Source of the DNA: Psammoneis japonica
Lineage: Eukaryota
Direction of reading: 5' to 3'
Assembly (NCBI GenBank): GCA_008632985.1
Contig: QPGO01000129.1
Coordinates: 62,001 to 126,000 of the forward strand
DNA length: 64,000 nt
The notes under the pieces are model-generated. The model saw only the letters and a program-made list of their open reading frames with translations. It did not search any database and was not told where the DNA came from. Below, in pieces: positions 1 through 64,000 of this stretch. Numbering within the stretch: the stretch's first letter is position 1; the number at the start of each line of letters is the position of its first letter. Both the position numbers and the translations under genes were made by a program.

Positions 1-786
1 AAAGACTCTTTCGACCCCAGACACATACAAAGCATTCTTTAGTTCGTGAATAAATGTATCAATGCCGTCTCCGTTGCGTCGCTCCACACTAGTCAGCATT
101 ACAGTCTGAGGATTGGTACGCAGCAGCTCATCCATTACGTCAATCAACAACTTCCAACTGTTTCCGTAAAGAGGTTCATAGACACAGTCGCAGTTGAGAC
201 AAATATCAAATCCATTTGAGTGAGACGTATCTTTGAGTAATTCTCGTATACAGTCTCTAGACCACTGCAGCGGCCTGACGGAAATGGCACTGTCACCTGA
301 AAAGTTGTCTTGCACATTTTTCTCTAGCTGAGACATTATGGATTCTTGATCCGTCAAACAGACATTGTTGGCTATTCCTAATTGGTACGCCACCATTCCT
401 GGTACACCCAACCCACAACCGAGCTCCAACAGAGATGTAGTTTTATTACTGGAGGATGGCATGTAATTCTTTTGCAAGTAATCAATCGCACAGATCGACG
501 CGTGCCAAACTCGAGTTCCAGCCCAACCCGCACCATCAAAAATCGGAGCTAAATCCGCTGGTTCCAGCAGTGTCGACAGTGTCAATGTTTTTCTCTGGCT
601 CCGCCATTTCAAACGTATACCCTCCTCTAGTCCATCATCATTCCGTATCGATTCAAGGTTTATCATTCTCAAGTACACATCTTGCTCACCATCATGATGC
701 TCGCAAATGTTCTCCTCGGTTTCTGTGTGCTCTGATTCAACCATAGCTCCATCTGTATTGGTGATATTGGGTGCCAAAGACGACAT
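1..786 (-). CDS. METTL21/Methyltransf_16-family protein lysine methyltransferase; 3' end runs off the window
   Basis: Hand translation from the ATG at 786 is open to position 1 (missing from the ORF track because there is no stop). It gives GWAGTRVWHAS, LLELGCGLGVPG (SAM motif I), VCLTDQ, LQW and FDICLNCDCVYEP. Confidence 0.85.
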   Translation of the reverse strand, partial: MSSLAPNITNTDGAMVESEHTETEENICEHHDGEQDVYLRMINLESIRNDDGLEEGIRLKWRSQRKTLTLSTLLEPADLAPIFDGAGWAGTRVWHASICAIDYLQKNYMPSSSNKTTSLLELGCGLGVPGMVAYQLGIANNVCLTDQESIMSQLEKNVQDNFSGDSAISVRPLQWSRDCIRELLKDTSHSNGFDICLNCDCVYEPLYGNSWKLLIDVMDELLRTNPQTVMLTSVERRNGDGIDTFIHELKNALYVSGVERVF

Positions 787-1040
787 GATACTCGCGCATT
801 AGGAGCAAAAGACAACAAGGACGCTGATTCAATGGGCCATACGCTTCCGACGCCATGGCCGTTTTTCTTTTCCTGCGCGCTGCGCCAATGAGGTCGACAG
901 CCGGCCAGGCGAGATTGGTGGCGGTTTGGGACTTAAACGCGACTCCAAGAACACGTCACATTTTCGGCGTTTTTTATCTATCCGCTTCGCGGTTCAACTC
1001 TATTATCACTACCATCTCTCATTTATTCACCGGGTTTACG

Positions 1041-1568
1041 ATGATTCAACTAACAATGACATCCCCACGAAACATTCTTTTGCTTTCCTTTGCGTTGCTG
1101 GCGTTGGTGTCAAGTGCTGCAGGCTTGTCCGTCGCCAACAGCAAAGTCAAAGCCACGACTCTTCCGAAACTTGATCCGGCAACGTCCAAGTATGCGCCAC
1201 CGCCAAACATCTCGTCTTTGCAATTTTACTCGCCCGTGTCCACGTTGATTCGAGCTGGTCCAGTGCCCTTTGTGACACGCTTGACGCAACCGGATAAATA
1301 CGAACAGGCAGTATGGAAGTACATGGTGGATGCCAAGGAAACCTCGCTTCAAACGGCACAGGGCAACATGGATGCTTTTTTCGCGGCGCCTGACGTGTGG
1401 GTTGAACAGAAATTGTCGGAACAGCAAGGAAAAAGAGAAGTCTATGACTACGGGAAGGATGTGGAGCCGGCACGAATCGCCTTGGCTAGCATTTGGGGCG
1501 GATTTGTAGTGATATTAGCAAGTCGTGTCTTTTGGCAGCTCATACACGGCAACCGAAACTTGTTTTAG
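1041..1568 (+). CDS. Hypothetical protein with signal peptide and C-terminal TM helix, possibly plastid-targeted
   Basis: Part of ORF 855..1568; ATG at 1041 or 1056. Hydrophobic N-terminus ILLLSFALLALVSSAAG, core AQGNMDAFFAAPDVW, C-terminal TM helix. Confidence 0.65.
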   Translation: MIQLTMTSPRNILLLSFALLALVSSAAGLSVANSKVKATTLPKLDPATSKYAPPPNISSLQFYSPVSTLIRAGPVPFVTRLTQPDKYEQAVWKYMVDAKETSLQTAQGNMDAFFAAPDVWVEQKLSEQQGKREVYDYGKDVEPARIALASIWGGFVVILASRVFWQLIHGNRNLF

Positions 1569-1640
1569 AGGACTTGTAGTGATTTATTTGGATCGTGTCT
1601 TTTTGCAGCTCATGCACCGCAACCGCAACTTGTTTTACAG
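1500..1640 (+). repeat. 70-bp tandem duplication of the 3' end of the upstream CDS, with a partial third copy at ~1706-1746
   Basis: 1500-1569 and 1570-1640 both read gga(t/c)ttgtagtgat...tcgtgtctttt..cagctcat..ac.gcaaccg.aacttgtttta. Confidence 0.8.
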
Positions 1641-2018
1641 CAAAAATGAATTACTACGATAATGTGCCCGCAGGAATTGCCTTTGCTAGCGCCATTTGAG
1701 GCTATGATTCGTGGTGTATTAGTCGTGTCTATTGGCAACCGAAACATGCTCCACTGATAAAAGCAATTAGTTGAATGCTAACCGATGCATACGTCATTTA
1801 CTTTCCTTACGCCAGATAGCTTATTCACTTTTTGCCTGGAAAGTCAATAATGTATGCATCGGTTAGCATTCTATTACTACGTACTATGTACACTATCGAC
1901 GCCAAACATTGCCTCGGTCTTTCCATTCCAGAGGTCTCAACGGGCTTGGCGATACTGTACTGTTTCCCTCTGGGGCGTGGCCTTTCCAATTTTGCCCGAC
2001 GTCTCTTACGCTATGCAA

Positions 2019-4940
2019 TCAATTGACTCGGTCTTCCCATCCCTGCCCATCTTCCGTGGTCTCGGTGATACTGTGCTTCAAGCTCGTCTTCGACCCTTCC
2101 AATTTTGAACGACGTTGCTTGATCGCTTGCTTCAGATCTTCTTTGGTTTGCTCAATCCTGTAGTTGGGTACAACATAGTAGTATCCCGTCGGCATTCCAA
2201 AGTCATTGATAACTTTATTTTGCTCAACTGCATCGAGTTCCAATCCAACCATGGCCTGTTCGGAAATATACATTGGGAGGATGCCAGGCTGGTCCCCTTT
2301 CGATTGAGATGAAATAATGTTTGGATGAAAGTGATGGTTCGCTACATAGAGCGACTCTCCGGACTTTGCCAGCTCATCTTGCTCCTGTCCAGTGGAGAAC
2401 GGTCTTAGTAGCGCGTATCGAAGTCGGTTGGTTTCCATATCAAAGTGTGTCTCGGCGTTGTGCCGAAAGTCCGGCACCTGGATGTAACCAGCTCTGTCAT
2501 CGCCAAGCATGAAGAAACCAGCAGAGATACCATTGCATTCTTCTTGATTTCCACAAGCGCAGGGGAGGCTCTCAAACTGATGTTCCTCCGCCCCCATTGG
2601 ACTCAGAGGACGATCAACTTTCAGGGTATGGATATTAGGTGGAACATGCCCGTCTGAAGAATTGCTAGAGGTGACTTGTTCCGTTTCTTGCATACCGATG
2701 TTCCCCCCCAAAGACTTTGGTTTCTTCACCTTTGCCTGGACAGCCACGCTGTCTGCTTCGCTGTCGTTATCAGTGGAGGAGTCATCGTCACTAGCGGACT
2801 CCTCATCAGAAGAGGCATCATCTGACGAATCGTCGTCCAAGGGGTGAGTTGCGTCGTTCATATCTTCTTGGTCTGTTGGGCCAAGTAGAAAATCCATGAA
2901 TGGCGTAAAGAATGCATCAATCCCAGCTACATCATTTGGCGACGAAGCACTAGGAGGTGACTTGACGGCTCTTTTTGGCGAATCAAATCCAGCTGGATAC
3001 GTTCCCAAGGGCTTGATAGGACGTGGTGAGTCATTAGGAGGTGGCTTGATAGCCGTTGCCTTGGACGCCATGGGAAGGTTTGGCGGGGAGTCATTGGGAG
3101 GTGGTTTGATGGTCGCCTTGGCGCCTTGGCGCAAATCAACGCCACCTGGATTCGCTAGCTTGGGCTCCATAGGAAAATTTGGCGAGGTGTCATTAGGAGG
3201 TGGTTTGATAGTCGTCGTGGTGCGCTGTGGCGGATCAACGCCAGCTGGGTTCTTTCCGTTGGGCTCCATGGGAATCTCAGGCTGGTTCAGTAAAGAAACT
3301 GATGCAGTATTATTTCCAGGCATAAACTCCGAGGGAATTACAGACTGGTCCAATGTAGAAACCGAGGCGGTATTTCCCGGGGAGGTTGGGGCACTACTCT
3401 TGCCGGCGGACATTCCATCATTGTCTTGGCTTGTAACATTGATAAAGACCCGAAAATCACGTTTTGAATTCGAGTCTTTAAAGGATTTCTTCCGTCTTGG
3501 AGGGGTTCTGGGAGCACTCTTTTGGAAAGTTGAAAAGTCAGAATCACGAAAGCCTTGAAACAAGGAGTCACTGTAGTCTTTCTCTGGCTCAACGCTGGAG
3601 TCGAAAGCTTCCAAGTCCATGGAAGTCCATTCTGTCGACGCAGTCATAGCGTGAGACAACTTGTTATCCGACTCCTTCACCGGGGTCGCTGTTTCACTAC
3701 TCGTTGCCTCTTCCTCTATACCAGGAAACATTTGAGGTGTAGAAGCAATATCGCCTTCATTCTCAAAGACGTTTTCAAAGGCTTTTGCTTGAGTTGGTTC
3801 TCTCAATGGATTGCAGTAGGCTAGGACTTGAATTTTCTTTCGGAGAAATTTGCGGCGAGAACGAGTTTTAGAGAATGACTGTGTCGTCTCTCGCGGCATT
3901 TCGGGCTCCTTTGAAATCATTGGCGGGAACTCTTTGCTCTTGACACCTCTTAGAGGATTGCAAGCGGCAAGACGATTGGCGTTTTTATGCGTCGACACAT
4001 ACGGCGACTCTGAATCGTTTGTCGACAAGAAATCATCTTTGAGCAAGGCCGATTCAGAAGAAGCATCGCGTTTGGTACCGGATGCACATGGCTTGAGCAA
4101 CTGAAATCTATTGAGGTTGGCAGAACTTGCCATTTCCCGTGCCGAAGATCCTTGCTTTACGAATTCTTTCAACGAAGGCGGAGCAATGAGATCAAATTGG
4201 TCTGGCTCCTTCTCCTCGGTTACATTCTCGCGAGAGGTAGCTCCCATGGGCACTTCCCCATCATCATCCCCTTTGTCCCTGGACGTGCACACTGATAGCA
4301 GGTTTACCTTGTTTTGCAACGCCGTTGCCTCTCCCTCTTCAATTTGCGAGTTTGCTTCTAATGATGAAGAAGAATAGCACGATGAAGGCATCACAAGCGA
4401 CATTCGAGTAGCAAGGCAAGCGCTGTCATTGTCGTTCGCTTTGGTTACAGGGAGGGTATGAGTGGTAGTACCGGGCTCATCTGAATCAGTAACCGAGCTG
4501 TCATCAGATTGAACTTGCATCTTGTTCCACCAACTTCTGATATTCGACAAGTCTTCGGAAAGACTCCTCGCTTCCGCCAAAACGACTTCCTCTTCTTGTT
4601 GATGAGCGGAAGAGGACTCCATGTCGTTGACACTCGGGGAGGAGGACTGGTTTCTTTGATGCTGGTTAAACGTGTCAAAAGCACTCGATTCAGACTTTCC
4701 AGGTGGTGCTGGTTCTGGTGCTTTCCAGATCTCTCGCGAAGCAACTGTTTCAAAGGAATCGTCGATATCTACAGTCTTGTCAAGGTCCACATTCCTGCCA
4801 AGAGGGTCTTCAGACTGGAGCTGCCCCTTGCCAATCTCCTCTGCGTACTTGAGCGAGGCGCGCAACACCTTCATCTTTTCAAGTAACTTGCGGCGGCGAA
4901 TTGCAGAACTATCAACTCCATCTTCTTGAGGGTCAGTCAT
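2019..4940 (-). CDS. Large low-complexity, probably disordered protein with Pro-rich internal repeats
   Basis: 977-aa ORF with ATG (MTDPQ) at 4940. Ser/Glu/Asp/Pro-rich, with repeated TIKPPPND(S/T)P at ~2945-3260. No domain recognised. Confidence 0.7.
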   Translation of the reverse strand: MTDPQEDGVDSSAIRRRKLLEKMKVLRASLKYAEEIGKGQLQSEDPLGRNVDLDKTVDIDDSFETVASREIWKAPEPAPPGKSESSAFDTFNQHQRNQSSSPSVNDMESSSAHQQEEEVVLAEARSLSEDLSNIRSWWNKMQVQSDDSSVTDSDEPGTTTHTLPVTKANDNDSACLATRMSLVMPSSCYSSSSLEANSQIEEGEATALQNKVNLLSVCTSRDKGDDDGEVPMGATSRENVTEEKEPDQFDLIAPPSLKEFVKQGSSAREMASSANLNRFQLLKPCASGTKRDASSESALLKDDFLSTNDSESPYVSTHKNANRLAACNPLRGVKSKEFPPMISKEPEMPRETTQSFSKTRSRRKFLRKKIQVLAYCNPLREPTQAKAFENVFENEGDIASTPQMFPGIEEEATSSETATPVKESDNKLSHAMTASTEWTSMDLEAFDSSVEPEKDYSDSLFQGFRDSDFSTFQKSAPRTPPRRKKSFKDSNSKRDFRVFINVTSQDNDGMSAGKSSAPTSPGNTASVSTLDQSVIPSEFMPGNNTASVSLLNQPEIPMEPNGKNPAGVDPPQRTTTTIKPPPNDTSPNFPMEPKLANPGGVDLRQGAKATIKPPPNDSPPNLPMASKATAIKPPPNDSPRPIKPLGTYPAGFDSPKRAVKSPPSASSPNDVAGIDAFFTPFMDFLLGPTDQEDMNDATHPLDDDSSDDASSDEESASDDDSSTDNDSEADSVAVQAKVKKPKSLGGNIGMQETEQVTSSNSSDGHVPPNIHTLKVDRPLSPMGAEEHQFESLPCACGNQEECNGISAGFFMLGDDRAGYIQVPDFRHNAETHFDMETNRLRYALLRPFSTGQEQDELAKSGESLYVANHHFHPNIISSQSKGDQPGILPMYISEQAMVGLELDAVEQNKVINDFGMPTGYYYVVPNYRIEQTKEDLKQAIKQRRSKLEGSKTSLKHSITETTEDGQGWEDRVN

Positions 4941-5278
4941 GACTCTTTTCAATTCTGATAATTACAAAGCAACAAGAACAGAGGTTTGGCAATGGCAGGG
5001 CACTTGAAGCATGAACGAGTTATTGCCTTCTCATACATCCTCTGCCCGATGTCGTGGTGATGAATTGATGAAGTGCAACAACGACAGGATCAAGGATTTA
5101 TAAGTCTATCAGGATGTACAAGCTCCGGTACAAATCTACGTGCGAGCCTGTTGCCATGCGTGGTACGAACACCGTTAAAATTTGTACTGCATTGTACGGC
5201 AGTCTACGTAGGGCTTCTGACGGGACGAACTTATCATTTATAAATAAACATTCACAAATATCATATATACCTCGAAGA

Positions 5279-5385
5279 CGAAACGTGATGGAGGGGGGAA
5301 AACAGACGGCACGAAACGTGATGGAGGGGGCGGGGGATAACAGACGGCACGAAATGTGATGGTGGATGGAAGACAGACGAAATGG
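5279..5385 (+). repeat. Subterminal degenerate 33-38-bp tandem repeats (about 3 copies)
   Basis: Recurring cgaaa(c/t)gtgatgg...acagacg at ~5279, ~5312 and ~5350. Confidence 0.75.
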
Positions 5386-7300
5386 AAATTCAAAAGGAAA
5401 ATCTGCCGCCGATGACAATCAACCCAATGACCGATTGATTGTTGCAACGATGAGTGATGATGTATGCTGCTGTAGTTCCCCAAATTGTCATGTGTTTCGA
5501 CAAGCGCTGATTCACGCTAATGATCCACTTTGGGGTCGCCCGCTGGCAAGGATACGCGTGACGCAAAACACACGATGCAAGCGTCTCGTCGAAAGCATTG
5601 TCCATTACTTGAAGCCCGAGAGAAGCACAAAAATTTTATGCATTGCCCCTCATCACTGGCCGAGAGAATTCTGGGAGTTCCGTGACTCCTGCAACGTCAA
5701 GCCACAATGGGTTTCGCCGCTTTCTTTCGAAGAAGCAAACTCGTTCGGTATGAATAACAGCCGCGACGCCATTGACAGTAACAAAACACTTTTCGTACAA
5801 GCCCCTTGCTGCAAACACGAAGTCGTTTCAGCTTTTATTGACAGTCTATCCTCGCCGGAACAAACGCCACAAGAGCCGCAAGAGTCGTCCACAGAACGGA
5901 CAATTGCCATCGAACGCGCGCTTTTGTCGAATGCTTCTATCACAGCCGGCAATACAGACATTCCATCAACGTCAACTTCCCTCACAACTGTCGAAATGCA
6001 GGATGCCGAGAAAGGAACTTCAACAGACTCGCGTCGACTTGAACAAGGCCCGACTCTTCTTTCTCCAAATCCTATCGAGACGACCTGCGCAACTCCATCA
6101 ATACGAACGTCACTTGATACAACCACAAAACCGCTCGTGGAACTGTCGATGGGGGAGACCAACAAAGAAAACAAAAGTCCAGAGCCCAATCCTGTCCAGA
6201 TCACACCAAGCGAGAAGCTCCGTGAGCAATGTCTCTCAAAGCACTTCGCTCCGACTCTGCTCGAATTTGGAGACTTCTCCAAGATAGCATGGGCAAGCAT
6301 GTTCACGCAATCTCAAGGCTTTTTCGAAAAGCTGTTCCAATTGAATGCAAGCGAGCATGAGTCGTTTGATAGAGCGTGCAAGACGATTACAGACAAGCTA
6401 CTTTCTTACCTTGAAATGTCCATCATCGCAAGTGCATCTGTCTATAACAGCTTCTACCTTCAAATCTGGCGATGTCTTCAGAGTGGTACTATTGACGAGG
6501 CGAGCAAGCTGGCTCCTGAGGGTATGCGAGAGCGTCTGCCGTGGTGCTTGGTAGGGATGACGATAGGTGAGATGTTTGTTGGTTGGGTCCTTTCGGCTAT
6601 GGACAAAGTTCATCATGAGCTTGTCAAGAAGGCGGGGGGTGCATCAACACTCAAGCGGAAGTCTACTGGCATTGAGGTGTCGGTAGATGATGCGAATTCC
6701 GAAGTCAATCGAATCTTTGGCTGGGCAATTAAAGACGTACTGCAAAAGACGATTCATCTGAACAATGACGAACTCTCGGAGGAAGTTAGCGACAAGACCC
6801 AAGCCAAAATCGATTTCCTGAAACGGATGAGAATTTTGCACCACGAGGCACTCAAAGATGAGAACTACATGGCTAACTGCTACGCTACTTCTGACAAGAT
6901 TCGAAACAGAGGCGGACTTACCTTGGTGGCACCGATAGTATTCCACTTCGGGAAGAGGTTGTTGGGTTGTATCCGATTGGGGTGCAACGAAGGAACTATG
7001 AAAAGCAAGGGAAAAGAATGTGTCAAGGAAGCATATGAGAGTATCATGGGGAACAAGGATTTGGAGAAAGCTTTTCTCAAGTGCTTCGAGAGTGACAACT
7101 CAATTACGACGGACGACAAGCTCAAAGTATACAAGCAGCTTATTTCGAAGACAGCTCACGCAAGATTCGGGGCTGTTACAGACAAGTACAAAGAGGACAA
7201 CACAGGGCATTATGCAAAAGGCTCGTCAGACGTTGCATTCCGACAGAATCTCAGAGCTCAAGTCAAAAAGTCAAGCGTCGAGGTCACAAGTAACTTTTAA
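5366..7300 (+). CDS. Transposon-encoded protein with THAP-like Zn module and P-transposase-C-terminal-like region
   Basis: Intact 644-aa ORF inside the TIRs. N-terminal CCSSPNC...LCIAPHHWP resembles a THAP C2CH finger, and there is a C-terminal NRGGLTLV motif. No DDE/RNase H core recognised. Confidence 0.55.
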   Translation: MEDRRNGNSKGKSAADDNQPNDRLIVATMSDDVCCCSSPNCHVFRQALIHANDPLWGRPLARIRVTQNTRCKRLVESIVHYLKPERSTKILCIAPHHWPREFWEFRDSCNVKPQWVSPLSFEEANSFGMNNSRDAIDSNKTLFVQAPCCKHEVVSAFIDSLSSPEQTPQEPQESSTERTIAIERALLSNASITAGNTDIPSTSTSLTTVEMQDAEKGTSTDSRRLEQGPTLLSPNPIETTCATPSIRTSLDTTTKPLVELSMGETNKENKSPEPNPVQITPSEKLREQCLSKHFAPTLLEFGDFSKIAWASMFTQSQGFFEKLFQLNASEHESFDRACKTITDKLLSYLEMSIIASASVYNSFYLQIWRCLQSGTIDEASKLAPEGMRERLPWCLVGMTIGEMFVGWVLSAMDKVHHELVKKAGGASTLKRKSTGIEVSVDDANSEVNRIFGWAIKDVLQKTIHLNNDELSEEVSDKTQAKIDFLKRMRILHHEALKDENYMANCYATSDKIRNRGGLTLVAPIVFHFGKRLLGCIRLGCNEGTMKSKGKECVKEAYESIMGNKDLEKAFLKCFESDNSITTDDKLKVYKQLISKTAHARFGAVTDKYKEDNTGHYAKGSSDVAFRQNLRAQVKKSSVEVTSNF

Positions 7301-7465
7301 ACACGTTCTGTTTGATCACTCTCAGTTGGTTTCTCTAAAGCGCTCTCTGCTCCAGATTGCCCTATCCATTTGGTGGGGTTTGGGTTACTTACAGTAAAGA
7401 CTTCCACTTGAAAAGGCACTCAAGCCTATAAGAAAGTATGCCGATCATGTGCATGGATACCGTAC

Positions 7466-7958
7466 ATAATGTACTATGTTCCGTGATGGTGTCTTGAGGT
7501 GCTGTATTTCTTGAGGCGCTGTCTCAACTCATCCAGCGCACACCGCAACCTTACTGCAGTACAGAGAGGACAGTCATGCACCACTTGACAAGAAATGAGA
7601 CGAACTTGAGGTATAATGTACTATGTTCCGTGATGGTGTCTTGAGGTGCTGTATTTCTTGAGGCGCTGTCTCAACTCATCCAGCGCACACCGCAACCTTA
7701 CTGCAGTACAGAGAGGACAGTCATGCACCACTTGACAAGAAATGAGACAAACTTGAGGTATAATGTACCGTGTTCCGTGATGGTGTCTTGAGGTGCTGTA
7801 TTTCTTGAGGCGCTGTCTCAACTCATCCAGCGCACACCGCAACCTTACTGCAGTACAGAGAGGACAGTCATGCACCACTTGACAAGAAATGAGACGAACT
7901 TGAGGTATAATGTACCGTGTTCCGTGATGGTGTCTTGAGGTGCTGTATTTCTTGAGGC
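7466..7958 (+). repeat. 147-bp tandem repeat, about 3.3 near-identical copies
   Basis: ccgtgatggtgtcttgagg starts at 7481, 7628, 7775 and 7922 (period exactly 147). Confidence 0.95.
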
Positions 7959-7993
7959 ACTGTACTGTATGTCTTAAGTTTGCAAAACTCGTT

Positions 7994-8295
7994 GACACCT
8001 CGTCACCACAAAGTATACGGTCTTCTGACGACAACCCTAGAATTGTAAGGTACAAGTCGTTCCCAACAACGGTCCAAAATTATTCAGGTCGTGTCTCAGA
8101 CCTCCTTTGCAGATTGAAAGGCAACAAGAAACATAAAATAATGCACACATGGTGGTGCGTCGTCTTGAGGTGCGTCTTGGGGTACCGGCACTCCGTGAGG
8201 TGCGTCTTAGTTCCTGCAACTAACAGACACCTCGTCACCACAAATTATGGACCTAATGACGACAACCCTAGATTGATAAGGTACAAGTCGTTCCC
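7994..8295 (+). repeat. Dispersed ~70-bp direct repeat inside the P-like element
   Basis: gacacctcgtcaccacaa...gacgacaaccctaga...taaggtacaagtcgttccc at ~7994-8065 and ~8226-8295. Confidence 0.75.
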
Positions 8296-10769
8296 GTCCT
8301 CCTTTGTAGATCCGAAAGGTCGCAAGAAACAAAATTAAGACACCGCCTACATGGGAAAAATGGAGACGGAGAATGAAATTGTCAGTTTGTAAATCCTCAT
8401 ACCAGCACTGTATGCATGATGCATCAATACTGCTTTAAATGTAAACATACCTTATTGTACACCTCCTTCAGAAGTAAACTGCACGAGATTCCAGCCCGCT
8501 CGCTCGCATTCCAATAGCAGAGTCTCCACGCCATCAAGATTTACCCCAGTTTTCGGTCCCTGAACGAGGGAGTACTACTAACCGGCACTCGGCAAGGTCA
8601 TGGACGTCAATATCCAACCCATTGCACATTATAATTGTCATTATTCGTGATAGTATCAACTGTATGTTTCTTGGCTCAGGCCAAAAGAGAGCGTAGGACA
8701 CACCACAGCCCCATTCCGATATAAGGAAGAACATGAGTTGAAAAGAAAAAATGGTGTCGACACCGACACGAAACTATGAGCCATTGTTCGTCCGTAGGGG
8801 TGATACGTTGCTCAACAGCTTCTCTATATGAGTTATAAAGACGAACATGTCAAAGAAAATGAGTGAGATGCCGAAACAAAAGCACAATATAATTCGATTG
8901 CGACAGAGAGCGATAATGAGTCTCGAACCGTGGTGTCAATACAAAATCCTTTTTTCACCTTACTATTGGCTGCTTACCTTCGAAAAAGCAACATAAGCTG
9001 TTTATAAATGAAGGTAAAGACTAGTAGATAGCGTTGGTATTGTTGAAAGGATCGTCAATAGTCTAATAAGCCGCTCCGATTATCATGGTGTGTGGTGCCT
9101 TTTTGAATGATGCGCGAACCCTTGAAAAAATGAGGAGACTGGAAGTCTCGTGTCCGGTCTCTTGCTTTACAAATACATATACAAAATACATAAATTTATA
9201 TACTTTAACGGCGGAGTTCGCACCGTCAAGATTACTTAGAGGCTGTTGACCACGCATGGCAACACGCGTTCTACGTAGCTTGTACATCCTGACAGACTTA
9301 TAAATCCTTGGACAGGATCCGCCATGCTGACGTACAGTAGAAAGCACCGTAGGTTTCTACGTGTCATAATAAATTTGGTGATTTCGTGTCGTGTGAAGTG
9401 CAAAATTTCAATATATTATCAGCATCTTAATATTACTAAAATTTTCATTCATTATCGGGTTTTGATTAACTATATTTCACCAATTATCAATTAACGATCG
9501 CCAACGAGCTAATAATTTCTCCAATATCGTACCGTTTACACAGTTTTTAAGCGAAATTAAATTTCTAAATCAGACAAAGTACATAAAATCCAATACTTTT
9601 CACCGCCAACTTTAGTATCGTCAGAGAGAACTAGCTAGTAGTGACATAAAAAAATTGCGATGATGTGTTGGTGATTGCGAAACGACGATGGCGCTGTAGC
9701 GTGGATGAATGATGAAGCTTCTAGGGCCTACGTGTTCGAGCCTCAGAGTAACCATCTCTTTTCAGGACGTTGATGAAGATAAGAGTTGGTGTCGAGCGTA
9801 TGGCTTCAATTTGCAATCCATGCATTCGTCATGCCACCGCCATCATCGCACCGCATTGGATTTTCGCAACGCATTGGATTTCGCTCCTCCCGCCACCGCG
9901 CCGTGCTGCATTCGTTTCCGACAACTCAAGCGGCACGCAAGCAGAACGCGAAGATGGATCATGGGTTTCAGATGGGAGTCTCGTTTTGCGTTAAATGATG
10001 GCTGTGACGGAGACAAAAGAGGCAACAGCAGCAACAGGTTGAGGTGTGAGCAAGAGCAACGAAAAGTGTGGCGGCAATAAACCGTGTGTGTCGCTGCTGT
10101 GAGTGCTGCGTTGCTGCTGATTGCGCCGCTACTAGAGACGGGTATTGCAGTAACGGAAAGTGAGTCTGTGGTCGTGAATGCGGCCTCGATAGGCAACAAG
10201 TATTATGGCTGGTCGCGTTGCTGTCAATGGAGGTATTTCTGAAACGACTTTGATTGCCACGGTCCATCGTGGTGTTCGTACCTGCAGCGCTGAACCCTCT
10301 CTTGAGAGGGACATGATGAGTTTTGAATGTATATGAACGAACTTAACGATGCCACCAGCAAAAAAAGAAGAAACGAATGAAGCATAAGTTTGCGCAATGA
10401 ATGATTTTGAAATTATCGATGTTGCGTCTTTTCGTTCTTTAATGTAGTTTTGCGCTGTACAATAGATGAATTCTCCAATTGATTCTGTTACATTGTGATT
10501 CTCTTTAAAATATTTAGATTGCTTGCGCCCAAAGGATTCCAGGATTTGAAACGATGAAAAGAAACAAGCGAGACGACATTGATCGACTAATTTTCGAGTG
10601 GCAACAAAACATGCGCCAATACGCTACACGCTACGCTAAAATTCAGAAGGTCACCTCAAAATTGCCAAATAATGGATTGCTCATAATCAGTATCTAGGCC
10701 CTGCCCATGCTCTCGGTTTGCATTGTTTGGTAGAAAAGTAGTATCATCCGACGACGGAGAGAGTTATGT

Positions 10770-11186
10770 CTAACGACGAATCACATACAAACGGTGTACA
10801 ATGAATGCAGAGATGTAGTGGGAAAGAAACAAGCCAAGAGGGAAGCGTGTCTGACGCATGGATTCAGTCAAAGCCATCCAAAAAGTTCTCGCCGGATGCA
10901 GCCGAAAGCCCGTTTCCTCCATAGATGACTTGTTACTGGAATTGACGCCTTGCCCCATCCATTTCACAGGAGTTGCATCTTCTTCGGAACACCCGGTGCA
11001 TCCACCAGTTGCAAGCTTTCTGACATTTGGTGTCCCTCGTTCTTCGATATTGCGAGCCGGACGAACGGTAAATGGCCTGGTTTTGGAAGCTGAACACGGA
11101 GTTATCGCGAAGGCATCGCCAACCTTCCAATTTGAAAACAGAACAATAAGGAAGGCCAACAGAAATACAGAAAGAGACGCTTTCAT
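10770..11186 (-). CDS. Small protein with signal peptide and AF motif, possibly plastid-targeted; 3' end uncertain
   Basis: MKASLSVFLLAFLIVLFSNWKVGDAFAITP followed by a basic transit-peptide-like stretch. Confidence 0.45.
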   Translation of the reverse strand: MKASLSVFLLAFLIVLFSNWKVGDAFAITPCSASKTRPFTVRPARNIEERGTPNVRKLATGGCTGCSEEDATPVKWMGQGVNSSNKSSMEETGFRLHPARTFWMALTESMRQTRFPLGLFLSHYISAFIVHRLYVIRR

Positions 11187-12194
11187 GACTGACAGCAAGA
11201 AAGATGCAGAATGGCCCCAAACAAGTTGTTCTCTGTGTGTTTTGAGTGTTGGTCGTCTTATTTCGGCGTGCTCTCTCCTAGCTACCTACTGTAGCGTCCT
11301 CGCAAAAACTTGCGAGAAAATCTTTTATTAGTCCTAATAGCTGTATAAGATATATTATTTGAAAAGTATCCAAAATGGAGAAATTTTATCTTCACTCAAA
11401 TTTTCAAAATCTCTCGCCGCGATGTCGTTCCAACGAACCGTTCTGTCAGTGGCTTTGATTCCCACATTTCAATGGCACTTTTGTCAGGGGATGAAGACCA
11501 AGCTACTCATGGTGGCATTGGTTGCGGTTCTTCCAGAGAGTGCTGCGCTTTGCACCATGTCAAGGGTTCTCATGTCAAGGCAAGTCACCTGACTTGGTTT
11601 TCCGTGATGTCGCCAAACAATGTCAGATTTTCTTTTTCCACGACAATGTGACATCATCCCATGACATCATTCTGCAAAGCTGCCCAGCAAGATGTTGGCA
11701 TCTGCTTGAGCTGCTTTGCATGCTGCCATGTCCACTTGAGCCACCCTGTTTGAAGTGGCATCGCTCAACATCTGGGACGCCAACAATCTGGGTCTGACCG
11801 TCTGCCATGATCTGCTGGGCATTTCTTGACTTCAATGCCAGATTTTTGTCAACTCACAAGCCAATTCTCTCCTCAAATATAATGTGAGAACTGCACAAGT
11901 TTATAAGCTTCTAAAACCTAAATCGCTTCTCACTTTTAAGTGTGGTCATTCCTTTCACACAATGCAGACCTGCGCCCCAATTGACATTTGGGGTTTCTCG
12001 TTCTTTTAACACAAATGTTGCTGCTTGCAATCCACCCTCCTTTTCCACCAACTCGTCCTACATTTTATCTCATTGCCGTGCCGTTTTCAAATCCAAATTC
12101 CCAATTGCCACACATTGTTGCATCTAAACCGCATCGCAGAATGTTTTTTTTAATTTTCACTCATCTGGATGTTGTTGTTTGTTTCAAATTAAGC

Positions 12195-13305
12195 TCACAC
12201 ACCAGTTTGGTTGGTGGCCATTGCGGTGTTTGCTGCCGCTCTGTTGCCTGCAGCCACCGCCTGCAATGGCAGGTCCTCTCCCATTGGCGCCGCCCATCCT
12301 TCCTCTCTCTCCTTTCTTTTTTCCTCTCTCTTGCGTTTCTTGTTTTCCTCCTGAGACAAGTTTGTCTTCTCTCGCCTTCTCTCCTTGAACCATGCACCGA
12401 ATCCCTGGTTGTTCTCTCTGTCTTTCACCACCCACTGACACAGATCATTGCACTTCTCGATCCCCTCCTTGCTCCATCCTTGGTTCCTCTTTGCCGATTC
12501 CCCCGCCGCCTGCGCTGTGCACTTTGCAGGAGCAGCATCTTTCACAGTTGGCTTTCTTCTCCTTGCAACATTTTCTTCCTTTTCCAATTTCTCTGCCGTG
12601 TCCTTCACCTTGTTGCAGTGGTTCAAGTGCACTGGCAGAGCAAATGCCTCTGATGAAACTGAAAGCCATTCCTGAAGCATGTCGGTTGTGCTTCTGCCAA
12701 ACTGCACTTGTCCCACCACCGTCGGCACCACAGTTTCCAAGAAACACGCGCATGTGTCCTTGTCATTTCTTCCCTTTGTCAAGTCTTCGCAAGCCACCAG
12801 CGATCCCTCTAAAGCAGCAACTGCACAGACAATGGCAAAGGAAGAGACACTCATCCCGTCAGACAATCGCCTCCAACACAATCACCGGCACGCACACATC
12901 TGCTTGCCTGTCATTCTCCCCCCAATGTTGTCCTGCACATCATTCCTCTTTTGGTTGAGTTTGGTCCTGAACACCTCTTTGTGTTCTTCCCAGAACTTCT
13001 CCGGTGAAGACACCATGCTCCTCAACTCCTGCAGAACCAATTTCATGCAATCTCCTCCCACAGCGAGTTCATGATCGAAGATTGTGAACTTGCGACATGG
13101 CCAAACACTCTCATTGATGACCTTGGTCAACATCGATGCTGTCAATTTCTCACTCACCGCCGGTGCACGATCCAACACAAGACATCCCTCTGTGGGAGTC
13201 ACCACCGAACTTGAATCGCCACCTGCATGCTGGAATCTGTTCAATTCTCCCCATGTTTGTTTCTTTGTGCATGCAACAAGGCCGCCACCGCAGGACTCAT
13301 GGTGA
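12195..13305 (-). pseudogene. Accessory ORF of the type accompanying Plavaka transposases, frameshifted
   Basis: ORFs 12882..13244 and 12195..12881 give FWEEHK...KRN, SVSSEAFALPVHLNH and KCT...GWSKEGIEKCNDL...VVKDRE. These match the S-D-EAF...GWSxEG..YNxL...DR pattern as I recall it, with Tyr->Cys/His changes. Confidence 0.5.
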
Positions 13306-13965
13306 CTTCATGTGACGCCACACAGATCAATCCAATGATTGTGTTGGTTCATCAGCAACTCTTTGTCATGTCCTTTCTCAATCTCACTTGCCACTGGAAG
13401 TTACACTTCCTCCCTCCGTCGCTCCTGTGAGAGCCGCATCCTCCATTTTTTTTACCTTCCCAATGGCTTCCTCTTTTTTGGAACTTCCGTCCTTTCCTGT
13501 CACTTTGTGAAAGGCAAGTTGCAAAAAGAACGCACTTTTGTATGTGATTTTCTCGGTTTTGTTGTTGCTCGCGTGTCCTCTCTCAATTCAAACAGGTCTT
13601 TGCATCATTTTTGAGTTCTCATTCCCAACCCCATGTTTGCATTTCTGTCAACATTTCACTGTTTTGAATTGTGTGCCTTTTTTGGCCAATCCAGTGCACC
13701 AATGAAGATTGCCATGTCATTTGAATCAATGCCAAACAACATGTTGTATCTCCTTGTGTTGATGCATGCATTGCGCTTCCTTGTTGATGCAACATCTGCT
13801 TCCTTTGGCACATTGAGTCATGTCAAACCTCCCATTTGTTGTCCCTGTCTTAATGGGTCATTCCCTCTACTTCCCTGACACCACATTTGTCCAGTTGCTC
13901 TCTCTGTTGCCCAAATTTTCCAGTCCACTTTAATGTCCACTGAAGTGTGTTGTTGTCACTGAGAC

Positions 13966-14660
13966 ATGGTTGTCGTGAGTCGTTCCCATCATGGGAATGC
14001 GTGTTCCCTCTGCTGCAATCACATGCCGCCAATTGATGATCAAATTGGTCATTTTGCTGGTGGTGGTGTGGAATCACACGGTGGTGCGGCAAGCTTTGCC
14101 TTCTCTGCCGAGGTTGTTTGTAACCCCGCTCTCTTTGCGGCACAAATTCGAAGCCGTTTTAATTTCCTCAACGTTGGCGGTGGTGTTGGCGGTTTTGCAA
14201 TTGCCTGTCGTCTGCTTGTTCCTGCCTGCAATGCCTGCAGCATCGAGTTCCACCACCATCCCCGTCATGATCTTGGCTCTCAGTGGTGCAATGCCATGTG
14301 GCACAACAATGCCAGTCGCTTCCCTGCCCTGATCAATCAGGACTTCCTCTCCGAAGACGATGCTGTTCGTCGGTTGCACCGTCTGAACAACTTAAAGATT
14401 TTTTCAATGACTGCAATGGGCAAATGCTTTTTGACAACAACGCGGCACAGAACCAACTCGAGGAGATGCTGTCCAACGAGTGTCCTGAAGGTGCTGTTGT
14501 CATTTCACTGGACGTGATGTTTTGTGTTCACACGCACAAATGGAGGCATGAAGCATTCTTTGTTCCTGCCTGTCCAGACAATCTGTCGTGGGGAGGCGGT
14601 GTCGACAGGCACCTGCTTCACAAGTGCACCAAGCATTCCACTGGGAACGACCTGGGGTCT
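13966..14660 (+). pseudogene. DOT1-like class I SAM-dependent (histone H3K79-type) methyltransferase, frameshifted
   Basis: ESHGG (YG-like), FLNVGGGVGGF (motif I), CSIEF, INQDFL. A frameshift in the T-run at ~14400 joins LKIF to FND...QLEEMLSNECPEGAVVISL...DNLSWGGG. Motif order matches DOT1. Confidence 0.55.
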
Positions 14661-14854
14661 GACATCAAATGTAAATTCAAGCCTGCCAAAAGTGGGCAAC
14701 TTTGCAATTTCACTTTGTTCACAATGCAACTGTCGTCCATGCAAGCAATGCATTGTCAATCAGCCCTTTACACAAACCTGCTTTGCACCCATGTCAACTT
14801 GCTGCTTCACCAGTTTTGCATTCCAACACATGCTTGTTCACACGCTTGCTGTGT

Positions 14855-15450
14855 TCACACGCTCACTGTGTCAAAATTGTGGACCAGACATGCCATGTTC
14901 CTTTGATCCGAATTCGTTTTGTCAGGCAAAGCTCGGTGCAACATTCTTGCATCAAAAACAAATGCAGTGCCTGCTTCTCCAACCAGCAATTGTTTTTCCA
15001 AACCCAACCTGACCAATTGTCTTTCGCGTTCCTTCTCATTCAATGTTGCCTCACAACTGTCCGGCCATGTCTCCACTGCACCATTGTGCTCCGTCGTGTC
15101 ATCGAGGAACAGAAACATGGTGAAAATTTTGTCACCAGGTGACAATTTTGTTTCCACGTAATCGCGATGAATTTCCCCCTTTGACCAGAAGTTGGATCTT
15201 GAACTTGAAGCAGGAGCATTTGCTGCTGTGTGCCGGGACATCTTTCTGCTCAAATCACCCGCCAGGGGAAAGCCAGGAATTAACTCCAACATTTTTTCTG
15301 CCAACCCAATGCCTTCCGCCTTTTCCTTTTTGTTGATGGCGAACTCACCGACAAAACGGTGTCCTTCCTTTTCTCCCTTCCCACTTGGTGCCTTGTTTGC
15401 AAGAATTGTTGTCTTGTTGAGCAGGGGTGGTGGTGTTTTGAATTTTTGCA
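14855..15450 (-). pseudogene. PhyH-like Fe(II)/2-oxoglutarate dioxygenase; 5' end uncertain
   Basis: C-terminal part of ORF 14855..15841 reads EIHRD (HxD), IFTMFLFLDDTTEHNGAVETWPDS, GEAGTAFVFDARMLHRA (distal His) and DQR. Confidence 0.75.
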
Positions 15451-17049
15451 AGCAGCCTTTTTTTCTTTCCTGGTGCTCTCTTTCTTTGGACCCCACCTTC
15501 TTGCTCTTGACGACATGAGATTTCATTTCGCCCGGGCGTGTCAGCAACTTGCCATGTTCCTGGCCTGACATTGTCGGCCAACGGGCAAATTTCTGGCATC
15601 CGTTCACAGAACACTTCCGCGCCATTCTCTGAAGTTGCCTGTTCCACCAAATCAATTGGCACCCAGTCTTTTTCTTTAAGTGGAACAGACCCAACACAGC
15701 GAAAGTCCGCACCCATTGCTTTGCAACAAAAACGGCTTTCTCTCCAAATGTGTGTTGCCAACGGCAGTCTGTCTGTTGTGGGCACCACGGGTGTTTTTTT
15801 CGCAAACAGTCCCATGTGATGTTTTGACAATGGCAGTCCATCTGTTGGGTGCATCACAGATGTTTTTTTTGCAAATGGTCGCGTGTGATGTGATCTTCGT
15901 CGATCCTGTTTGCTGAATGATCTCATCAAATTGGTCATCCCAGCTGTCTCAAAAGCATGGAAAACAATTTTGTTACTCACAATTCTGTCAGTGATGATGT
16001 GAGACATTTTCACATCACCACAGTGGCAGACACAAAGCAAAAGCTTCCGTCCACAGTACATTCCGCACCACAAACAAACTGTTGCTTTTTTGGCAATGCA
16101 CCCATCTGTCAACAGAGCAATTTGGTGTCACTTTTTTGTCATTAGAGCCATTTGTTGACAAAGTAATTCAGCACCACTTTTCTGTTGTTAAACACATTTG
16201 TTGACAGAAGAATTTGGCATCAGTTTTTTGTCAACACAGACACATGGTGATGCATGCCTTTGGCGCCACTTTTTCACTTGTGCACTTGACACTGGCCTGC
16301 ACAGCATCGTGACACAAAGTGCCTCTCCCACAGCAAACCACATTCTCCCGAATCTTGTCCAAGTCGCTGATCAACTCATGTTGAGCAGTGAACAGATGTT
16401 GTTTGGGCAACTCCATTTCTTGTCTTCCGCAGCCTTGTCATTCCCTTTGCAGAACAACAACCTCAAAATGATCCCACCCCAAAGAATCGTGCCAAATCCC
16501 TCACCTGTCAGGCCACGTCACCGAAATGGAACCAACGAATCTCTTTTCTGTCCAATGCATCGTACTTCTCTCCCAGCGACATTCCACCTGACTCAACCTG
16601 CAGTGTTGACCAACAACCCATCTGGGCGTTGTCCCCCGCCGGTGCATCTGGCCCCGTTTGGCACAGAAAACAGCCTTGACACCAAATTGAGGCTCCATCA
16701 TTCTCCCACACGTTGGGCAAATGAATGTGGTCCTGTTCATTCATCACTCAAAAAAAGTGGTTTGACAGATGACTTAATCCGCGGCATTGTGCTGATGATG
16801 TTTGACACGAAAATCTTTACGTTCAAGAGCAGTGGGAAGAGCAATGTGTGCAACCCAAACCACCTTGGTGAATTTGCAAAATGGCCGGCACACCCAAGCT
16901 GCGTTAGATTGGCTTTGAAGGAGGCCGCCCTGCCAGAGCTGGCTCAACGAAAGAAAAAAAGGCACGCAAAAAAATCATTGATGCTCGCTGCTTCCAAAAC
17001 AAAAAATGCAAAAGATCTGCAGCGGTGCAGGCAAGGGATTGCATCTTGC

Positions 17050-17466
17050 GCACTGCTTCCACTTCCCATCTGTTTCTTGCCTAAAAAATTGTTGTTGATG
17101 TTTCCTAGAATGACGCCATTGCCAAAGCTCCAACAATTGCAGCTGGTGTCGACTCCTGTGTGGAAGGTGCCAAAGACGATGACAATGACACAACATGGGC
17201 GGAGACGGATGTCATGGATGACGAACAACAAATTTGGACTGTTGCAGACAGTGAAGAACATTCGTTGGTGAGGGATTTCATCTGTCACACTGCTTCCCTT
17301 TCCTGTCGGTTCCCTGCCTGACAAAGTGCATGTTGATGTCTCCCAGAATGATGGCAATGATCAAAGTCAAGCGATTGCCACCGGTGTTGACTCCGTTGAG
17401 GTGGCTGCCCACAACAATGACAACGACTCCACATGGGCGGAGACAGATGACATGGTTGACGAACAT
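17050..17466 (+). repeat. Diverged ~238-bp tandem duplication within the cargo gene
   Basis: cactgcttcc...gttgatgt.tcc.agaatga...acatgggcggagac...gacgaaca occurs twice; the anchor acatgggcggagac is at 17193 and 17431. Confidence 0.75.
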
Positions 17467-17554
17467 CCAATTAACACCAGCAGATTGTTGGTGATTGGCA
17501 TGGAAGTTGGTGGTGATTTAAATGGAAGTGACAAAGATGCACGCGACAGCATTC

Positions 17555-17949
17555 GACGCGTTCCAGCCCTGGGTGGGAGCTCGTAGCACTGACGTGTGAC
17601 ACAAATAATTTTTGTCATCCGTCGTATGTTTTGCACGTACATTTCTACGTGTAATATTTAAAAAAATTGTCCAGACTCGCTGTTTTGCGAAGCCCCAGAC
17701 GTTTTACATAACGAATTTATAGAAACAGTAATGCGCCAGTTACATTCTTCAATGTCTGAAGAATGTAACTGGCTAAGTAAAAAACGATGTACTTCAATCA
17801 TGTGCGAGTTTGTGCGTTCGCAAAATTGCCTCATTTTCTGTCGGCGAACATTGACATTCTAATTACTGTATAATTTTACTACGGAGCTCGCACGTAGAAT
17901 TCTACGGGCCCAATGTCACACGGATTCCCACCTACGTCTGGAACGCGTC
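17555..17949. mobile_element. 395-bp MITE, copy 1
   Basis: Imperfect TIRs gacgcgttccagccctgggtggga / tcccacctacgtctggaacgcgtc. 4-bp TSD ATTC at 17551-17554 and 17950-17953. Retains TpA. Confidence 0.85.
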
Positions 17950-20900
17950 ATTCAAACTCAACGTCTGGTGGATCTTGGATGTGACGTTTGCACAATTGAC
18001 AAGAGGATGCGCTGTGCTTCCTCGCCGAAGCACATGGAGTGTGATGTTCTAAGTTTGCACAGATCAGCGGAACGGAAGAGATCATCCAAAGAGACAAAGT
18101 TCGATCACATTTGCTTTGACTGCGTGTGTTCAAACCCGGCCCATCTCTCGGCTTCAGCTCCAAAGGGACCTTTTTTCCAAGATGCACTCAGGGAGCTGCT
18201 GCGGTCGCTGACGGACAATGGGGTGTTCTTCCTGCCTGCGCACAATCTTGCGTTTTCCGAGTTTTGGATCGAATGGAAGAAACAACACATGTCAGAAGAG
18301 CACCCAATGCGTTTCTTGCATGAAGAGCAAGCACACGACGAGGTTCCCATCCTTCGAGACGAGGCACAAGTGGACATCTCTGCCTGCGGAAAGTTTTGTA
18401 CAAGGGAAGAATGCACCAAGGATTGTGAGTTAAAACACGAAGAAGTGAAACGCCTCACAGCAACAGATGAAGCTACATTGGCGCATTTTCCAGATTTCCG
18501 GGGTCCAGTCAAATGCATCGGATTAACTGGAAGAAGAAAGGACCCATGCTGTGTGCCAGTTTTCACCGGTGGCAACTGTGTGTGTTGTCCAACATGCAGT
18601 CTTAAGAGACACGAGCGTTTTCGGCGATGCCCACATTGGAATGCGGCGCAGTTTGATCTTGACTGCAAAGACGCACCTGACTCAGCATGTGGGACAAAAA
18701 ACAGCAAGAAAACCAGCGAAGAAACTCTCCTCCAGCAAATCAAACAGTGCAACGCCGATCTTCTCAGCTGTTGGAGGCAGAAGGACCAACCACATGGGGT
18801 TGGTGGCAAGAACTGGGATTTGTCCTCAATGCATCCCAAAAGCATTGGCGAAAATGCGAGCATGAAACAACCTTGCCGGAAGTCCAACAAGCTGTCTGAC
18901 ACATTCGACAACAACATTCTGTTCATTGAAAAACCAGGCAGGGCGGGAACGAGGTGTTCCCTCGTCATCCACTTCAAGCTGCGTGTGACAGCACATGGTG
19001 TGATGGGTCCGAATGCTTCAAAGCAAATGTGTCGGCACCTGCAAAGCGAGGTGGAGATTTTACATTCGGATGCCAACCACCCGCACAGGGCAAGCGATCC
19101 AACTCGTCCATTCGTTTTGAACCCAGACACAATGGAGGGAATCACCAACGGTGACGTCTTCAGGTCGTGCAAGTTTGACAAAAGAATTCTTGGATTGGGT
19201 TTGTCAATGCAGCTCAGGAACATTGTTGAACAGGGGCTGAGCAGTGGGTTGGCAAGAGAGTTTTTACTTGCAGCAAAGTTTGACCATTCATTTCAAGGGA
19301 CTTTGGTGTGAATGGAGTGATTGCTCAAGGTTGGAGCCGCCATGGAGGGTCAGGTGTTGCAAGGCCTGGAACGACAGAAAAGGAAAAGGACCTCTCTCCA
19401 AGATGCAGACAGTGGATTTTGCAACTGACCGTGATTTTGGTTCACATCATGTGCCAAAAAGCTTTGCAGGGAACACCAAGGTCTTCCCAAGGAGTGATGT
19501 CGGAGGAAAGACAAAGGTTGTCTGAGAAATGCCAAGTCTGGTTGGGTTGCCCAGAACGATTGCGAGATGTGTCAAAGCTCAATGAGGCAGGATCTCACAT
19601 TGCCGGTTTTGCTTTCACACACTTCGATGGGAAAAATGAGTGGGAATTCCTCTTGGATGACATTGGCAACGGTGTTGTCTTCATTGATGATTGGTGGGAT
19701 TACAACATTTGCGAAGATTTGGTGGACAAGCTGAAAAGGCACTCGGTCCCCATCACCAACACCACGTTTGGCCATCTGTCGTACAACAGAGAGATTGTCG
19801 GACTTCAGCTGCAAAAGCTGCTGTTCAAGACGGATTGTGAACATGCAAATGCCCCATTCGAACAACTGGAATCCCCGACAGATGGCTTCAACCTTTCGAC
19901 CATGGCGAACAAAGATGACATTCAGCATGCAACCCAGCATGTCAGGGATCACCTGCAGCGATTTGACAGTGGCAACCACAAAGGCATGTTGGGATTGCTT
20001 GTTGACAAAGGCAAAGACAGAGACCTCCTCCTGGGATTGATCGCCCACAGTTGGTTCAATTTCACATTCCACCATGAGGGGTGCATTGCTTTTCACCACG
20101 GAGACGAATTCGCGGCATTTGTGGGCATGGAATTCAATGGTGCACCTCTTGTTGCTCTTGTGGCTTTGAAAGAATCTGTGAAACCCGAAAACCAAGAATC
20201 AATGAAAACCTTGTTGCAGAAAAATGAGATGGGATTGTTGTGCCACCGATTGGTGTCCATGACGAAGCAATTGAAGAACAACGGCGACATGAACGGAATT
20301 GTGTGTTCGACGTTACAGAGATTTCAACGCATGGATCCTTCCTTGACCAAAATTAAGGAGATGCGAATCCACTGTGTGTTCATTTCCAGTCAATTTGATG
20401 TTCTGCAGGCAAAGACACCAATGGAAGTCACGAATCTGCCAGGGAACTTTTGTTTTGTCGCGAAGCCAGGAAGAACAAACTGCCAGAGCATTGGCTGCCT
20501 GGCACAAGGTTGGCTGATGTGCGTGGGGCTCTGACGATCCAATCGGCTTCCGTCATGGGACAAATCCCCCCTCAAAATGCAGCAGTGGAGCACAAATCCA
20601 AGGGTGATTCTGGATTTTGTCTGTTTGTTAACATGTGTGTTGTCGGGAAAGAAGCACACGAGAGAGGTGAACGGATCTCCTCGTTGAGGGCAAGGGAAGT
20701 TGTTCAAGATGCAATTGAAGTTGCAAGAAAAAATGGTGGGAGACCAACTTGGGCCAAATGTGACCAACTGGGCTGCAGGGAATGTCGATCGATGAACAAC
20801 AAGTTGCGCAAGGATCCACACCACCTCGTGTCAAGCGATCAGGGTGTGTCACCCATTCGCTCTGTGGAACATTCGACCAAGTCGACAAGCGGTTTGTGGC

Positions 20901-21102
20901 CTGACGAATCGGAGCACAGGGTTGAGCATTTCATTTGTGATCAATGGTGTGATTTGTCAACTCATGTCGATGTTTGCTCTTTTGTCAAGTCAAAGCATGA
21001 CTTGACAAAGCAGAAGGGTTTGTTACAATTCCGAGAATCAAAACTGAGCGGGACCAACCAGTGCTTTTAGACATGTCAGCATGCCATTGGTCTTCAATGT
21101 AC

Positions 21103-21499
21103 GACGGGTTCCAGTCCTAGGTGGGACTCCGTGTTACATTGGGCCCGTAGAATTCTACGTGCGAGCTCCGTAGTAAAATTATACTGCAATGAAAACATGC
21201 ATGATCGCCAACAGAAAAAGAGGCAATTTTACGAACGTATCTCCTCCTTCATGCTTGGAGTACATCATTGACAGTTTGCCCGGGTATATTCTTCAGACAT
21301 TAAAGAACATACCCAGCGTATTTTCATTCTCATAAATGTTGAAAATAGAAAGCCTTTGGCTTCGCAAAACAGGGAGTATGAAACAATTTCGTAGAATGTC
21401 ACACGTAGAAATGTACGTGCGCGACATGCGACGCGATCCAAAAAACTGTTGATGTCACAGTTCAGCAGTACGAGGTCCCACCTAGAGCTGGAACGCGTC
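21103..21499. mobile_element. 397-bp MITE, copy 2, same family in opposite orientation
   Basis: TIRs gacgggttccagtcctaggtggga / tcccacctagagctggaacgcgtc. 4-bp TSD GTAC at 21099-21102 and 21500-21503. Shares tataattttactacggagctcgcacgtagaattctacgggccc (inverted) with copy 1. Confidence 0.85.
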
Positions 21500-21531
21500 G
21501 TACTCACTGATAGAAGCAGCAACATTACACT

Positions 21532-24500
21532 TCAACTTACTTGCTGATAGAAGGAGCAACAATGAGTGGTGCCAACAGATGCTGTCAGACAGGTTGACAC
21601 ACCTTTTACAGTGAACTCATTGCGAACGTGTTTCCTTTTTCCCAAGGTGCGTTGTCGTTTCTCCTTGTCTCGCTTCCTGCGTTTATCCAGGTGGAGCTGG
21701 ATCACTTTGTTGGACAGGAAATGATTCGGCCAGTCATTGTGTCTGTCTGCAACAAACAACATTGAGCTCGAGCATCCCAGCGCTTCAACATTGTCTTCAT
21801 TGCAGTTGTCAGGAACAAGGACAGAGAAACCACCCACTGCTGTTGCGTCTCTGCTGGCACGCCAAAATTTTGGGATCATCTGAGACTCTCTGCCATGACC
21901 AACAGTTGTTGTTTCAAGTTCCCAGTGCTCGACCACACCGCTGGAAGACTTGCCACGCAACGTCTTCATCTGTTCCTTGCACGGCTGTCCTGCGGCAAGC
22001 GGCGTTGTTCCGTCATCAGCTGGCACGAAACCACGGAGCACAAACGGGCACTTTTTTTCTGACCAGTTCCCTCTTCATGTGAGACCCTGGGTGTGTCGTG
22101 CCACAACCCATTGTTGTTGCAACTGGGGTGTCCACGCATTAAAATCCCTTTCTCTGGTGTGGCAAACCCCGAGCAAACAACTGCTTCATCGCACTTGACG
22201 CAAAGTTCCTCCGTTGGCGACAACAAAAACTCAAGCAGGGCAGAGACCAATTCTGCAGTTTCCGGGAGGACACGGATCTTGTTGCTGCCTGAACACTGAC
22301 AGCAAGTTCGTGCAGTTCTGTTCACAACAAACAAGGGGTGCATCAATTTTTCTTCAGAGGAATTTACGCTCGCCTGTCCAACCGTGGAAGGGATGAGAAG
22401 ACTGTGTGCCTTCTCAAGAACTGCCATGTCATGCAAATGCACAACAAGTTGGTCCAAGAAATTGTCTGCACCCAGTGCAACCTGGCAAGTTTTTGCCGGA
22501 AGCTTGGCCCAGAACTTCAGGTGACTCTCTCCAGTCATGGCAGAGAAATTTGCAATCTGGCCACAAAGGAACGAGTCGATGATGAGATGCAGCATAGAAT
22601 GGAACTTGGTGGTCCAGAACAAATGAGTGTTCCTTGCACGACAAAGGCATGCTTTTATCTTGAACATGAGCAGGACGACTCGGCACTTGAAATCCACCTC
22701 ACCTGTTTTTCCATGAAGTCCCTTTCCATGCAGACAAAACAAATGGAAAAGCAGCATGTGATGCAACAAGTCCAACAATTCATCGACTCCACAATCGACG
22801 GATTTTTTGGCTGTCGTTTCGTCATCTACCATCTTCACAAAAGCTTGAGGAAGTTGGTTTTCCATTTCTGCATGGATGACAGTGCTTGGCAATTTTGACT
22901 TGGTGAGCAGACAGTGCCGTCTGTCTGCACACCTTGCAAAGTTGTCCCGATCATCTGCCGATTCAACGACAAGACCATGTGGTCCGGGTGTCAACAATTG
23001 TTCAGGTGAAGTCTCAACAGCCCGTTGTTTCCATCTCAACGATTTTGTTTCGTCCTGTGCAATCTTCTGGCACAACAAAAAGTGATCGTTGTCCAGTTGC
23101 TTGGAAAATGGTTCCCAAAATTCAGAAAGTCCGTGACGATGCATCTGTTGCATCACAGAGTTTCGGTGATGAAGATTGGATGGGTCGCAGGCGACATCAG
23201 ACCATGTCTCTTTAGGAAGTGCAACAGCCGCATTCTCATCAACCTGGCTTGTGTTGGTTGTGCCGGTTTGTTCATTGGATGGTTCAACGGGCTCAGCATC
23301 CTCATCATCGGGTTCACTTTCTGAGGATTTGGTCAATTGTTCATCTTGTTGCTTCTTTCCTTTAAAGCCATCAGCCGTCTTTTTCTTTTTGCTGTCAAAG
23401 GATGGATCGCACCTTTTTCCAGCAGTTTTCTACCAGCGTGTGTGTGACCAATGATTGCAAGTGCGAGAAGCTTTCCCATCTTCTCGTCACACGCAAGTTG
23501 ACTGAGTGTGGAAAGTCCCCCGTTAACTCGAATTCGCGGGCAGTCACGTCTCTGACCTGGATGACAATGGGATGTGCAGAATGGCTCAGATGCAATGCGG
23601 TCGTGTTCCTTTTTCCATTTGGCAGACATCTCTCCAATGATTGCCTCCATCATTTGAGGGACAATGCCCGCCTCCAACACATGCATTGTGTCAGCAACAG
23701 TCATGCCAAATGCACCACATGGGTTGTCGCCCATGTCAAGTGGAAAGTGAGCATTGTCCACTGCATGCTGTCCAAACACTTTTCTCAAAATTTTGGAGCA
23801 CACGGTCATTCGGCGAATGAGGGATGAAGCCAGCTCAGTCTCAGCCTTTTTTTTTGATGTCATTGTACGATGTTTCCGGGAAACACTTTTGACATGCTGG
23901 TGCCAACAGCTGTTGTCATCCTCTGGATCCGGGCCCAATGCAGCCACAGTGAGCAACTCCATGAAAGCTTGGTTAAAAAATTGGCAGACATGAAGGGGGT
24001 CATCAGAACGGTGGGAGGGCACATGGCAGTTGTGAGACAACCTCTCGGTCTTGCTTCGGCCCATGACTCTTCCACAAATGCGTTCTTGATTGAGGATGTC
24101 CCCCAACAGGGAGTTGCAATGCATCGCCACTCTGACACGGCAGTGTTGAGTGCCTGTCATTGCACGAACAATGGGTGGATTCGCCTGGCAATGAAGCAGA
24201 CCACGGAGGACCTCCGTGAGAATGCGGTGACAGTTGGCAACAACAAGGTGCCCAAGCTTGTCTTTCTTGTCTTTCCTGTCCAAATTGGGCATGAATCCGA
24301 GTGGACGCCAACAACGGCAGTCACGGCGTGCATCCTCTTGAATCATGGCAAGTGAGCACATTGCAGGCTCCATCCCGTGAGGATTGACCGCATTGACTCC
24401 TGTCTTGTCCAAGCAGTTGACAAGGTGAACGTGAAAATCAGATGCCGTTTCCTTTGCATTGGTGCAACGTTGTTGCCACTTGCCGTCACCCATGTCTTGA

Positions 24501-25948
24501 CTTTGAGTGGACAATCGCCAGTCCCCAGGATGATCCGGGAACGACATCTCAAAACCGTCAGCCGGGCCAGCACTGGGTTCCAAATCGCCGTCGGTGGGGG
24601 GTGGCACACAAGGTGACCAGACATCATTTGGGTTGACCTGCAACTTGGAAAGATCACGGAACACTGGCTTGGTGAAGAGATCCTGCAAGGTCTCGGTGAA
24701 ACTGCAAACCGGGAAAGGTGGGGAGCGACGACATTTGGGTCCGTCCTTCTGTTGCTGTGTTGGATTGTTACATTCTAGCATCACAGTGGCAGTGCGGGGG
24801 AGAGGAACATTGGGAAACAACCCTGGGAGTTGCTTCATCGCCACGGCGGCAGTGATGGGTGGCTTGGACAAATCCAGTCTTTTTTCTGCATGCTCTTCAT
24901 GCAAAATTCTCACCACTTTGTCGACAAAGTCAATTGCAACACCTGGCCGACGACACAAATGCGGCAAATGCACCATGGGTGCAATGCTGGGTGAGCAGAC
25001 TGGAGGTGCATCGAAATCCTCATCGGGTGCGGCATCACGCGGCGGGCCAAGAGGGTTGTGTTGATCAAGGGAGGAAACAGGATCTTCTGTCGGATGGGAA
25101 ATTGAGGGGGGGCCACAACTGCCATCGCGACGGTCGGCTCCAATGAACTCGGGAACATCCACAGGACTGTCCTCTCCAAGGGCGGACACACCATCATCTG
25201 CAAACAAAACAAATCGGCGGACATTTTGGGAGGCTGCACTGGCGGCAGCAAAGTTGGCAGCTGAGTGCAATCGACCAGAGCGTCTGATGGAGGGTGGGCA
25301 CAGTCCACTTCTGGCAGAGGGAGGACAAGCTAGAGAAGAATTGTCCATTGGTGTGGGAGGAGATGGAGCTGGATTCCAGAGGACTTCGGGGAGGGGAGGA
25401 GGGGGTTCGTTGTCGGAGAAACCAAACCCTGCAGGATCATCATGGTCGTCCAGTGATTCATCATGGTCGTCGTCTGGAGGGGGAAGTGCACGGGCGGCAG
25501 CAGAAGATGTGGCATGCAGGCGAAGGGACATTTCCTCTTTTTCACGGCAGGGCAAGTGCTTCTGTAGATGAAGGGCGATGTTGGAAAAGGGAACACGGCA
25601 ATGGGGACATTTGGGTTTGTTGGTGTTGGATCCAAGGGAGCCGACGGAGGCAGAATCCAGAGGATGAGAGGAAAGAGATGTTCCGCCGGATGAAGAAGAC
25701 AATTGGGTTGTGCGGCGCAACTGTGTCAATGGGGGATGGAGACCAGATGCTGCGGTGCAGTGCCGAGATGGGTGATGCTGCACGTTGTTTTCAGAGTCAA
25801 ATCCACGTTGTCCACAATGAGGACAACTAAAAGACTTGGTGGAAACTGTGGAACGGAGGCAGTTAGTTGCGATGTGCCTGCTGAGGCCACGTTCGGAAAA
25901 GAAACCGGTTCGTTTGCACCATGGACAAACAAGACCATCAGACGACAT
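21532..25948 (-). pseudogene. Plavaka-family transposase with three N-terminal C2H2-like Zn fingers, frameshifted
   Basis: ORFs 23333..25948, 21966..23336 and 21532..22041 give CLDKTG...MEP...WRPLGFMPNL, GDILNQERICGR, DTMHVLEAGI, KFHSMLH...G..AN...GESHLK..AKLP...Q and RGHPSC..NGLWHD. The N-terminus has three CPxC...H fingers. Confidence 0.8.
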
Positions 25949-26391
25949 GGCCGAAGCACACAGACGAAGGAGTTGAGAAGAGAATCAAAAGCAAACAGTG
26001 GGTGCAGCAACAATCACTTGGGGACACATTGAGGGCAGAAACACAGAGACACAACGTGCGGATGGACGGGGAGGAAGGATGGAATGGGCAGGGAGAGAAA
26101 ATTGAGAAAACAATTGGAGTCTAGGTTGATGGACGCAGGCGGCAATTTTGATCCAGAAAGTTGATCAACACACAATCCAGAAATTAAAATGGAGTTAAAT
26201 GTGCACACAAGGCTTGTCGGATGGGGGGGGCAAACAGCCAAATTGAGGAACACAGATGTGTGTTGTTGAACATTTCAGAAAAGCTGACTTGTCAAATCAG
26301 CACGATCTTGGACCAAAGGGAGAAAATGTCGGGTTTTATTTCAAGAAATCTTGACGGCTAGTGCGACACCTGGATCATTGGTGTCCCAGAT

Positions 26392-26479
26392 GAACTTGAG
26401 CCGCCCGCATGATGTGGCATCAACTTGAGCCGACTGCATGACATGGTGTCAACTTGAGCCACCCCTCATGACATGGTGT
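26392..26479 (+). repeat. Subterminal 29-bp tandem repeat (3 copies), with two related units at 11705-11762
   Basis: cttgagcc at 26395, 26424 and 26453; cttgagc at 11705 and 11735. Confidence 0.8.
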
Positions 26480-27069
26480 TTTCCTGTAGAAGCATGTGCA
26501 AACATCAAAGGAAAACAGGAGGTTGAGAGCACAAAAAATGCATTGAATCAACAGAATCTGTCAAACGATGTGGAGCAATTCAACAACTGAGAATGTGAGA
26601 ATGAAACAACAGCAAAATGACAGAAGCAGTTTTCATTCATTTTTGGACTTCATCTCACTTCTCTTTTTACAGATGCACTTGTTGGAGCAAAATGAATCAT
26701 GCCATGCATTGGCATTGTTGGCGGAAAACTGTTTGGTGGCAAAATCTATTTGGCAACAGTTGTTGACACCATCATGGTGTTTTTGGTGGCGGTTGGTGGC
26801 GGCACACCGGCAGGTGTTCGACATGGAAGGGAAGTCTGACCTGACGTCATGATGTTGCATGACATTTCACCATGGCGTGCATGCCAGAATCTGACATTGT
26901 GGTGGTGACATCAGCAGCCACAGTGGGAACAGTGTGAAACACACTGCATGCACTGCTGCACTTGACCTTGTGGCCATGACATCATCGCACATGTTGACAC
27001 GGGGAGAAGCAATCGACAAGTGCAAAGGTTTCATTGCAGTTGAGAAGCCATGAAAACTCTTTTATAAAA

Positions 27070-30000
27070 TGAGGGCATGCTCATTGAAATGTCCAGACAG
27101 GAACACAACAAAATGTCTTGTGTGATGTGGCCAAGTGGAGGGACATCAACAAAAGGGAGGTGTGGGGGGAAAGTCACTTGAGATGGTGCCCTTGAGAGAA
27201 CAATTCCCTTGCAATGGCAAAAACACCCTTGAGCTGTGGAAAGCAAAGTGAAGCCCATTTCCTGTGCAATGCCTGCAGAAAGCAGGAGCACCCCAAAGCA
27301 GCTTGCAAATGGCAAGAAGCACAACAACAAAACACTTCCCAGCAGGTGACTTTGTGCTCCTTCTTTGGCTGTGCAGTGCAGTGGCATGTCTCCAACAAAC
27401 ATGAACAGCAGTCAAATGGGCCAAACTGGGGCTTTGTCATGAAGTGTTGGGTGTGGCACTGCATGGCATGAAAAGCCAAAACTCCAAGAGCTCCTCTGCC
27501 TCCCTTGTTCTTTTCTCTTTGAGCTCTGGCAAAGAATCTTGGCAGAATGCAAAGACAAGCAGGAAGCTGGAGCAAGGGCCAACATTTCTGACTCAGCAGA
27601 CTTTGCTTGCATGGCAAAAGGTCAGGTGCTCACAAGTTGTCTGGGGCTCAGACAGGTTTTTGGTGCAGTGGCAGGAGGAGAAGGAGGAGCTTGCTGCTCT
27701 CTGGGAGCCAGTTTGAACCTCATGGTGGTGTGTCAGCTGCCAGCAGAGTGATCACCTGAGCTGCTCACTTGCAAATGAAGCTGAAAGCCATGACAAAGCA
27801 AAGCAATGAGCCACGTTGGCAGAGTGGCTTCAATTGTTTGTTTGACCCTTGAATGGAGTCTGGGTTTCCAGCAGAAACCAAGTCAAGAGATTGCAGCTTC
27901 AAGCTGCATCAACAGGCTCTTCACTCATTTCTTGTGTGCTCTGGTGTGGGTGCTTGTTGCAGCTGTGCTTGCCTTGACTTTGTCAATGACTGGAGAGCAC
28001 AAAAGCAACAAGAAGGGTGAGCCCAACCAGCAATGATGTGGCAGCCCCCCTTCTCCTTTTTTGCTCTCTTCACAATCTGCACACTGTTGTTTTTGGCTTC
28101 TGTTGCTTGTGCTCCTTGCCTCACATGATGAACAAATCTGTCTTCCATCTGTCTTCATGTCCCCAGTCCATGGCTTTGGCAACTCACCCTCTCAGTGTGC
28201 ATTGGCAGCTGCGCCATCCAGGGCCTTGACCACCATTCTTTCCAAAGTGCTGGCAAAAGCTCTGGATTGCAGCAAAGCACACCTGCAGCTCTTCCAGTTT
28301 CCATCAGGAGCCACAAAGCCCCTGTGCCTGTGTCGGAAGCTGTGCTGGCTCATGTTCTGAGTCAGGATCTTGGAACACTTCCTTCAGTGTGGTCATTTGT
28401 GGCTGCTCTTGTCTTGGTCATTAGAGCTGTTTGGAGCCAAGCTGTGCCCAGCAACACACCCAGGAAGAGTGAAAAAAAAACAATGTGCTCTTCATGAAGC
28501 AGGTGGTGTGGGTGGGCAGGTGTGTGTGTGTGTGTGGGNGGGGGGGGGGGGGGGGGGGGCAAAGAGAGGCAAAGAAAGACAAAGTCTTTTTGCTGGTTTG
28601 TTGGGCCCACTCCTCTGGCACCACTCCTCTCCTCCTGCTTGTCCAATCTTTGTCAATGGCACCTGCAATTCCCCAGGCCCCTGGTGGTGAGTTCTTGATG
28701 ACTGCGCTGCTGTCAAAATCTTTGGTGGGTGTGCTCCTTCCAAAGCTGCTGTGGTTGCTCCCTCTGATGCACCAGCGCTGGCCACTCCAAATCATCGTTG
28801 CAAGCCCTTGGTGGCACACGTCATGCTTTGGAAGCTGGTGCTGTTTGAAAGCCAGTGTGGGCATGTCCTTGGTGCATTTCTTCTGCATGTCAGGAGGGCC
28901 CTGCAGTGTTGGAGGCTGCACTCCAGCTCAGAAGTTTTTTGCATCAGTGCCACAACAAGTGTTGGAGAGGTTTTGTGCTCATGATGACCTCTCCACTCAG
29001 TTTCACAACCTCAGCTTGGTTGCTTGCAGCAGGGCTTCTTTGGGTTCTTGTTGTGCTCCAAAATTGCACTCCTCATGATGGCAACAAAGAACTTTTTCCA
29101 AACCCTCATTTTCACAGCCAAGATGTTTTTTGTCTTCCAGACATGGCTCCTTTGCCTCCAGCATCCCCAGATCCTTCAAGTTGTTGCCTCAAATCTTGTC
29201 CCTGCCTGCACCTCAACATGATGACCCCATCCCCCCCTTCAAAACAAAGATCAGCTGCTGCAACAAGATGCACCAGTTCAACCCAGCCCCCCTCAAGAGG
29301 TGGACAATCTCTTCCTCTAACCTCCCCTTGGTGACAACAAGTGCTGAAATGTGCTGCCAGCCTTGACTGTGCCATGTGCAGCTTTGTCTTCATTCCAAGA
29401 ATGGCGGTGTGCTTGATTGACCTGCAAGGCTGGTGTGCATGAAGTGCTGAACTCTGCATTGTTTTTCATCTTGGTTTGCTGTGAGTGAGCTTCTTTTGTT
29501 TGTCCAGGCTTGTTTTGCTCTTTGCCATCATTTGTTGGTGTTTGTTTGGATTTCAAAATGTTGTTTGCAGTGCTCTTGTTGCTTGCTGCTGTGTTTGTGG
29601 GGCTGCAGTCATTTGTCAGTTCTTGTGCTGTGTTTGCACTTTTGTTGTTGCTTTTCTTTCATTTTGCTGTGCACTGCAGTGTCTTGAAGGCCCCAATTGT
29701 TTGTCCTTTTTCTTGCCATTTGCTGCCATTGCAAGTGCCCACATTTTGCCATCTGCTGCTCTTGTTTGCTGCTCACCTTTGAGTCTTTCTCTGCTTGGTT
29801 GACTGGCTCTGAAGGAGTGAGGCCAAGGGAGTGCTTGCACTTGCATGTTTGCATGCATGTGCAGCATGTGCTCCTTCCTTGCTCTTTTGCTGCTTGCACT
29901 CACAGGGCCACTGCTTGTCATTTCAAGACCCAAGTTGGAGCCCCCACTGCTGCCACAAGTTTGTCCTCAATGCCCGCCACCATGCTGCTCCAGTGTGCAC

Positions 30001-31105
30001 CCACATTTCCACTCAAGTCACCAGCTCACTCTGCTTGCTGACTCAGCAAGCCCAGATCATTCACACTCTCTCAAAAAATGCCCCCCTTCCCAGACATTGA
30101 TGTGAGCTCTAGCTTTGGTGGGAATTTGCCGGAGGGGGCTGTGTGACATTTCATGTTTTTGAAGCCTCAGCGCAAATTTCAAATGCATTTCTTCTGTGTG
30201 CCTTTTGATTGAGTTTGTGCTGGCTTGTGGCCAGTCATGGCACAATCTGCCCAACAACTTGCAGTGGTTTTTGTTCAGCCACACATCTCTGACATCTGTG
30301 GGGTGTGACTGCAAGCAGGAGTTTGCCAAAATTTTGAGCATGAAGAGGTGCAATGATGGCACCACCAAAGTGGCCATGTGTTTTGATGTCAAAGATGGAT
30401 GCATTTTGTTGCCCAGCTCACAAGCTGCAGAGCTTGCATGCAGACATTTTCCCAAGTCTTCATGGAACACACATCACAAAATTTCTCTGTGGAAACAACA
30501 CTGGCTGCACATCCTCAGAGCTCACGACTCATCACACCGCAGAGAATTTTGTGCAAGCAGACCACTCTCCTGCAAAATGCACACAGAAATGTTTTCTGTT
30601 GACCTTCAAACAGCAGCGGAACATGTGTGTTTTCTCTTCAAGTGTGGGTCTGGAGCCCCCCCCCCCCAACAACCCCCCCAACAAAGGTGCCTCTTCCTTT
30701 TTCCTTTGCGGGGTTGAACAGGCCCCTCACCTTTTGTTGCAGCAGCACACTGGACGAGCTTCGAGAAATGAAAAGAAGGGTGGGAACCACTTCTGCTTGT
30801 GGGTGCCAGTTGTGGCAAAAGACATTTGCCACAGCTCTCCAGCACAGCAGTGTTGCCCAGGGTGCAGAGACCCCGTTTGTGCTGGAAACCCCGCACGTGT
30901 CAGCGACTCTTTTTGTTTGCTTTCACCAACTCTCTCGCAACTCAAAACAAAAACACAACTCCACTGCAGCACCCTGTCCATTTTTTGATCAACTGGAGAA
31001 TAAAGCCAAAGATTTGCTGAGTCCTCACTCCATGTCTCCAGAGTTGGTCGCCTGTTTTCACTCGAGGAACGGTGTGCACAGACACATTTTGCACTCGCCG
31101 CATGA
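27070..31105. other. Heavily degenerate relic, probably transposon-derived, depleted in both TpA and CpG; identity not recognisable
   Basis: Almost no TA and very few CG over ~4 kb. Dense spurious Cys/His/Gln-rich ORFs in all frames. No motif recognised. Confidence 0.5.
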
Positions 31106-31282
31106 TCTAAAAAGAACACCAACGCAACGAACCTATCTAACACCGCGGCACCGCGGTATAAGGTACCGCGCGCTGTCAGCCAGTCGGACATGAAAGCAAC
31201 GTGGCACGTGGAAGCAACTCAAGACTTTGCTCACATTTTCATTCACAACCATTCAAAACAGCGAAAACCGAGCGACACGACC

Positions 31283-32362
31283 ATGACGTCCCTCGCCGTC
31301 TTTCTCAGTCTCTTGTTGACATGTTCGTCAGTGCACTCTTGGATACCAAACTCATTGCCACACAGTCGTAAATCAATGTCAGCTCTGAGCGCATCGTCGA
31401 GCGATGTTGAGTTTGCAAAGTACCACGGGTTGGGGAATGATTTCATTTTGGTAGATGATCGATCTCAAGACGAGCCGTCTCTGACACCCGAACAGAGTGC
31501 CAAGCTATGCGATCGAAACTTTGGTGTCGGAGGAGATGGAGTAATTTTTGCGCTCAAGTCGCCTTCGGATGAAGACTATGATTTCTCCATGCGCATTTAC
31601 AACAGCGACGGCAGTGAACCAGAAATGTGTGGAAATGGTATCCGATGTCTGGCGCAGTTTCTCAAAGACTTGGGCGAAGATGGTAAGTAAAGCTATCTTC
31701 ATGTATTGATTTTCTCTCTGTGTGATTGATACTCAGTGTCTTCTTTTTTCATTCTCAATTCTAATCATATCGTAGCAACAACCTATCGCATCAATACATT
31801 GGCTGGCCCAATTATTCCGGTCATGAACGATGACGATACAATCACTGTAGACATGGGACCTCCTGAACTCGCAGCTTCCAAAGTACCCACAACATTGGAG
31901 GCAAACGCTGAAAAGGATTCTGCAGTAGAACAAACTTTAGTTGATGTCAATGGCAAGGAATGGAAAGTTAGCGCTGTCAGTATGGGAAACCCGCACGCGA
32001 TTATTTTTGTAGACGATTTGGAAAAGGATATTGATTTCGAGGTGGACGGACCCGCCTTGGAATCGGATCCGTCATTTCCCGCCAAAACTAATGTTGAATT
32101 TGTGCAAGTCATGTCACCGACGCATTTGAAAATGAAAGTGTGGGAACGTGGTGCTGGGCCAACTCTGGCTTGTGGTACGGGTGCTTGTGCCTTGACGGTT
32201 GCTGCGATTCGTGCAGGCAAAATTCCCAATGACAAGAATACCAAGGTTTGTGTGACCTTGCCCGGTGGGGATTTGTTTATTCAATGGGATGAAAGCGGCG
32301 ACAATAAGGTGTACATGACGGGACCCGCCACGTTTGCCTTTGACGGTAAGGCTCGGGTGTAA
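31283..32362 (+). CDS. dapF: Diaminopimelate epimerase, probably plastid-targeted; intron 31683-31775
   Basis: [40 protein letters not shown] and [14 protein letters not shown]. The GT-AG intron joins the two ORFs in frame. Signal peptide followed by an SW motif. Confidence 0.95.
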
Positions 32363-32571
32363 CATCAGAACGAAGGAACATCGTTGCCTGCGGTAGTTTA
32401 ATATCATGGCGCTTGCTATCTCGGTACAATTCTAATAGATACGGAATAAGATTGTCTATCATAATATGCTACAGTACTGTTAACTTGGAAATTCTTGTCC
32501 TCGTGCTCTGTTTACAAATTTCTCGCAGCCAGTACATCGAGTTTTCAGTTGACACCGTACACGAAATTATT

Positions 32572-33201
32572 CTAACCAAACAGGAACGATTCATTTGGCC
32601 CGTATATAAGTCGCAAGAATATCAGAAAGAGCATTGGTACAATTGCAAACGAGAACCAATGATTTAGGTCCGGGCGTTCATTCAATTGTTTCTGTACAGA
32701 TGATATCCTCGATGTATCGCTTTGCGAGAGTGCCGCCTCCATGGTATCTTCATCCTGTTGGTCCAAGTCTTGAAAAATAGTTTCCGCCAGGTGAGGCAAT
32801 CGCTCAATCTCTTGCTGCAACGAATCGTCATCGTCGTCATCATAATGACTGTGCGCTTGTCGGACGTTTGTTTCTCGTGCAGGAGTTCGGAGAGTACTGG
32901 GAGTGGACGAGACTGAAAGTGGCGAAAGAACGGTCGCTCTCTGTGCATTCGTGGTAGATGAAAGTGGTGGCGATAGAATATCCTTGAGGGCATTATCAAG
33001 GACAGCCTCTTTCTGTTCACTATACCCTCGGATTCTCACGTGCGTATTGGGTGTCTGGGTTGTTGTGTCGTCGTCCAAATCACCATGGTTTGCTCCATCT
33101 ACATTGCCACTGTTCATGTCGTTTTCAAAGTGCACCGATGAATCGTTATTTGTGGTTTTGGAAGAGGAGGAGGCATCCTTATGGCCTCTCAGAGAAGACA
33201 T
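32572..33201 (-). CDS. Hypothetical protein with a C-terminal TM segment; 3' end may be spliced
   Basis: 209-aa ATG-initiated ORF, acidic and Ser-rich, with hydrophobic WFSFAIVPMLFLIFLRLIY. Confidence 0.55.
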   Translation of the reverse strand: MSSLRGHKDASSSSKTTNNDSSVHFENDMNSGNVDGANHGDLDDDTTTQTPNTHVRIRGYSEQKEAVLDNALKDILSPPLSSTTNAQRATVLSPLSVSSTPSTLRTPARETNVRQAHSHYDDDDDDSLQQEIERLPHLAETIFQDLDQQDEDTMEAALSQSDTSRISSVQKQLNERPDLNHWFSFAIVPMLFLIFLRLIYGPNESFLFG

Positions 33202-33791
33202 GCTTTCTCGTCGCTCGAGTTTTTGTGGAAAATGGTATGATGCGGCAAGAACTCCTTCTCTTTGTTCTTGTGTTCAGCCCAAGCAAACCAGAGGATCTAC
33301 ACTTGCACTGAGCAAAGAAAATGTATGGTTGTGCGCTCTTTCCCCTTTCTCACTTGTTTGCATCACCGGCGGAAACGAACTACACCATCCAAAGCTATTG
33401 CTGTCTGCGTGCAATTTTTTTGAATGGTTCGCATGTCAAACATTTTGTGAGAGCGATTTTGCGTAGTCGTATTGGTCGTACGTAGAGTCTACGTAACATA
33501 ACGGTTTTTTCCCTTTTGTACCACTTCATGTAGCTTTCTACGGCCCATGACAAACGGTCACAGAGGTGCGTTGTGATTTCATACAAATATTCATACTTGA
33601 ATATTGTTTCAGTGTGCTTTCCATGACTCTTCCGTTGATTTTTCTCTTCTTTATTGATACATTTACAAATTTAGCTTTCGCGACAGACACTGAAAATCGA
33701 CCCTTCGATCTGTTCAATGGGCCGTGAATGCTTTTCTGCCGCTGTTTCATCGTACTCTTTCGCATAAGTTGCAAGCACCTGCAACAACAAT

Positions 33792-36730
33792 ATGAATCTC
33801 TTTGGCTTCGGTCGGAGTCGTAGCATACCATTAGACGACGAAGCGTTGGAGATGGAGGAAGTCGAAGGTCTCGTTGCAAGCAACAACAAAAATAGCAGCA
33901 ACGGCCTTCACAGAGGGAAAACTCCATCAAGGCCTCATTCCGCAAAGATACCCATGTCTCGATGGTGTTTGGGCTTTGCTGCTGTTGGAATACTCGTGAC
34001 GCTTCTTTTTGCACTCGATATTATTGATCTGGGAGGCACCGCTAAAAATTTGGGGAAGAAATCAAAAGGCAAAGAATCGTCAAAGCAACAACCTGTGGAT
34101 ACAACGTTTTCAGACGATGGCTTCATTCCTCAGGATGTCATTCAAGATATCGTAGAAGCTACAGTAGAAACTGTATTGCAGAAACAACAGCAATCGCAAA
34201 CTGAAGGAGGAATGAATGTTACTGGAGAAACTACTGACGAAACACCTCATACAGAAGAAACTCCCGCACCAGCACCAGCTGCAGAGACACCAGCGACAGA
34301 GGCACCAGCGACAGAGGCACCAGCAACAGAGCCTCCAGCGACAGAGCCTCCAGCTGTAGAAACTCCTCCACCACAAGCGACGCCTGCTCCTCAAGTGACT
34401 CCTGCACCCGTCGCCACGCCAGATCCACAAGACCCAAAGCTCGCCTTTTTCAATGACTACCCTCATCGCGATGTTCCCAATGACAAGTTTCCGGCAGACG
34501 TGTGGCAATCCAATGCCAATTCCATCAAGGACTATTTAGCCAAGGCCACCAAGGTTGTCGATACAGCAATCAATGCAATTTTGCAGGAATATGGACAAAC
34601 CGACATGACCATGTTTCATTTGCAAATGGTGGATTTAGACAAGGGAGAGCGAAGCGGAAAGCTAGTCGATGGGGGATGGACTACTCGACGAAGCTTTGAT
34701 GGCTTGATTCGAAGGTGTTTGCATGCTATGATTACGCAAGATACCTTTACCTATGTGTTGGGTGGACACTCGGCGGCCGCTGGGCACGGGTAAGTTTTGT
34801 TGTTTTTGCCCTAGTTGATATTACTTTCTTTTCCATTTTTATACTCTCTCGCACTAACAATAGAACAACCACCACTCCCCTTCTTGTTGCAGCAATATTT
34901 TCCATCAAAGTTACACCATGCAGTTTCATGTCGTAATGGAGTCGGTCTTTCGTCAGCTAGGAGTCAAGCTGATTTCGCGCAATCTCGCTCAGGGTGGACT
35001 TGGTACCGTCCAATCAGCCATGGGATCGGGCAGCATTTATGGTAGTGAAGTTGATATGATATCTTGGGATTCTGGAATGACGGAGCGAAACGCAGACCAT
35101 ATCGATTTGTTCATGAGACAAGCACTGATTGGTGGCAATCGTGTTCCCGTGCTGTGGGGCGCCGATGCGGGTGGCATCTACATTACATTGCATCAAAATG
35201 CCAGTGCCGATGTTGGCCAGTTTGGTTCCGGTGCGGTTGGAATACCCGTAACCACAAATGAAACGCAAGCCGAATCCATTCCGTGGGCTTCAAGATTCAT
35301 GTCATGTGCCAGTGAACGACAAGACTTGTGTACAGTCAACAAGTTTCATGCCAATTGTTGGGTAGAACGACCAGACATTACTCCTCCCACAAAACAAGCA
35401 GAACATCCAGGATCTCAAGTTGGTTGGCATCCGGGGTTTCGTAAACATCAGCTTACGGGACGCATCCTTGCCATGACGGTCTTGCAGGCTCTCAAGGAAG
35501 GAATCGAGAAATGGAAACAAGCCGGAGGTACGCAGTCGTCACGAACGTTTCGTGTTTCCTCCTGATCCATGCTGACTGAGGAACTAATGTTCGTGCTTCT
35601 TTCTGATTCATTCTCTCTCCCCACAACATAGATACAAAACTCTTGCCCGAAACCGAATGGCACGTTGCCGATTACTACGAAAATATTCGTTCAAAAGTTC
35701 GAAATCTTCCGCCAGAGTTGGGCGCGTGCCATCAAATCAAAGCGGCTCTTCCGGAACGAATGTGCACCGTTCCAATGAAGGTAATGCCGCGTCGAAAGGC
35801 TTGTCTACTGGTATAGACTTCTCTCTTCATCTGTTCTCACCTATTGGCGTTCTCAATACTTTACAGGGACGAACAGAGTTCACCCCTCGAGCTAACCCCT
35901 TTGAAACCGCCTTGACGACCGTGTTGAGACCAGACGCTGATGGATATATCCCGTCGGTCACAGAACCACTGCTCTATGAGGGACCCGATGTGTATAATCC
36001 TTTTCTCCATCCACCAGAAGGCGAGGTGGATGTTGTCTCTATCATCAACGGCGCAACTCGTCTACGACAGTTGCAGCTAAGACAAACACCGAACCATCTT
36101 CGTAGAAAGGAAGCCACTCGTAAAACGTCGCGAGGCAGTAGCATGTGGGGCCGTTTCAGCAATATGTTGCGCCGTAAACTTGATGAAACAATTGTGGTTG
36201 GGAAGGGCTGGGAGGTACATTCGGAAGGCAACGGTAGATGTGGGGGGGAATATGACGATACGTGTGACCGGACCAAGGGCGACAGTTGTCTGTTGAGTGC
36301 ACATCACGACAGACGCGGCGGCTTAATTGGGAACGAATACAGTGGATGGATCGTCATGGATTTACCAGCTGTCAAGGAGGGTATCGTTGTCATCAAATTG
36401 GAAACTTGGCACTGGCCTGAAGAAAACATACGAACCAGAGGTTGGAATACGCCCAACAATGAAACTGCCAGCCGAAAGTTGAAACGCCAACCGCCCGAAT
36501 GGTGCGAGGAATTCTTCTTTGATTATGCAATCAATGGCAAGATTACATCGTTGAACAAGACGCAGTTTGAAGAAGCGAGAAAGAAAATTCAGCGCGTAGT
36601 TGAAACTGTGACGTTGTTGGACGATGAAAAGTTTGCTAATGGGCAAGAGCAGAATGTCGAGGTTGCATTTCGTCTACGTGGGTGTGGACGGCAAGACACA
36701 TTCAAGCTGACGCACGTTTATTGGGCTTAG
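33792..36730 (+). CDS. Type II membrane protein with Pro/Thr stalk and SGNH/GDSL-like domain; introns 34790-34892, 35528-35631 and 35781-35866
   Basis: N-terminal TM helix, PATE repeats, VLGGHSAAAGHG|NIFHQSY, RNLAQGGLGT and WHPG. All three GT-AG introns preserve frame. Confidence 0.8.
34280..34362 (+). repeat. 15-bp coding tandem repeat encoding PATE(A/P)
   Basis: Four to five copies of ccagc(g/a)acagag(g/c)c(a/t). Confidence 0.85.
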
Positions 36731-36860
36731 ACTAGTGACACGGTAGGTGCTGCAATGCGCACCCTTTCCTGCAAATGCTTACCGTACATAAGATAGGAAA
36801 GAGAAAAATCATTTTAGTTTCAATTTTTTGTACGAGTCGGTACATTAGTGCGTGCCGAGA

Positions 36861-39536
36861 TCAATAACTACGTCTACCACCCCCTTGGCGTCCTCTCTTG
36901 CCACCTCGATCCTCTTCACCCCACGACCCCCTTCGATCGTCTCTATCATTGCGGTCTCTCTTGCCACGCCCACCACTGTCGCGACCTGTTCCTCCTCTGC
37001 GATCGCTCTCACGTCCTGGCCCCATCCGGTCACGACCATCTCTCCGTCCACCATCACGTCGCCCGCCACCACGATCCGGTGACGAGCGTCTGCTGTTACT
37101 ACCACGGTCCGGTGGGGCTTGATGACGACCAGGGGAAGGTCGGTCTCCCTGACGGCGTCCCCTTCCGCGTCGATCACTGTCTCGAGATGGCGGGGGTTGT
37201 TTCTGTTGGGATTTCTCCTCACGGCGTTCCTTCGACGAGCTACGTTCCTTTGCGTTACCTTCTGCAGAGGCCTTGCTTTTGGTGCTATTATCCTTTTTTC
37301 TTGGACCATCCTTACTGTCTCGAGATGGCGGCGGCTGTTTCTGTTGCGATTTCTCCTCACGGCGTTCCTTCGACGAGCTACGGCCCTTTGCTTTACCTTC
37401 TGCAGAGCCCTTGCTTTTGCTGTTGTCATTTTTTCTTGGACCATCTTTCTTGGCACTATCCTTCTTGACACTGCCTCTTTTGGAACTTTCCGCTTGTGTG
37501 GGTTTTTCTGATCTTCGTTGCTTTTCTTTGTCTCCGTCTTCCGTTGCCTTTGTTTCCTTTTCTTCCTTCTTGGCAGGGGGCGATGCTTCCGCTTCCTTCT
37601 TGTTTTCCTCGTCGCTTTTCTTCTTTGTATCCTCTTCTGGATCCTGTTTTTCTTCTTCCTCGTTTTCTTGCTTGGCAAGTTCTTCCTCTTCTTCCAATGC
37701 GGCCTTTTCAAATTCTGCTTTATTAGAGTCCTTGGTATCCGGCGCATCCTCGGCCTTGGTCTCCTCTTCTTCCATTGGAGACCCGACACTGACGTCATCT
37801 GATAACGTTTCTTGTGATTCTTTACTACTCTCTGTCTTGCCAGGCTCTTCGAATTCTTCCAAAGGCTCGGCATTGACTTCGGGGGCGTCTCCGGGAATGT
37901 CTTGATCCTTGTCTTTCTTGAACACATGTCTCACCAATCCTTCAAAGTCACCATCTTGGCGTCTCACTTCGCCAAACATTCCAAGGTGCGTTCTTGCCAA
38001 GAGCCGCATGGTCCTCCAGCAAAAGCTCTTATCATTCTTCGGGTGATATTCGGCTTCGATACCTGCTTCCGGATCCAAGGCTTCAACGTAATCCTCCAAA
38101 TGACTGTATACGTCCCGCGGCACAACGTTTTCCACCATGGCCCGTGATATAGCCGGCAAGTCTTCCTTGACATTAATGGAGAAATGAAACTCGTCATTAT
38201 TCTTGTCAGAGATTAAAGCCTTGTTGGACCTGGGTGTAGGCAAAGTCTCCTTGCCACTGCTCTTCTTTTCCAAATCGGGAGTACACTTGTTTTTCTTCCA
38301 CTTTCGCCACATGGACTCCCGTTCTTGCAACAGCCATTCCAACGTCTTTAAATGCAACGGGCCATGAGGCAGTGTATGGCGAAGTAGATCCTTGACTCGT
38401 TTGGTCACTGTCGACAAGACATTCTTGTCAAGGTAGGATTCAATAATTAGAAACTGCGTCAGAAAATGAATACGAACCTCGGCATCACGCAGTTGCAAAT
38501 GCAACAACTGACTGTTGGTAAGATACTTTGAGCACGAAGAATGCCTTGGTGTCGTTGAAGTTGCAGCTACAGTTTCGTGGGCCTTGCCATTGGTGGCCTG
38601 TGCAGTTTGGGATTCCAACACGGACAGTATTCGTTGCATCTTTTGAATAAAGCTAGACACGTCTGCCATAGCGTTGGGATTGGCAAAGTCTTGCTGAATA
38701 CTCCAGAATGTTTGATAAAAGTCGTAATCCTTTTCAACTCCAACCTCCTCTCCATCGTCCATAGCTGTTGTCGTTGGTCCCTCTTGGCTGCCACTATCAC
38801 TCGTGCCACTCGCCAAGAGCTGCTTTTGCTGTTCAAATTCTTCCAGTGATTCATACTGCGTCACGTTATCGGTATGAAAGCTCCCCAGCACATTCACCGC
38901 CGATCGTTCCGAGAGTGGAAAGACGGATGCTAAACTCTTGAGAATATCTCCAGCCCAAGCATCACCTTGACTCGATTTGCGAAGCAGTTTGTTGCAGAGG
39001 CGAATCCAAACCAAGTGAGAAGTCTTGACCCAGAGGAGCGACGTTGTTTTGTCTCCTCCACATAACAGCGGAATTGACGGCTCGACCGTATTGGTCCATA
39101 CTTTTAAAACGAGATGAAGAGGAAGCGTCTCGACAATGTCTTCCAGCAACACAAAGGGAAGCTTGCGAACGACTGCTGCTCCCATGCCAGCATAGGCTTC
39201 GTGCTTATCTTTTGTAGAAAAGTACACCAAATGCAAACAGGACTGTAAGGCTGCTATCCAAAACTCTTGAATCTGTTGTAGCAATGTCACATTTTTATCG
39301 TCCTGCAAGAGGCTTGTCGACAGTTCCAACAGGTGAGATCGCAGATCAACCTCGAGTGAATCCATACGAGCTGCTGCAGACGGTTGTGTAGTTTTCTCTT
39401 GCAGACATGATTCAATCAATGATTTTACAGGATCCTGTAGGGTCTGCATATACAACTCTTCTTCATACGGAAGAGAGACCGAATCAATCTCCATGGGCTC
39501 GGGTTTCGCAGGCGACGCCATGGTGTCCGTCATCAT
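36861..39536 (-). CDS. THOC1: THO complex subunit 1 (Hpr1) with a long charged/RG-rich tail
   Basis: VFPLSERSAVNVLGSF, FYQTFWSIQQDFANP, KYLTNSQLLHLQL, RE..WRKWK...C and WRTMRLLA. Start inferred at MMTD. Confidence 0.85.
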   Translation of the reverse strand: MMTDTMASPAKPEPMEIDSVSLPYEEELYMQTLQDPVKSLIESCLQEKTTQPSAAARMDSLEVDLRSHLLELSTSLLQDDKNVTLLQQIQEFWIAALQSCLHLVYFSTKDKHEAYAGMGAAVVRKLPFVLLEDIVETLPLHLVLKVWTNTVEPSIPLLCGGDKTTSLLWVKTSHLVWIRLCNKLLRKSSQGDAWAGDILKSLASVFPLSERSAVNVLGSFHTDNVTQYESLEEFEQQKQLLASGTSDSGSQEGPTTTAMDDGEEVGVEKDYDFYQTFWSIQQDFANPNAMADVSSFIQKMQRILSVLESQTAQATNGKAHETVAATSTTPRHSSCSKYLTNSQLLHLQLRDAEVRIHFLTQFLIIESYLDKNVLSTVTKRVKDLLRHTLPHGPLHLKTLEWLLQERESMWRKWKKNKCTPDLEKKSSGKETLPTPRSNKALISDKNNDEFHFSINVKEDLPAISRAMVENVVPRDVYSHLEDYVEALDPEAGIEAEYHPKNDKSFCWRTMRLLARTHLGMFGEVRRQDGDFEGLVRHVFKKDKDQDIPGDAPEVNAEPLEEFEEPGKTESSKESQETLSDDVSVGSPMEEEETKAEDAPDTKDSNKAEFEKAALEEEEELAKQENEEEEKQDPEEDTKKKSDEENKKEAEASPPAKKEEKETKATEDGDKEKQRRSEKPTQAESSKRGSVKKDSAKKDGPRKNDNSKSKGSAEGKAKGRSSSKERREEKSQQKQPPPSRDSKDGPRKKDNSTKSKASAEGNAKERSSSKERREEKSQQKQPPPSRDSDRRGRGRRQGDRPSPGRHQAPPDRGSNSRRSSPDRGGGRRDGGRRDGRDRMGPGRESDRRGGTGRDSGGRGKRDRNDRDDRRGSWGEEDRGGKRGRQGGGRRSY
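37176..37451. repeat. 138-bp (46-aa) tandem duplication in the THOC1 tail
   Basis: actgtctcgagatggcg at 37176 and 37314; KERREEKSQQKQPPPSRDS occurs twice in the protein. Confidence 0.85.
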
Positions 39537-40311
39537 GGTTGTTTTGTTTGTTTTTTGTGTGTGTGCTGTCTGACGGCTGACGGACCGTCGTGGGACTTTG
39601 TGCGCGCCCTGCGTGCGCACATGATGATGCGGGAGATCGACAGACGTTATCCGCACCAAAAAAACTCAAATTTCCTGTAGACTGGAGTTGGAGTAGGTAA
39701 ACTTACATCCAACTATGGCAACAACAGCCGCAATATAAAGCCTGTCGATTATTAGAAAAGCTCTTTTACATGTAGTGCTAATGATTAATACATTATGAAT
39801 ATTTCGGTCGTACGAGTAAGATAGGCGAGAGAGGGTTGGTCCGTGGTAGGATGAAGAAGATCTTTTTGGAACGCAGGTCACATTCAGCAGATTAAAGATG
39901 CGACCCAGTAGGAAAAGAATCTTTTTATGACTTGAATTCTCTAGAAGGATTGAAGTATCCGAAACAGCATTTAATCGCTTCTAGTAAGGCGTATTCAGCA
40001 GATTTGAACCTTGAAAAAGATTCCCGTGACTTCAATCGTCTTTAAGTATGGAAGATGCGTTTCATTTTTTTTGAAAAGAGAGGACTGTCTAAATGAGATA
40101 CCAGGGATACTACAAAAGTTTTTAAGTTAAAGCTTTCAGCGCATTTAGCCAACACAGCCTCAAGGATCGTCTCGAGACAACAACATGAGACAACGATAGA
40201 GGCATATCTCACAAATCACAGAAAGTAAACCGGTAAGGGATATTGAATACATACATGCAACAAGAAGAACCAGTGTTTCCCCACCCCCCATATTCTGAAT
40301 CCGTTGCAGCT

Positions 40312-41043
40312 CTACCACATCAAAGGAACAGCAAGAAATATCATGGCAAGTAATGCCGTCACATTCAAGGAGTTCGACATGGCAGAATCCTCAGTATCAG
40401 AGAAACCCTTGAATTCGACGTCGTCACCGCACTCGAGAGTAAGTGCCTTTTGCTCTTCAACCGTGTCAATGTTTCTGCAAAAGGTCGAGACCAAATCGCC
40501 GCCAGGAACATTATTACAGTTGGACGTCATTACAACAACTTCTTGTGGAATTTCAGGAATGTCATCGCAAATGTCGCAGGCAACACACTTTGTGTCGGCG
40601 AGCGATGCTTCGCATCGTATAGGCTTCCTGTTGGAGTAGAAGACGTCAACACAACGAGACTTGCCGTCAAAGCTATCGGTTCCTGAAGTGAAGGACGTGC
40701 AGACCGACTCGGAAATGGGATTGCCAATCGAGTCATACTTCAAGATCTGCTTGATGGTTCCGCATACTTCGCCGCAGCATGCTTCTCCTTTTGCCGAGCA
40801 AGAAATACTATATGTGCCGCTACAGCTGCAGCTAAAGGGATATCCGTGTATCTGTTCGAAGAGGGTTTCAAGTTCATCTTCAAGTCGATCACAGGTGGAT
40901 TGCAAGTGGCGACCGTTCTCTGCGCTGTCTTGAAAGATGTGGTCGACTTTGGCTCCTAAGCCATTCATCACAGGCGTGACAGCAAACGATACGTCGGCTA
41001 TTACACTTAGAAAGAAGAGGGATAGAGGGGATACTTTCATCAT
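40312..41043 (-). CDS. Secreted Cys-rich cell-surface protein, possibly GPI-anchored
   Basis: Signal peptide, RHLQ (RxL) motif, many Cys residues and a hydrophobic C-terminal tail. Confidence 0.75.
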   Translation of the reverse strand: MMKVSPLSLFFLSVIADVSFAVTPVMNGLGAKVDHIFQDSAENGRHLQSTCDRLEDELETLFEQIHGYPFSCSCSGTYSISCSAKGEACCGEVCGTIKQILKYDSIGNPISESVCTSFTSGTDSFDGKSRCVDVFYSNRKPIRCEASLADTKCVACDICDDIPEIPQEVVVMTSNCNNVPGGDLVSTFCRNIDTVEEQKALTLECGDDVEFKGFSDTEDSAMSNSLNVTALLAMIFLAVPLMW

Positions 41044-41331
41044 GTTGATGGGATGCTGTTTGGTACGACTGCTTTCATTTTATTATTTATGGGGTTGTTG
41101 CGGTGGCAACGGTTTCGGAGTTCTGATACGTTATGGTGCATCCGAACCTGAAGTGTCACCCACCGCACAGCCACGACCGAAGGCGGGACTAAACTTTCGC
41201 ACGTATCTTTTGCGCGCAGGCTGGGATCAAAGATATCCTTCAAGATCCGAGATTCCAGTTTTGTTTGATGTTGAACCATGACATTCTAGTGTGGCAATGG
41301 GAGAACACGTCATCGATCCACTGCGGGGATC

Positions 41332-44300
41332 TGTCACGACGAAAGTTGTGAAAACCGATTCTCAAGAATCAGGGTGCCGATTCTCAAGAATCTGATTTCC
41401 GTTGAACGCAAAATTCGAGCTCGACGTGCGTGCTCAACGGATGATTCACAAGTTCCGCCGTCCTGTTTTCTTAAGAATCGAAGTTCGATTCTTGAGAATG
41501 GCTGTTGCTGATTTTTGTGAAAACTCCTGACACATCACTCATTTGCCAGTTTAAAAATTTAACGTCACGTTTGTTCAATCATCAAAGAATGCATGTGAAC
41601 ACAAAGCGATTTTCGTGCCGACTTCGAAGCTGTGAACGACAATGGCGGCTTCGACGCAAGAAGCAACACCATTCAAGACATTGCGACAAACACTTCAACC
41701 TTGTTCGACAGCACTTAGTTTGTGACACTTGTGAGAGTCTTGCTTTGCTTTGAAAGCCGCTTTGGAGTCGAAAAAACCGTCAAAACACTCGTGCGCCGAT
41801 GTTGTTGTTGTGCTCTTTTGACCGAAAAGCAATGAAGAAGTCAATTCTTCTCAGATTTTTTGATTCATTGACATGCAAGCCATTGAGATGCAATGCATGG
41901 TTGATTGTTGGGACTGTTGATTGACTTGTCATCGACAATGATCGCCATTTTGACTTTGGATTCATGTGGCAGATTTTTCACAAGAATTCCCTTTTCACAA
42001 GATTCCAATTCGTGGCACGAGCTCCGATTCTCAAGAATCGATTTTCACAAGATTCAGTCTCCGATTCTCAAGAATCGTCGATTCTCAAGAATCGTCGTAA
42101 CATCTGTCACGACGAAAGTTGTGAAAACCGATTCTCAAGAATCCGGGTGCCGATTCTTAAGAATCTGATTTTTGTTGAATGCAAAATTCGAGCTCGACGT
42201 GCGTGCTCAACGGACGATTCACAAGTTCCGCCGTCCTGTTTTCTTAAGAATCGAAGTTCGATTCTTGAGAACAGCTGTTGCTGATTCTTGTGAAAACTCC
42301 CAGTGCATCACTCATTTGCCAATTTAAAAATTTAATGTCATGTTTGTTTGATCATTGAAGAACGCATGTGAGTGCAAAGCAATTTACGCACGGACTTCGA
42401 AGCTGTGAACGACAATGGCGGCTTCGACGCAAGAAGCGACACCATTCAAGACATTGCGACAAACACTTCAACCTCATTCGACAGTGCTCAGTTTGTGACA
42501 CTTGTGAGAGTCTTGCTTTCTTAGAAAGCCGCTCTGGAGTCGAAAAAACCGTCAAAACACTCATGCGCCGCTGTTGTTGTTGTGCTCTTTCGACCGAAAA
42601 AGCAATGAAGAAGTCAATTCTTCTCAGATTTTTTGATTCATTAACATGCAAGCCATTGAGATACAATGTGTGGTTGATTGTTGGGACTGTTGATTGACTT
42701 CTCGTCGACAATGATCGCCATTTTGACTTTGGATTCATGTGGCAGATTTTTCACAAGAATTCCCTTTTCACAAGATTCCAATTGGTGGCACGAGCTCCGA
42801 TTCTCAAGAATCGATTTTCACAAGATTCGGTCTCCGATTCTCAAGAATCGTCGATTCTCAAGAATCGTCGTAACATCTGTCACGACGAAAGTTGTGAAAA
42901 CCGATTCTCAAGAATCCGGGTGCCAATTCTTAAGAATCTGATTTCCGTTGAACGCAAAATTCGAGCTCGACGTGCGTGCTCAATGGACGATTCACAAGTT
43001 CCGCCGTCCTGTTTTCTTGAGAATCGAAGTTCGATTCTTGAGAATGGCTGTTGCTGATTCTTATGAAAACTCCCAATGCATCACTCATTTGCCAATTTAA
43101 AAATTTAACGTCATGTTTGTTCAATCATTGAAGAGTGCATGTGAACACAAAGCGATTTTCGCACGACTTCGAAGCTGTGAACGACAATGGCAGCTTCGAC
43201 GCAAGAAGCGACACCATTCAAGACATTGCAACAAATGCTTCAACCTCATTTGATGGTGCTCAGTTCACAACACTTGTGAGAGTCTTGCTTTGCTTTGAAA
43301 GCCGCTCTGGAGTCGAAAAAACCATCAAAACACTCGTGCGCCGATGTTGTTGTCATGCTCTTTCGACCGAAAAAGCAATGAAGAAGTCAATTCTTCTCAG
43401 ATTTTTCGATTCATTAACATGCAAGCCATTGAGATGCAACACATGGTTGATTGTTGGGACTGTTGATTGACTTGTCGTCAACAATGATCGCCATTTTGAC
43501 TTTGGATTCATGTGGCAGATTTTTCACAAGAATTCCCTTTTCACAAGATTCCAATTCGTGGCACGAGCTCCGATTCTCAAGAATCGATTTTCACAAGATT
43601 CAGTCTCCGATTCTCAAGAATCGTCGATTCTCAAGAATCGTCGTAACATCTGTCACGACGAAAGTTGTGAAAACCGATTCTCAAGAATCCGGGTGCCGAT
43701 TCTTGAGAATCTGATTTCCGTTGAACGCAAAATTCGAGCTCGACGTGCGTGCTCAACGGACGATTCACAAGTTCCGTCGTCCTGTTTTCTTAAGAATCGA
43801 AGTTCGATTCTTGAGAATGGCTGTTGCTGATTCTTGTGAAAACTCCCAATGTGTCACTCATTTGCCAATTTAAAAATTTGACGTCACGTTTGTTTAATCA
43901 TTGAAGAATGCATGTGAACATAAAGCGATTTTCGCACCGACTTCGAAGCTGTGAACGACAATGGCGGCTTCAATGCAAGAAGCGACACCATTCAAGACAT
44001 TGCGACAAGTGCTTCAACCTCATTCGACAGCACTTAGTTTGTGACACTTGTGAGAGTCTTGCTTTGCTTTGAAAGCCGCTCTGGAGTCGAAAAAACTGTC
44101 AAAACACTCGTGCGCCGATGTTGTTGTTGTGCTCTTTTGACCGAAAAAGCAATGAAGAAGTCAACTCTTCTCAGATTTTTTGATTCATTAACATGCAAGC
44201 TGTTGAGGTGCAATGTGTGGTTGATTGTTGGGACTGTTGATTGACTTCTCGTCGACAATGATCGCCATTTTGACTTTGGATTCATGTGGCAGATTTTTCA

Positions 44301-44422
44301 CAAGAATTCCCTTTTCACAAGATTCCAATTCGTGGCACGAGCTCCGATTCTCAAGAATCGATTTTCACAAGATTCGGTCTCCGATTCTCAAGAATCGTTG
44401 ATTCTCAAGAATCGTCGCAACA
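41332..44422. mobile_element. Head-to-tail tetramer of a ~771-bp non-coding TIR element (TGT...ACA ends; Ginger/IS3-integrase-like termini)
   Basis: Period 773 (atctgtcacgacga at 41329, 42102, 42875 and 43648). Unit ends are tgtcacgacga / tcgtcg(t/c)aaca, internal junctions are ACA-TC-TGT, and GATC flanks both outer ends (41328-41331 and 44423-44426). Confidence 0.8.
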
Positions 44423-44426
44423 GATC

Positions 44427-45306
44427 CAACACCCTGATGTGCTGCAGTGCATGTGTGGTGACAATGACGATTGATGTGGCCGCAAGACTTGTGAATGTCG
44501 TGGTCACGACACTGTTGGCATCGTCTTCGACGACGTTGGAAGTTTGCATGTCTCCCGGCTGCATTGCCGATGGCACTTCCGAAACACTGAGTTGACTGCA
44601 AGCTCTAGCGCTGCCCTCGGTTTGTGTCAAGCCCGGTGGTTGTACTTCAGCATGCGGAAAAGGACCCGCAGTTCAGCAAGATGGAAAGATCTTACACAAA
44701 TGTGCCAAGGACGATGCAATTTGGCCAAATGTGTTGGACGAAGAGGATTCATTGAAGTTGACACCTTCGGAACTCTCCACAGGTTACAACAAAGCTTGCA
44801 TTGCAAAGGAAGCACTCACAAGAAAAGACTACAAAGAAGCACTGTCCTCATGTGAAGAAAGCATGAAACTCGCCATGGACATTGCGTTGTCTCGAAGCAA
44901 TGGCGAAGGCGACGAAGGAGGTGAGCTTCCAGGCAGTCTGCACTGGATCTTTGACGCGCATGCTGGCTGGGCGAGATCGTTGTTGGAACTTGGAGAGAAA
45001 GAGAATGCTCGCAAAATTTGCCAAACATCATGTGATGTTTCAAAAGGTCTTCATGCGGAATCATCAGAGCCAATGGCACAAATTTGTCAAGCCCCAAATG
45101 ACAGCAAAGGGGAGCTTGAGGCCCTGAAGCTGTTCTTGGCACTACCGTCTCCAGATCCAGTACCTTTGGCAATGTCAAACAAAAGACGATCTCTTGGCTT
45201 TCGGGTGGCAAAGCTCGAGCGTGAACAGCAATGGACTTTGTTGACAGCCTCGAAGTTCTGTGAGACAGAAGGCATTTTCACCCACGCGAGAGGAGCTCGC
45301 CTTTAA
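44427..45306 (+). pseudogene. Thioredoxin-like [2Fe-2S] ferredoxin domain plus TPR-like helical protein, disrupted; 5' end probably at 41297-41331
   Basis: One frame reads LEVCMSPGCIADG...ETLS*LQALA...KPGGCTSACGKGP and continues into ORF 44731..45306. Single premature TGA at 44593-44595. Confidence 0.7.
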
Positions 45307-45848
45307 TTTCAACCGCTTACACTTTAGCGAAAAGTGAAATATGAACTCGTTGTTTGCAAGAAATAGCTCTACAGATGATAGTACAGTCACGTAGTATAAT
45401 TTTGAGAACTGCGGCATTGACTGGGGCCACCAGCTTCTGATTTCGATTGGCAAAGTCGCGCACGGTTCCGCAGGCAGCTTCTAACGTGCTCTCGCGTAAA
45501 AGGAAATCTCGGGACGTTTCTTCTTTCTATAGAAAGTAGACGTGGCTCTTAGCAACGTATTCTTGTCAATACTAGGCCGAACAAGAATTGCTGGAGTGGA
45601 TTGGGCTGGATCGCCCGATTTCGTTGATTCTTGAGAAAATGTGAGGGGCGAATTTTTTATAGACATTACAATGACCATATGTTATTGAATGTTCGATGCG
45701 TTGAACGGATTATGCCGCTCATTTTTTCGCACCAACGCAAACAACCTCACCATCTCATCAACTCATCAAGCTCTTCGCCGACATCGACAGATTGTTTTTA
45801 ACTTTCTAGACTCTGCTGGATCGTATTCATAGGAAGATCAAGAAAACA

Positions 45849-46625
45849 ATGAAAATGGACATTGATTCAGAGATTGCCGAAGTACGACAAAAGCTTGAAG
45901 AGGTGCGAGCAAAGAGATCCAGTCAGAAGTGCCGTTGGATTCGTGAAAAAGAACTCATACAAAAGAAGCAACAACGATGCTCTGCAAGGTTGAACTATCT
46001 TCTCAGGGAGGATGCGGAGATAAGCAAAGCTCTTCACGTTTACGCCGATGTTATCAAGTCCTCGAGGGGCCGGGAGCACTCTGTTCCTTCCTACATTGTC
46101 GTGTTGGAATCGCAGATGTGCCGTGCATTGCACAACTATGGTAACAGTCAGTGCCAGCTAGTCATGAAGAAGAATCAGAGCGATAGGCTTTTCGAGTCAA
46201 TGAAGAATACTATTGTGGAGTTGACTGAAGAAAAGAGTAAGATGGAAATGAAAATCATGACGCACATCTGCAAGAAGGACGACGAAATGCGCCGCCACAC
46301 ACAAGTATATGCCATGGTGCTTTCAAATCAGTGTGCTACGATACACAAGGCTCAAACCGCTGCTGCCAAAAAGAAGGAGAATACTACCGAGTCTTTGGAA
46401 TCGAGTATTCCAGAGGTTGTACGTGAGCAGCAGCAGCAGCAACAACAACCGTTGCCTCAAGTTCAAGAGCTCATTTCCGTGACGAAGAACGTGGAGAAAT
46501 CTCAGGATCTCAAACCACACATTTTAAAGCCTACCGAGGGAGAAGAACCTACTGATGATGAGAGCGAGGAAACGAGAGACGAAGGTGAAGCCCTTTCACT
46601 GCTCATGTTACCTGTCCGAGTGTGA
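45849..46625 (+). CDS. Hypothetical coiled-coil protein
   Basis: 258-aa ATG-initiated ORF, K/E/Q-rich, with a polyQ tract. Confidence 0.65.
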   Translation: MKMDIDSEIAEVRQKLEEVRAKRSSQKCRWIREKELIQKKQQRCSARLNYLLREDAEISKALHVYADVIKSSRGREHSVPSYIVVLESQMCRALHNYGNSQCQLVMKKNQSDRLFESMKNTIVELTEEKSKMEMKIMTHICKKDDEMRRHTQVYAMVLSNQCATIHKAQTAAAKKKENTTESLESSIPEVVREQQQQQQQPLPQVQELISVTKNVEKSQDLKPHILKPTEGEEPTDDESEETRDEGEALSLLMLPVRV

Positions 46626-47017
46626 TCCATAAATGCAAATACATAGATTACATATTTTAGTAAACTTTGTTTGGAAAAGATATCTTTCAAAAATAAGATC
46701 AGAAGATACGTTTAAGCTTCTGCAGAAGGCACGCGGGTCGCCATTGTTTTGAACAATCTCATTGGGCATCATCCAGCCACAAAGCGAGAAAACGACTATC
46801 CTTGGGCTACCGACGCTTTACTCAACCCTTGTGAACCCCTCTGCTATTGTATCGTGACGTTAACGGCGCTTGCAGTAGGCATGGGACCAAACTACGAGAA
46901 TAAATATGAAAAACGCGTGCGACGGAGGTGCTAACAAGATGAATTGAATTCTCTAGAATATTGACACTGCTCCGAACTTCTCGTGCTTCTCCATCCCTCC
47001 AGTACCAATCACACCGC

Positions 47018-47998
47018 TTAAATGGAAGCAACTGTGTAGACTCGAATCAAATTATCAGAATACCCAGCGAATAGAGTCTGCCCATCAGCGCTCCACGCCA
47101 AACAGGTGCACATGGGCACCTTGGTGGAGGCACCTTCCGGTAGCTCTTCATCGTCATTGGGCCTGAGGGTATCCACGACAATCTTAGATTCGAGATCCCA
47201 AATCTTGATGGACTCGTCGGTAGCGGCACACAACCAGTAACGGTTGGGAGAGAAGACGAGGGAGTTGATGATTTCACCAGCGTCCAAGCTGTAGAGACGC
47301 TTTCCCTCGTTCAAATCCCAAAGCATGGCGGTACCATCCTTGCCACCGGAAGCACAGAGACTGCCATCAGGAGAGACGCAGACAGTGTTGAGGTATCCCG
47401 TGTGTCCAACCAAATCGTTGCGGAGCTTGCAGTTGGTTAGGGCCCAGACCTTGACGAGGCGATCCCATCCAGAACTGACAATCAGAGGGACAGACTGAGA
47501 AGGAGAGAAGCGAACACACGAGACCCACTCGGAGTGTCCTTCGGATTCACCGGAAGCAATGGTGTACTTGCATTCTCCGAGAGTGTTCCAGAGCTTGATG
47601 GACTTATCACGAGAGCCAGAAACAATCTGACGGTTATCGACGCTAAAGGCGACACTGAGAACATCCTTTTCGTGGCCGACAAAGCGACGAGTGGTCTTGC
47701 CAGAGTTGATCTCCCACAAACGAAGAGTTCCGTCCCAACTTCCACTGAGAGCAAACTGACCGTCAGAACTGATCACAACGTCACTGACAAAGTGAGAGTG
47801 TCCGCGAAGAGCACGACGAGCGTATCCATACGAAGCAGTCTCGTCGTCGCCAGAAGCGTGAGTGAGCTGCCAGACAAGCACAGACTTGTCACGAGACGAA
47901 CTCAAGACGAGGTTGGGGTCCTCGGGAGTGGTGGCGAGACTGGTGACCCAATCACCATGGCCCTTGAGGGTGCCGCGAAGACGAAGAGTTTCAGACAT
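47018..47998 (-). CDS. RACK1: Receptor for activated C kinase 1 (WD40, 40S ribosome-associated)
   Basis: [53 protein letters not shown] and [12 protein letters not shown]. Confidence 0.97.
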
Positions 47999-48626
47999 GG
48001 TCGATAACAGGACAGAAACAAGAAAATGTGAGCGGAGGGGCACCACCGCTCGTTTTTCAACTTTGTAATACCGCTTACTAAATCGGGTGTCGTAACAACT
48101 TAGTAATAAATTTACATACATTGTTTTGTACGGCCCATTGAAAGTATACCATCTTTACGTCAGAGGTGCGGTATGTATCAGATTTGCCCAAGTGGGCTAC
48201 ACGGCCATTCTGGTCCTCATTTTTTCCTCGAATGTATGGTATCTTGTTGGAAGACCAACACGCACTATCCGACGTTACTATAGCAATAGAGGGAGCGAAA
48301 CGAAAGATTCAACAACTTTATAACGTTGTTGTGTGGCTTGGAAGGATAAAAGTAGTATGCGGCTATGTTGAGATTGACTCACTAGAGTGTTACCGGTGAT
48401 AACCAACTCTTTACCGTCTCCGAGTTTGCAGCATTGCGATACCAGTCCTGAATAATGAACCAGTGACAAGAGGCGGCACTAACAATGAATGAAGCTAGTT
48501 CAGATTGGCTCTCGAACATTTACTTTTATCATCGTTCTTTCTCCAGGCCTCGCAGCTTCAGTCAGAGTCACACCCCAACTACGAGTATTAGTAAACCCTT
48601 CATACAAACTCCCTGTAGCACTGCAC

Positions 48627-49257
48627 TCACTTTGTCTTCTTTTCAGTCTTGTCTTTTCCGGGACCATTGACAATGTTGAGAAGCACAAAGCTCCAAACGC
48701 CGGTAATGACAAGCACAACGAGTGAAATGTAAAACTGGTCACTCTTGATCAGTTCGTCTTTGTCATCCATGGCTTCTTTGTTTCTGTCCAAGAATGAAAC
48801 TGCCATTTCTTCAAAGCCCGCCTTTTCCAAATACGTTGTTGATAATCCGCCCACCACAAGCGTCGAGAGACCCACCGGTACATTGGCGGCCAAGTTCATC
48901 AAGTACTTTTCTTTAGGAGGGAAACCAAATACCAATCCACAATTTAAAAAGTGATTCAGGGGAATCGATAACGAATACACAATGGAGTAAATCACAAAGG
49001 TGCTCGCCAAGGCATCAAACATGTAAATGGACCAATTATAAGCAGCAACGAAAAGGATGTTGCCAATGACACCCGAGAGACCAAACCGAGCCAACATTGG
49101 CAGTTGTGGTACTTGGCTGCGATACATAAAAAACAAGTGTGTAATATTCGTAGAAGAGAAAAAAAGATTTCTGAGGTGAGCAAACTGCTACAACAAGTTC
49201 CAATATTACAACCATAACTTACGGGTGAAAGTAGCGAATGTTCTTAGATTCGCTCAT
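48627..49257 (-). CDS. Small four-TM membrane protein, GtrA-like; intron 49117-49222
   Basis: Exon 1 (MSESKNIRYFHP) splices in frame to QVPQL. LARFGLSGVIGN is followed by several hydrophobic helices. Confidence 0.6.
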
Positions 49258-49848
49258 TTTCTGATCTCTGGTTTTATACTGCTAGATTTCTTTGCGTTCC
49301 GACGTTCGCTTTTGACCTATAGATAGCCTTTCTGAATAGTGGGATAGATATCTACCGAAACGGTAAGATACAGCATCAACGCAACTCTGTAACCTTTTAC
49401 TCTTTCTTCGGCACAATATTATGTTGTGATGGCTGATGGCTGATGGCATGATGTCGAAGCAGAATACAGATATTGGTTTTATATCCCGACACGAATACGT
49501 TTCGCATTGGCAATCGGAAAGCCGAGAGATAGAGCGACTGTCACCGCATTCAGAAGGTGCATACCGGTATCATAGCATGCGATCCTCTAGCGGTGTCGTT
49601 ATATGCATGCCGTACCTGGTAAGCGATTTAGAGGAGATCACCTCTACGAACAAAGATTGTATCATGGCAGGCGTAAACTAATCTCATGATTGTGGTGGTC
49701 TATCTCTGGTGCTACGTTCCGCCTCGCCATGTAAATCCCTCTAGTACAACTGACACTAACACAGGTACTTTTCACTTTTCAAACCGCGTCGTCGTCACTT
49801 AACTTCGTCCAAAGACACATACAGAACAGTAAACACATATGAGTAAAC

Positions 49849-50535
49849 TCAGGCATCAGTCTTGGCCTTCGTAGCTTCTGGAGCTTCATCCTTCTCCACC
49901 GAGTCACCCTCTTCTTCACGAGGCCTCTTTTTCGTGCTTTCGACATACTCTGTATTGAATACCTCACACTGCCAGGGAGGAATCTGCAACGTGTTGTCCT
50001 TGTCATCATAGATATGTTCCAGAACATGCTTGTTCAATTCCTCAGCAGTCCACGAAGCTCTAGGATCCGTGTCGTCCAGATAACGGCGTCCGAGCGTCAG
50101 ACGGCACCCCGGTCTCATCCACCCAACAGAGACAAACGCTCCAAATTCGTTCTTGCCTGACGCAAACACGAGGTTGTTGCGTTGATCGTTCAGATTGCCA
50201 GTCCACTTGAGATCCGTCATGACAATTTCGTGCGCGTCATCTTGATGTCTCTTCTTCTCGTCACCCTCTCCCAAATCATAGCCCTCGCCATCCACCATGC
50301 TCACGATGTGTTTGTCACCCGAGGAAGAATCGATTTTGCCTTGAACAGTAAACTTCATTTCCGACGTGACAAACTCATCAAAGGCACCTCTTTTTGGTGC
50401 TTCAATCTTTATTGCTTCAGGAGAATCTTTGCAGCCCACCCACGTGCCCTCCCATTTCATCACTTTAGCATCCTTTTCGTGTGTCAAGATCCCATCCCAA
50501 ACAAATAGAGTATCGCGCCACTTCGTATTTGTCAT
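49849..50535 (-). CDS. Hypothetical protein
   Basis: 228-aa ATG-initiated ORF with globular composition (GKNEFGAFVSVG...LTLGRRYL). Function not recognised. Confidence 0.7.
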   Translation of the reverse strand: MTNTKWRDTLFVWDGILTHEKDAKVMKWEGTWVGCKDSPEAIKIEAPKRGAFDEFVTSEMKFTVQGKIDSSSGDKHIVSMVDGEGYDLGEGDEKKRHQDDAHEIVMTDLKWTGNLNDQRNNLVFASGKNEFGAFVSVGWMRPGCRLTLGRRYLDDTDPRASWTAEELNKHVLEHIYDDKDNTLQIPPWQCEVFNTEYVESTKKRPREEEGDSVEKDEAPEATKAKTDA

Positions 50536-50988
50536 TGTCGAAAGGAGACTTCACAGCATACACAAGAACACTCCCCAGTCGTTAGCTAGCATCGACGGCG
50601 TTTGTGTCAATCGTTTGTGTGAAAAAGGCAGGTTGAAGTCGGCGATCGCCAAAAGTTTGTCTGGATCTTTCATCGGAAATGGACGGTGTCGTATGTTTCT
50701 ACGTGGCTTTCTACGTGTGACGCAAAGATCGCAAAAATGATGACGTCATAAGAGCAGACGGTTAGACGCTCAGTACGTTTCATCGTATGTACAAATATAC
50801 GTTAGTAGCAATAGTGTAGGTCTTGCGTCAAACGCCACCAAAGACAAATCTCCTCACATTTTTTTCAACAAATACGAACTAACGCGTCGCAGTGGTTACA
50901 ACACAACAAACACCACTCTCATTCCCGTAGAGCAGTGCCATTCTCCATTACGTTCGTACATTGGCCATACGCAAAAGGAGAAGACGCC

Positions 50989-53229
50989 ATGAATTATCGG
51001 AATGTCCTTGTCTGGGTTCTCACACTCCTTCCTCTGTGTGCAGTCTTTTGGCTTCCTACAAGCAAACCCGATTCGGGTCCAACTGCAGACGTGACTGACA
51101 AGAACAACAATGGTAATGACACCGACAACGATCAGCAAGCATGGACATCTGCAGATGACGATGATGATTCGCTACAGTTGGATGACGCACTGTACCAGGA
51201 TGAAGATAACGATGCCGCAACAACTTCAACTTATAAAGGTGACGGCGATGAAGGTGATGTTGCTGCCGCCAACGAGAGCAACGAATTGCCACTTTTCGTA
51301 CTACATGTCGGGCCTCGAAATACAGGTGCAGCAACGATTCAGTCTGTTGCTTCTACTCACTACGAGTTACTGAAAAAGGATAACATGTATTTCTTGGGAA
51401 ACAAATTGTCACGCCCGGAATGGAACACTCATGAAATATACCAACAGTGCTCCACTGGGAACCAGGACAAGGATGATGTGGATTGCGAGGGAGAATGGAA
51501 TGCCTTTCGCGAACGCCTTGAGAAGCATCGAAGGAAGAATCACAATGTCTTTGTATCAGACGAGCTACTCAGTTCATTCACGGAAGAAAACGACCTTGAG
51601 CAAATACACATGTGGAAATATTTGGTTCCAACGTTACAAGACCAGTGGCGAGTCCGCATTATCTTTTCTTATCGCCGATATTACGAGTGGCTCCACAGCC
51701 GCTACGCACAAATGTACAACCCAGAACGCTGGGAATACGGCGGTGAAATGGTGGAAATTTGGGACAACGCGGGAGGCAAAAAAGTTCATTCGTTTGCCGA
51801 GTACTTTGAAGCCGTTCGATACGACGCCTTCAAATATCCTCCAGCAATCAAAAATCGCTGGCAAGAGCATTTTGAGACTGTAGACATTTTCAATTTTCAT
51901 GAGGAAGGGAGCTTTATTGAAAACTTTTTCTGCGACAAGCTACCCGAGGCTCGCAGTCTTTGCCAAGATTTGAGGTCGAATGGCATTCCAGATCCACCAG
52001 CTCGCCCATCGACTTCAATGAGTCATCTGTATGAAATGATCACCATGGAGGCGTACCGAAGAGGATGGTTGGCTGTCTCGAATAAACCATCAAATGTGAA
52101 TGCTGCTGTTGAGGCCTATGCCAAGAAGAACAACATTAACAGCAAGTCGGACCTGCCGTTGAAATGCCTAAACCAGACAGAGACCTTCATGCTCTTGCAA
52201 AGGTCGCTGTCGATGGAGTTTAATATGGTCCCGGACTTTTACCACTCTCCAGCGGGCGAGAAAAAATTAAGAGACGACTTTGAAAAAGCCGCTGATGACG
52301 GCTTTTTTTGTTCTCTCGACGTGGAGAAGATACTTGATGACGACGGCTGGAAGCAGATTTTTCAATCGTTTGAGCCTCCACCTTCACAATCGGACGTTGC
52401 AGTCGGGGGTGGAAGCGATGCCATTAACGATCTTCCCATCGACTATCCTCAACTTGACGTAGAGCTTTCCTGGTTGGGTATTGGCGCTCAAGGAGCGGGT
52501 ACGACGTGGTTAGCAACAATGCTGATGGAATGCTGTCCGACGGTTGACTTTGGAACAAGAAAGGAACTTCACTTTTGGGACTGGTACAGACGCTATGGAC
52601 TCGGTTGGTATAGCAATCAATTCCCAAACAGAACCAAAGAAGGCCCAAGATTGTTTCATGGTGAGATCACTCCTCACTACATGTCATTACCCGATGAAGA
52701 TATTCGTGAAATCAAGGCTCTCTTTCCAGACGTTCGAATTATCTTCATGGCGCGAGATCTCGTAGAGCGGACTTGGTCTGGACTCCGTAAAGGATTGAGG
52801 AAAGAAGTCAAGCATGGAAAGGCGTCAACTCTTGATCCAGCCAACTATACGGATGAGTTCTTTATGAAGAAAGCATCAGGACGCGGACCAATGGAGCGAA
52901 GCACCTACGAAGTCGGAATGGAACGATGGTACTCGCATTTTCCAGAGGACCAAATCCTCGTCCTGAACTTTGACGACATTGGCAATAATCCATCGGAGTT
53001 GCTAAGAAAAGTACTCAATCACATTGGTGTCGAGCATCCAGAGGAGTACTTGAAAGCGATTGAAGAGGAAGAGGGAGAACAGGTAAACCCGGGCGTGTAC
53101 ACCGATATCCGTCCTTCTCTTCGCAAGAAACTCGAAGATTTGTTCAGGCCACACGCAAAGGCATTCAACAAAATCCTACGAGACCATGGCTACTCTTGGT
53201 TTCTAAACGAATACAAGAATGGCGATTGA
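50989..53229 (+). CDS. Type II membrane protein with two sulfotransferase-like P-loop domains
   Basis: N-terminal TM helix. Domain 1 has LHVGPRNTGAATIQ...VSDE...YRRYYEWLHS. Domain 2 has GIGAQGAGTTWL...KELHFWD...GEITPHY...IIFMARDLVERTWS. Confidence 0.8.
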   Translation: MNYRNVLVWVLTLLPLCAVFWLPTSKPDSGPTADVTDKNNNGNDTDNDQQAWTSADDDDDSLQLDDALYQDEDNDAATTSTYKGDGDEGDVAAANESNELPLFVLHVGPRNTGAATIQSVASTHYELLKKDNMYFLGNKLSRPEWNTHEIYQQCSTGNQDKDDVDCEGEWNAFRERLEKHRRKNHNVFVSDELLSSFTEENDLEQIHMWKYLVPTLQDQWRVRIIFSYRRYYEWLHSRYAQMYNPERWEYGGEMVEIWDNAGGKKVHSFAEYFEAVRYDAFKYPPAIKNRWQEHFETVDIFNFHEEGSFIENFFCDKLPEARSLCQDLRSNGIPDPPARPSTSMSHLYEMITMEAYRRGWLAVSNKPSNVNAAVEAYAKKNNINSKSDLPLKCLNQTETFMLLQRSLSMEFNMVPDFYHSPAGEKKLRDDFEKAADDGFFCSLDVEKILDDDGWKQIFQSFEPPPSQSDVAVGGGSDAINDLPIDYPQLDVELSWLGIGAQGAGTTWLATMLMECCPTVDFGTRKELHFWDWYRRYGLGWYSNQFPNRTKEGPRLFHGEITPHYMSLPDEDIREIKALFPDVRIIFMARDLVERTWSGLRKGLRKEVKHGKASTLDPANYTDEFFMKKASGRGPMERSTYEVGMERWYSHFPEDQILVLNFDDIGNNPSELLRKVLNHIGVEHPEEYLKAIEEEEGEQVNPGVYTDIRPSLRKKLEDLFRPHAKAFNKILRDHGYSWFLNEYKNGD

Positions 53230-53841
53230 ATCGATTAGATGTTTAGAGAAAGTTACTTTGTTATTAGCTATCATTGAAAGATACCTCTAGAGTTGCCAGG
53301 TCGAACTCACATAGCCGTAGATATAGAAAGACTGTTGTAGAGAGATTCACACGAGCGGCTCGACAGCATCTACGTACGAATAGCTTCATTTCCCCTTTCT
53401 CTCATACTCTTTAGCAAGGTACGGCTCTCCCAAAGGTTCTTGTATTGTCGTGTCGTTCCGTGTGGCATCATATCAGGTTTAAATGTTGGGAAATGACTAA
53501 CTCGACTGATAGGGCATTATTGCAGGGATGAAAATGGCGGCCGCTGTGCCCATACAATCTTTCCTTACTGTCGGATAACCCAATTGCAGAATGAATATCT
53601 AACAAAACTCTCTATGCTCTGCTAGAGAGTGCATTGTTCAATAGAGTGGTACGAACAATGACAAAAAAATCAAATGGCGTAGGGCGCACGTCTCACAGCG
53701 CTGCTGCTGAATCGCGACATGAGTCCCGTGCTGATTCGTGATGAGAACAGCATCGAAAGAATAGAACAGAGGTCAATCATCAAAAAAGCACAAATAAACG
53801 CTCACAAAAACAACTAATTAGTATTTAGAAAGCAAACAAGC

Positions 53842-56800
53842 ATGACGAGGAAGCAAAAAGACCAGTCGCTTGTTAACAGTAGCAAGCGAAAGCTCAGGAC
53901 TGCTTCCGACGTGATTTCAAGGTTACGATGGTCCGGGGACGATACCAATGGCATTAGAACTAGCGGGAGTATTATGATTGGTTACGACGATCGCATTCAT
54001 GGTCCCATGGAGAAACCGCTGGAAGATTACGTAAGAATTGACAAGGGCGGCGACATTCCCGAACATCGAATTCAGTACTTTTGTGAGCGACGAGACAATC
54101 GCGAGCAGCCCGTCATTTTATGGGATCGTCTCGGACGTGTCGACCGAGTCTTTGGTTCTGGAAATGGCGCTGATGCACCCGTCGACCCCAGGACATACCG
54201 TATGCTAGAGCAGGCCTTGTCAAACATGGTGAGATTGGAAGAGGAGAAACAAGCCCGCCGAGCAGAACGAGAGAAACAACGAGCGAGACGAGCAAAACGA
54301 CGCCTGCCCCCTTCATCCACAAGCATAGCACGAGACAAGACAACAGTAAACACAAGACAAGATCGGTACTCATGGATACCTTCCGACTGGTATACATTCT
54401 CTGCTGAGCTAAGTGAATGGACTGAAGGAGCTAGCACAACATGGGAATCTTCGCGGTTGGCTCGAGACGAAAAGGCCTCGAAAAGCACTCATGAGCTTGT
54501 CGTTGTGACTTGGAATGTGCTATTCAATCTCTATGACGATGCTGAGATTGAACTTGAACAAGACGCTGAGATTTTTGGCTGCGATCAAGCAACAATGGAA
54601 CGCTGGAAGTTGCTTTCGGCATGTCTTGAACAGACCGACGCAGACGTGATTGCGCTCCAAGAAGTAACACCAACCTTTGCGGAACTCTTGTTGTCACAGA
54701 ATTGGGTTCAGTCAGAATTTGCAACTTCAGCTACTGGCACGTTTGCATCTTCAGTAGACCCATGTGGGAATTTGCTCTTGTGGAGAAGAAACAGATTAAG
54801 AGTATTTGACACGGAATCTACACGAGGCAGCCACCTGTCAATATGTCAAGACGGCGCAAGAAAACGAGCTGCAGTTGCAGCACTTGAACTTGTTGACGAT
54901 CCGTCTACGGTGCTGTTGCTGGCCAATGTCCATTTACCCGCAGACAAGCATGTAGGAGAAAGAAACGATTGCCGTGCTTTAGCAAGACAACGCGAGTTGG
55001 GAGCGGTGGTGGGAAGACTACAAATTATGGAACAGCAAATGCTCACGGACCAGCGTTTCAACCATACTTGCAAGGCGGTTTCATTGATACCCATGATTGT
55101 AGGAGACTTTAACACGGACGACGTCTTGCTTGATGACTACTTTGGGGACACCTGGAGTTCGATATCCAGTTCAAATAATGACGAGCGTTGCTTTACGTTT
55201 GATCCAATAACAAACGAGCGCGCAGAGAAGTCTCAACAGCTGGCACAATCTACCAAAGGACCGAGAACTATTGACCGGGTGCTTGTGGGGACGGGTGTGG
55301 ATGGAAGGTTGTTGCTACGGCCTATTAATGGACAATTAGTTGGCGTTTTCGATGGTTCCGATGTATTGGTTCCGCCTTCGGATCACTACGGTTTGAAAAT
55401 GTCATTTTGCACGAGCCAGCAGAACCGGCCAGAAGCAATAAGTCTCTCGCACTCCGTCAATGGCCGATGTGCGTGGGCATCAAACGCAGCCCCAACATGT
55501 GACACGTTATTGGCACTTGTCCTGGATGACAACGCCGTCGGGGACACGCTACTCTTTGACCCAAGAAGTAGTCTACCAGTTCCACACGTTACGCTGATGC
55601 ATGGCTTTGTTGAATTGGATAGCATCCAAAATCGAAATCTTGCGACGCTTGCCGTTGAGAAAGCAGTCCAGCATATCTTCAATGGAAATCTCATTGCCAA
55701 AGGAGTGTCATCCATGCTATCATTACAGTTTACCCGCGAGTCATTCTCAGTTTTTGAACACAGAAACAGCTCCACGTTAGTCTGCCTTCCTGACACAGAT
55801 TGTGACGAGGGACGTTGGTTGCTCCGCCTTTATGATAGTCTGCAGTCAATCTTTGCTTGTTGCCGAGAACAAAATGATCGATTCGACGGCTGGACCCCGC
55901 ATTGTAAGTACGCGGTACAAAGCTCACGTTTGTGGGTCTTTTGTCTTTCTGAATGTTTGGCGTTCTATCGTTCTTTCTACAGTGAGTCTTGGTACATATG
56001 GTAGCTCAGCATCGGCAAGATCCGAGATAAACAGAATCAGATACCAATGGGTCGGCGTCGACTCTTTTACGATTCCCACAAGTGCGATTGGTCTTTACCA
56101 GAGAGATCCTACTGACGGCAAATTCTACTCAGTTTCAACGGTTCCACTGACACCGAGGCAGCAAAATGTTTTCCGATGCAGTGGGTCTCACTTCGCGGCG
56201 GACGCCGGACTGCGCTGGTCCTTATACATGCATGGACTTAGCGCTCCAGTTCTCGAGGACCTGCGACGAACTTGTCAACAAGTGATTGATGAAAGTGGCA
56301 AGAAGCTAAATGTATCGATTCAGGCATTTGGTTCCTACGCTCTAGATGCGTCGCTGCCAAACATGTCGGACGTTGACGCCGTAATTCTCGTTCGACCTTT
56401 GCAGCGCAACTTAGCGGCGCATCGATTCGGCCGTCCTAGTGAACTTTTTCCTGAATTGATTTCCCGAATAAAGGTGGGTGGACCCTTCTTGTTTTTTCCA
56501 CGCTCCACTTTTCATTATGAAATCTCAACAGCCTCTTTGGAATGTCTCAGACACGATATAGTCAGGCTAAAGCAAGAACGCGAGGAAGCTCCGGCAAAGG
56601 CGATCTTCGTGTCTTGACTGCGAAGCTGTGGCCACGCGCGCCTTCGATCGACCTTCAACTGTGCTGGATAGGCGATAGCGGTGATCCCATAAGCGCTGAA
56701 AGTTCCGAAGCTCTTCTTGCTTCTCTTGATACAAAGCATATTGTTGAAACGGCACACGCATGCTCAAAGTGGATCCCAGATAATCTGGATGCAATCGGTA

Positions 56801-57702
56801 TCTTTGAAGGTGCGCTGCGTCTAGTGAAGCTCTGGGCGAACCGTCGAAACGTGTACGGCCCAGGCGTTGGGTATGTGGGCGGAGGGTGCTGGGCAGTATT
56901 GCTTGCTAGAGTCATGTACGACTCTTTGAATAACAAGGCGCTGGTCTTGGTGACCAACTCCAATGCCGTAGCAAGCTGTCTACTGGCTTCACATTTTTTC
57001 GTCGTCGGCTCAAAATGGGAACGCCCCTATACCATTACCCTCCCACCGACGATTATGGAGGAAAGCAAACATGCCGTTAAATTTCAACACGTCAACCGTG
57101 CTGCATCTGCAACGACAAAAGCCTTGGCGCGTGGCACAATGGCAGTTTTTGCTACCGAAAGGAGTGGCGAATTGGCAAGAAATACTCTGCCGTGCACAGT
57201 TCACGCTGTTTCGGAAGAATTGAAGAGAGCTGCTGGAGTTGTTGCTACGGTTGAAAATATCAAAAAACGCTTTGATATCATTTTACGTCCATTTCAAGGA
57301 AGTGAATTCCTCGATATGTTCAGTTCAATCATTGCCGTTGAATTTACAGTCCCCGAGGTCAAGCCAGGGAATCCATCTGCATCAGATGTGAAGGGGCATG
57401 CATCTGTGGTTTTTCTTAGTTTTGTTTTGGCTTTAGAGCAGCTGATGGGCGATCCTTCTAAAGTTCGACCATGTGCTAAACCCGTTAGGGTCGAGGGACG
57501 GTTCCTCTTCCTAGTTGGATGCAACTTCAGTGTTTCACAACAAGGGCTAAACGCGTTCTGTACTCAACGATCACAGACGATACAGCACGACTACGACATG
57601 TTCATCCATCGTAATCCTGAAGAGCTGTCGCCAAGCGCTGAAATCAAATGCTGCAACAGAGATGGAGCTTCTGCTTATATGGAATCTTTTCACTTGATAT
57701 AG
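53842..57702 (+). CDS. Multidomain RNA end-processing protein (MJ1316 + EEP phosphoesterase + 2H phosphoesterase + poly(A)-polymerase-like NTase); introns 55904-55982 and 56474-56550
   Basis: MJ1316: DVISRLRW...GYDDR...DIPEHRIQYF...WDR. EEP: TWNVL, IALQEV, GDFN, IDR, SDHYG. 2H: PHVTL and PHLSLG. NTase: FGSY...SDVD, LVKLWANRRNVYG...GYVGG. Both introns preserve frame. Confidence 0.85.
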
Positions 57703-57719
57703 TGAATGTTCCTTAATCC

Positions 57720-57993
57720 CATTAACAAGTAGTGCCGTGGAATCAATCCTTCTGTGATGAAGCAAGTACCCACGAGCTTCGAGCACTTTGTTGATAGGCC
57801 CCAACCGACCCCTCGACCGCAAAACTTTGTATTCAAAGTTGATCAGACGAGGGTGACGTTCTCGTCGACCTTCCATTTCTGGGAACAGTCCTGGGCAGAG
57901 ATGAAGATGTTCCTCGTGGCCCTCAACATCTATCTGAAGAGTAGCTACTTCATTAGCGGGTAGGTTGTACGGGTGATGGCGACTGCTTCGCAA
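57720..57993 (-). pseudogene. Orphan C-terminal fragment of an FkbM-type methyltransferase
   Basis: TLQIDVEGHE...PRLINFEY...LEARGY. No 5' portion or SAM motif in the ~170 bp before the next gene. Confidence 0.5.
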
Positions 57994-58158
57994 TGCAGCG
58001 CTTCATCTCTTCCAACAACTGTCTTTAAATTGAACGCTTAAGATCAAAGCCAAAACTGCAGAGTCCAAAGATCCAATTTCACCTTTAAAAAACCCTACTG
58101 GCTGAGTTTAGACAATTTGCATCTACTAAAGCTACTCTAGAGGTCTACGTAGAGTACT

Positions 58159-60130
58159 TTAGCGCTCAGGAAAGGCAGTCCATGGTCTCATGTCATACGA
58201 CGTTTCCCAATCAAGAGGAACGCTATCGACGGGCTGTTTGTCTTGGTCCTTCTTCGCCGCGCACCACTCATGAACAAAAGCGAGTGCATCTAAAATTCTT
58301 TCTCGATTACTTTCCGGGCAATTTTGCAAATCAATTGCATAATCGATACCTGGGTTTACCCCACATCCAGGCATCCAAGGGAAACCTGGTCCCATGATTT
58401 CTGCATTCTCGTCGTGAGATTTGTCAAGTGACCACTTTTCCGCATTGGGTTGTATGGGAGCGTACCGCTCTTTGCAAAAGTCACGCAGCCCATAAGCTTT
58501 GATAATGTTATGCATCCAAACAATGTTTCCCAACTGAGTCCCATACTTGGAGTCCGACCAATTGGGTAAGCCAACGTGCCAGGTCTCGGCAAAGTCTTTC
58601 CCGATGGCATCGCTCATTGCTTGTTGCAGACGACTATAAATCACTTTGGATTTGCTTAACGCGGCCTGAGGATCGGCCTCAAAAGATAAAGCCGCCACAA
58701 TGGGTTGATCTAAATCACTCGGCCTCGCAGCGCCACAAACAATAGTATGAATGGGCGGTCCGTTCGCGACAATTGCATCGTGGTGCCACAGCCACGTGGA
58801 CGCAAACGTCATGGGCTCCATTTCGGGCAAAGTCAAATCACGCAAGGTGTTTGAAGGAGCGTACACACGACCGCCCTTGTCGTAGGGAGAAATGATAAAG
58901 ACACCCATGTCTAACTCGTGCGCCAATTGAATATTGGAAAGGTTTCCACCGAATGCACCATCCCCACTCGCCGTATACGACCCGCAAAAGTGATAGTGCA
59001 AATTGACATAATCAAATTTGTTGGTTTTGATTGTCTTTTCAATCAAGGAGCAGCTAGCGTGGGTAGAGAAGCCAATGTGAAAAATCTTTCCCTCTTGTTT
59101 GAGCTCGACCAAGGCTTGGTAGAGGTCGTTTTGGCCAAACAGCCATTCCAAATGTCCCGCCGTGTTGACGCCGTGAACCGAAAACAAATCAACATAGTCC
59201 AATTGAAGCAGCTCTAGCTGCGCCTCGACCAGTTGCTTGTACTCCTCCTTGGTTGTGGAACTGGAAACCCCGCCCTTGGTCTGAATGATCAAGTCAGAGC
59301 GCTTGCAGAAGCCCGAATCAAACAACTGCTTCAACGCGTTTCCCAACTGCAATTCGCTTGATCCGTAACCTGAAACAGCATAGTGAGAAGAAACCTTGTA
59401 TGTTAGATTCACCTTTGAAATGTAATCATAATAAACGGATAGAGCAAGCTCACTCACCCTTTGCGGTCTCAATGTGCGTCATTCCCATGCGAATTGCGTA
59501 CTTTAACGTTTCAACCAAGTTGTCCTGACACTCTTTTTCAACCTGTTCCATGGAGAGCACAGGCTCACCATTATCACGATTCCAAGATTGCTGGAATCGC
59601 ATTCCTCCCAGAGTGACAATGGGAATTTGTACTTCAGTCCGTCCATAGCGCACAGTCGGAACGCGTCTTTTCTCCGTACTATTGAGAATACCAGTCATGA
59701 TTCGGCATTCTTCCGCAAGGAGAGCCAAGGATGCGTCCATTTTGGCTTTGGAGAGGTAAACAGGCGCCTTTGATACCGACGCGTCTTTCTCCTCTTCCTC
59801 CTCATCTTCTTCTTGAAACAATTGCATGCGAGACCGACGACGTTCAAACCGTAGCGTGGACGAAACGTTTCTTCCCACCTTTACCAATCGATCCGTAGCA
59901 CTACTCTCTTGACTACCATTCAACTCTAGCGCCTCCAAGTACTCGGGACAAGCCTTTTGTAAAAAGGTCTTTGCCACCTTGACCATTTGTTTCGTATCAT
60001 GGAGAGCGTTGGGATCATCGTTGGTACCGTCTCCGGTAGAATGCGTCGCGAGAATGGCCGCATCGAAAAAGGCCATTTCCGACATGACCAAAGATCCCTG
60101 GCGATTGTAAGCTGGACGTGACTTGGACAT
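58159..60130 (-). CDS. Aldo/keto reductase family oxidoreductase with N-terminal extension; intron 59370-59457
   Basis: VRYGRTE...TLGGMRFQ, HIETAK|GYGSSE, IQTK, LDYVDLFSVHG, HIGFSTH and ISPYDKGG. Confidence 0.88.
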
Positions 60131-60417
60131 GTTTCGATGTGTTTTCTTGAGAGAGAGCTTGTTTGAACTGGGAGAGCAAGGCAATGTACTGTAAGGTGAG
60201 AAATGCTTTCTTCTGGAGCAGCGCAGTGTCGTGCGTTGTTACTTGTGTTGGAAGAATCATGGCGAGTCAGAAAAAGATGAATGAGGCCCATTCGCAAACG
60301 TACGAAAAAATCGATTTGCAGGCAATAGCACCAATAATGGTAAATATCAACGAATATTATGGTTATGTCTGTTTGACGTTTTTGCTCTTGCGTTTCGTTC
60401 GGACCTTGCAAAAACTA

Positions 60418-62983
60418 CATTGGTGTTTCACGAAGAAGTGCCACGCCCAGAGACATGCAGGGGCGTTTTAGAAATGTCTTTGAACGCTTGACAAGGCTAC
60501 AATGCAAAAAAGCGAATGACGCACGCACCAGTGACGAGAATTGGCGAAAATTGACATGCAGATCGTTGTTTTTGTTCCAGTGAAATCGAGAAACGTTGTT
60601 TGTTTGCACCAAACACCTCTTTCCCCCAGTGTTGCCCGCTGTCCAACAATCGCCTTTTGTGTCTCGAATGATGTCGTGCACTTGGCATTGTTGAAAATGA
60701 TTGGCCACAAGCAGCGTTTGGGCAACCTGCCGAGCACGGATTTTGGACTCAGCGGGACACCATCATCCTGAAGAACATTGTTGATCAAGATCCTGGCCTT
60801 TGTCTGAATGAATTGGTGATCCAAATGAACCAGGTCACTCACAAGAAACAGATCCCAGCCCAGATGCGTGAGAAACTCAGAAAGGAAGTGGGACGCTCCC
60901 TTCAAATTGTGACAAACAAGGCCATGGAAATGGATGAGAAAGAAAGGGAATCACATCTCCAAGCATTGAAGGCTGCAGCTCATTGACCTCAAATGCTTTT
61001 GCACTTGGATGAGTCACACAAAGATCAAAATTCATCAAGACGATGGCGCTGGTGGTCTTGATGAGGTGCAGCTGCTGTTCGATCAATGTCCTTTGAGATC
61101 AACAAATGGGCTCGGCATTCATTGCTCGTGGCTTGCGACAATGACGGATTCGCAAAGGAGGCCTGTGGCACTGTTCCTCGGGGCAATGTGCAAAAGATGA
61201 AGAGAGCAACCCATTTGCAGGAGCAGCTTGAGATCAGGAGTGATTTGAACTTTGGTTCAAAGAGAAACCAGCTCCTTGCATTGGCAACTTTGAAGAGGGA
61301 GAGCCAAGGTCCATTGTTGTGCTTGACAATGTGTCAACTAACCACTCACAGTGCATCACGGACGTCAGTGAAGAAACGAAAGCCATTCTCATCTTTGCTG
61401 CCCCATGCTGCCCTCCTGACTTGAATCCCATTGAAATGATGTTTGGCCACTGTGGGTTGAGCGCCACCTTGACGCTCTTGACAGCATCACTCCCACAACA
61501 GCTCACCCACATTGTCGTCCATTGTCAGGTCCCCGGTTGCGATCATCACCCTTCAGTGGCTTCTCTTAAGAAGGAAACTGAGTTGCAGTGACTGGCGCCT
61601 GTTCTCAGAGCACAAGAGGAGCACAAGAGGTGGTGGAGGCAAGTGCTTGTCATGGCGGCAAGCAAGAGGCACCGTCTCTGCCTTAGATTGGCGGCGCAAC
61701 AGATTGGAATGGAGTTTGTTGCTCTTGCTGCAACGTTCAATGGATGGAATGCAGTTTGGTGCACATGGCCAGAGTGTGCTTCCTTGCCAAACTCATCACA
61801 TTCCCTTTCCGTCAGACTGCCAAGACCAACTCCAGTGGCCTCCTCAAAGTCTGCCCATGATTCAATTTTGAGTGTTTTTAGAACTCCCCAATTCAACTGG
61901 TGAATTCTGGCTGCACACTGGCTTGATTTTTCATTGTGTTCCTGGATGACGGGCCCAAGGACATTGACAATCAGTTTGGAAAATCACAATCTTTGATGTT
62001 CTCCTTGGTCTTGGAAGCCTGAATGTGATTCTCATTGGTCTTGCCAGTGCAATGTTTCCTTCCTTTGTCCTTCTTTTGCTCAGCCAGGTGGACAACATGT
62101 GCTGACCTTCGAGTGGTTTTGGTTCATTTCTTGGCAGGCGATGTGATTTTGAGTGCATGTCGGAAGGAAGCTTTGTTGGTCAAAGCCTGCAATGTGTCTC
62201 CCTTTTCCACCAGAGGAGTGGGGTGGAGCTCATCCTGCAGATGGGAAGCAGAGTGCATGTAGAAAGTGCATCCTGAATTGTCGATCGCCCTCTCGAATTT
62301 CATGCTCAACCCCTCCCGGTTCTCCAAGGCTTTGTCCATGGCATCTTCAACATCTTGGAAACCTGGGCTGCAGTCAAGATCTCCATTGCTGATGTTGTTC
62401 AGCAAGAAGTTGTCATTGAACAAAGCTTCCTTCTTTCCAGCGACTGGAGAGTCGAAGAATCACAGGCGCCAACTCGAAATCAAATGCGGAGTCATCTGAC
62501 ATCAGCTGGGTTGTCTTCCTCTTCATGATCTGAGATGAGCTGCTCTCTGATGCATCACTTGGAGACAAAGGCATGTGTTGAAAAGCCTTCCTTCTCTTTG
62601 TGCTTCGCCTTTTAGCCTCAATGGTTGAGACACAGAGATCAACTGACAATCTAAGAAAAAATCCGTGCTCGGCATCTTTACGGACATCAGTTGCACACCA
62701 CAATGTTCAGCAAAACCAAGAGCACAGTGTCACACAACACGCAAAAGGTGAATGTTAGACAGCAGGTGATGTGGGGGTGAACCACGCAGCAGCACAAACA
62801 AACAATTCTCATCGATTTCAAGAGGAACAACAACAGATTTTCGAGTCGGTTTTCAACGGATCTCTTTCTTGGAACGCACCAGCATCAATTTTTTGCACTG
62901 CAGATTGATGGAGCATGCAAAGACATTTCTAAAACGCCCCTGCATGTCTCTGGGTGTGGCTTGGTTGATGAGAAATGACACTG
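60418..62983 (+). mobile_element. Decayed IS630/Tc1/mariner DNA transposon, ~2.6 kb
   Basis: 43-bp inverted repeat at 60440-60482 and 62918-62960 (42/43). Putative ends TA|CATTG and CACTG. Transposase relic inside. Confidence 0.75.
60950..61600 (+). pseudogene. IS630/Tc1 DDE transposase relic; coordinates approximate
   Basis: CLDNVSTNHS...APCCPPDLNPIEMMFG matches the xDN...PPYSPDLNPIE signature. Confidence 0.75.
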
Positions 62984-63689
62984 AGAGGCAGCAAGAGTGG
63001 TGTGACGAGTGTTGTGATCAAAATTTTTTTTCTTTTTGCGCATGTCTGTGTGTGTGCAACTTGGTGTCACAATGGACACACATCATTTGTGCACTTCAAT
63101 CAGTCCATTTCTTGATGCCTTTGCATGCCGTCTTTGTCATCCCATGCCTTTTGATGCACGGGCCATGCCAGTCTGTCTGGAGATTCACAATCTCATCACA
63201 TTGGTGCTTCCTGTTCTTTCTGTTGTTCTTTGTGTCCAGAATCATTTGGCACACATCCAAAACATTGTGATGCATGCAAGGGGGTTGCTGGTCAACTGGT
63301 TTGTGTTTCCTTTGAGCTTTTGTGCCAACTCATCATGCGCAACTTTGAAGCTCAGGTTTTGAGCTTTTGACAGCATCTCATTGATGTCCACATCCAACGA
63401 TTGTTCGCTGACATTGTGCAATGCTTCTGTGGCAATCATCATGTCCTTCAAGCAGTTTTCTGACCACCGCTGCACAGTCACATGTCATGCTGTGTCCCCA
63501 ACTCATTGCTGAGCCAAGTCACATCATCCATCTCATTGATGGCCAATGGCTCCTTTTCTTTTGATGAACAGATGGTTTGTGGTGCAAGTGTCACATTCCG
63601 TCATGTCAGAGGTGCTGCCAGCCTCACATTGCCAAGGGATCTTTCACCCACACCACACATCAGAATTCCCTTTTTGACATCACAAACAG

Positions 63690-64000
63690 GATGCACTCCT
63701 GTTGTTCTTGATTCTCAACTGCCTGTGATGGCTTGCTTCAACTTTCAGAACTTCTTGCCCTGCAACGGCTTTGTCGTGAAGTCTCCAAGCATGTCATCTG
63801 TTGGACAACACTGTGCTCTTGGGTTGCCCTTCTTCGCTTGATCAGCAATGAAGAAATGCCAAATGTTGAGCACCCCAGACTGTTTCCCAGCACTCTTGTG
63901 CCCATTGGTTTCCAGCAGTGTGGCACTTTTGTTGTCCTGACATGGGACATTCTTGTCAATCAGACAACCCTGGTGTTCCACAAACAACTTGCTCCACAGG
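63690..64000 (-). mobile_element. Ty1/copia retrotransposon relic (RNase H C-terminus); continues beyond the window
   Basis: QDNKSATLLETNG..SAGK...LNIWHFFIAD...CPTDDMLGDFTTKPLQGKKF, followed by a PPT-like acaggagtg at ~63693-63701 on the minus strand. Confidence 0.85.

Follow-up and report, generated by a model that had tools for sequence, protein, structure and literature searches.

Probable TpA-directed hypermutation of transposon and repeat DNA in the diatom Psammoneis japonica

To our knowledge, every eukaryotic hypermutation defence known before a preprint of 2026 (RIP, APOBEC and 5mC decay) changes C to T. Fungal RIP acts mostly at CpA, creates TpA and stop codons, and needs both duplication and a fungal sexual phase; a further hallmark is a RID-type cytosine methyltransferase homologue in the host. 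The preprint, on mutation-accumulation lines of the chlorarachniophyte Bigelowiella natans (Rhizaria), reported TpA-specific hypermutation of integrated viral DNA, with only A-to-G and T-to-C changes and only at TpA (Mettrop et al., bioRxiv 10.64898/2026.01.13.699255). As described there, the per-generation mutation rate rises ~1000-fold, in only some lines and independently of copy number (a giant-virus (NCLDV) insertion is single-copy, with a TpA observed/expected ratio (o/e) of 0.45), and the long-term trace is a set of clusters of 1-kb windows poor in TpA and rich in CpA plus TpG, enriched in DDE and reverse-transcriptase domains. Dinoflagellates make 5hmU with a TET/JBP homologue, and this base marks transposons, where it is regarded as an epigenetic mark of silencing and not as a mutator; the same source recounts older work in which thymine was replaced preferentially in TA and TC (PMC11572971). 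The TpA-to-TpG/CpA signature is already published for B. natans, and its occurrence in a diatom adds a new member; a literature search conducted largely without subscription journals recovered TpA hypermutation from no source other than the B. natans preprint, with no report from diatoms. At saturation in a diatom, and hence in a second SAR lineage, itself among the chief primary producers of the sea, the signature moves from a one-alga curiosity to a candidate widespread defence.

We analysed a stretch of 64,000 nucleotides of P. japonica DNA (contig QPGO01000129.1; hereafter the window), for which near-absence of TA at 11.4–31.1 and 60.5–64 kb and a reduction at 41.3–45.3 kb, next to normal host genes, had been predicted from the sequence. 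Dinucleotide counts bore this out (Table 1): TA o/e was 0.07 (n = 125) in the depleted DNA (25,778 bp pooled) versus 0.58 (n = 1,508) in host DNA (36,984 bp pooled), so that host genes do not share the depletion, which is restricted to non-genic DNA. The depleted DNA held 2,608 TG (o/e 1.56), 2,521 CA (1.63) and 812 CG (0.54), and the host DNA 2,625 TG (1.15), 2,734 CA (1.18) and 2,010 CG (0.99); a rough mass balance sets deficits of ~910 TA and ~680 CG against a surplus of ~1,380 TG plus CA. Each host 1-kb window contained 17–71 TAs (o/e 0.37–0.85); there were 0–8 (o/e 0.00–0.12) in the windows at 12–16, 18–20, 22–30 and 61–63 kb, and 7–18 (o/e 0.10–0.23) in those at 41–44 kb. The longest run without TA measured 1,357 bp (27,065–28,422; P = 9 × 10−25 at host TA density), and the borders of the depleted blocks were sharp to within ~100 bp (at about 11,388/11,504, 31,001, 41,287, 45,304 and 60,498). 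The predicted loss of TAA and TAG was also apparent, with 183 in depleted versus 1,255 in host DNA (both strands summed). CG o/e was 0.03–0.64 in four of the five depleted blocks, and CG was near zero at 27.0–30.7 kb.

Table 1. Features of the window (positions counted from its first nucleotide; o/e, observed/expected)
Feature	Position	Strand	Details
Left part of TA-depleted block	11388..17472	.	TA o/e 0.10, CG 0.54 over 11,505-17,472
Small TA-normal islet	11878..12190	.	13 TAs in ~310 bp
2OG-Fe(II)/PhyH-like ORF, dead	14,858-15,853	-	PhyH match E 1.3 × 10−5; inside transposon nest
MITE copy, ~400 bp, TA-normal	17554..17954	+	TIRs GACGCGTTCCAG...; aligned to inverted partner
TA-depleted element	18051..21024	+	TA o/e 0.06; ORFs 17,968-19,311 and 19,284-20,531
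Second MITE copy, TA-normal	21098..21500	-	Inverted relative to 17,554-17,954
Plavaka-like DNA transposon remnant	21685..26434	-	Transposase split over two ORFs
Transposase ORFs	23,336-25,984 (883 aa); 21,969-23,429 (487 aa)	-	Both 0 Tyr
Near-TA-free stretch, single-copy depth	26435..31001	.	Core 27,015-30,700 also nearly CG-free
TA-depleted block with tandem array	41288..45304	.	TA o/e 0.11, CG 1.13
Four 773-bp units	41,329-44,421		Inside 41288..45304 block; non-coding tandem repeat
Tc1/mariner-like transposon remnant (putative)	60440..62960	+	TIRs ~305 bp: 60,440-60,744 and 62,658-62,960
TA-free fragment, copia-like RNase H C-terminal motif	62961..64000	-	Continues past window end

By the cluster thresholds that the B. 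natans preprint applies to 1-kb windows, 18 of the 64 here qualify, in runs of 5, 2, 3, 5 and 3. As in the preprint's account, the changes are transitions from TpA to TpG or CpA in non-host DNA lying next to normal genes, here remnants resembling Plavaka, Tc1 and copia elements, plus a tandem repeat. The two cases differ in that the host, by its THO1 homologues, is a diatom (Stramenopiles), that the targets are transposons and a tandem repeat with no recognisable virus in place of viral insertions, and that the rates measured in B. natans have as their counterpart here an end state near saturation (o/e 0.02–0.12 versus 0.45 for the NCLDV insertion).

The tandem array at 41.3–45.3 kb preserves the changes copy by copy. 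Its units are 93.6–94.5% identical as nucleotides and 99.2–99.6% identical in purine/pyrimidine (R/Y) coding, and their 28 inferred ancestral TA sites make 112 site-copies, now reading TG in 45, CA in 43 and TA in 24. Every one of the 88 changed site-copies is TG or CA, the products described for B. natans, and the two strands are hit alike. CG was changed in 31 of 200 site-copies (per-site loss ~14%, versus ~79% for TA) and other columns varied in 18 of 615. TG and CA alternate between copies at 17 of the 28 sites, and TA is still present at 10. Because the ancestral unit had a normal TA density (~28–32 TAs per 774 bp), the loss of TA followed amplification and befell every copy on its own; the four independently hit copies offer an in-genome clock. 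Lost CG is unable to explain the alternation, because CG was kept in 169 of the 200 site-copies. Decay of CpG through 5mC also yields TpG and CpA and is visible in the same blocks; it cannot remove TpA, however, and as a sufficient cause it is contradicted by this array, which lost TA (o/e 0.11) without losing CG (1.13). Ordinary CpG decay proceeds alongside, more slowly and uncoupled from TpA loss. Among the best-supported 40 of 1,782 paralogue differences, 3 were TA-family versus 12 CG-family changes.

Conversion of TpA would leave a distinctive mark on proteins: TAY codons would become TGY (Cys) or CAY (His), removing tyrosine, ATA, TTA, CTA and GTA codons would also be altered, and TAA and TAG stops would be destroyed with no new in-frame stops created, so that dead elements would keep long open frames. 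The six transposon ORFs examined contained 4 Tyr in 2,959 aa (0.14%), with Cys and His about doubled, and ten host ORFs contained 138 in 6,023 (2.29%). The absence of Tyr that had been noted for ORFs of 871, 456 and 447 aa persisted when ORFs were defined stop to stop: the 883-aa and 487-aa ORFs contain none, and the single Tyr of a 482-aa frame lies upstream of the 447-aa ORF inside it. That conserved Tyr had been replaced by Cys or His was likewise borne out by homologues of the element at 21.7–26.4 kb, whose assignment as Plavaka-like (CACTA-like) is supported by sequence similarity. Searching with the 487-aa ORF retrieved 141 homologues at E ≤ 1 × 10−3 (the closest 32–42% identical; Plavaka PF18759 in 3 of the 11 scanned); a word-based search with the 883-aa ORF found none, and that ORF matched the same long proteins that the 487-aa ORF had fetched (best E 1.4 × 10−72, a set of 47). 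Median Tyr content of the homologues is 2.8% (2–4% in intact relatives), and at 13 columns of conserved Tyr the window transposase has Cys at 6, His at 4, Gln at 2, Phe at 1 and Tyr at 0; the Gln and Phe residues imply either extra steps or misalignment. Other conserved columns were retained (His 10/10, Cys 6/7, Gly 22/25). The motifs cited for Tyr replacement are present as described: CLDK at 24,415 (−), PCCPPDLNPIE at 61,403 (+) and CQDN...CCPT at 63,942 (−). Public assemblies yielded two further Tyr-free Plavaka-like families (P0129, 1 Tyr in 1,200 aa; P0275, 1 in 1,290). Comparison of five P0129 copies shows 20 variable columns, of which 12 belong to TA-codon families (Y/C/H 7, I/M/T 3, L/S 1, L/P 1). 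Scanning metagenomes with the 487-aa ORF, and likewise with P0129, turned up no relative. Tyr-free proteins that alternate between C/H and between M/T/I from copy to copy can serve as a fingerprint for affected elements in public data.

The original prediction also held the process to be repeat-targeted, a claim that the depth data do not establish. Tandem and multi-copy elements are affected, the left block consisting from ~11,760 to 17,472 of nested transposon remnants in many copies (summed depth 1,500–5,000), but ~5 kb at single-copy depth is affected too: the stretch from 26.4 to 31.0 kb, which is the most depleted (summed depth 65–95; 1–2 TAs per kb at 27–31 kb, o/e 0.02–0.03, with CG o/e 0.03–0.22), and 11,388–11,758 (a contig of depth 59 spans 11,200–11,758 with 0 differences). 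Conversely, the abundant ~400-bp MITE is spared, at a summed contig depth of 31,800–36,100 versus ~58 for single-copy DNA (270–1000 times that depth, a summed k-mer depth not being a copy number). Its two copies here, near which contigs have loose ends (17,949 and 21,103), are 77% identical, with 42 transitions and 44 transversions between them, and would not be predicted to stand untouched inside a depleted domain by a purely domain-wide process. Three islets in the 11–31 kb block have normal TA (11,878–12,190, 17,473–18,050 and 21,025–21,684; pooled o/e 0.63). The first is probably a later insertion of ~270 bp, one contig connecting 11,930 to 12,200 and omitting 269 bp. The likeness to RIP lies in a transition-only, dinucleotide-specific, in-place hypermutation of transposon DNA that contrasts sharply with genes and may spill into adjacent unique DNA. 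Unlike RIP, it removes TpA (o/e 0.07), raises CpA and TpG, removes stops while making none in frame, affects DNA at single-copy depth while leaving an abundant MITE, and occurs in a diatom rather than a fungus.

Loss of TA depended on the flanking bases. TTAA accounted for 40 of the 125 residual TAs versus 56 of the 1,508 host TAs (Fisher P = 2.7 × 10−22), and T[TA]A sites in the array kept TA in 16 of 28 site-copies versus 8 of 84 elsewhere (P = 8 × 10−7). A one-flank model ranked the 6 independent contexts perfectly, with host tetranucleotide frequencies standing in for ancestral ones and small counts (1–40); expressed as editing of A in 5′-T[A]N, sensitivity follows N = T > C > G >> A. The rule TAT > TAC > TAG >> TAA, with TTAA spared, is a requirement for any candidate enzyme, and such flank dependence goes undiscussed in the main text of the B. 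natans preprint, where the words context, flanking and trinucleotide do not occur.

These observations make it likely that transposon and repeat DNA of P. japonica, and probably other silenced DNA, undergoes a DNA-level mutational process that acts in place and on both strands equally, converting TpA to TpG or CpA (A:T to G:C) until TA is almost gone. The predicted TA-to-TG/CA process on transposon DNA of several superfamilies, sparing host genes, holds in the array tally, the Plavaka-like Tyr columns and the pooled o/e values. From the location of the changes we infer a role in genome defence, and the process may well be the one at work in B. natans. As to chemistry, we tentatively favour the view that adenine is deaminated by a polynucleotide deaminase of ADAT2/TadA type that acts on DNA; in the tRNA that such enzymes naturally edit, the site is always U33-A34. 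A DNA adenine deaminase would be of interest for base-editing work. It is possible, if doubtful, that an old defence enzyme of this kind, specific for 5′-TA(Y) and shared SAR-wide, targets silenced DNA of transposons and viruses in diatoms and chlorarachniophytes alike and erases its TpA; if so, it would stand beside RIP and APOBEC as their adenine equivalent and be the first DNA adenine base editor of natural origin.

Because TpA is palindromic, T-to-C and A-to-G changes are indistinguishable by sequence and give identical TG and CA products, and the main rival to adenine deamination, which we regard as improbable, starts from the other base: a TET/JBP-type dioxygenase would oxidise the thymine of TpA in silenced DNA to 5hmU or 5fU, which would mispair with G and give T-to-C changes. 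5-Formyluracil does mispair with G, although 5hmU is mostly read as T. The transposon nest contains a dead 2OG-Fe(II)/PhyH-like ORF (0 matches at E ≤ 1 in a PDB sequence search), although the window gave no TET/JBP match. What dinoflagellates offer as precedent is a modified thymine, reported to favour TA/TC and concentrated on transposons, in an alga of the SAR clade (PMC11572971), where it counts as a silencing mark. TpC, however, is not visibly affected in P. japonica (o/e 1.09 in depleted versus 1.14 in host DNA).

It is very unlikely that the true DNA keeps its TA and CG and that a base-caller misread modified TpA (and 5mC at CpG). The sharp-edged, context-specific blocks do resemble a modified domain, and both TA and CG vanish at 27.0–30.7 kb, but contigs from a public run (probably of the same sample as the window, platform not recorded; k-mer depth ~58, longest 315 kb) reproduce 26.4–31.2 kb with 0, 1 and 7 differences at depths of 58–70, and the noisy long reads of 2019 would hardly assemble in this way by exact words. 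The tandem array, just as poor in TA, keeps its CG in full, Tyr-free Plavaka-like proteins that alternate between C/H and between M/T/I recur on several contigs in other public assemblies, and the Illumina mutation-accumulation data reported for B. natans show real TpA mutations (bioRxiv 10.64898/2026.01.13.699255). Hardly any probability attaches to a native composition, in which the elements arrived TA-poor (from a TA-poor donor, say) or TA was selected against (for instance to escape TA-targeting insertions or UA-cleaving RNases). A dinucleotide bias can characterise a lineage, and the closest Plavaka-like homologues, at their modest identity, do not point to a source; natively TA- and Tyr-free elements are nevertheless contradicted by the loss of conserved Tyr at 13 of 13 columns, by the TG/CA alternation and residual TA of the tandem copies, and by the at least four unrelated kinds of sequence affected, a non-coding tandem repeat among them. 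Equally negligible is RNA-level A-to-I editing by an ADAR/ADAT-like enzyme with a 5′-U preference, fixed through reverse transcription and re-insertion: ADAR works preferentially where U precedes the edited A, and it hyper-edits the RNA of repeats (a point made in bioRxiv 10.64898/2026.01.13.699255), but the targets here include DNA transposons and a tandem repeat, the array copies were altered separately and in place with no strand bias, and conserved Tyr became both Cys and His. With APOBEC3 (retroviral cDNA) and ADAR (repeat RNA) the process would share the principle that editing defends against nucleic acid of mobile or foreign origin, and with ADAR the T or U preferred before the edited A (per the same preprint). 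The substrates of those enzymes, however, are single-stranded cDNA or double-stranded RNA, with strand bias in retroelements, and the hits here fall in place on both strands of DNA transposons and of a tandem repeat.

Affected elements escape Pfam and BLAST, retain long spurious ORFs and will be wrongly annotated as genes. Among 120 stop-to-stop ORFs from the depleted blocks, Pfam matched DDE_3 (below cut-off), PhyH/2OG-FeII_Oxy_3 and two weak entries (repeat/zinc-finger), with no direct match to RT, RNase H or Plavaka and none at all for the 883-aa and 487-aa transposase ORFs or for the ORFs of the stretches at 26,435–31,001 and 62,961–64,000; the element at 18.0–21.0 kb had no match in Pfam or, for its 416-aa and 482-aa ORFs, no usable one in the Protein Atlas. 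The original prediction counted three superfamilies among the targets, of which the Plavaka-like one stands through its homologues and the others are more tentative. The fragment at the right end, with 0 TAs at 63,001–64,000, appears copia-like from motifs (CQDN...NIWHFF...CCPT...TTKPL). The neighbouring element may be Tc1-like, judging from a DDE_3 match at 61,244–61,588 (E = 5.2 × 10−6; 26.8 bits, under the Pfam cut-off of 28.6), the PCCPPDLNPIE motif and its TIRs. Between the two arms of these TIRs there are 67 transitions and 32 transversions, and the arms are detectable over 72 bp as nucleotides and over 305 bp in R/Y coding, a recoding that restores the structure of affected elements.

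The window records an in-place, strand-symmetric and flank-dependent conversion of TpA to TpG/CpA that is confined to non-genic blocks. TA dinucleotides nearly vanished from these blocks and remained at normal levels in the gene-bearing host DNA, as the original prediction held (pooled observed/expected ratio (o/e) 0.07 versus 0.58). Per 1-kb window, host DNA contained 17–71 TAs (o/e 0.37–0.85), compared with 0–8 each at 12–16, 18–20, 22–30 and 61–63 kb (o/e 0.00–0.12) and 7–18 each at 41–44 kb (o/e 0.10–0.23). The transition at block edges was sharp (within ~100 bp), and the longest run without TA spanned 1,357 bp (P = 9 × 10−25 under host TA density). G+C content was nearly equal (0.48 depleted versus 0.47 host), and dinucleotides other than TA, CG, TG and CA differed far less between depleted and host DNA; the effect is TA-specific and partly CG-specific, and a shift in base composition is excluded. 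By arithmetic on the pooled counts, ~910 TA and ~680 CG are missing, roughly matching a surplus of ~1,380 TG+CA. The loss of tyrosine and the crowding of spurious open reading frames (ORFs) were likewise apparent: Tyr accounted for 4 of 2,959 residues in six block ORFs versus 138 of 6,023 in ten host ORFs, Cys and His were approximately doubled in block ORFs, TAA and TAG on both strands numbered 183 in depleted versus 1,255 in host DNA, and, of the 226 ORFs that reach 90 aa or more, 121 fell inside blocks, where long frames are numerous because these two stops are scarce.

Features of the window and the basis on which each was recognised
Feature	Position	Basis or properties
Depleted DNA, pooled (25,778 bp)	~11.4–31.0, 41.3–45.3, 60.5–64 kb	TA 125 (o/e 0.07), CG 812 (0.54), TG 2608 (1.56), CA 2521 (1.63)
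Host DNA, pooled (36,984 bp)	outside the blocks	TA 1508 (o/e 0.58), CG 2010 (0.99), TG 2625 (1.15), CA 2734 (1.18)
Tandem repeat in host part	7466–7963	unit ~147 bp; units 97.5–98.6% identical; TA normal
Dead ORF in transposon nest	14858–15853 (−)	PhyH match (E 1.3 × 10−5), also 2OG-FeII_Oxy_3
MITE, ~400 bp	17554–17954 (+) and 21098–21500 (−)	terminal inverted repeats (TIRs) starting GACGCGTTCCAG; summed depth 270–1000x single-copy
THO-complex subunit 1 ORF	36,861–39,665 (−)	best matches 35–45% identity, diatoms
Tandem array	41.3–44.4 kb	four 773-bp units
Tc1-like element	60,440–62,960	DDE_3 match slightly below Pfam cut-off; PCCPPDLNPIE motif; TIRs
Copia-like piece	window end	motif only

The direction of change was read from a four-copy alignment of the tandem array, in which TA-family sites were defined as those varying only within {TA, TG, CA} or carrying TA throughout. 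At the 28 such sites (112 site-copies), TG was found 45 times, CA 43 times and TA 24 times; 88 of the 112 ancestral TA site-copies are thus now TG or CA, in the direction originally proposed. At 17 sites some copies carried TG and others CA, an alternation that requires two changes unless the common ancestor was TA or CG; ancestral-CG sites retained CG in 169 of 200 site-copies, with one site only showing both TG and CA, so CG cannot have been the ancestor of the alternating sites. Among the remaining columns, 18 of 615 were variable. Ancestral TA amounted to 28–32 per 774 bp, a normal density, indicating that amplification came first and that TA was then lost from each copy independently, in place and equally on both strands. 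Recoding the sequence as purines and pyrimidines raised identity among the array copies from 93.6–94.5% to 99.2–99.6% and lengthened the Tc1 TIRs that could be traced from 72 to 305 bp (67 transitions and 32 transversions separate the two arms, where 8 sites are CA/TG and 16 belong to the CG family); such recoding before self-comparison recovers transition-erased repeats and is useful in annotating such genomes.

The same direction was evident in the protein sequence. Tyr makes up a median of 2.8% in relatives of the Plavaka-like transposase, and at 13 conserved-Tyr columns the window carried Cys (6), His (4), Gln (2) or Phe (1) and never Tyr, so that the expected replacement of conserved Tyr by Cys or His holds at 10 of the 13 columns, each a one-step product of a TAY codon (the exceptions being the two Gln and one Phe). 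Other conserved columns were largely retained (His 10 of 10, Cys 6 of 7, Gly 22 of 25). Because the sole new stop-like codon, TGA, arises from TAA, already a stop, TpA to TpG/CpA changes can create no in-frame stops, and elements are therefore killed by missense and read-through.

The residual TAs are non-random. TTAA was equally frequent in both compartments (40 depleted versus 56 host; per-base ratio 1.03), and the depleted/host ratio for ATAT, ATAC/GTAT and ATAG/CTAT fell to 0.013–0.018; TTAA accounted for 40 of the 125 TAs left in depleted DNA, compared with 56 of 1,508 host TAs (p = 2.7 × 10−22). In the tandem array, TA was retained at 16 of 28 T[TA]A versus 8 of 84 other site-copies (p = 8 × 10−7). 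A model fitted with a single parameter for each base 3′ of the edited A (T > C > G >> A) placed the six contexts outside the fit in the correct order, the ranking resting on small counts and on host frequencies as substitutes for ancestral ones.

Judged by its protein matches, the host is a diatom, and neither a fungus nor Bigelowiella: the best matches of the THO-complex subunit 1 ORF were in Odontella, Seminavis, Cyclotella, Thalassiosira and other diatoms, with oomycete matches far behind. Transposons of differing superfamilies were hit, in agreement with the original prediction: Plavaka-like by its homologues, Tc1-like by a sub-cut-off domain match, motif and TIRs, and copia-like at motif level. 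A 487-aa ORF had 141 homologues (E ≤ 1 × 10−3), 3 of the 11 scanned carrying the Plavaka domain PF18759 (Pfam), and the adjoining 883-aa ORF matched the same long proteins; the two are therefore a single Plavaka-like transposase of ~1,350 aa that a frameshift has divided. The Tc1-like motif stands where Tc1 has PPYSPDLNPIE. ORF searches assigned no family to 18.0–21.0 kb (Pfam and Protein Atlas) or 26.4–31.0 kb (Pfam). The dead ORF of the nest, which had no TET/JBP match and no relative in a PDB sequence search, is reminiscent of the dioxygenase genes that fungal KDZ/Plavaka transposons carry. In the public sequencing run compared with the window (X1), one contig each joined 11762/11753 to 26586/26437, bypassing the 14.8-kb nest; these contigs might represent a second haplotype without the nest, although with just 22 letters of overlap at one end they may instead stem from a repeat.

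Repeat targeting, as first proposed, was not shown, as DNA at single-copy depth was the most depleted and the most abundant repeat, the MITE, was spared. Summed depth (contigs at least 80% alike; a rough guide rather than a copy number, with a single-copy level of ~58) was ~65–95 at 27.2–31.2 kb, 1,200–5,100 over most of 11.9–26.5 kb and 16,600–62,900 in MITE-holding bins, and 11,200–11,758 was covered by a depth-59 contig; by this rough guide, the DNA poorest in TA is at present single-copy, and the process left the most abundant repeat alone. Two of the TA-normal islets within the main block are MITE copies in opposite orientations, differing by 42 transitions and 44 transversions, a near-equality indicating that they were not hypermutated. 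Both lie untouched inside TA-erased transposons; they may be younger, too short or unrecognised by a guiding factor. The single-copy edge at 11,388–11,758, TA-poor with CG still there, may reflect spill-over or an old fragment.

The process may well be the one for which direct measurements exist in Bigelowiella natans. Of 231 new mutations in two viral regions integrated in that genome, 230 were A-to-G or T-to-C, all 230 at TpA, at a rate ~1000x background, and the genome also has TpA-poor, CpA+TpG-rich clusters enriched in DDE and reverse-transcriptase domains (bioRxiv 10.64898/2026.01.13.699255); 18 of the window's 64 1-kb windows passed the cluster thresholds stated there. We favour adenine deamination on DNA by an ADAT2/TadA-type enzyme as the likely chemistry, as the preprint likewise proposes for B. 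natans. The main rival, thymine oxidation by a TET/JBP enzyme, would yield the same mutational outcome, and dinoflagellate 5hmU is described as preferring TA/TC and associated with transposons (PMC11572971); the two are inseparable by sequence alone. Whether the phenomenon had been published, which the original prediction left unanswered, has a divided answer: our literature search found no report for diatoms, and the TpA signature itself is described already, in the literature searched only in the B. natans preprint. We therefore file TpA hypermutation as a very recently described phenomenon, to which the window contributes a second lineage, in which the targets are transposons and a tandem repeat and TA loss is close to saturation, together with tandem-copy proof of post-amplification loss and the TTAA-sparing flank rule.

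The rival to be taken most seriously for the observations themselves is an artefact in which modified bases are miscalled. Against it, contigs of the public run (k-mer depth ~58) matched 26.4–31.2 kb with 0, 1 and 7 differences, the run, recorded without its platform, being probably the window's own sample. Independent hints come from two Tyr-free or nearly Tyr-free families of Plavaka-like proteins from public assemblies, P0129 (1 Tyr in 1,200 aa) and P0275 (1 in 1,290), whose relatives have 31–38 Tyr. Five full-length copies of P0129 (a cluster of 8) differed at 20 columns, 12 of them within TA-codon families (Y/C/H 7, I/M/T 3, L/S 1, L/P 1); two Tyr-poor families, one with copies that differ mainly by C/H/Y and M/T/I swaps, suggest the same hypermutation outside the window, in a source organism that could be the window's own diatom. 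Native composition is rejected, as conserved Tyr is gone and copies differ in TG versus CA, as is CpG decay alone, the tandem array having a CG o/e of 1.13 yet a TA o/e of 0.11 (both are lost in the 27.0–30.7 kb core). RNA editing fixed through reverse transcription is rejected because DNA transposons and the tandem array were hit in place and symmetrically. Fungal RIP creates TpA and stops, whereas the process in the window removes both, and the exclusion of RIP-type C-to-T change stands.

Losses of TA and CG were uncoupled: the core at 27,015–30,700 lost both (CG o/e 0.03–0.22) and the array at 41,329–44,421 TA only. Within the TA- and CG-free core, the assembly has a single N at 28539 and the public-run contigs end just before it, at 28506–28538, leaving a small gap in the sequence.

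Follow-up and report, generated by a model that had tools for sequence, protein, structure and literature searches.

[quoted passage not shown] The mutations turn CpA into TpA (C:G to T:A) and leave AT-rich DNA. To our knowledge, RIP, which creates TpA, was until 2026 the only well-known system of repeat-directed point mutation, and we know of a TpA-destroying process so far from one rhizarian alga. In this organism, the chlorarachniophyte Bigelowiella natans, TpA-restricted hypermutation of integrated viral DNA has been reported; according to the accessible part of the preprint, mutation-accumulation lines were used to measure the de novo hypermutation from TpA to TpG/CpA, it reached about 1000 times the baseline rate in some lines only, and a single-copy region was affected (Mettrop et al., bioRxiv 10.64898/2026.01.13.699255, 2026). 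The same part cites ADAR hyper-editing as well as ADAT2/TadA, with DNA editing by amphioxus BjADAT2 (10.64898/2026.01.13.699255). For diatoms, the available text of another study reports that transposons are CpG-methylated, with methylation of transposable elements by DNMT5a in Phaeodactylum tricornutum, and that the DNMT4 enzymes of these algae are relatives of RID, a factor of RIP (PMC9998398). Our search of the literature for TpA-poor repeats in diatoms found no report.

Here, we describe a window of the diatom Psammoneis japonica, i.e. the whole stretch of 64,000 nucleotides that was analysed. We consider it quite probable that a targeted process, which would convert TpA to CpA or TpG by A:T to G:C transitions on either strand in some DNA segments, explains a tandem array, the right flank of this array, a transposase-bearing region and other unannotated blocks.

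The tandem array and its variable sites

Positions 41329 to 44421 of the window consist of four head-to-tail units of 773, 773, 773 and 774 bp, with a direct-repeat spacing of 773/773/773-774 and a between-copy identity of 93.6-94.5% in a self-BLAST. Tandem Repeats Finder did not report the 773 period because the longest period that it covers is 500.

41329..42101, no strand: tandem unit 1, 773 bp, 19 private variable columns
42102..42874, no strand: tandem unit 2, 773 bp, 20 private variable columns; surviving palindrome GATTCTTAAGAATC at 42152-42165
42875..43647, no strand: tandem unit 3, 773 bp, 21 private variable columns
43648..44421, no strand: tandem unit 4, 774 bp, 16 private variable columns
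41939..42150, no strand: motif-rich, near-invariant part of the unit (one instance, recurring in each unit), alignment columns 611-774 plus 1-49

The array is real, and what the first-pass annotation had observed on its copies is confirmed: One homologous site reads gttCAatc (41573), gttTGatc (42346), gttCAatc (43119) and gttTAatc (43892), the pairs catTAac/catTGac, gaTAc/gaTGc, ttTAac/ttTGac and tcgTAac/tcgCAac are found at alignment sites 542, 562, 232 and 771, and CGATTCTTAAGAATC is present at 42151. Contigs built from the 31-mers of a DNA run at a word depth of about 60, the longest of which measures 315 kb, span both array junctions with 0 and 1 differences, and 68 of 118 pieces from the same contigs are at least 99% alike, an agreement that is not independent since the run may be the source of the assembly itself. 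These contigs also bear on the idea that a modified base at TpA was miscalled in sequencing or polishing, with random CA or TG replacing a true TA. The sharp edges of the domains described below, which are like those of a modification domain, and the library type of the DNA run, which is off record, would fit such an artefact. However, the depth and length of the contigs imply accurate reads, the copy-specific variants were reproduced, and miscalls would not yield an open reading frame of 883 codons with coherent Cys and His replacements (see below); we regard this explanation as highly improbable. Depth bins range from 1.2 to 950 within the array but lie at about 60 on its flanks, and there are loose ends that lead into different flanking sequence. 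This hints at further copies of the unit, for which the summed contig depth is not to be read as a copy number.

The alignment of the four units comprises 774 columns, i.e. 683 invariant, 81 transition, seven transversion and three gap columns. Among the 88 substituted columns, the 81 with transitions are highly concentrated: 70 of them lie within YpR steps, affecting 35 of the 171 Y columns before R and 35 of the 171 R columns after Y, as compared to 5/219 and 6/192 columns in the other contexts. With 70/342 YpR versus 11/411 other columns, the odds ratio is 9.4 (Fisher test, p = 9.5e-16), so the count by dinucleotide context for which the annotation had called reveals a strong over-representation of YpR. 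Thus, 20.5% of the YpR columns are variable versus 2-3% elsewhere, a share that is equally low for the A and T positions there. The array is strand-symmetric, with the same number of pyrimidine and purine columns affected in YpR (35 each). Of 50 variable YpR sites, 23 involve CG, a point that was absent from the annotation.

Since 76 of the 88 variable columns are singletons, which are evenly spread over the four copies (19, 20, 21 and 16), the genealogy of the copies is star-like. The even spread, together with the best-fitting history presented below, supports the earlier proposal that each copy mutated independently after multimerisation. At 17 sites the copies are split between CA and TG, 14 of them in a 3:1 and three in a 2:2 ratio. 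Unbiased independent decay predicts 8:6 for split sites, and the observed excess of 3:1 (P = 0.028) may be due to two-step flips in a single copy or to an outcome bias per site. Strand-coordinated runs (all TG or all CA) within a copy, which had been proposed as a check for a processive enzyme, were not significant (P = 0.33, 0.68, 0.72 and 0.145).

The 14-nt motif GATTCTYRAGAATC occurs 23 times in the window, always within the array, as compared to 0.08 expected occurrences, and most copies are located in the motif-rich part. This third of each unit is almost invariant, with all site classes conserved: 2/13 CG sites are variable as compared to 21/37 in the centre of the unit (p = 0.012), and 2/131 versus 19/301 non-YpR columns. 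This conservation at all site classes implies that selection or gene conversion has a part in the evolution of the array, too. A search of positions 40000-46000 against Rfam identified no family at the gathering score.

Ancestral state and direction of change

Two scans of metagenomes, meant to retrieve the 773-bp unit from outgroups, matched only the short motif: A two-motif pattern with fixed spacing gave 0 loci and a variable-gap pattern gave 16. These 16 loci were rejected as outgroups, as they have only the 14-nt motif in common and match the unit in BLAST over at most 90 nt at about 71%. Since no outgroup copy was found, polarity in the array was taken from a four-state maximum likelihood (ML) model, which assumes a star tree and independence of the sites. 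According to this model, the common ancestor of the unit had about 22 to 27 TA sites, and the root YpR composition was 13-16% TA and 28% CG. The ancestral TA share matches the ordinary DNA of the window, with a background of 17% TA and 23% CG (1463 TA, 1939 CG and 5168 CA+TG); today, 26 of the 684 copy-sites in the array are TA. The estimated loss of TA is 0.75 per branch to each product, as compared to 0.022 for CA/TG to TA and 0.0067 for the background, and TA would thus change to CA or TG about 100 times as fast, per direction, as ordinary transitions occur. Dropping the hypermutability of TA costs 50.3 lnL, whereas only 0.6 lnL is lost when the rates of gain are set to 0.0067, the background.

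The earlier view that TA is the ancestral state is borne out by the best-fitting history, which reaches a lnL of -454.06 with TA at the root versus -472.73 without (18.7 lnL). The argument brought forward for it, the symmetry of the palindrome, does not hold: symmetry cannot separate TA from CG, as a centre reading CTCGAG would make a palindrome just as well. A better argument for a TA centre is that variation affects the centre, whereas the CpGs next to the motif are retained. Taken together, the counts and likelihoods demonstrate the specificity and independence of the changes and, under the star-tree, independent-site model, their direction.

At the 3:1 CA/TG sites, the posterior for a TA root is 0.65-0.87, and about a third of these sites may represent two-step flips in a single copy. 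This raises the question of whether the ancestor had CA or TG and single copies flipped via a short-lived TA (CpA to TpA to TpG), so that ancestral TA was rare and CA and TG were cycled. The 14 of 17 split sites with a 3:1 ratio are what single-copy events would give, the freely estimated ML rate from CA/TG to TA is about three times the background, the posterior for a TG root at the 3:1 sites is 0.35, and three TA singletons lie in hot, non-TTAA contexts. As the sole source of the pattern, however, flipping is unlikely: it needs a CA to TA rate of 0.148 per branch, 22 times the background, it loses 18.7 lnL, and it implies a TA-poor ancestor, unlike the background of the window. Moreover, it still needs a hypermutable TA and is hence a variant of targeted TpA loss rather than a replacement for it.

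The CG-bearing sites indicate a second process. Loss of CG in the array is about ten times the background, and its removal from the ML model costs 32.8 lnL. Among the 23 variable YpR sites that involve CG, 17 keep CG in three of the four copies, and 27 further CG sites are intact in all four; the observed/expected ratios in the array are 1.28 for CG and 0.10 for TA. A slower decay of CpG to TpG/CpA is acting alongside the loss of TA; it is partial and does not account for the TA loss. These CpG-type changes, at 23 of the 50 variable YpR sites, run in the direction opposite to A to G and T to C. The two losses are uncoupled, as CG/TA ratios are 1.28/0.10 in the array and 0.10/0.02 at 27-31 kb; across the large TA-free domains described below, the CG ratio varies from 0.10 to 0.65.

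Might the decay of methylated CpG alone be sufficient, with a CG ancestor, deamination on one strand giving TG or CA, and double events giving TA? CpG decay does operate, as is evident from the 23 CG-involving sites, the 17 with CG in three copies and the cost of removing CG loss; a CTCGAG centre would equally give the palindromic motif, and diatom transposons are CpG-methylated according to the part of the literature available to us (PMC9998398). Against it, a CG root receives a posterior of no more than 0.002 at the sites split between CA and TG, and a model that has no TA at the root but includes a fast class for CG reaches a lnL of only -471.35 versus -454.06 (AIC 958.7 versus 922.1 for the TA-root model). 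CG is undepleted in the array while TA is down to 0.10, 27 CG sites are intact in four copies, and neither the Tyr to Cys/His replacements in the transposase-like reading frame nor the sparing of TTAA (see below) would be explained. We thus give hardly any credence to CpG decay as the only process.

TA-poor domains, a tyrosine-free reading frame and sequence context

A profile of the window in 500-bp steps identified five sharply bounded domains (11.5-31 kb and 60.5-64 kb) with observed/expected ratios of 0.02-0.10 for TA and 1.3-1.8 for CA/TG, as compared to 0.55-0.60 and 1.13-1.21 in the rest of the window. CA is about equal to TG in every TA-free domain, and G+C stays near 47-50% despite the loss of TA. 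The ratios of the domains and the features discussed below are as follows.

11505..17500, no strand: TA-free domain A; TA 0.10, CG 0.54, CA 1.66, TG 1.67
17554..17949, plus strand: MITE-like insertion 1; TA 0.69, i.e. normal
18000..21000, no strand: TA-free domain B, between the two MITE-like insertions; TA 0.07, CG 0.65, CA 1.57, TG 1.52
21103..21500, minus strand: MITE-like insertion 2, inverted; TA content normal
21550..31000, no strand: TA-free domains C and D; for C, TA 0.08, CG 0.60
23336..25984, minus strand: hypermutated transposase-like reading frame, 883 codons, relatives by HMMER
27000-31000, no strand: TA-free domain D; TA 0.02, CG 0.10, CA 1.81, TG 1.74
44422..45143, no strand: TA-poor right flank of the array; 5 TA where the background of the window predicts 29.6 (Poisson P = 3e-8)
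60500..64000, no strand: TA-free domain F, running off the window; TA 0.04, CG 0.40, CA 1.74, TG 1.64

The right flank of the array has a word depth of 59, the same as the other flank, and the left flank (41100-41328) is undepleted with 6 TA versus 9.4 expected. From about position 27000, CpG is nearly gone as well. The two MITE-like insertions, each of which has its own terminal inverted repeat, are 77% identical and differ by 48 transitions and 45 transversions. A Pfam search with the 48 ORFs of the TA-free domains gave only PhyH (E 1.3e-5) and a weak zinc finger; no other transposable element or viral families and no reverse transcriptase were found among these ORFs. A match to DddA-like deaminases at 21969-23429 (minus strand) was dismissed as noise (E 0.099, 13 bits); the region is a low-complexity acidic stretch, which we read as devoid of the zinc-binding motif.

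The 883-aa reading frame has 698 relatives at E <= 0.001 in an exhaustive HMMER search (best E 4.7e-124, 41% identity); a word-indexed protein search gave nothing at 1e-8. Its atlas features resemble Plavaka clusters at 0.95, and the Pfam Plavaka model matches weakly, below the cut-off and from one relative only. Viral contigs scanned with two ORFs contained no relatives. Not one of the 883 residues is Tyr, as compared to 2.87% in 38 relatives. All three conserved Tyr columns read Cys (TGC/TGT) in this frame, and the residues aligned to a Tyr of any relative are Cys in 23.3% (control 1.7%) and His in 9.0% (control 4.0%) of the cases. That conserved TAY is read as TGY provides an independent outgroup test within the same window, which supports TA as the ancestral state.

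The loss of TA depends on the neighbouring bases. In the large domains, TTAA is present at 0.71 of its background density and is largely spared, whereas ATAT is down to 0.016 and ATAC/GTAT to 0.013; ATAT, ATAC and ATAG are depleted 50-75-fold, and the order by 3' neighbour is TAT > TAC > TAG >> TAA. The context rule derived from the domains predicts the survival of TA in the array (Spearman -0.67, p = 9.5e-5): Of the 11 sites that retain TA, six are in a TTAA context, as compared to one of the 17 sites that have decayed fully (p = 0.007), and two classes of TA loss raise the lnL by 13.7. The claim that the process is incomplete and hence recent is only partly right, since 16 of the 26 remaining TA in the array lie within TTAA, the largely spared context. 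When a strand-specific rule on neighbouring bases was fitted to the large domains, it failed to predict CA versus TG in the array (lnL -68.4 versus -61.0 for a coin flip).

This context dependence is difficult to reconcile with selection against harmful TA, or with GC-biased conversion that fixes weak-to-strong changes in a recombining array. TA to CA/TG is indeed a weak-to-strong change, and the motif-rich block is constrained or homogenised. However, the effect is limited to TpA and follows a tetranucleotide rule while other A:T sites change at 2-3%, the CpG changes in the same copies run from strong to weak, the differences lie between paralogous copies and are mostly private, and the same footprint is found in unrelated coding and non-coding DNA. 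We consider selection or conversion a very unlikely cause of the pattern.

Proposed history and comparison with known systems

Under a targeted loss of TpA, the 773-bp unit would have begun with ordinary TA content and multiplied in one burst to at least four copies, each of which would then have lost its TA sites separately; homologous sites would read CA, TG and TA in different copies because of this independent loss. The order would depend on context, with ATA and GTA going first and the nearly immune TTAA making up most of the leftover TA. In these copies CpG would decay as well, more slowly and to TpG/CpA, which is what one expects of methylated repeats. The agent is probably a dedicated enzyme, and by analogy to the proposal made for B. 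natans the simplest chemistry would be DNA adenine deamination in a 5'-TA context; the enzyme is possibly an adenine deaminase. The process would presumably disable selfish or foreign DNA. It is conceivable, if rather doubtful, that TpA-directed DNA editing is an old genome-defence system common to the SAR lineages, with a DNA adenine deaminase for which VTA is hot and TTAA immune, and that in diatoms it comes to an end once DNA that is invading or newly duplicated has been edited almost completely. As editing would have stopped, TA-normal MITEs could later land in TA-free blocks, and tandem arrays would be time-stamped natural records of single editing episodes.

The decay of methylated CpG in silenced repeats is a known process that resembles the change of CG to TG/CA in the array at about ten times the background, and the near absence of CpG at 27-31 kb. 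It differs in covering only the CG-bearing sites, while the loss of TA is separate and much faster; in the window, methyl-CpG decay is a second, partial process.

As in RIP, the decay of the array is dense, dominated by transitions, dinucleotide-specific and independent in each copy, with a spill into the right flank. However, the chemistry is opposite: here TpA is the target and not the product, G+C remains near 47-50%, and rather than C:G to T:A changes with a gain of TpA we observed a TA ratio of 0.10 in the array and an ML rate of CA to TA near the background (about threefold). With respect to duplication, the copies decayed independently from a reconstructed ancestor with normal TA, and the right flank is depleted too, with a word depth like the other flank. 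The trigger of RIP is a duplicated sequence; in B. natans, according to the portion of the preprint at hand, a single-copy region is affected.

ADAR, ADAT2 and TadA share with our locus the A to G outcome and the preference for a 5' T/U beside the edited A, as far as the available text covers them. They differ in that both strands are equally affected here (35 versus 35 columns, CA about equal to TG), and that among the targets are a tandem array and a DNA-transposon-like gene, neither of which needs an RNA copy step. An RNA intermediate would leave strand-specific sense A to G changes, but the array is symmetric and no reverse transcriptase was found among the 48 ORFs of the domains. In addition, the neighbour order TAT > TAC > TAG >> TAA is unlike the known preference of ADAR.

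The process described for B. natans is similar in several respects, as judged from the accessible part of the preprint: TpA to TpG/CpA transitions on either strand, a rate orders of magnitude above the background, and a long-term footprint of clustered TpA-poor, CpA+TpG-rich blocks with transposon-type genes and many unannotated ORFs. In the window, targeting is restricted to TpA (0.75 versus the background of 0.0067; 50.3 lnL), and the clustered footprint is present as five domains. With regard to the exclusivity of A to G and T to C, there are 81 transition versus seven transversion columns, with CpG-type changes mixed in. As for selfish targets, one domain carries the transposase-like ORF with its 698 relatives, with the Pfam link to Plavaka below the cut-off. 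The host there is a rhizarian whereas the diatom is a stramenopile, and the evidence comes from mutation-accumulation lines there but is comparative here. In the preprint, the TA threshold for blocks is 0.43 and the TA ratio of the viral region 0.45, while the depletion here is deeper (0.02-0.10), and one target here is a tandem array with a reconstructable ancestor. In the available text of the preprint (10.64898/2026.01.13.699255), the terms TTAA, trinucleotide, tandem, CpG and diatom are all absent, and with respect to that text the sparing of TTAA, the concurrent CpG decay and the diatom case are additions. The array yields a reconstructable ancestor, a rate ratio of about 100-fold per direction and CpG decay as a separate process, and every candidate enzyme would have to show the sparing of TTAA. 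For lack of TAA and TAG stops, TA-free blocks contain ORFs on either strand that are long but spurious, and transposases within such blocks escape word-based and Pfam searches. The presence of the same signature in a diatom, with TA almost fully eroded, suggests that the mechanism is widespread among marine protists, in which the erosion of TpA may shape the landscapes of transposons and viral insertions.

Divergence of the array copies and the direction of change

The loss of TA has left a record of single steps in a tandem array:

41329-44421, four head-to-tail units of 773, 773, 773 and 774 bp

The units repeat at a direct spacing of 773/773/773-774, are 93.6-94.5% identical and align in 774 columns, 683 of which are invariant, whereas 81 differ by transitions, seven by transversions and three by gaps. 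The transitions mostly fall in pyrimidine-purine (YpR) steps, i.e. CA, TG, CG and TA: They affect 35 of the 171 Y columns and 35 of the 171 R columns in such steps as compared to 5/219 Y and 6/192 R columns elsewhere (Fisher odds ratio 9.4, p = 9.5e-16). This enrichment had been set as a test by the first-pass annotation, which claimed from the sequence alone that TA is ancestral and decays to CA or TG separately in each copy; the enrichment is borne out, and all sites quoted there read as claimed, in bases and positions. Among the 171 YpR sites of the unit alignment, 121 are invariant (47 TG, 46 CA, 27 CG, 1 TA). The 50 variable ones comprise 17 with CA and TG only, 22 that combine CG with TG or CA, one with CG, CA and TG, and ten with TA. 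The genealogy of the copies is star-like; of the 88 variable columns, 76 are private, with 19, 20, 21 and 16 in the four copies, and the three possible 2:2 splits were seen 5, 5 and 2 times.

The polarity was evaluated with a likelihood model of the four YpR states that permits only single-step transitions and was fitted to a star tree whose root frequencies were left free. The free fit (lnL -454.06) gives a loss rate per branch to each product of 0.75 for TA, reverse rates of 0.022 into TA and 0.005 into CG, and about 22 TA sites in the root. The corresponding loss rate for CG is 0.071, i.e. CpG decay, absent from the earlier annotation, acts concurrently in the array. Holding the gain rates at the background value of 0.0067 per site and copy costs 0.6 lnL units and places about 27 TA sites in the root. 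A model without TA hypermutability costs 50.3, and one without TA in the root costs 18.7 and must raise the CA->TA rate to 22x background. The rival idea that the split sites, i.e. those with CA in some copies and TG in others, were CG in the common ancestor reaches just lnL -471.35 even with an extra fast CG class. Moreover, the posterior of a CG root at these sites is <=0.002, as compared to 0.65-0.87 (3:1 patterns) and 0.99 (2:2 patterns) for TA. TA is thus well supported as the ancestral state. The symmetry of the palindrome, previously taken to point to TA, does not on its own separate TA from CG since a CTCGAG centre is palindromic as well; the stronger argument is the variation of the motif's centre between intact flanking CpGs.

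In the inferred root, TA and CG account for 13-16% and 28% of the YpR sites, and in 35.7 kb of ordinary window DNA (1463 TA, 1939 CG, 5168 CA+TG) for 17% and 23%, respectively. The present-day array has TA at 26 of 684 copy-sites. From the model fits and the ordinary root composition we can conclude that the unit started as ordinary sequence and lost TA after it had been multiplied; together with the private columns, this upholds the claim of independent decay. Probably, TpA-specific A:T->G:C transitions hit each copy after duplication, and we infer that a dedicated enzyme and a targeting rule stand behind them. Strand-coordinated runs within copies, proposed earlier as a further test, were not found in this small sample of copies that are not fully independent.

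Every unit carries the 14-nt near-palindrome GATTCTYRAGAATC in its motif-rich part; all 23 occurrences in the window (0.08 expected) lie in the array. This motif-rich third (41939-42150 and its counterparts in the other units) shows almost no variation between the copies, and its conservation covers CpG, TA-type and ordinary sites, i.e. every site class, which suggests constraint or homogenisation. Possible readings are a bound regulatory module and a place of homogenising exchange. Clusters of the motif are also present in eight unrelated metagenome contigs, some from microbial mats, at a spacing of about 22 bp and with mixed TA, CA and TG centres; a further contig (L002) has 14 copies, 13 of them CG-centred. 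Outside the 14-nt motif, these contigs have no similarity to the diatom unit.

The footprint in the window and its context rule

TA-free blocks with sharp edges are seen in the 500-bp profile at about 11.5-17.5, 18-21, 21.5-31 and 60.5-64 kb, and the array, together with 0.7 kb to its right, is also nearly TA-free. The right flank (44422-45143) has 5 TA against 29.6 expected; the TA content of the left flank is normal, and both flanks have similar word depth (59 in the right one). The array is bounded by ORFs at 40312-41043 (minus strand) and from about 44544 (plus strand). The blocks have a TA observed/expected of 0.02-0.10, with CA/TG increased to 1.3-1.8; AC and GT are at normal levels and G+C is unaltered, indicating a redistribution inside YpR steps. 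The loss of CpG is uncoupled from that of TA across the window: The array has a CG observed/expected of 1.28, most blocks have about 0.6, and the stretch at 27-31 kb has 0.10. At 27000-31000, where TA is at 0.02, CG at 0.10 and CA and TG at 1.7-1.8, lies the sole N of the window (28539), and no Pfam families were found on the ORFs. Strong skews in strand composition occur within the blocks, with a GC skew of -0.27 and an AT skew of -0.25 at 12-14 kb (12001-16000) and an AT skew of -0.27 at 28-30 kb (28001-30000).

The large blocks (21,948 bp) contain 96 TA as compared to 1463 in ordinary DNA (35,701 bp), and the survivors follow their context.

Survival of TA by tetranucleotide (density in large blocks relative to background density)
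TTAA: 0.71
CTAA/TTAG: 0.26
CTAG: 0.19
GTAA/TTAC: 0.16
ATAA/TTAT: 0.07
GTAC: 0.07
CTAC/GTAG: 0.06
ATAG/CTAT: 0.02
ATAT: 0.016
ATAC/GTAT: 0.013

In an additive fit, the bases 5' of T rank for TA loss as A > G > C >> T; in keeping with this, TCAN is the product gained least and GCAN/ACAN are gained most. The block-derived rule holds in the array too: Predicted loss correlates with retention (Spearman -0.67, p = 9.5e-5), 6 of 11 TA-retaining sites have the TTAA context as compared to 1 of 17 that lost all TA (p = 0.007), and two TA classes, slow and saturated, improve the array model by 13.7 lnL units. The rule does not predict whether individual array sites become CA or TG. The decay had been called incomplete and hence recent; incomplete it is, and with 16 of the 26 remaining array TA in TTAA this reflects in part resistant context, not recency alone. 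The observation is thus confirmed, and its interpretation is supported with three corrections that concern the palindrome, TTAA sparing and CpG decay.

The process does not affect the region uniformly, as indicated by two TA-normal islands:

17554-17949, MITE-like element of about 400 bp, copy 1, inverted relative to copy 2
21103-21500, MITE-like element of about 400 bp, copy 2, inverted relative to copy 1

The copies are 77% identical (48 transitions, 45 transversions), each carries a terminal inverted repeat of its own (GACGCGTTCCAG...), and both have normal TA and CG contents amid TA-free DNA. They either arrived after editing or escape targeting. Moreover, a 147-bp tandem repeat in ordinary DNA (7466-7963, about 3.4 copies, 98% identical) has normal TA, so not every short or young tandem repeat is eroded.

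Coding sequences and reality of the sequence

The window is eukaryotic and encodes a THO-complex subunit, a poly(A) polymerase domain and a RACK1-type WD40 protein that is 82-88% identical to diatom proteins (Chaetoceros, Seminavis and Bacillariaceae, among others). On this similarity we assign the window to a diatom. Both strands of 11500-31000 and 60500-64000 contain long ORFs (200-880 codons), largely since a sequence that lacks TA can have no TAA or TAG stops; the majority match no family and are not to be taken for genes. The ORF at 14858-15853 (minus strand) matches the PhyH 2OG-Fe(II) oxygenase family with its C-terminus (E 1.3e-5), and its atlas neighbours are PhyH clusters (0.87); with 0.3% Tyr it looks edited as well. 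One ORF provides a comparison with outgroups:

23336-25984, minus strand, 883-codon transposase-like ORF inside a TA-free block

An exhaustive HMMER search identified 698 relatives (top E 4.7e-124, 41% identity). Its features resemble Plavaka-transposase clusters (0.95), and the Pfam Plavaka model is matched by one relative only, below the cut-off, which makes the family name only a lead. The ORF has no Tyr as compared to a mean of 2.87% in 38 relatives with E < 1e-30, and more His (5.10% vs 3.25%) and Cys (4.30% vs 2.14%). All three conserved Tyr columns read Cys (TGC or TGT), while other conserved residues are retained (Trp 4/4, His 6/6, Cys 6/7). Opposite any relative's Tyr the ORF has Cys in 23.3% and His in 9.0% of cases, the relatives themselves in 1.7% and 4.0%. 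This pattern shows a change of TAY codons to TGY or CAY, i.e. a loss of TA against true outgroups.

One DNA run contains 54% of the sampled words from 40800-45000. Its contigs (word depth about 60, longest 315 kb) suggest accurate reads; both junctions of the array are covered by them (0 and 1 differences), and of the 118 pieces placed on the region 68 are >=99% alike. This argues against a basecalling artefact, even though the assembly may itself have been built from this run, which is hence not independent proof.

Relation to known systems

We found no report of such TpA loss in diatoms in the literature searched. DNMT4 enzymes related to RID occur in diatoms, with no function assigned to them (PMC9998398). 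The logic of fungal RIP is similar to that of the process described here, but the chemistry is reversed. The closest match is a preprint on TpA hypermutation of integrated viral DNA in the alga Bigelowiella natans (bioRxiv 2026, 10.64898/2026.01.13.699255). There, 231 of 302 new mutations in mutation-accumulation lines fell inside two integrated viral regions at about 1000x the baseline rate; 230 of the 231 were A->G or T->C, every such GC-ward change being on TpA. The genome has 124 TpA-poor, CpA+TpG-rich clusters, and an ADAT2-like adenine deaminase was proposed as the agent (10.64898/2026.01.13.699255). The words TTAA, trinucleotide, tandem, CpG and diatom are absent from the text of the preprint. 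The footprint of the window is the same in kind but belongs to a different lineage and is a much deeper depletion. Thus, the window is a further case of a TpA-eroding process described only very recently, to which it adds the record kept in a tandem array, TTAA as an exception and a CpG decay that can be separated from the loss of TA.
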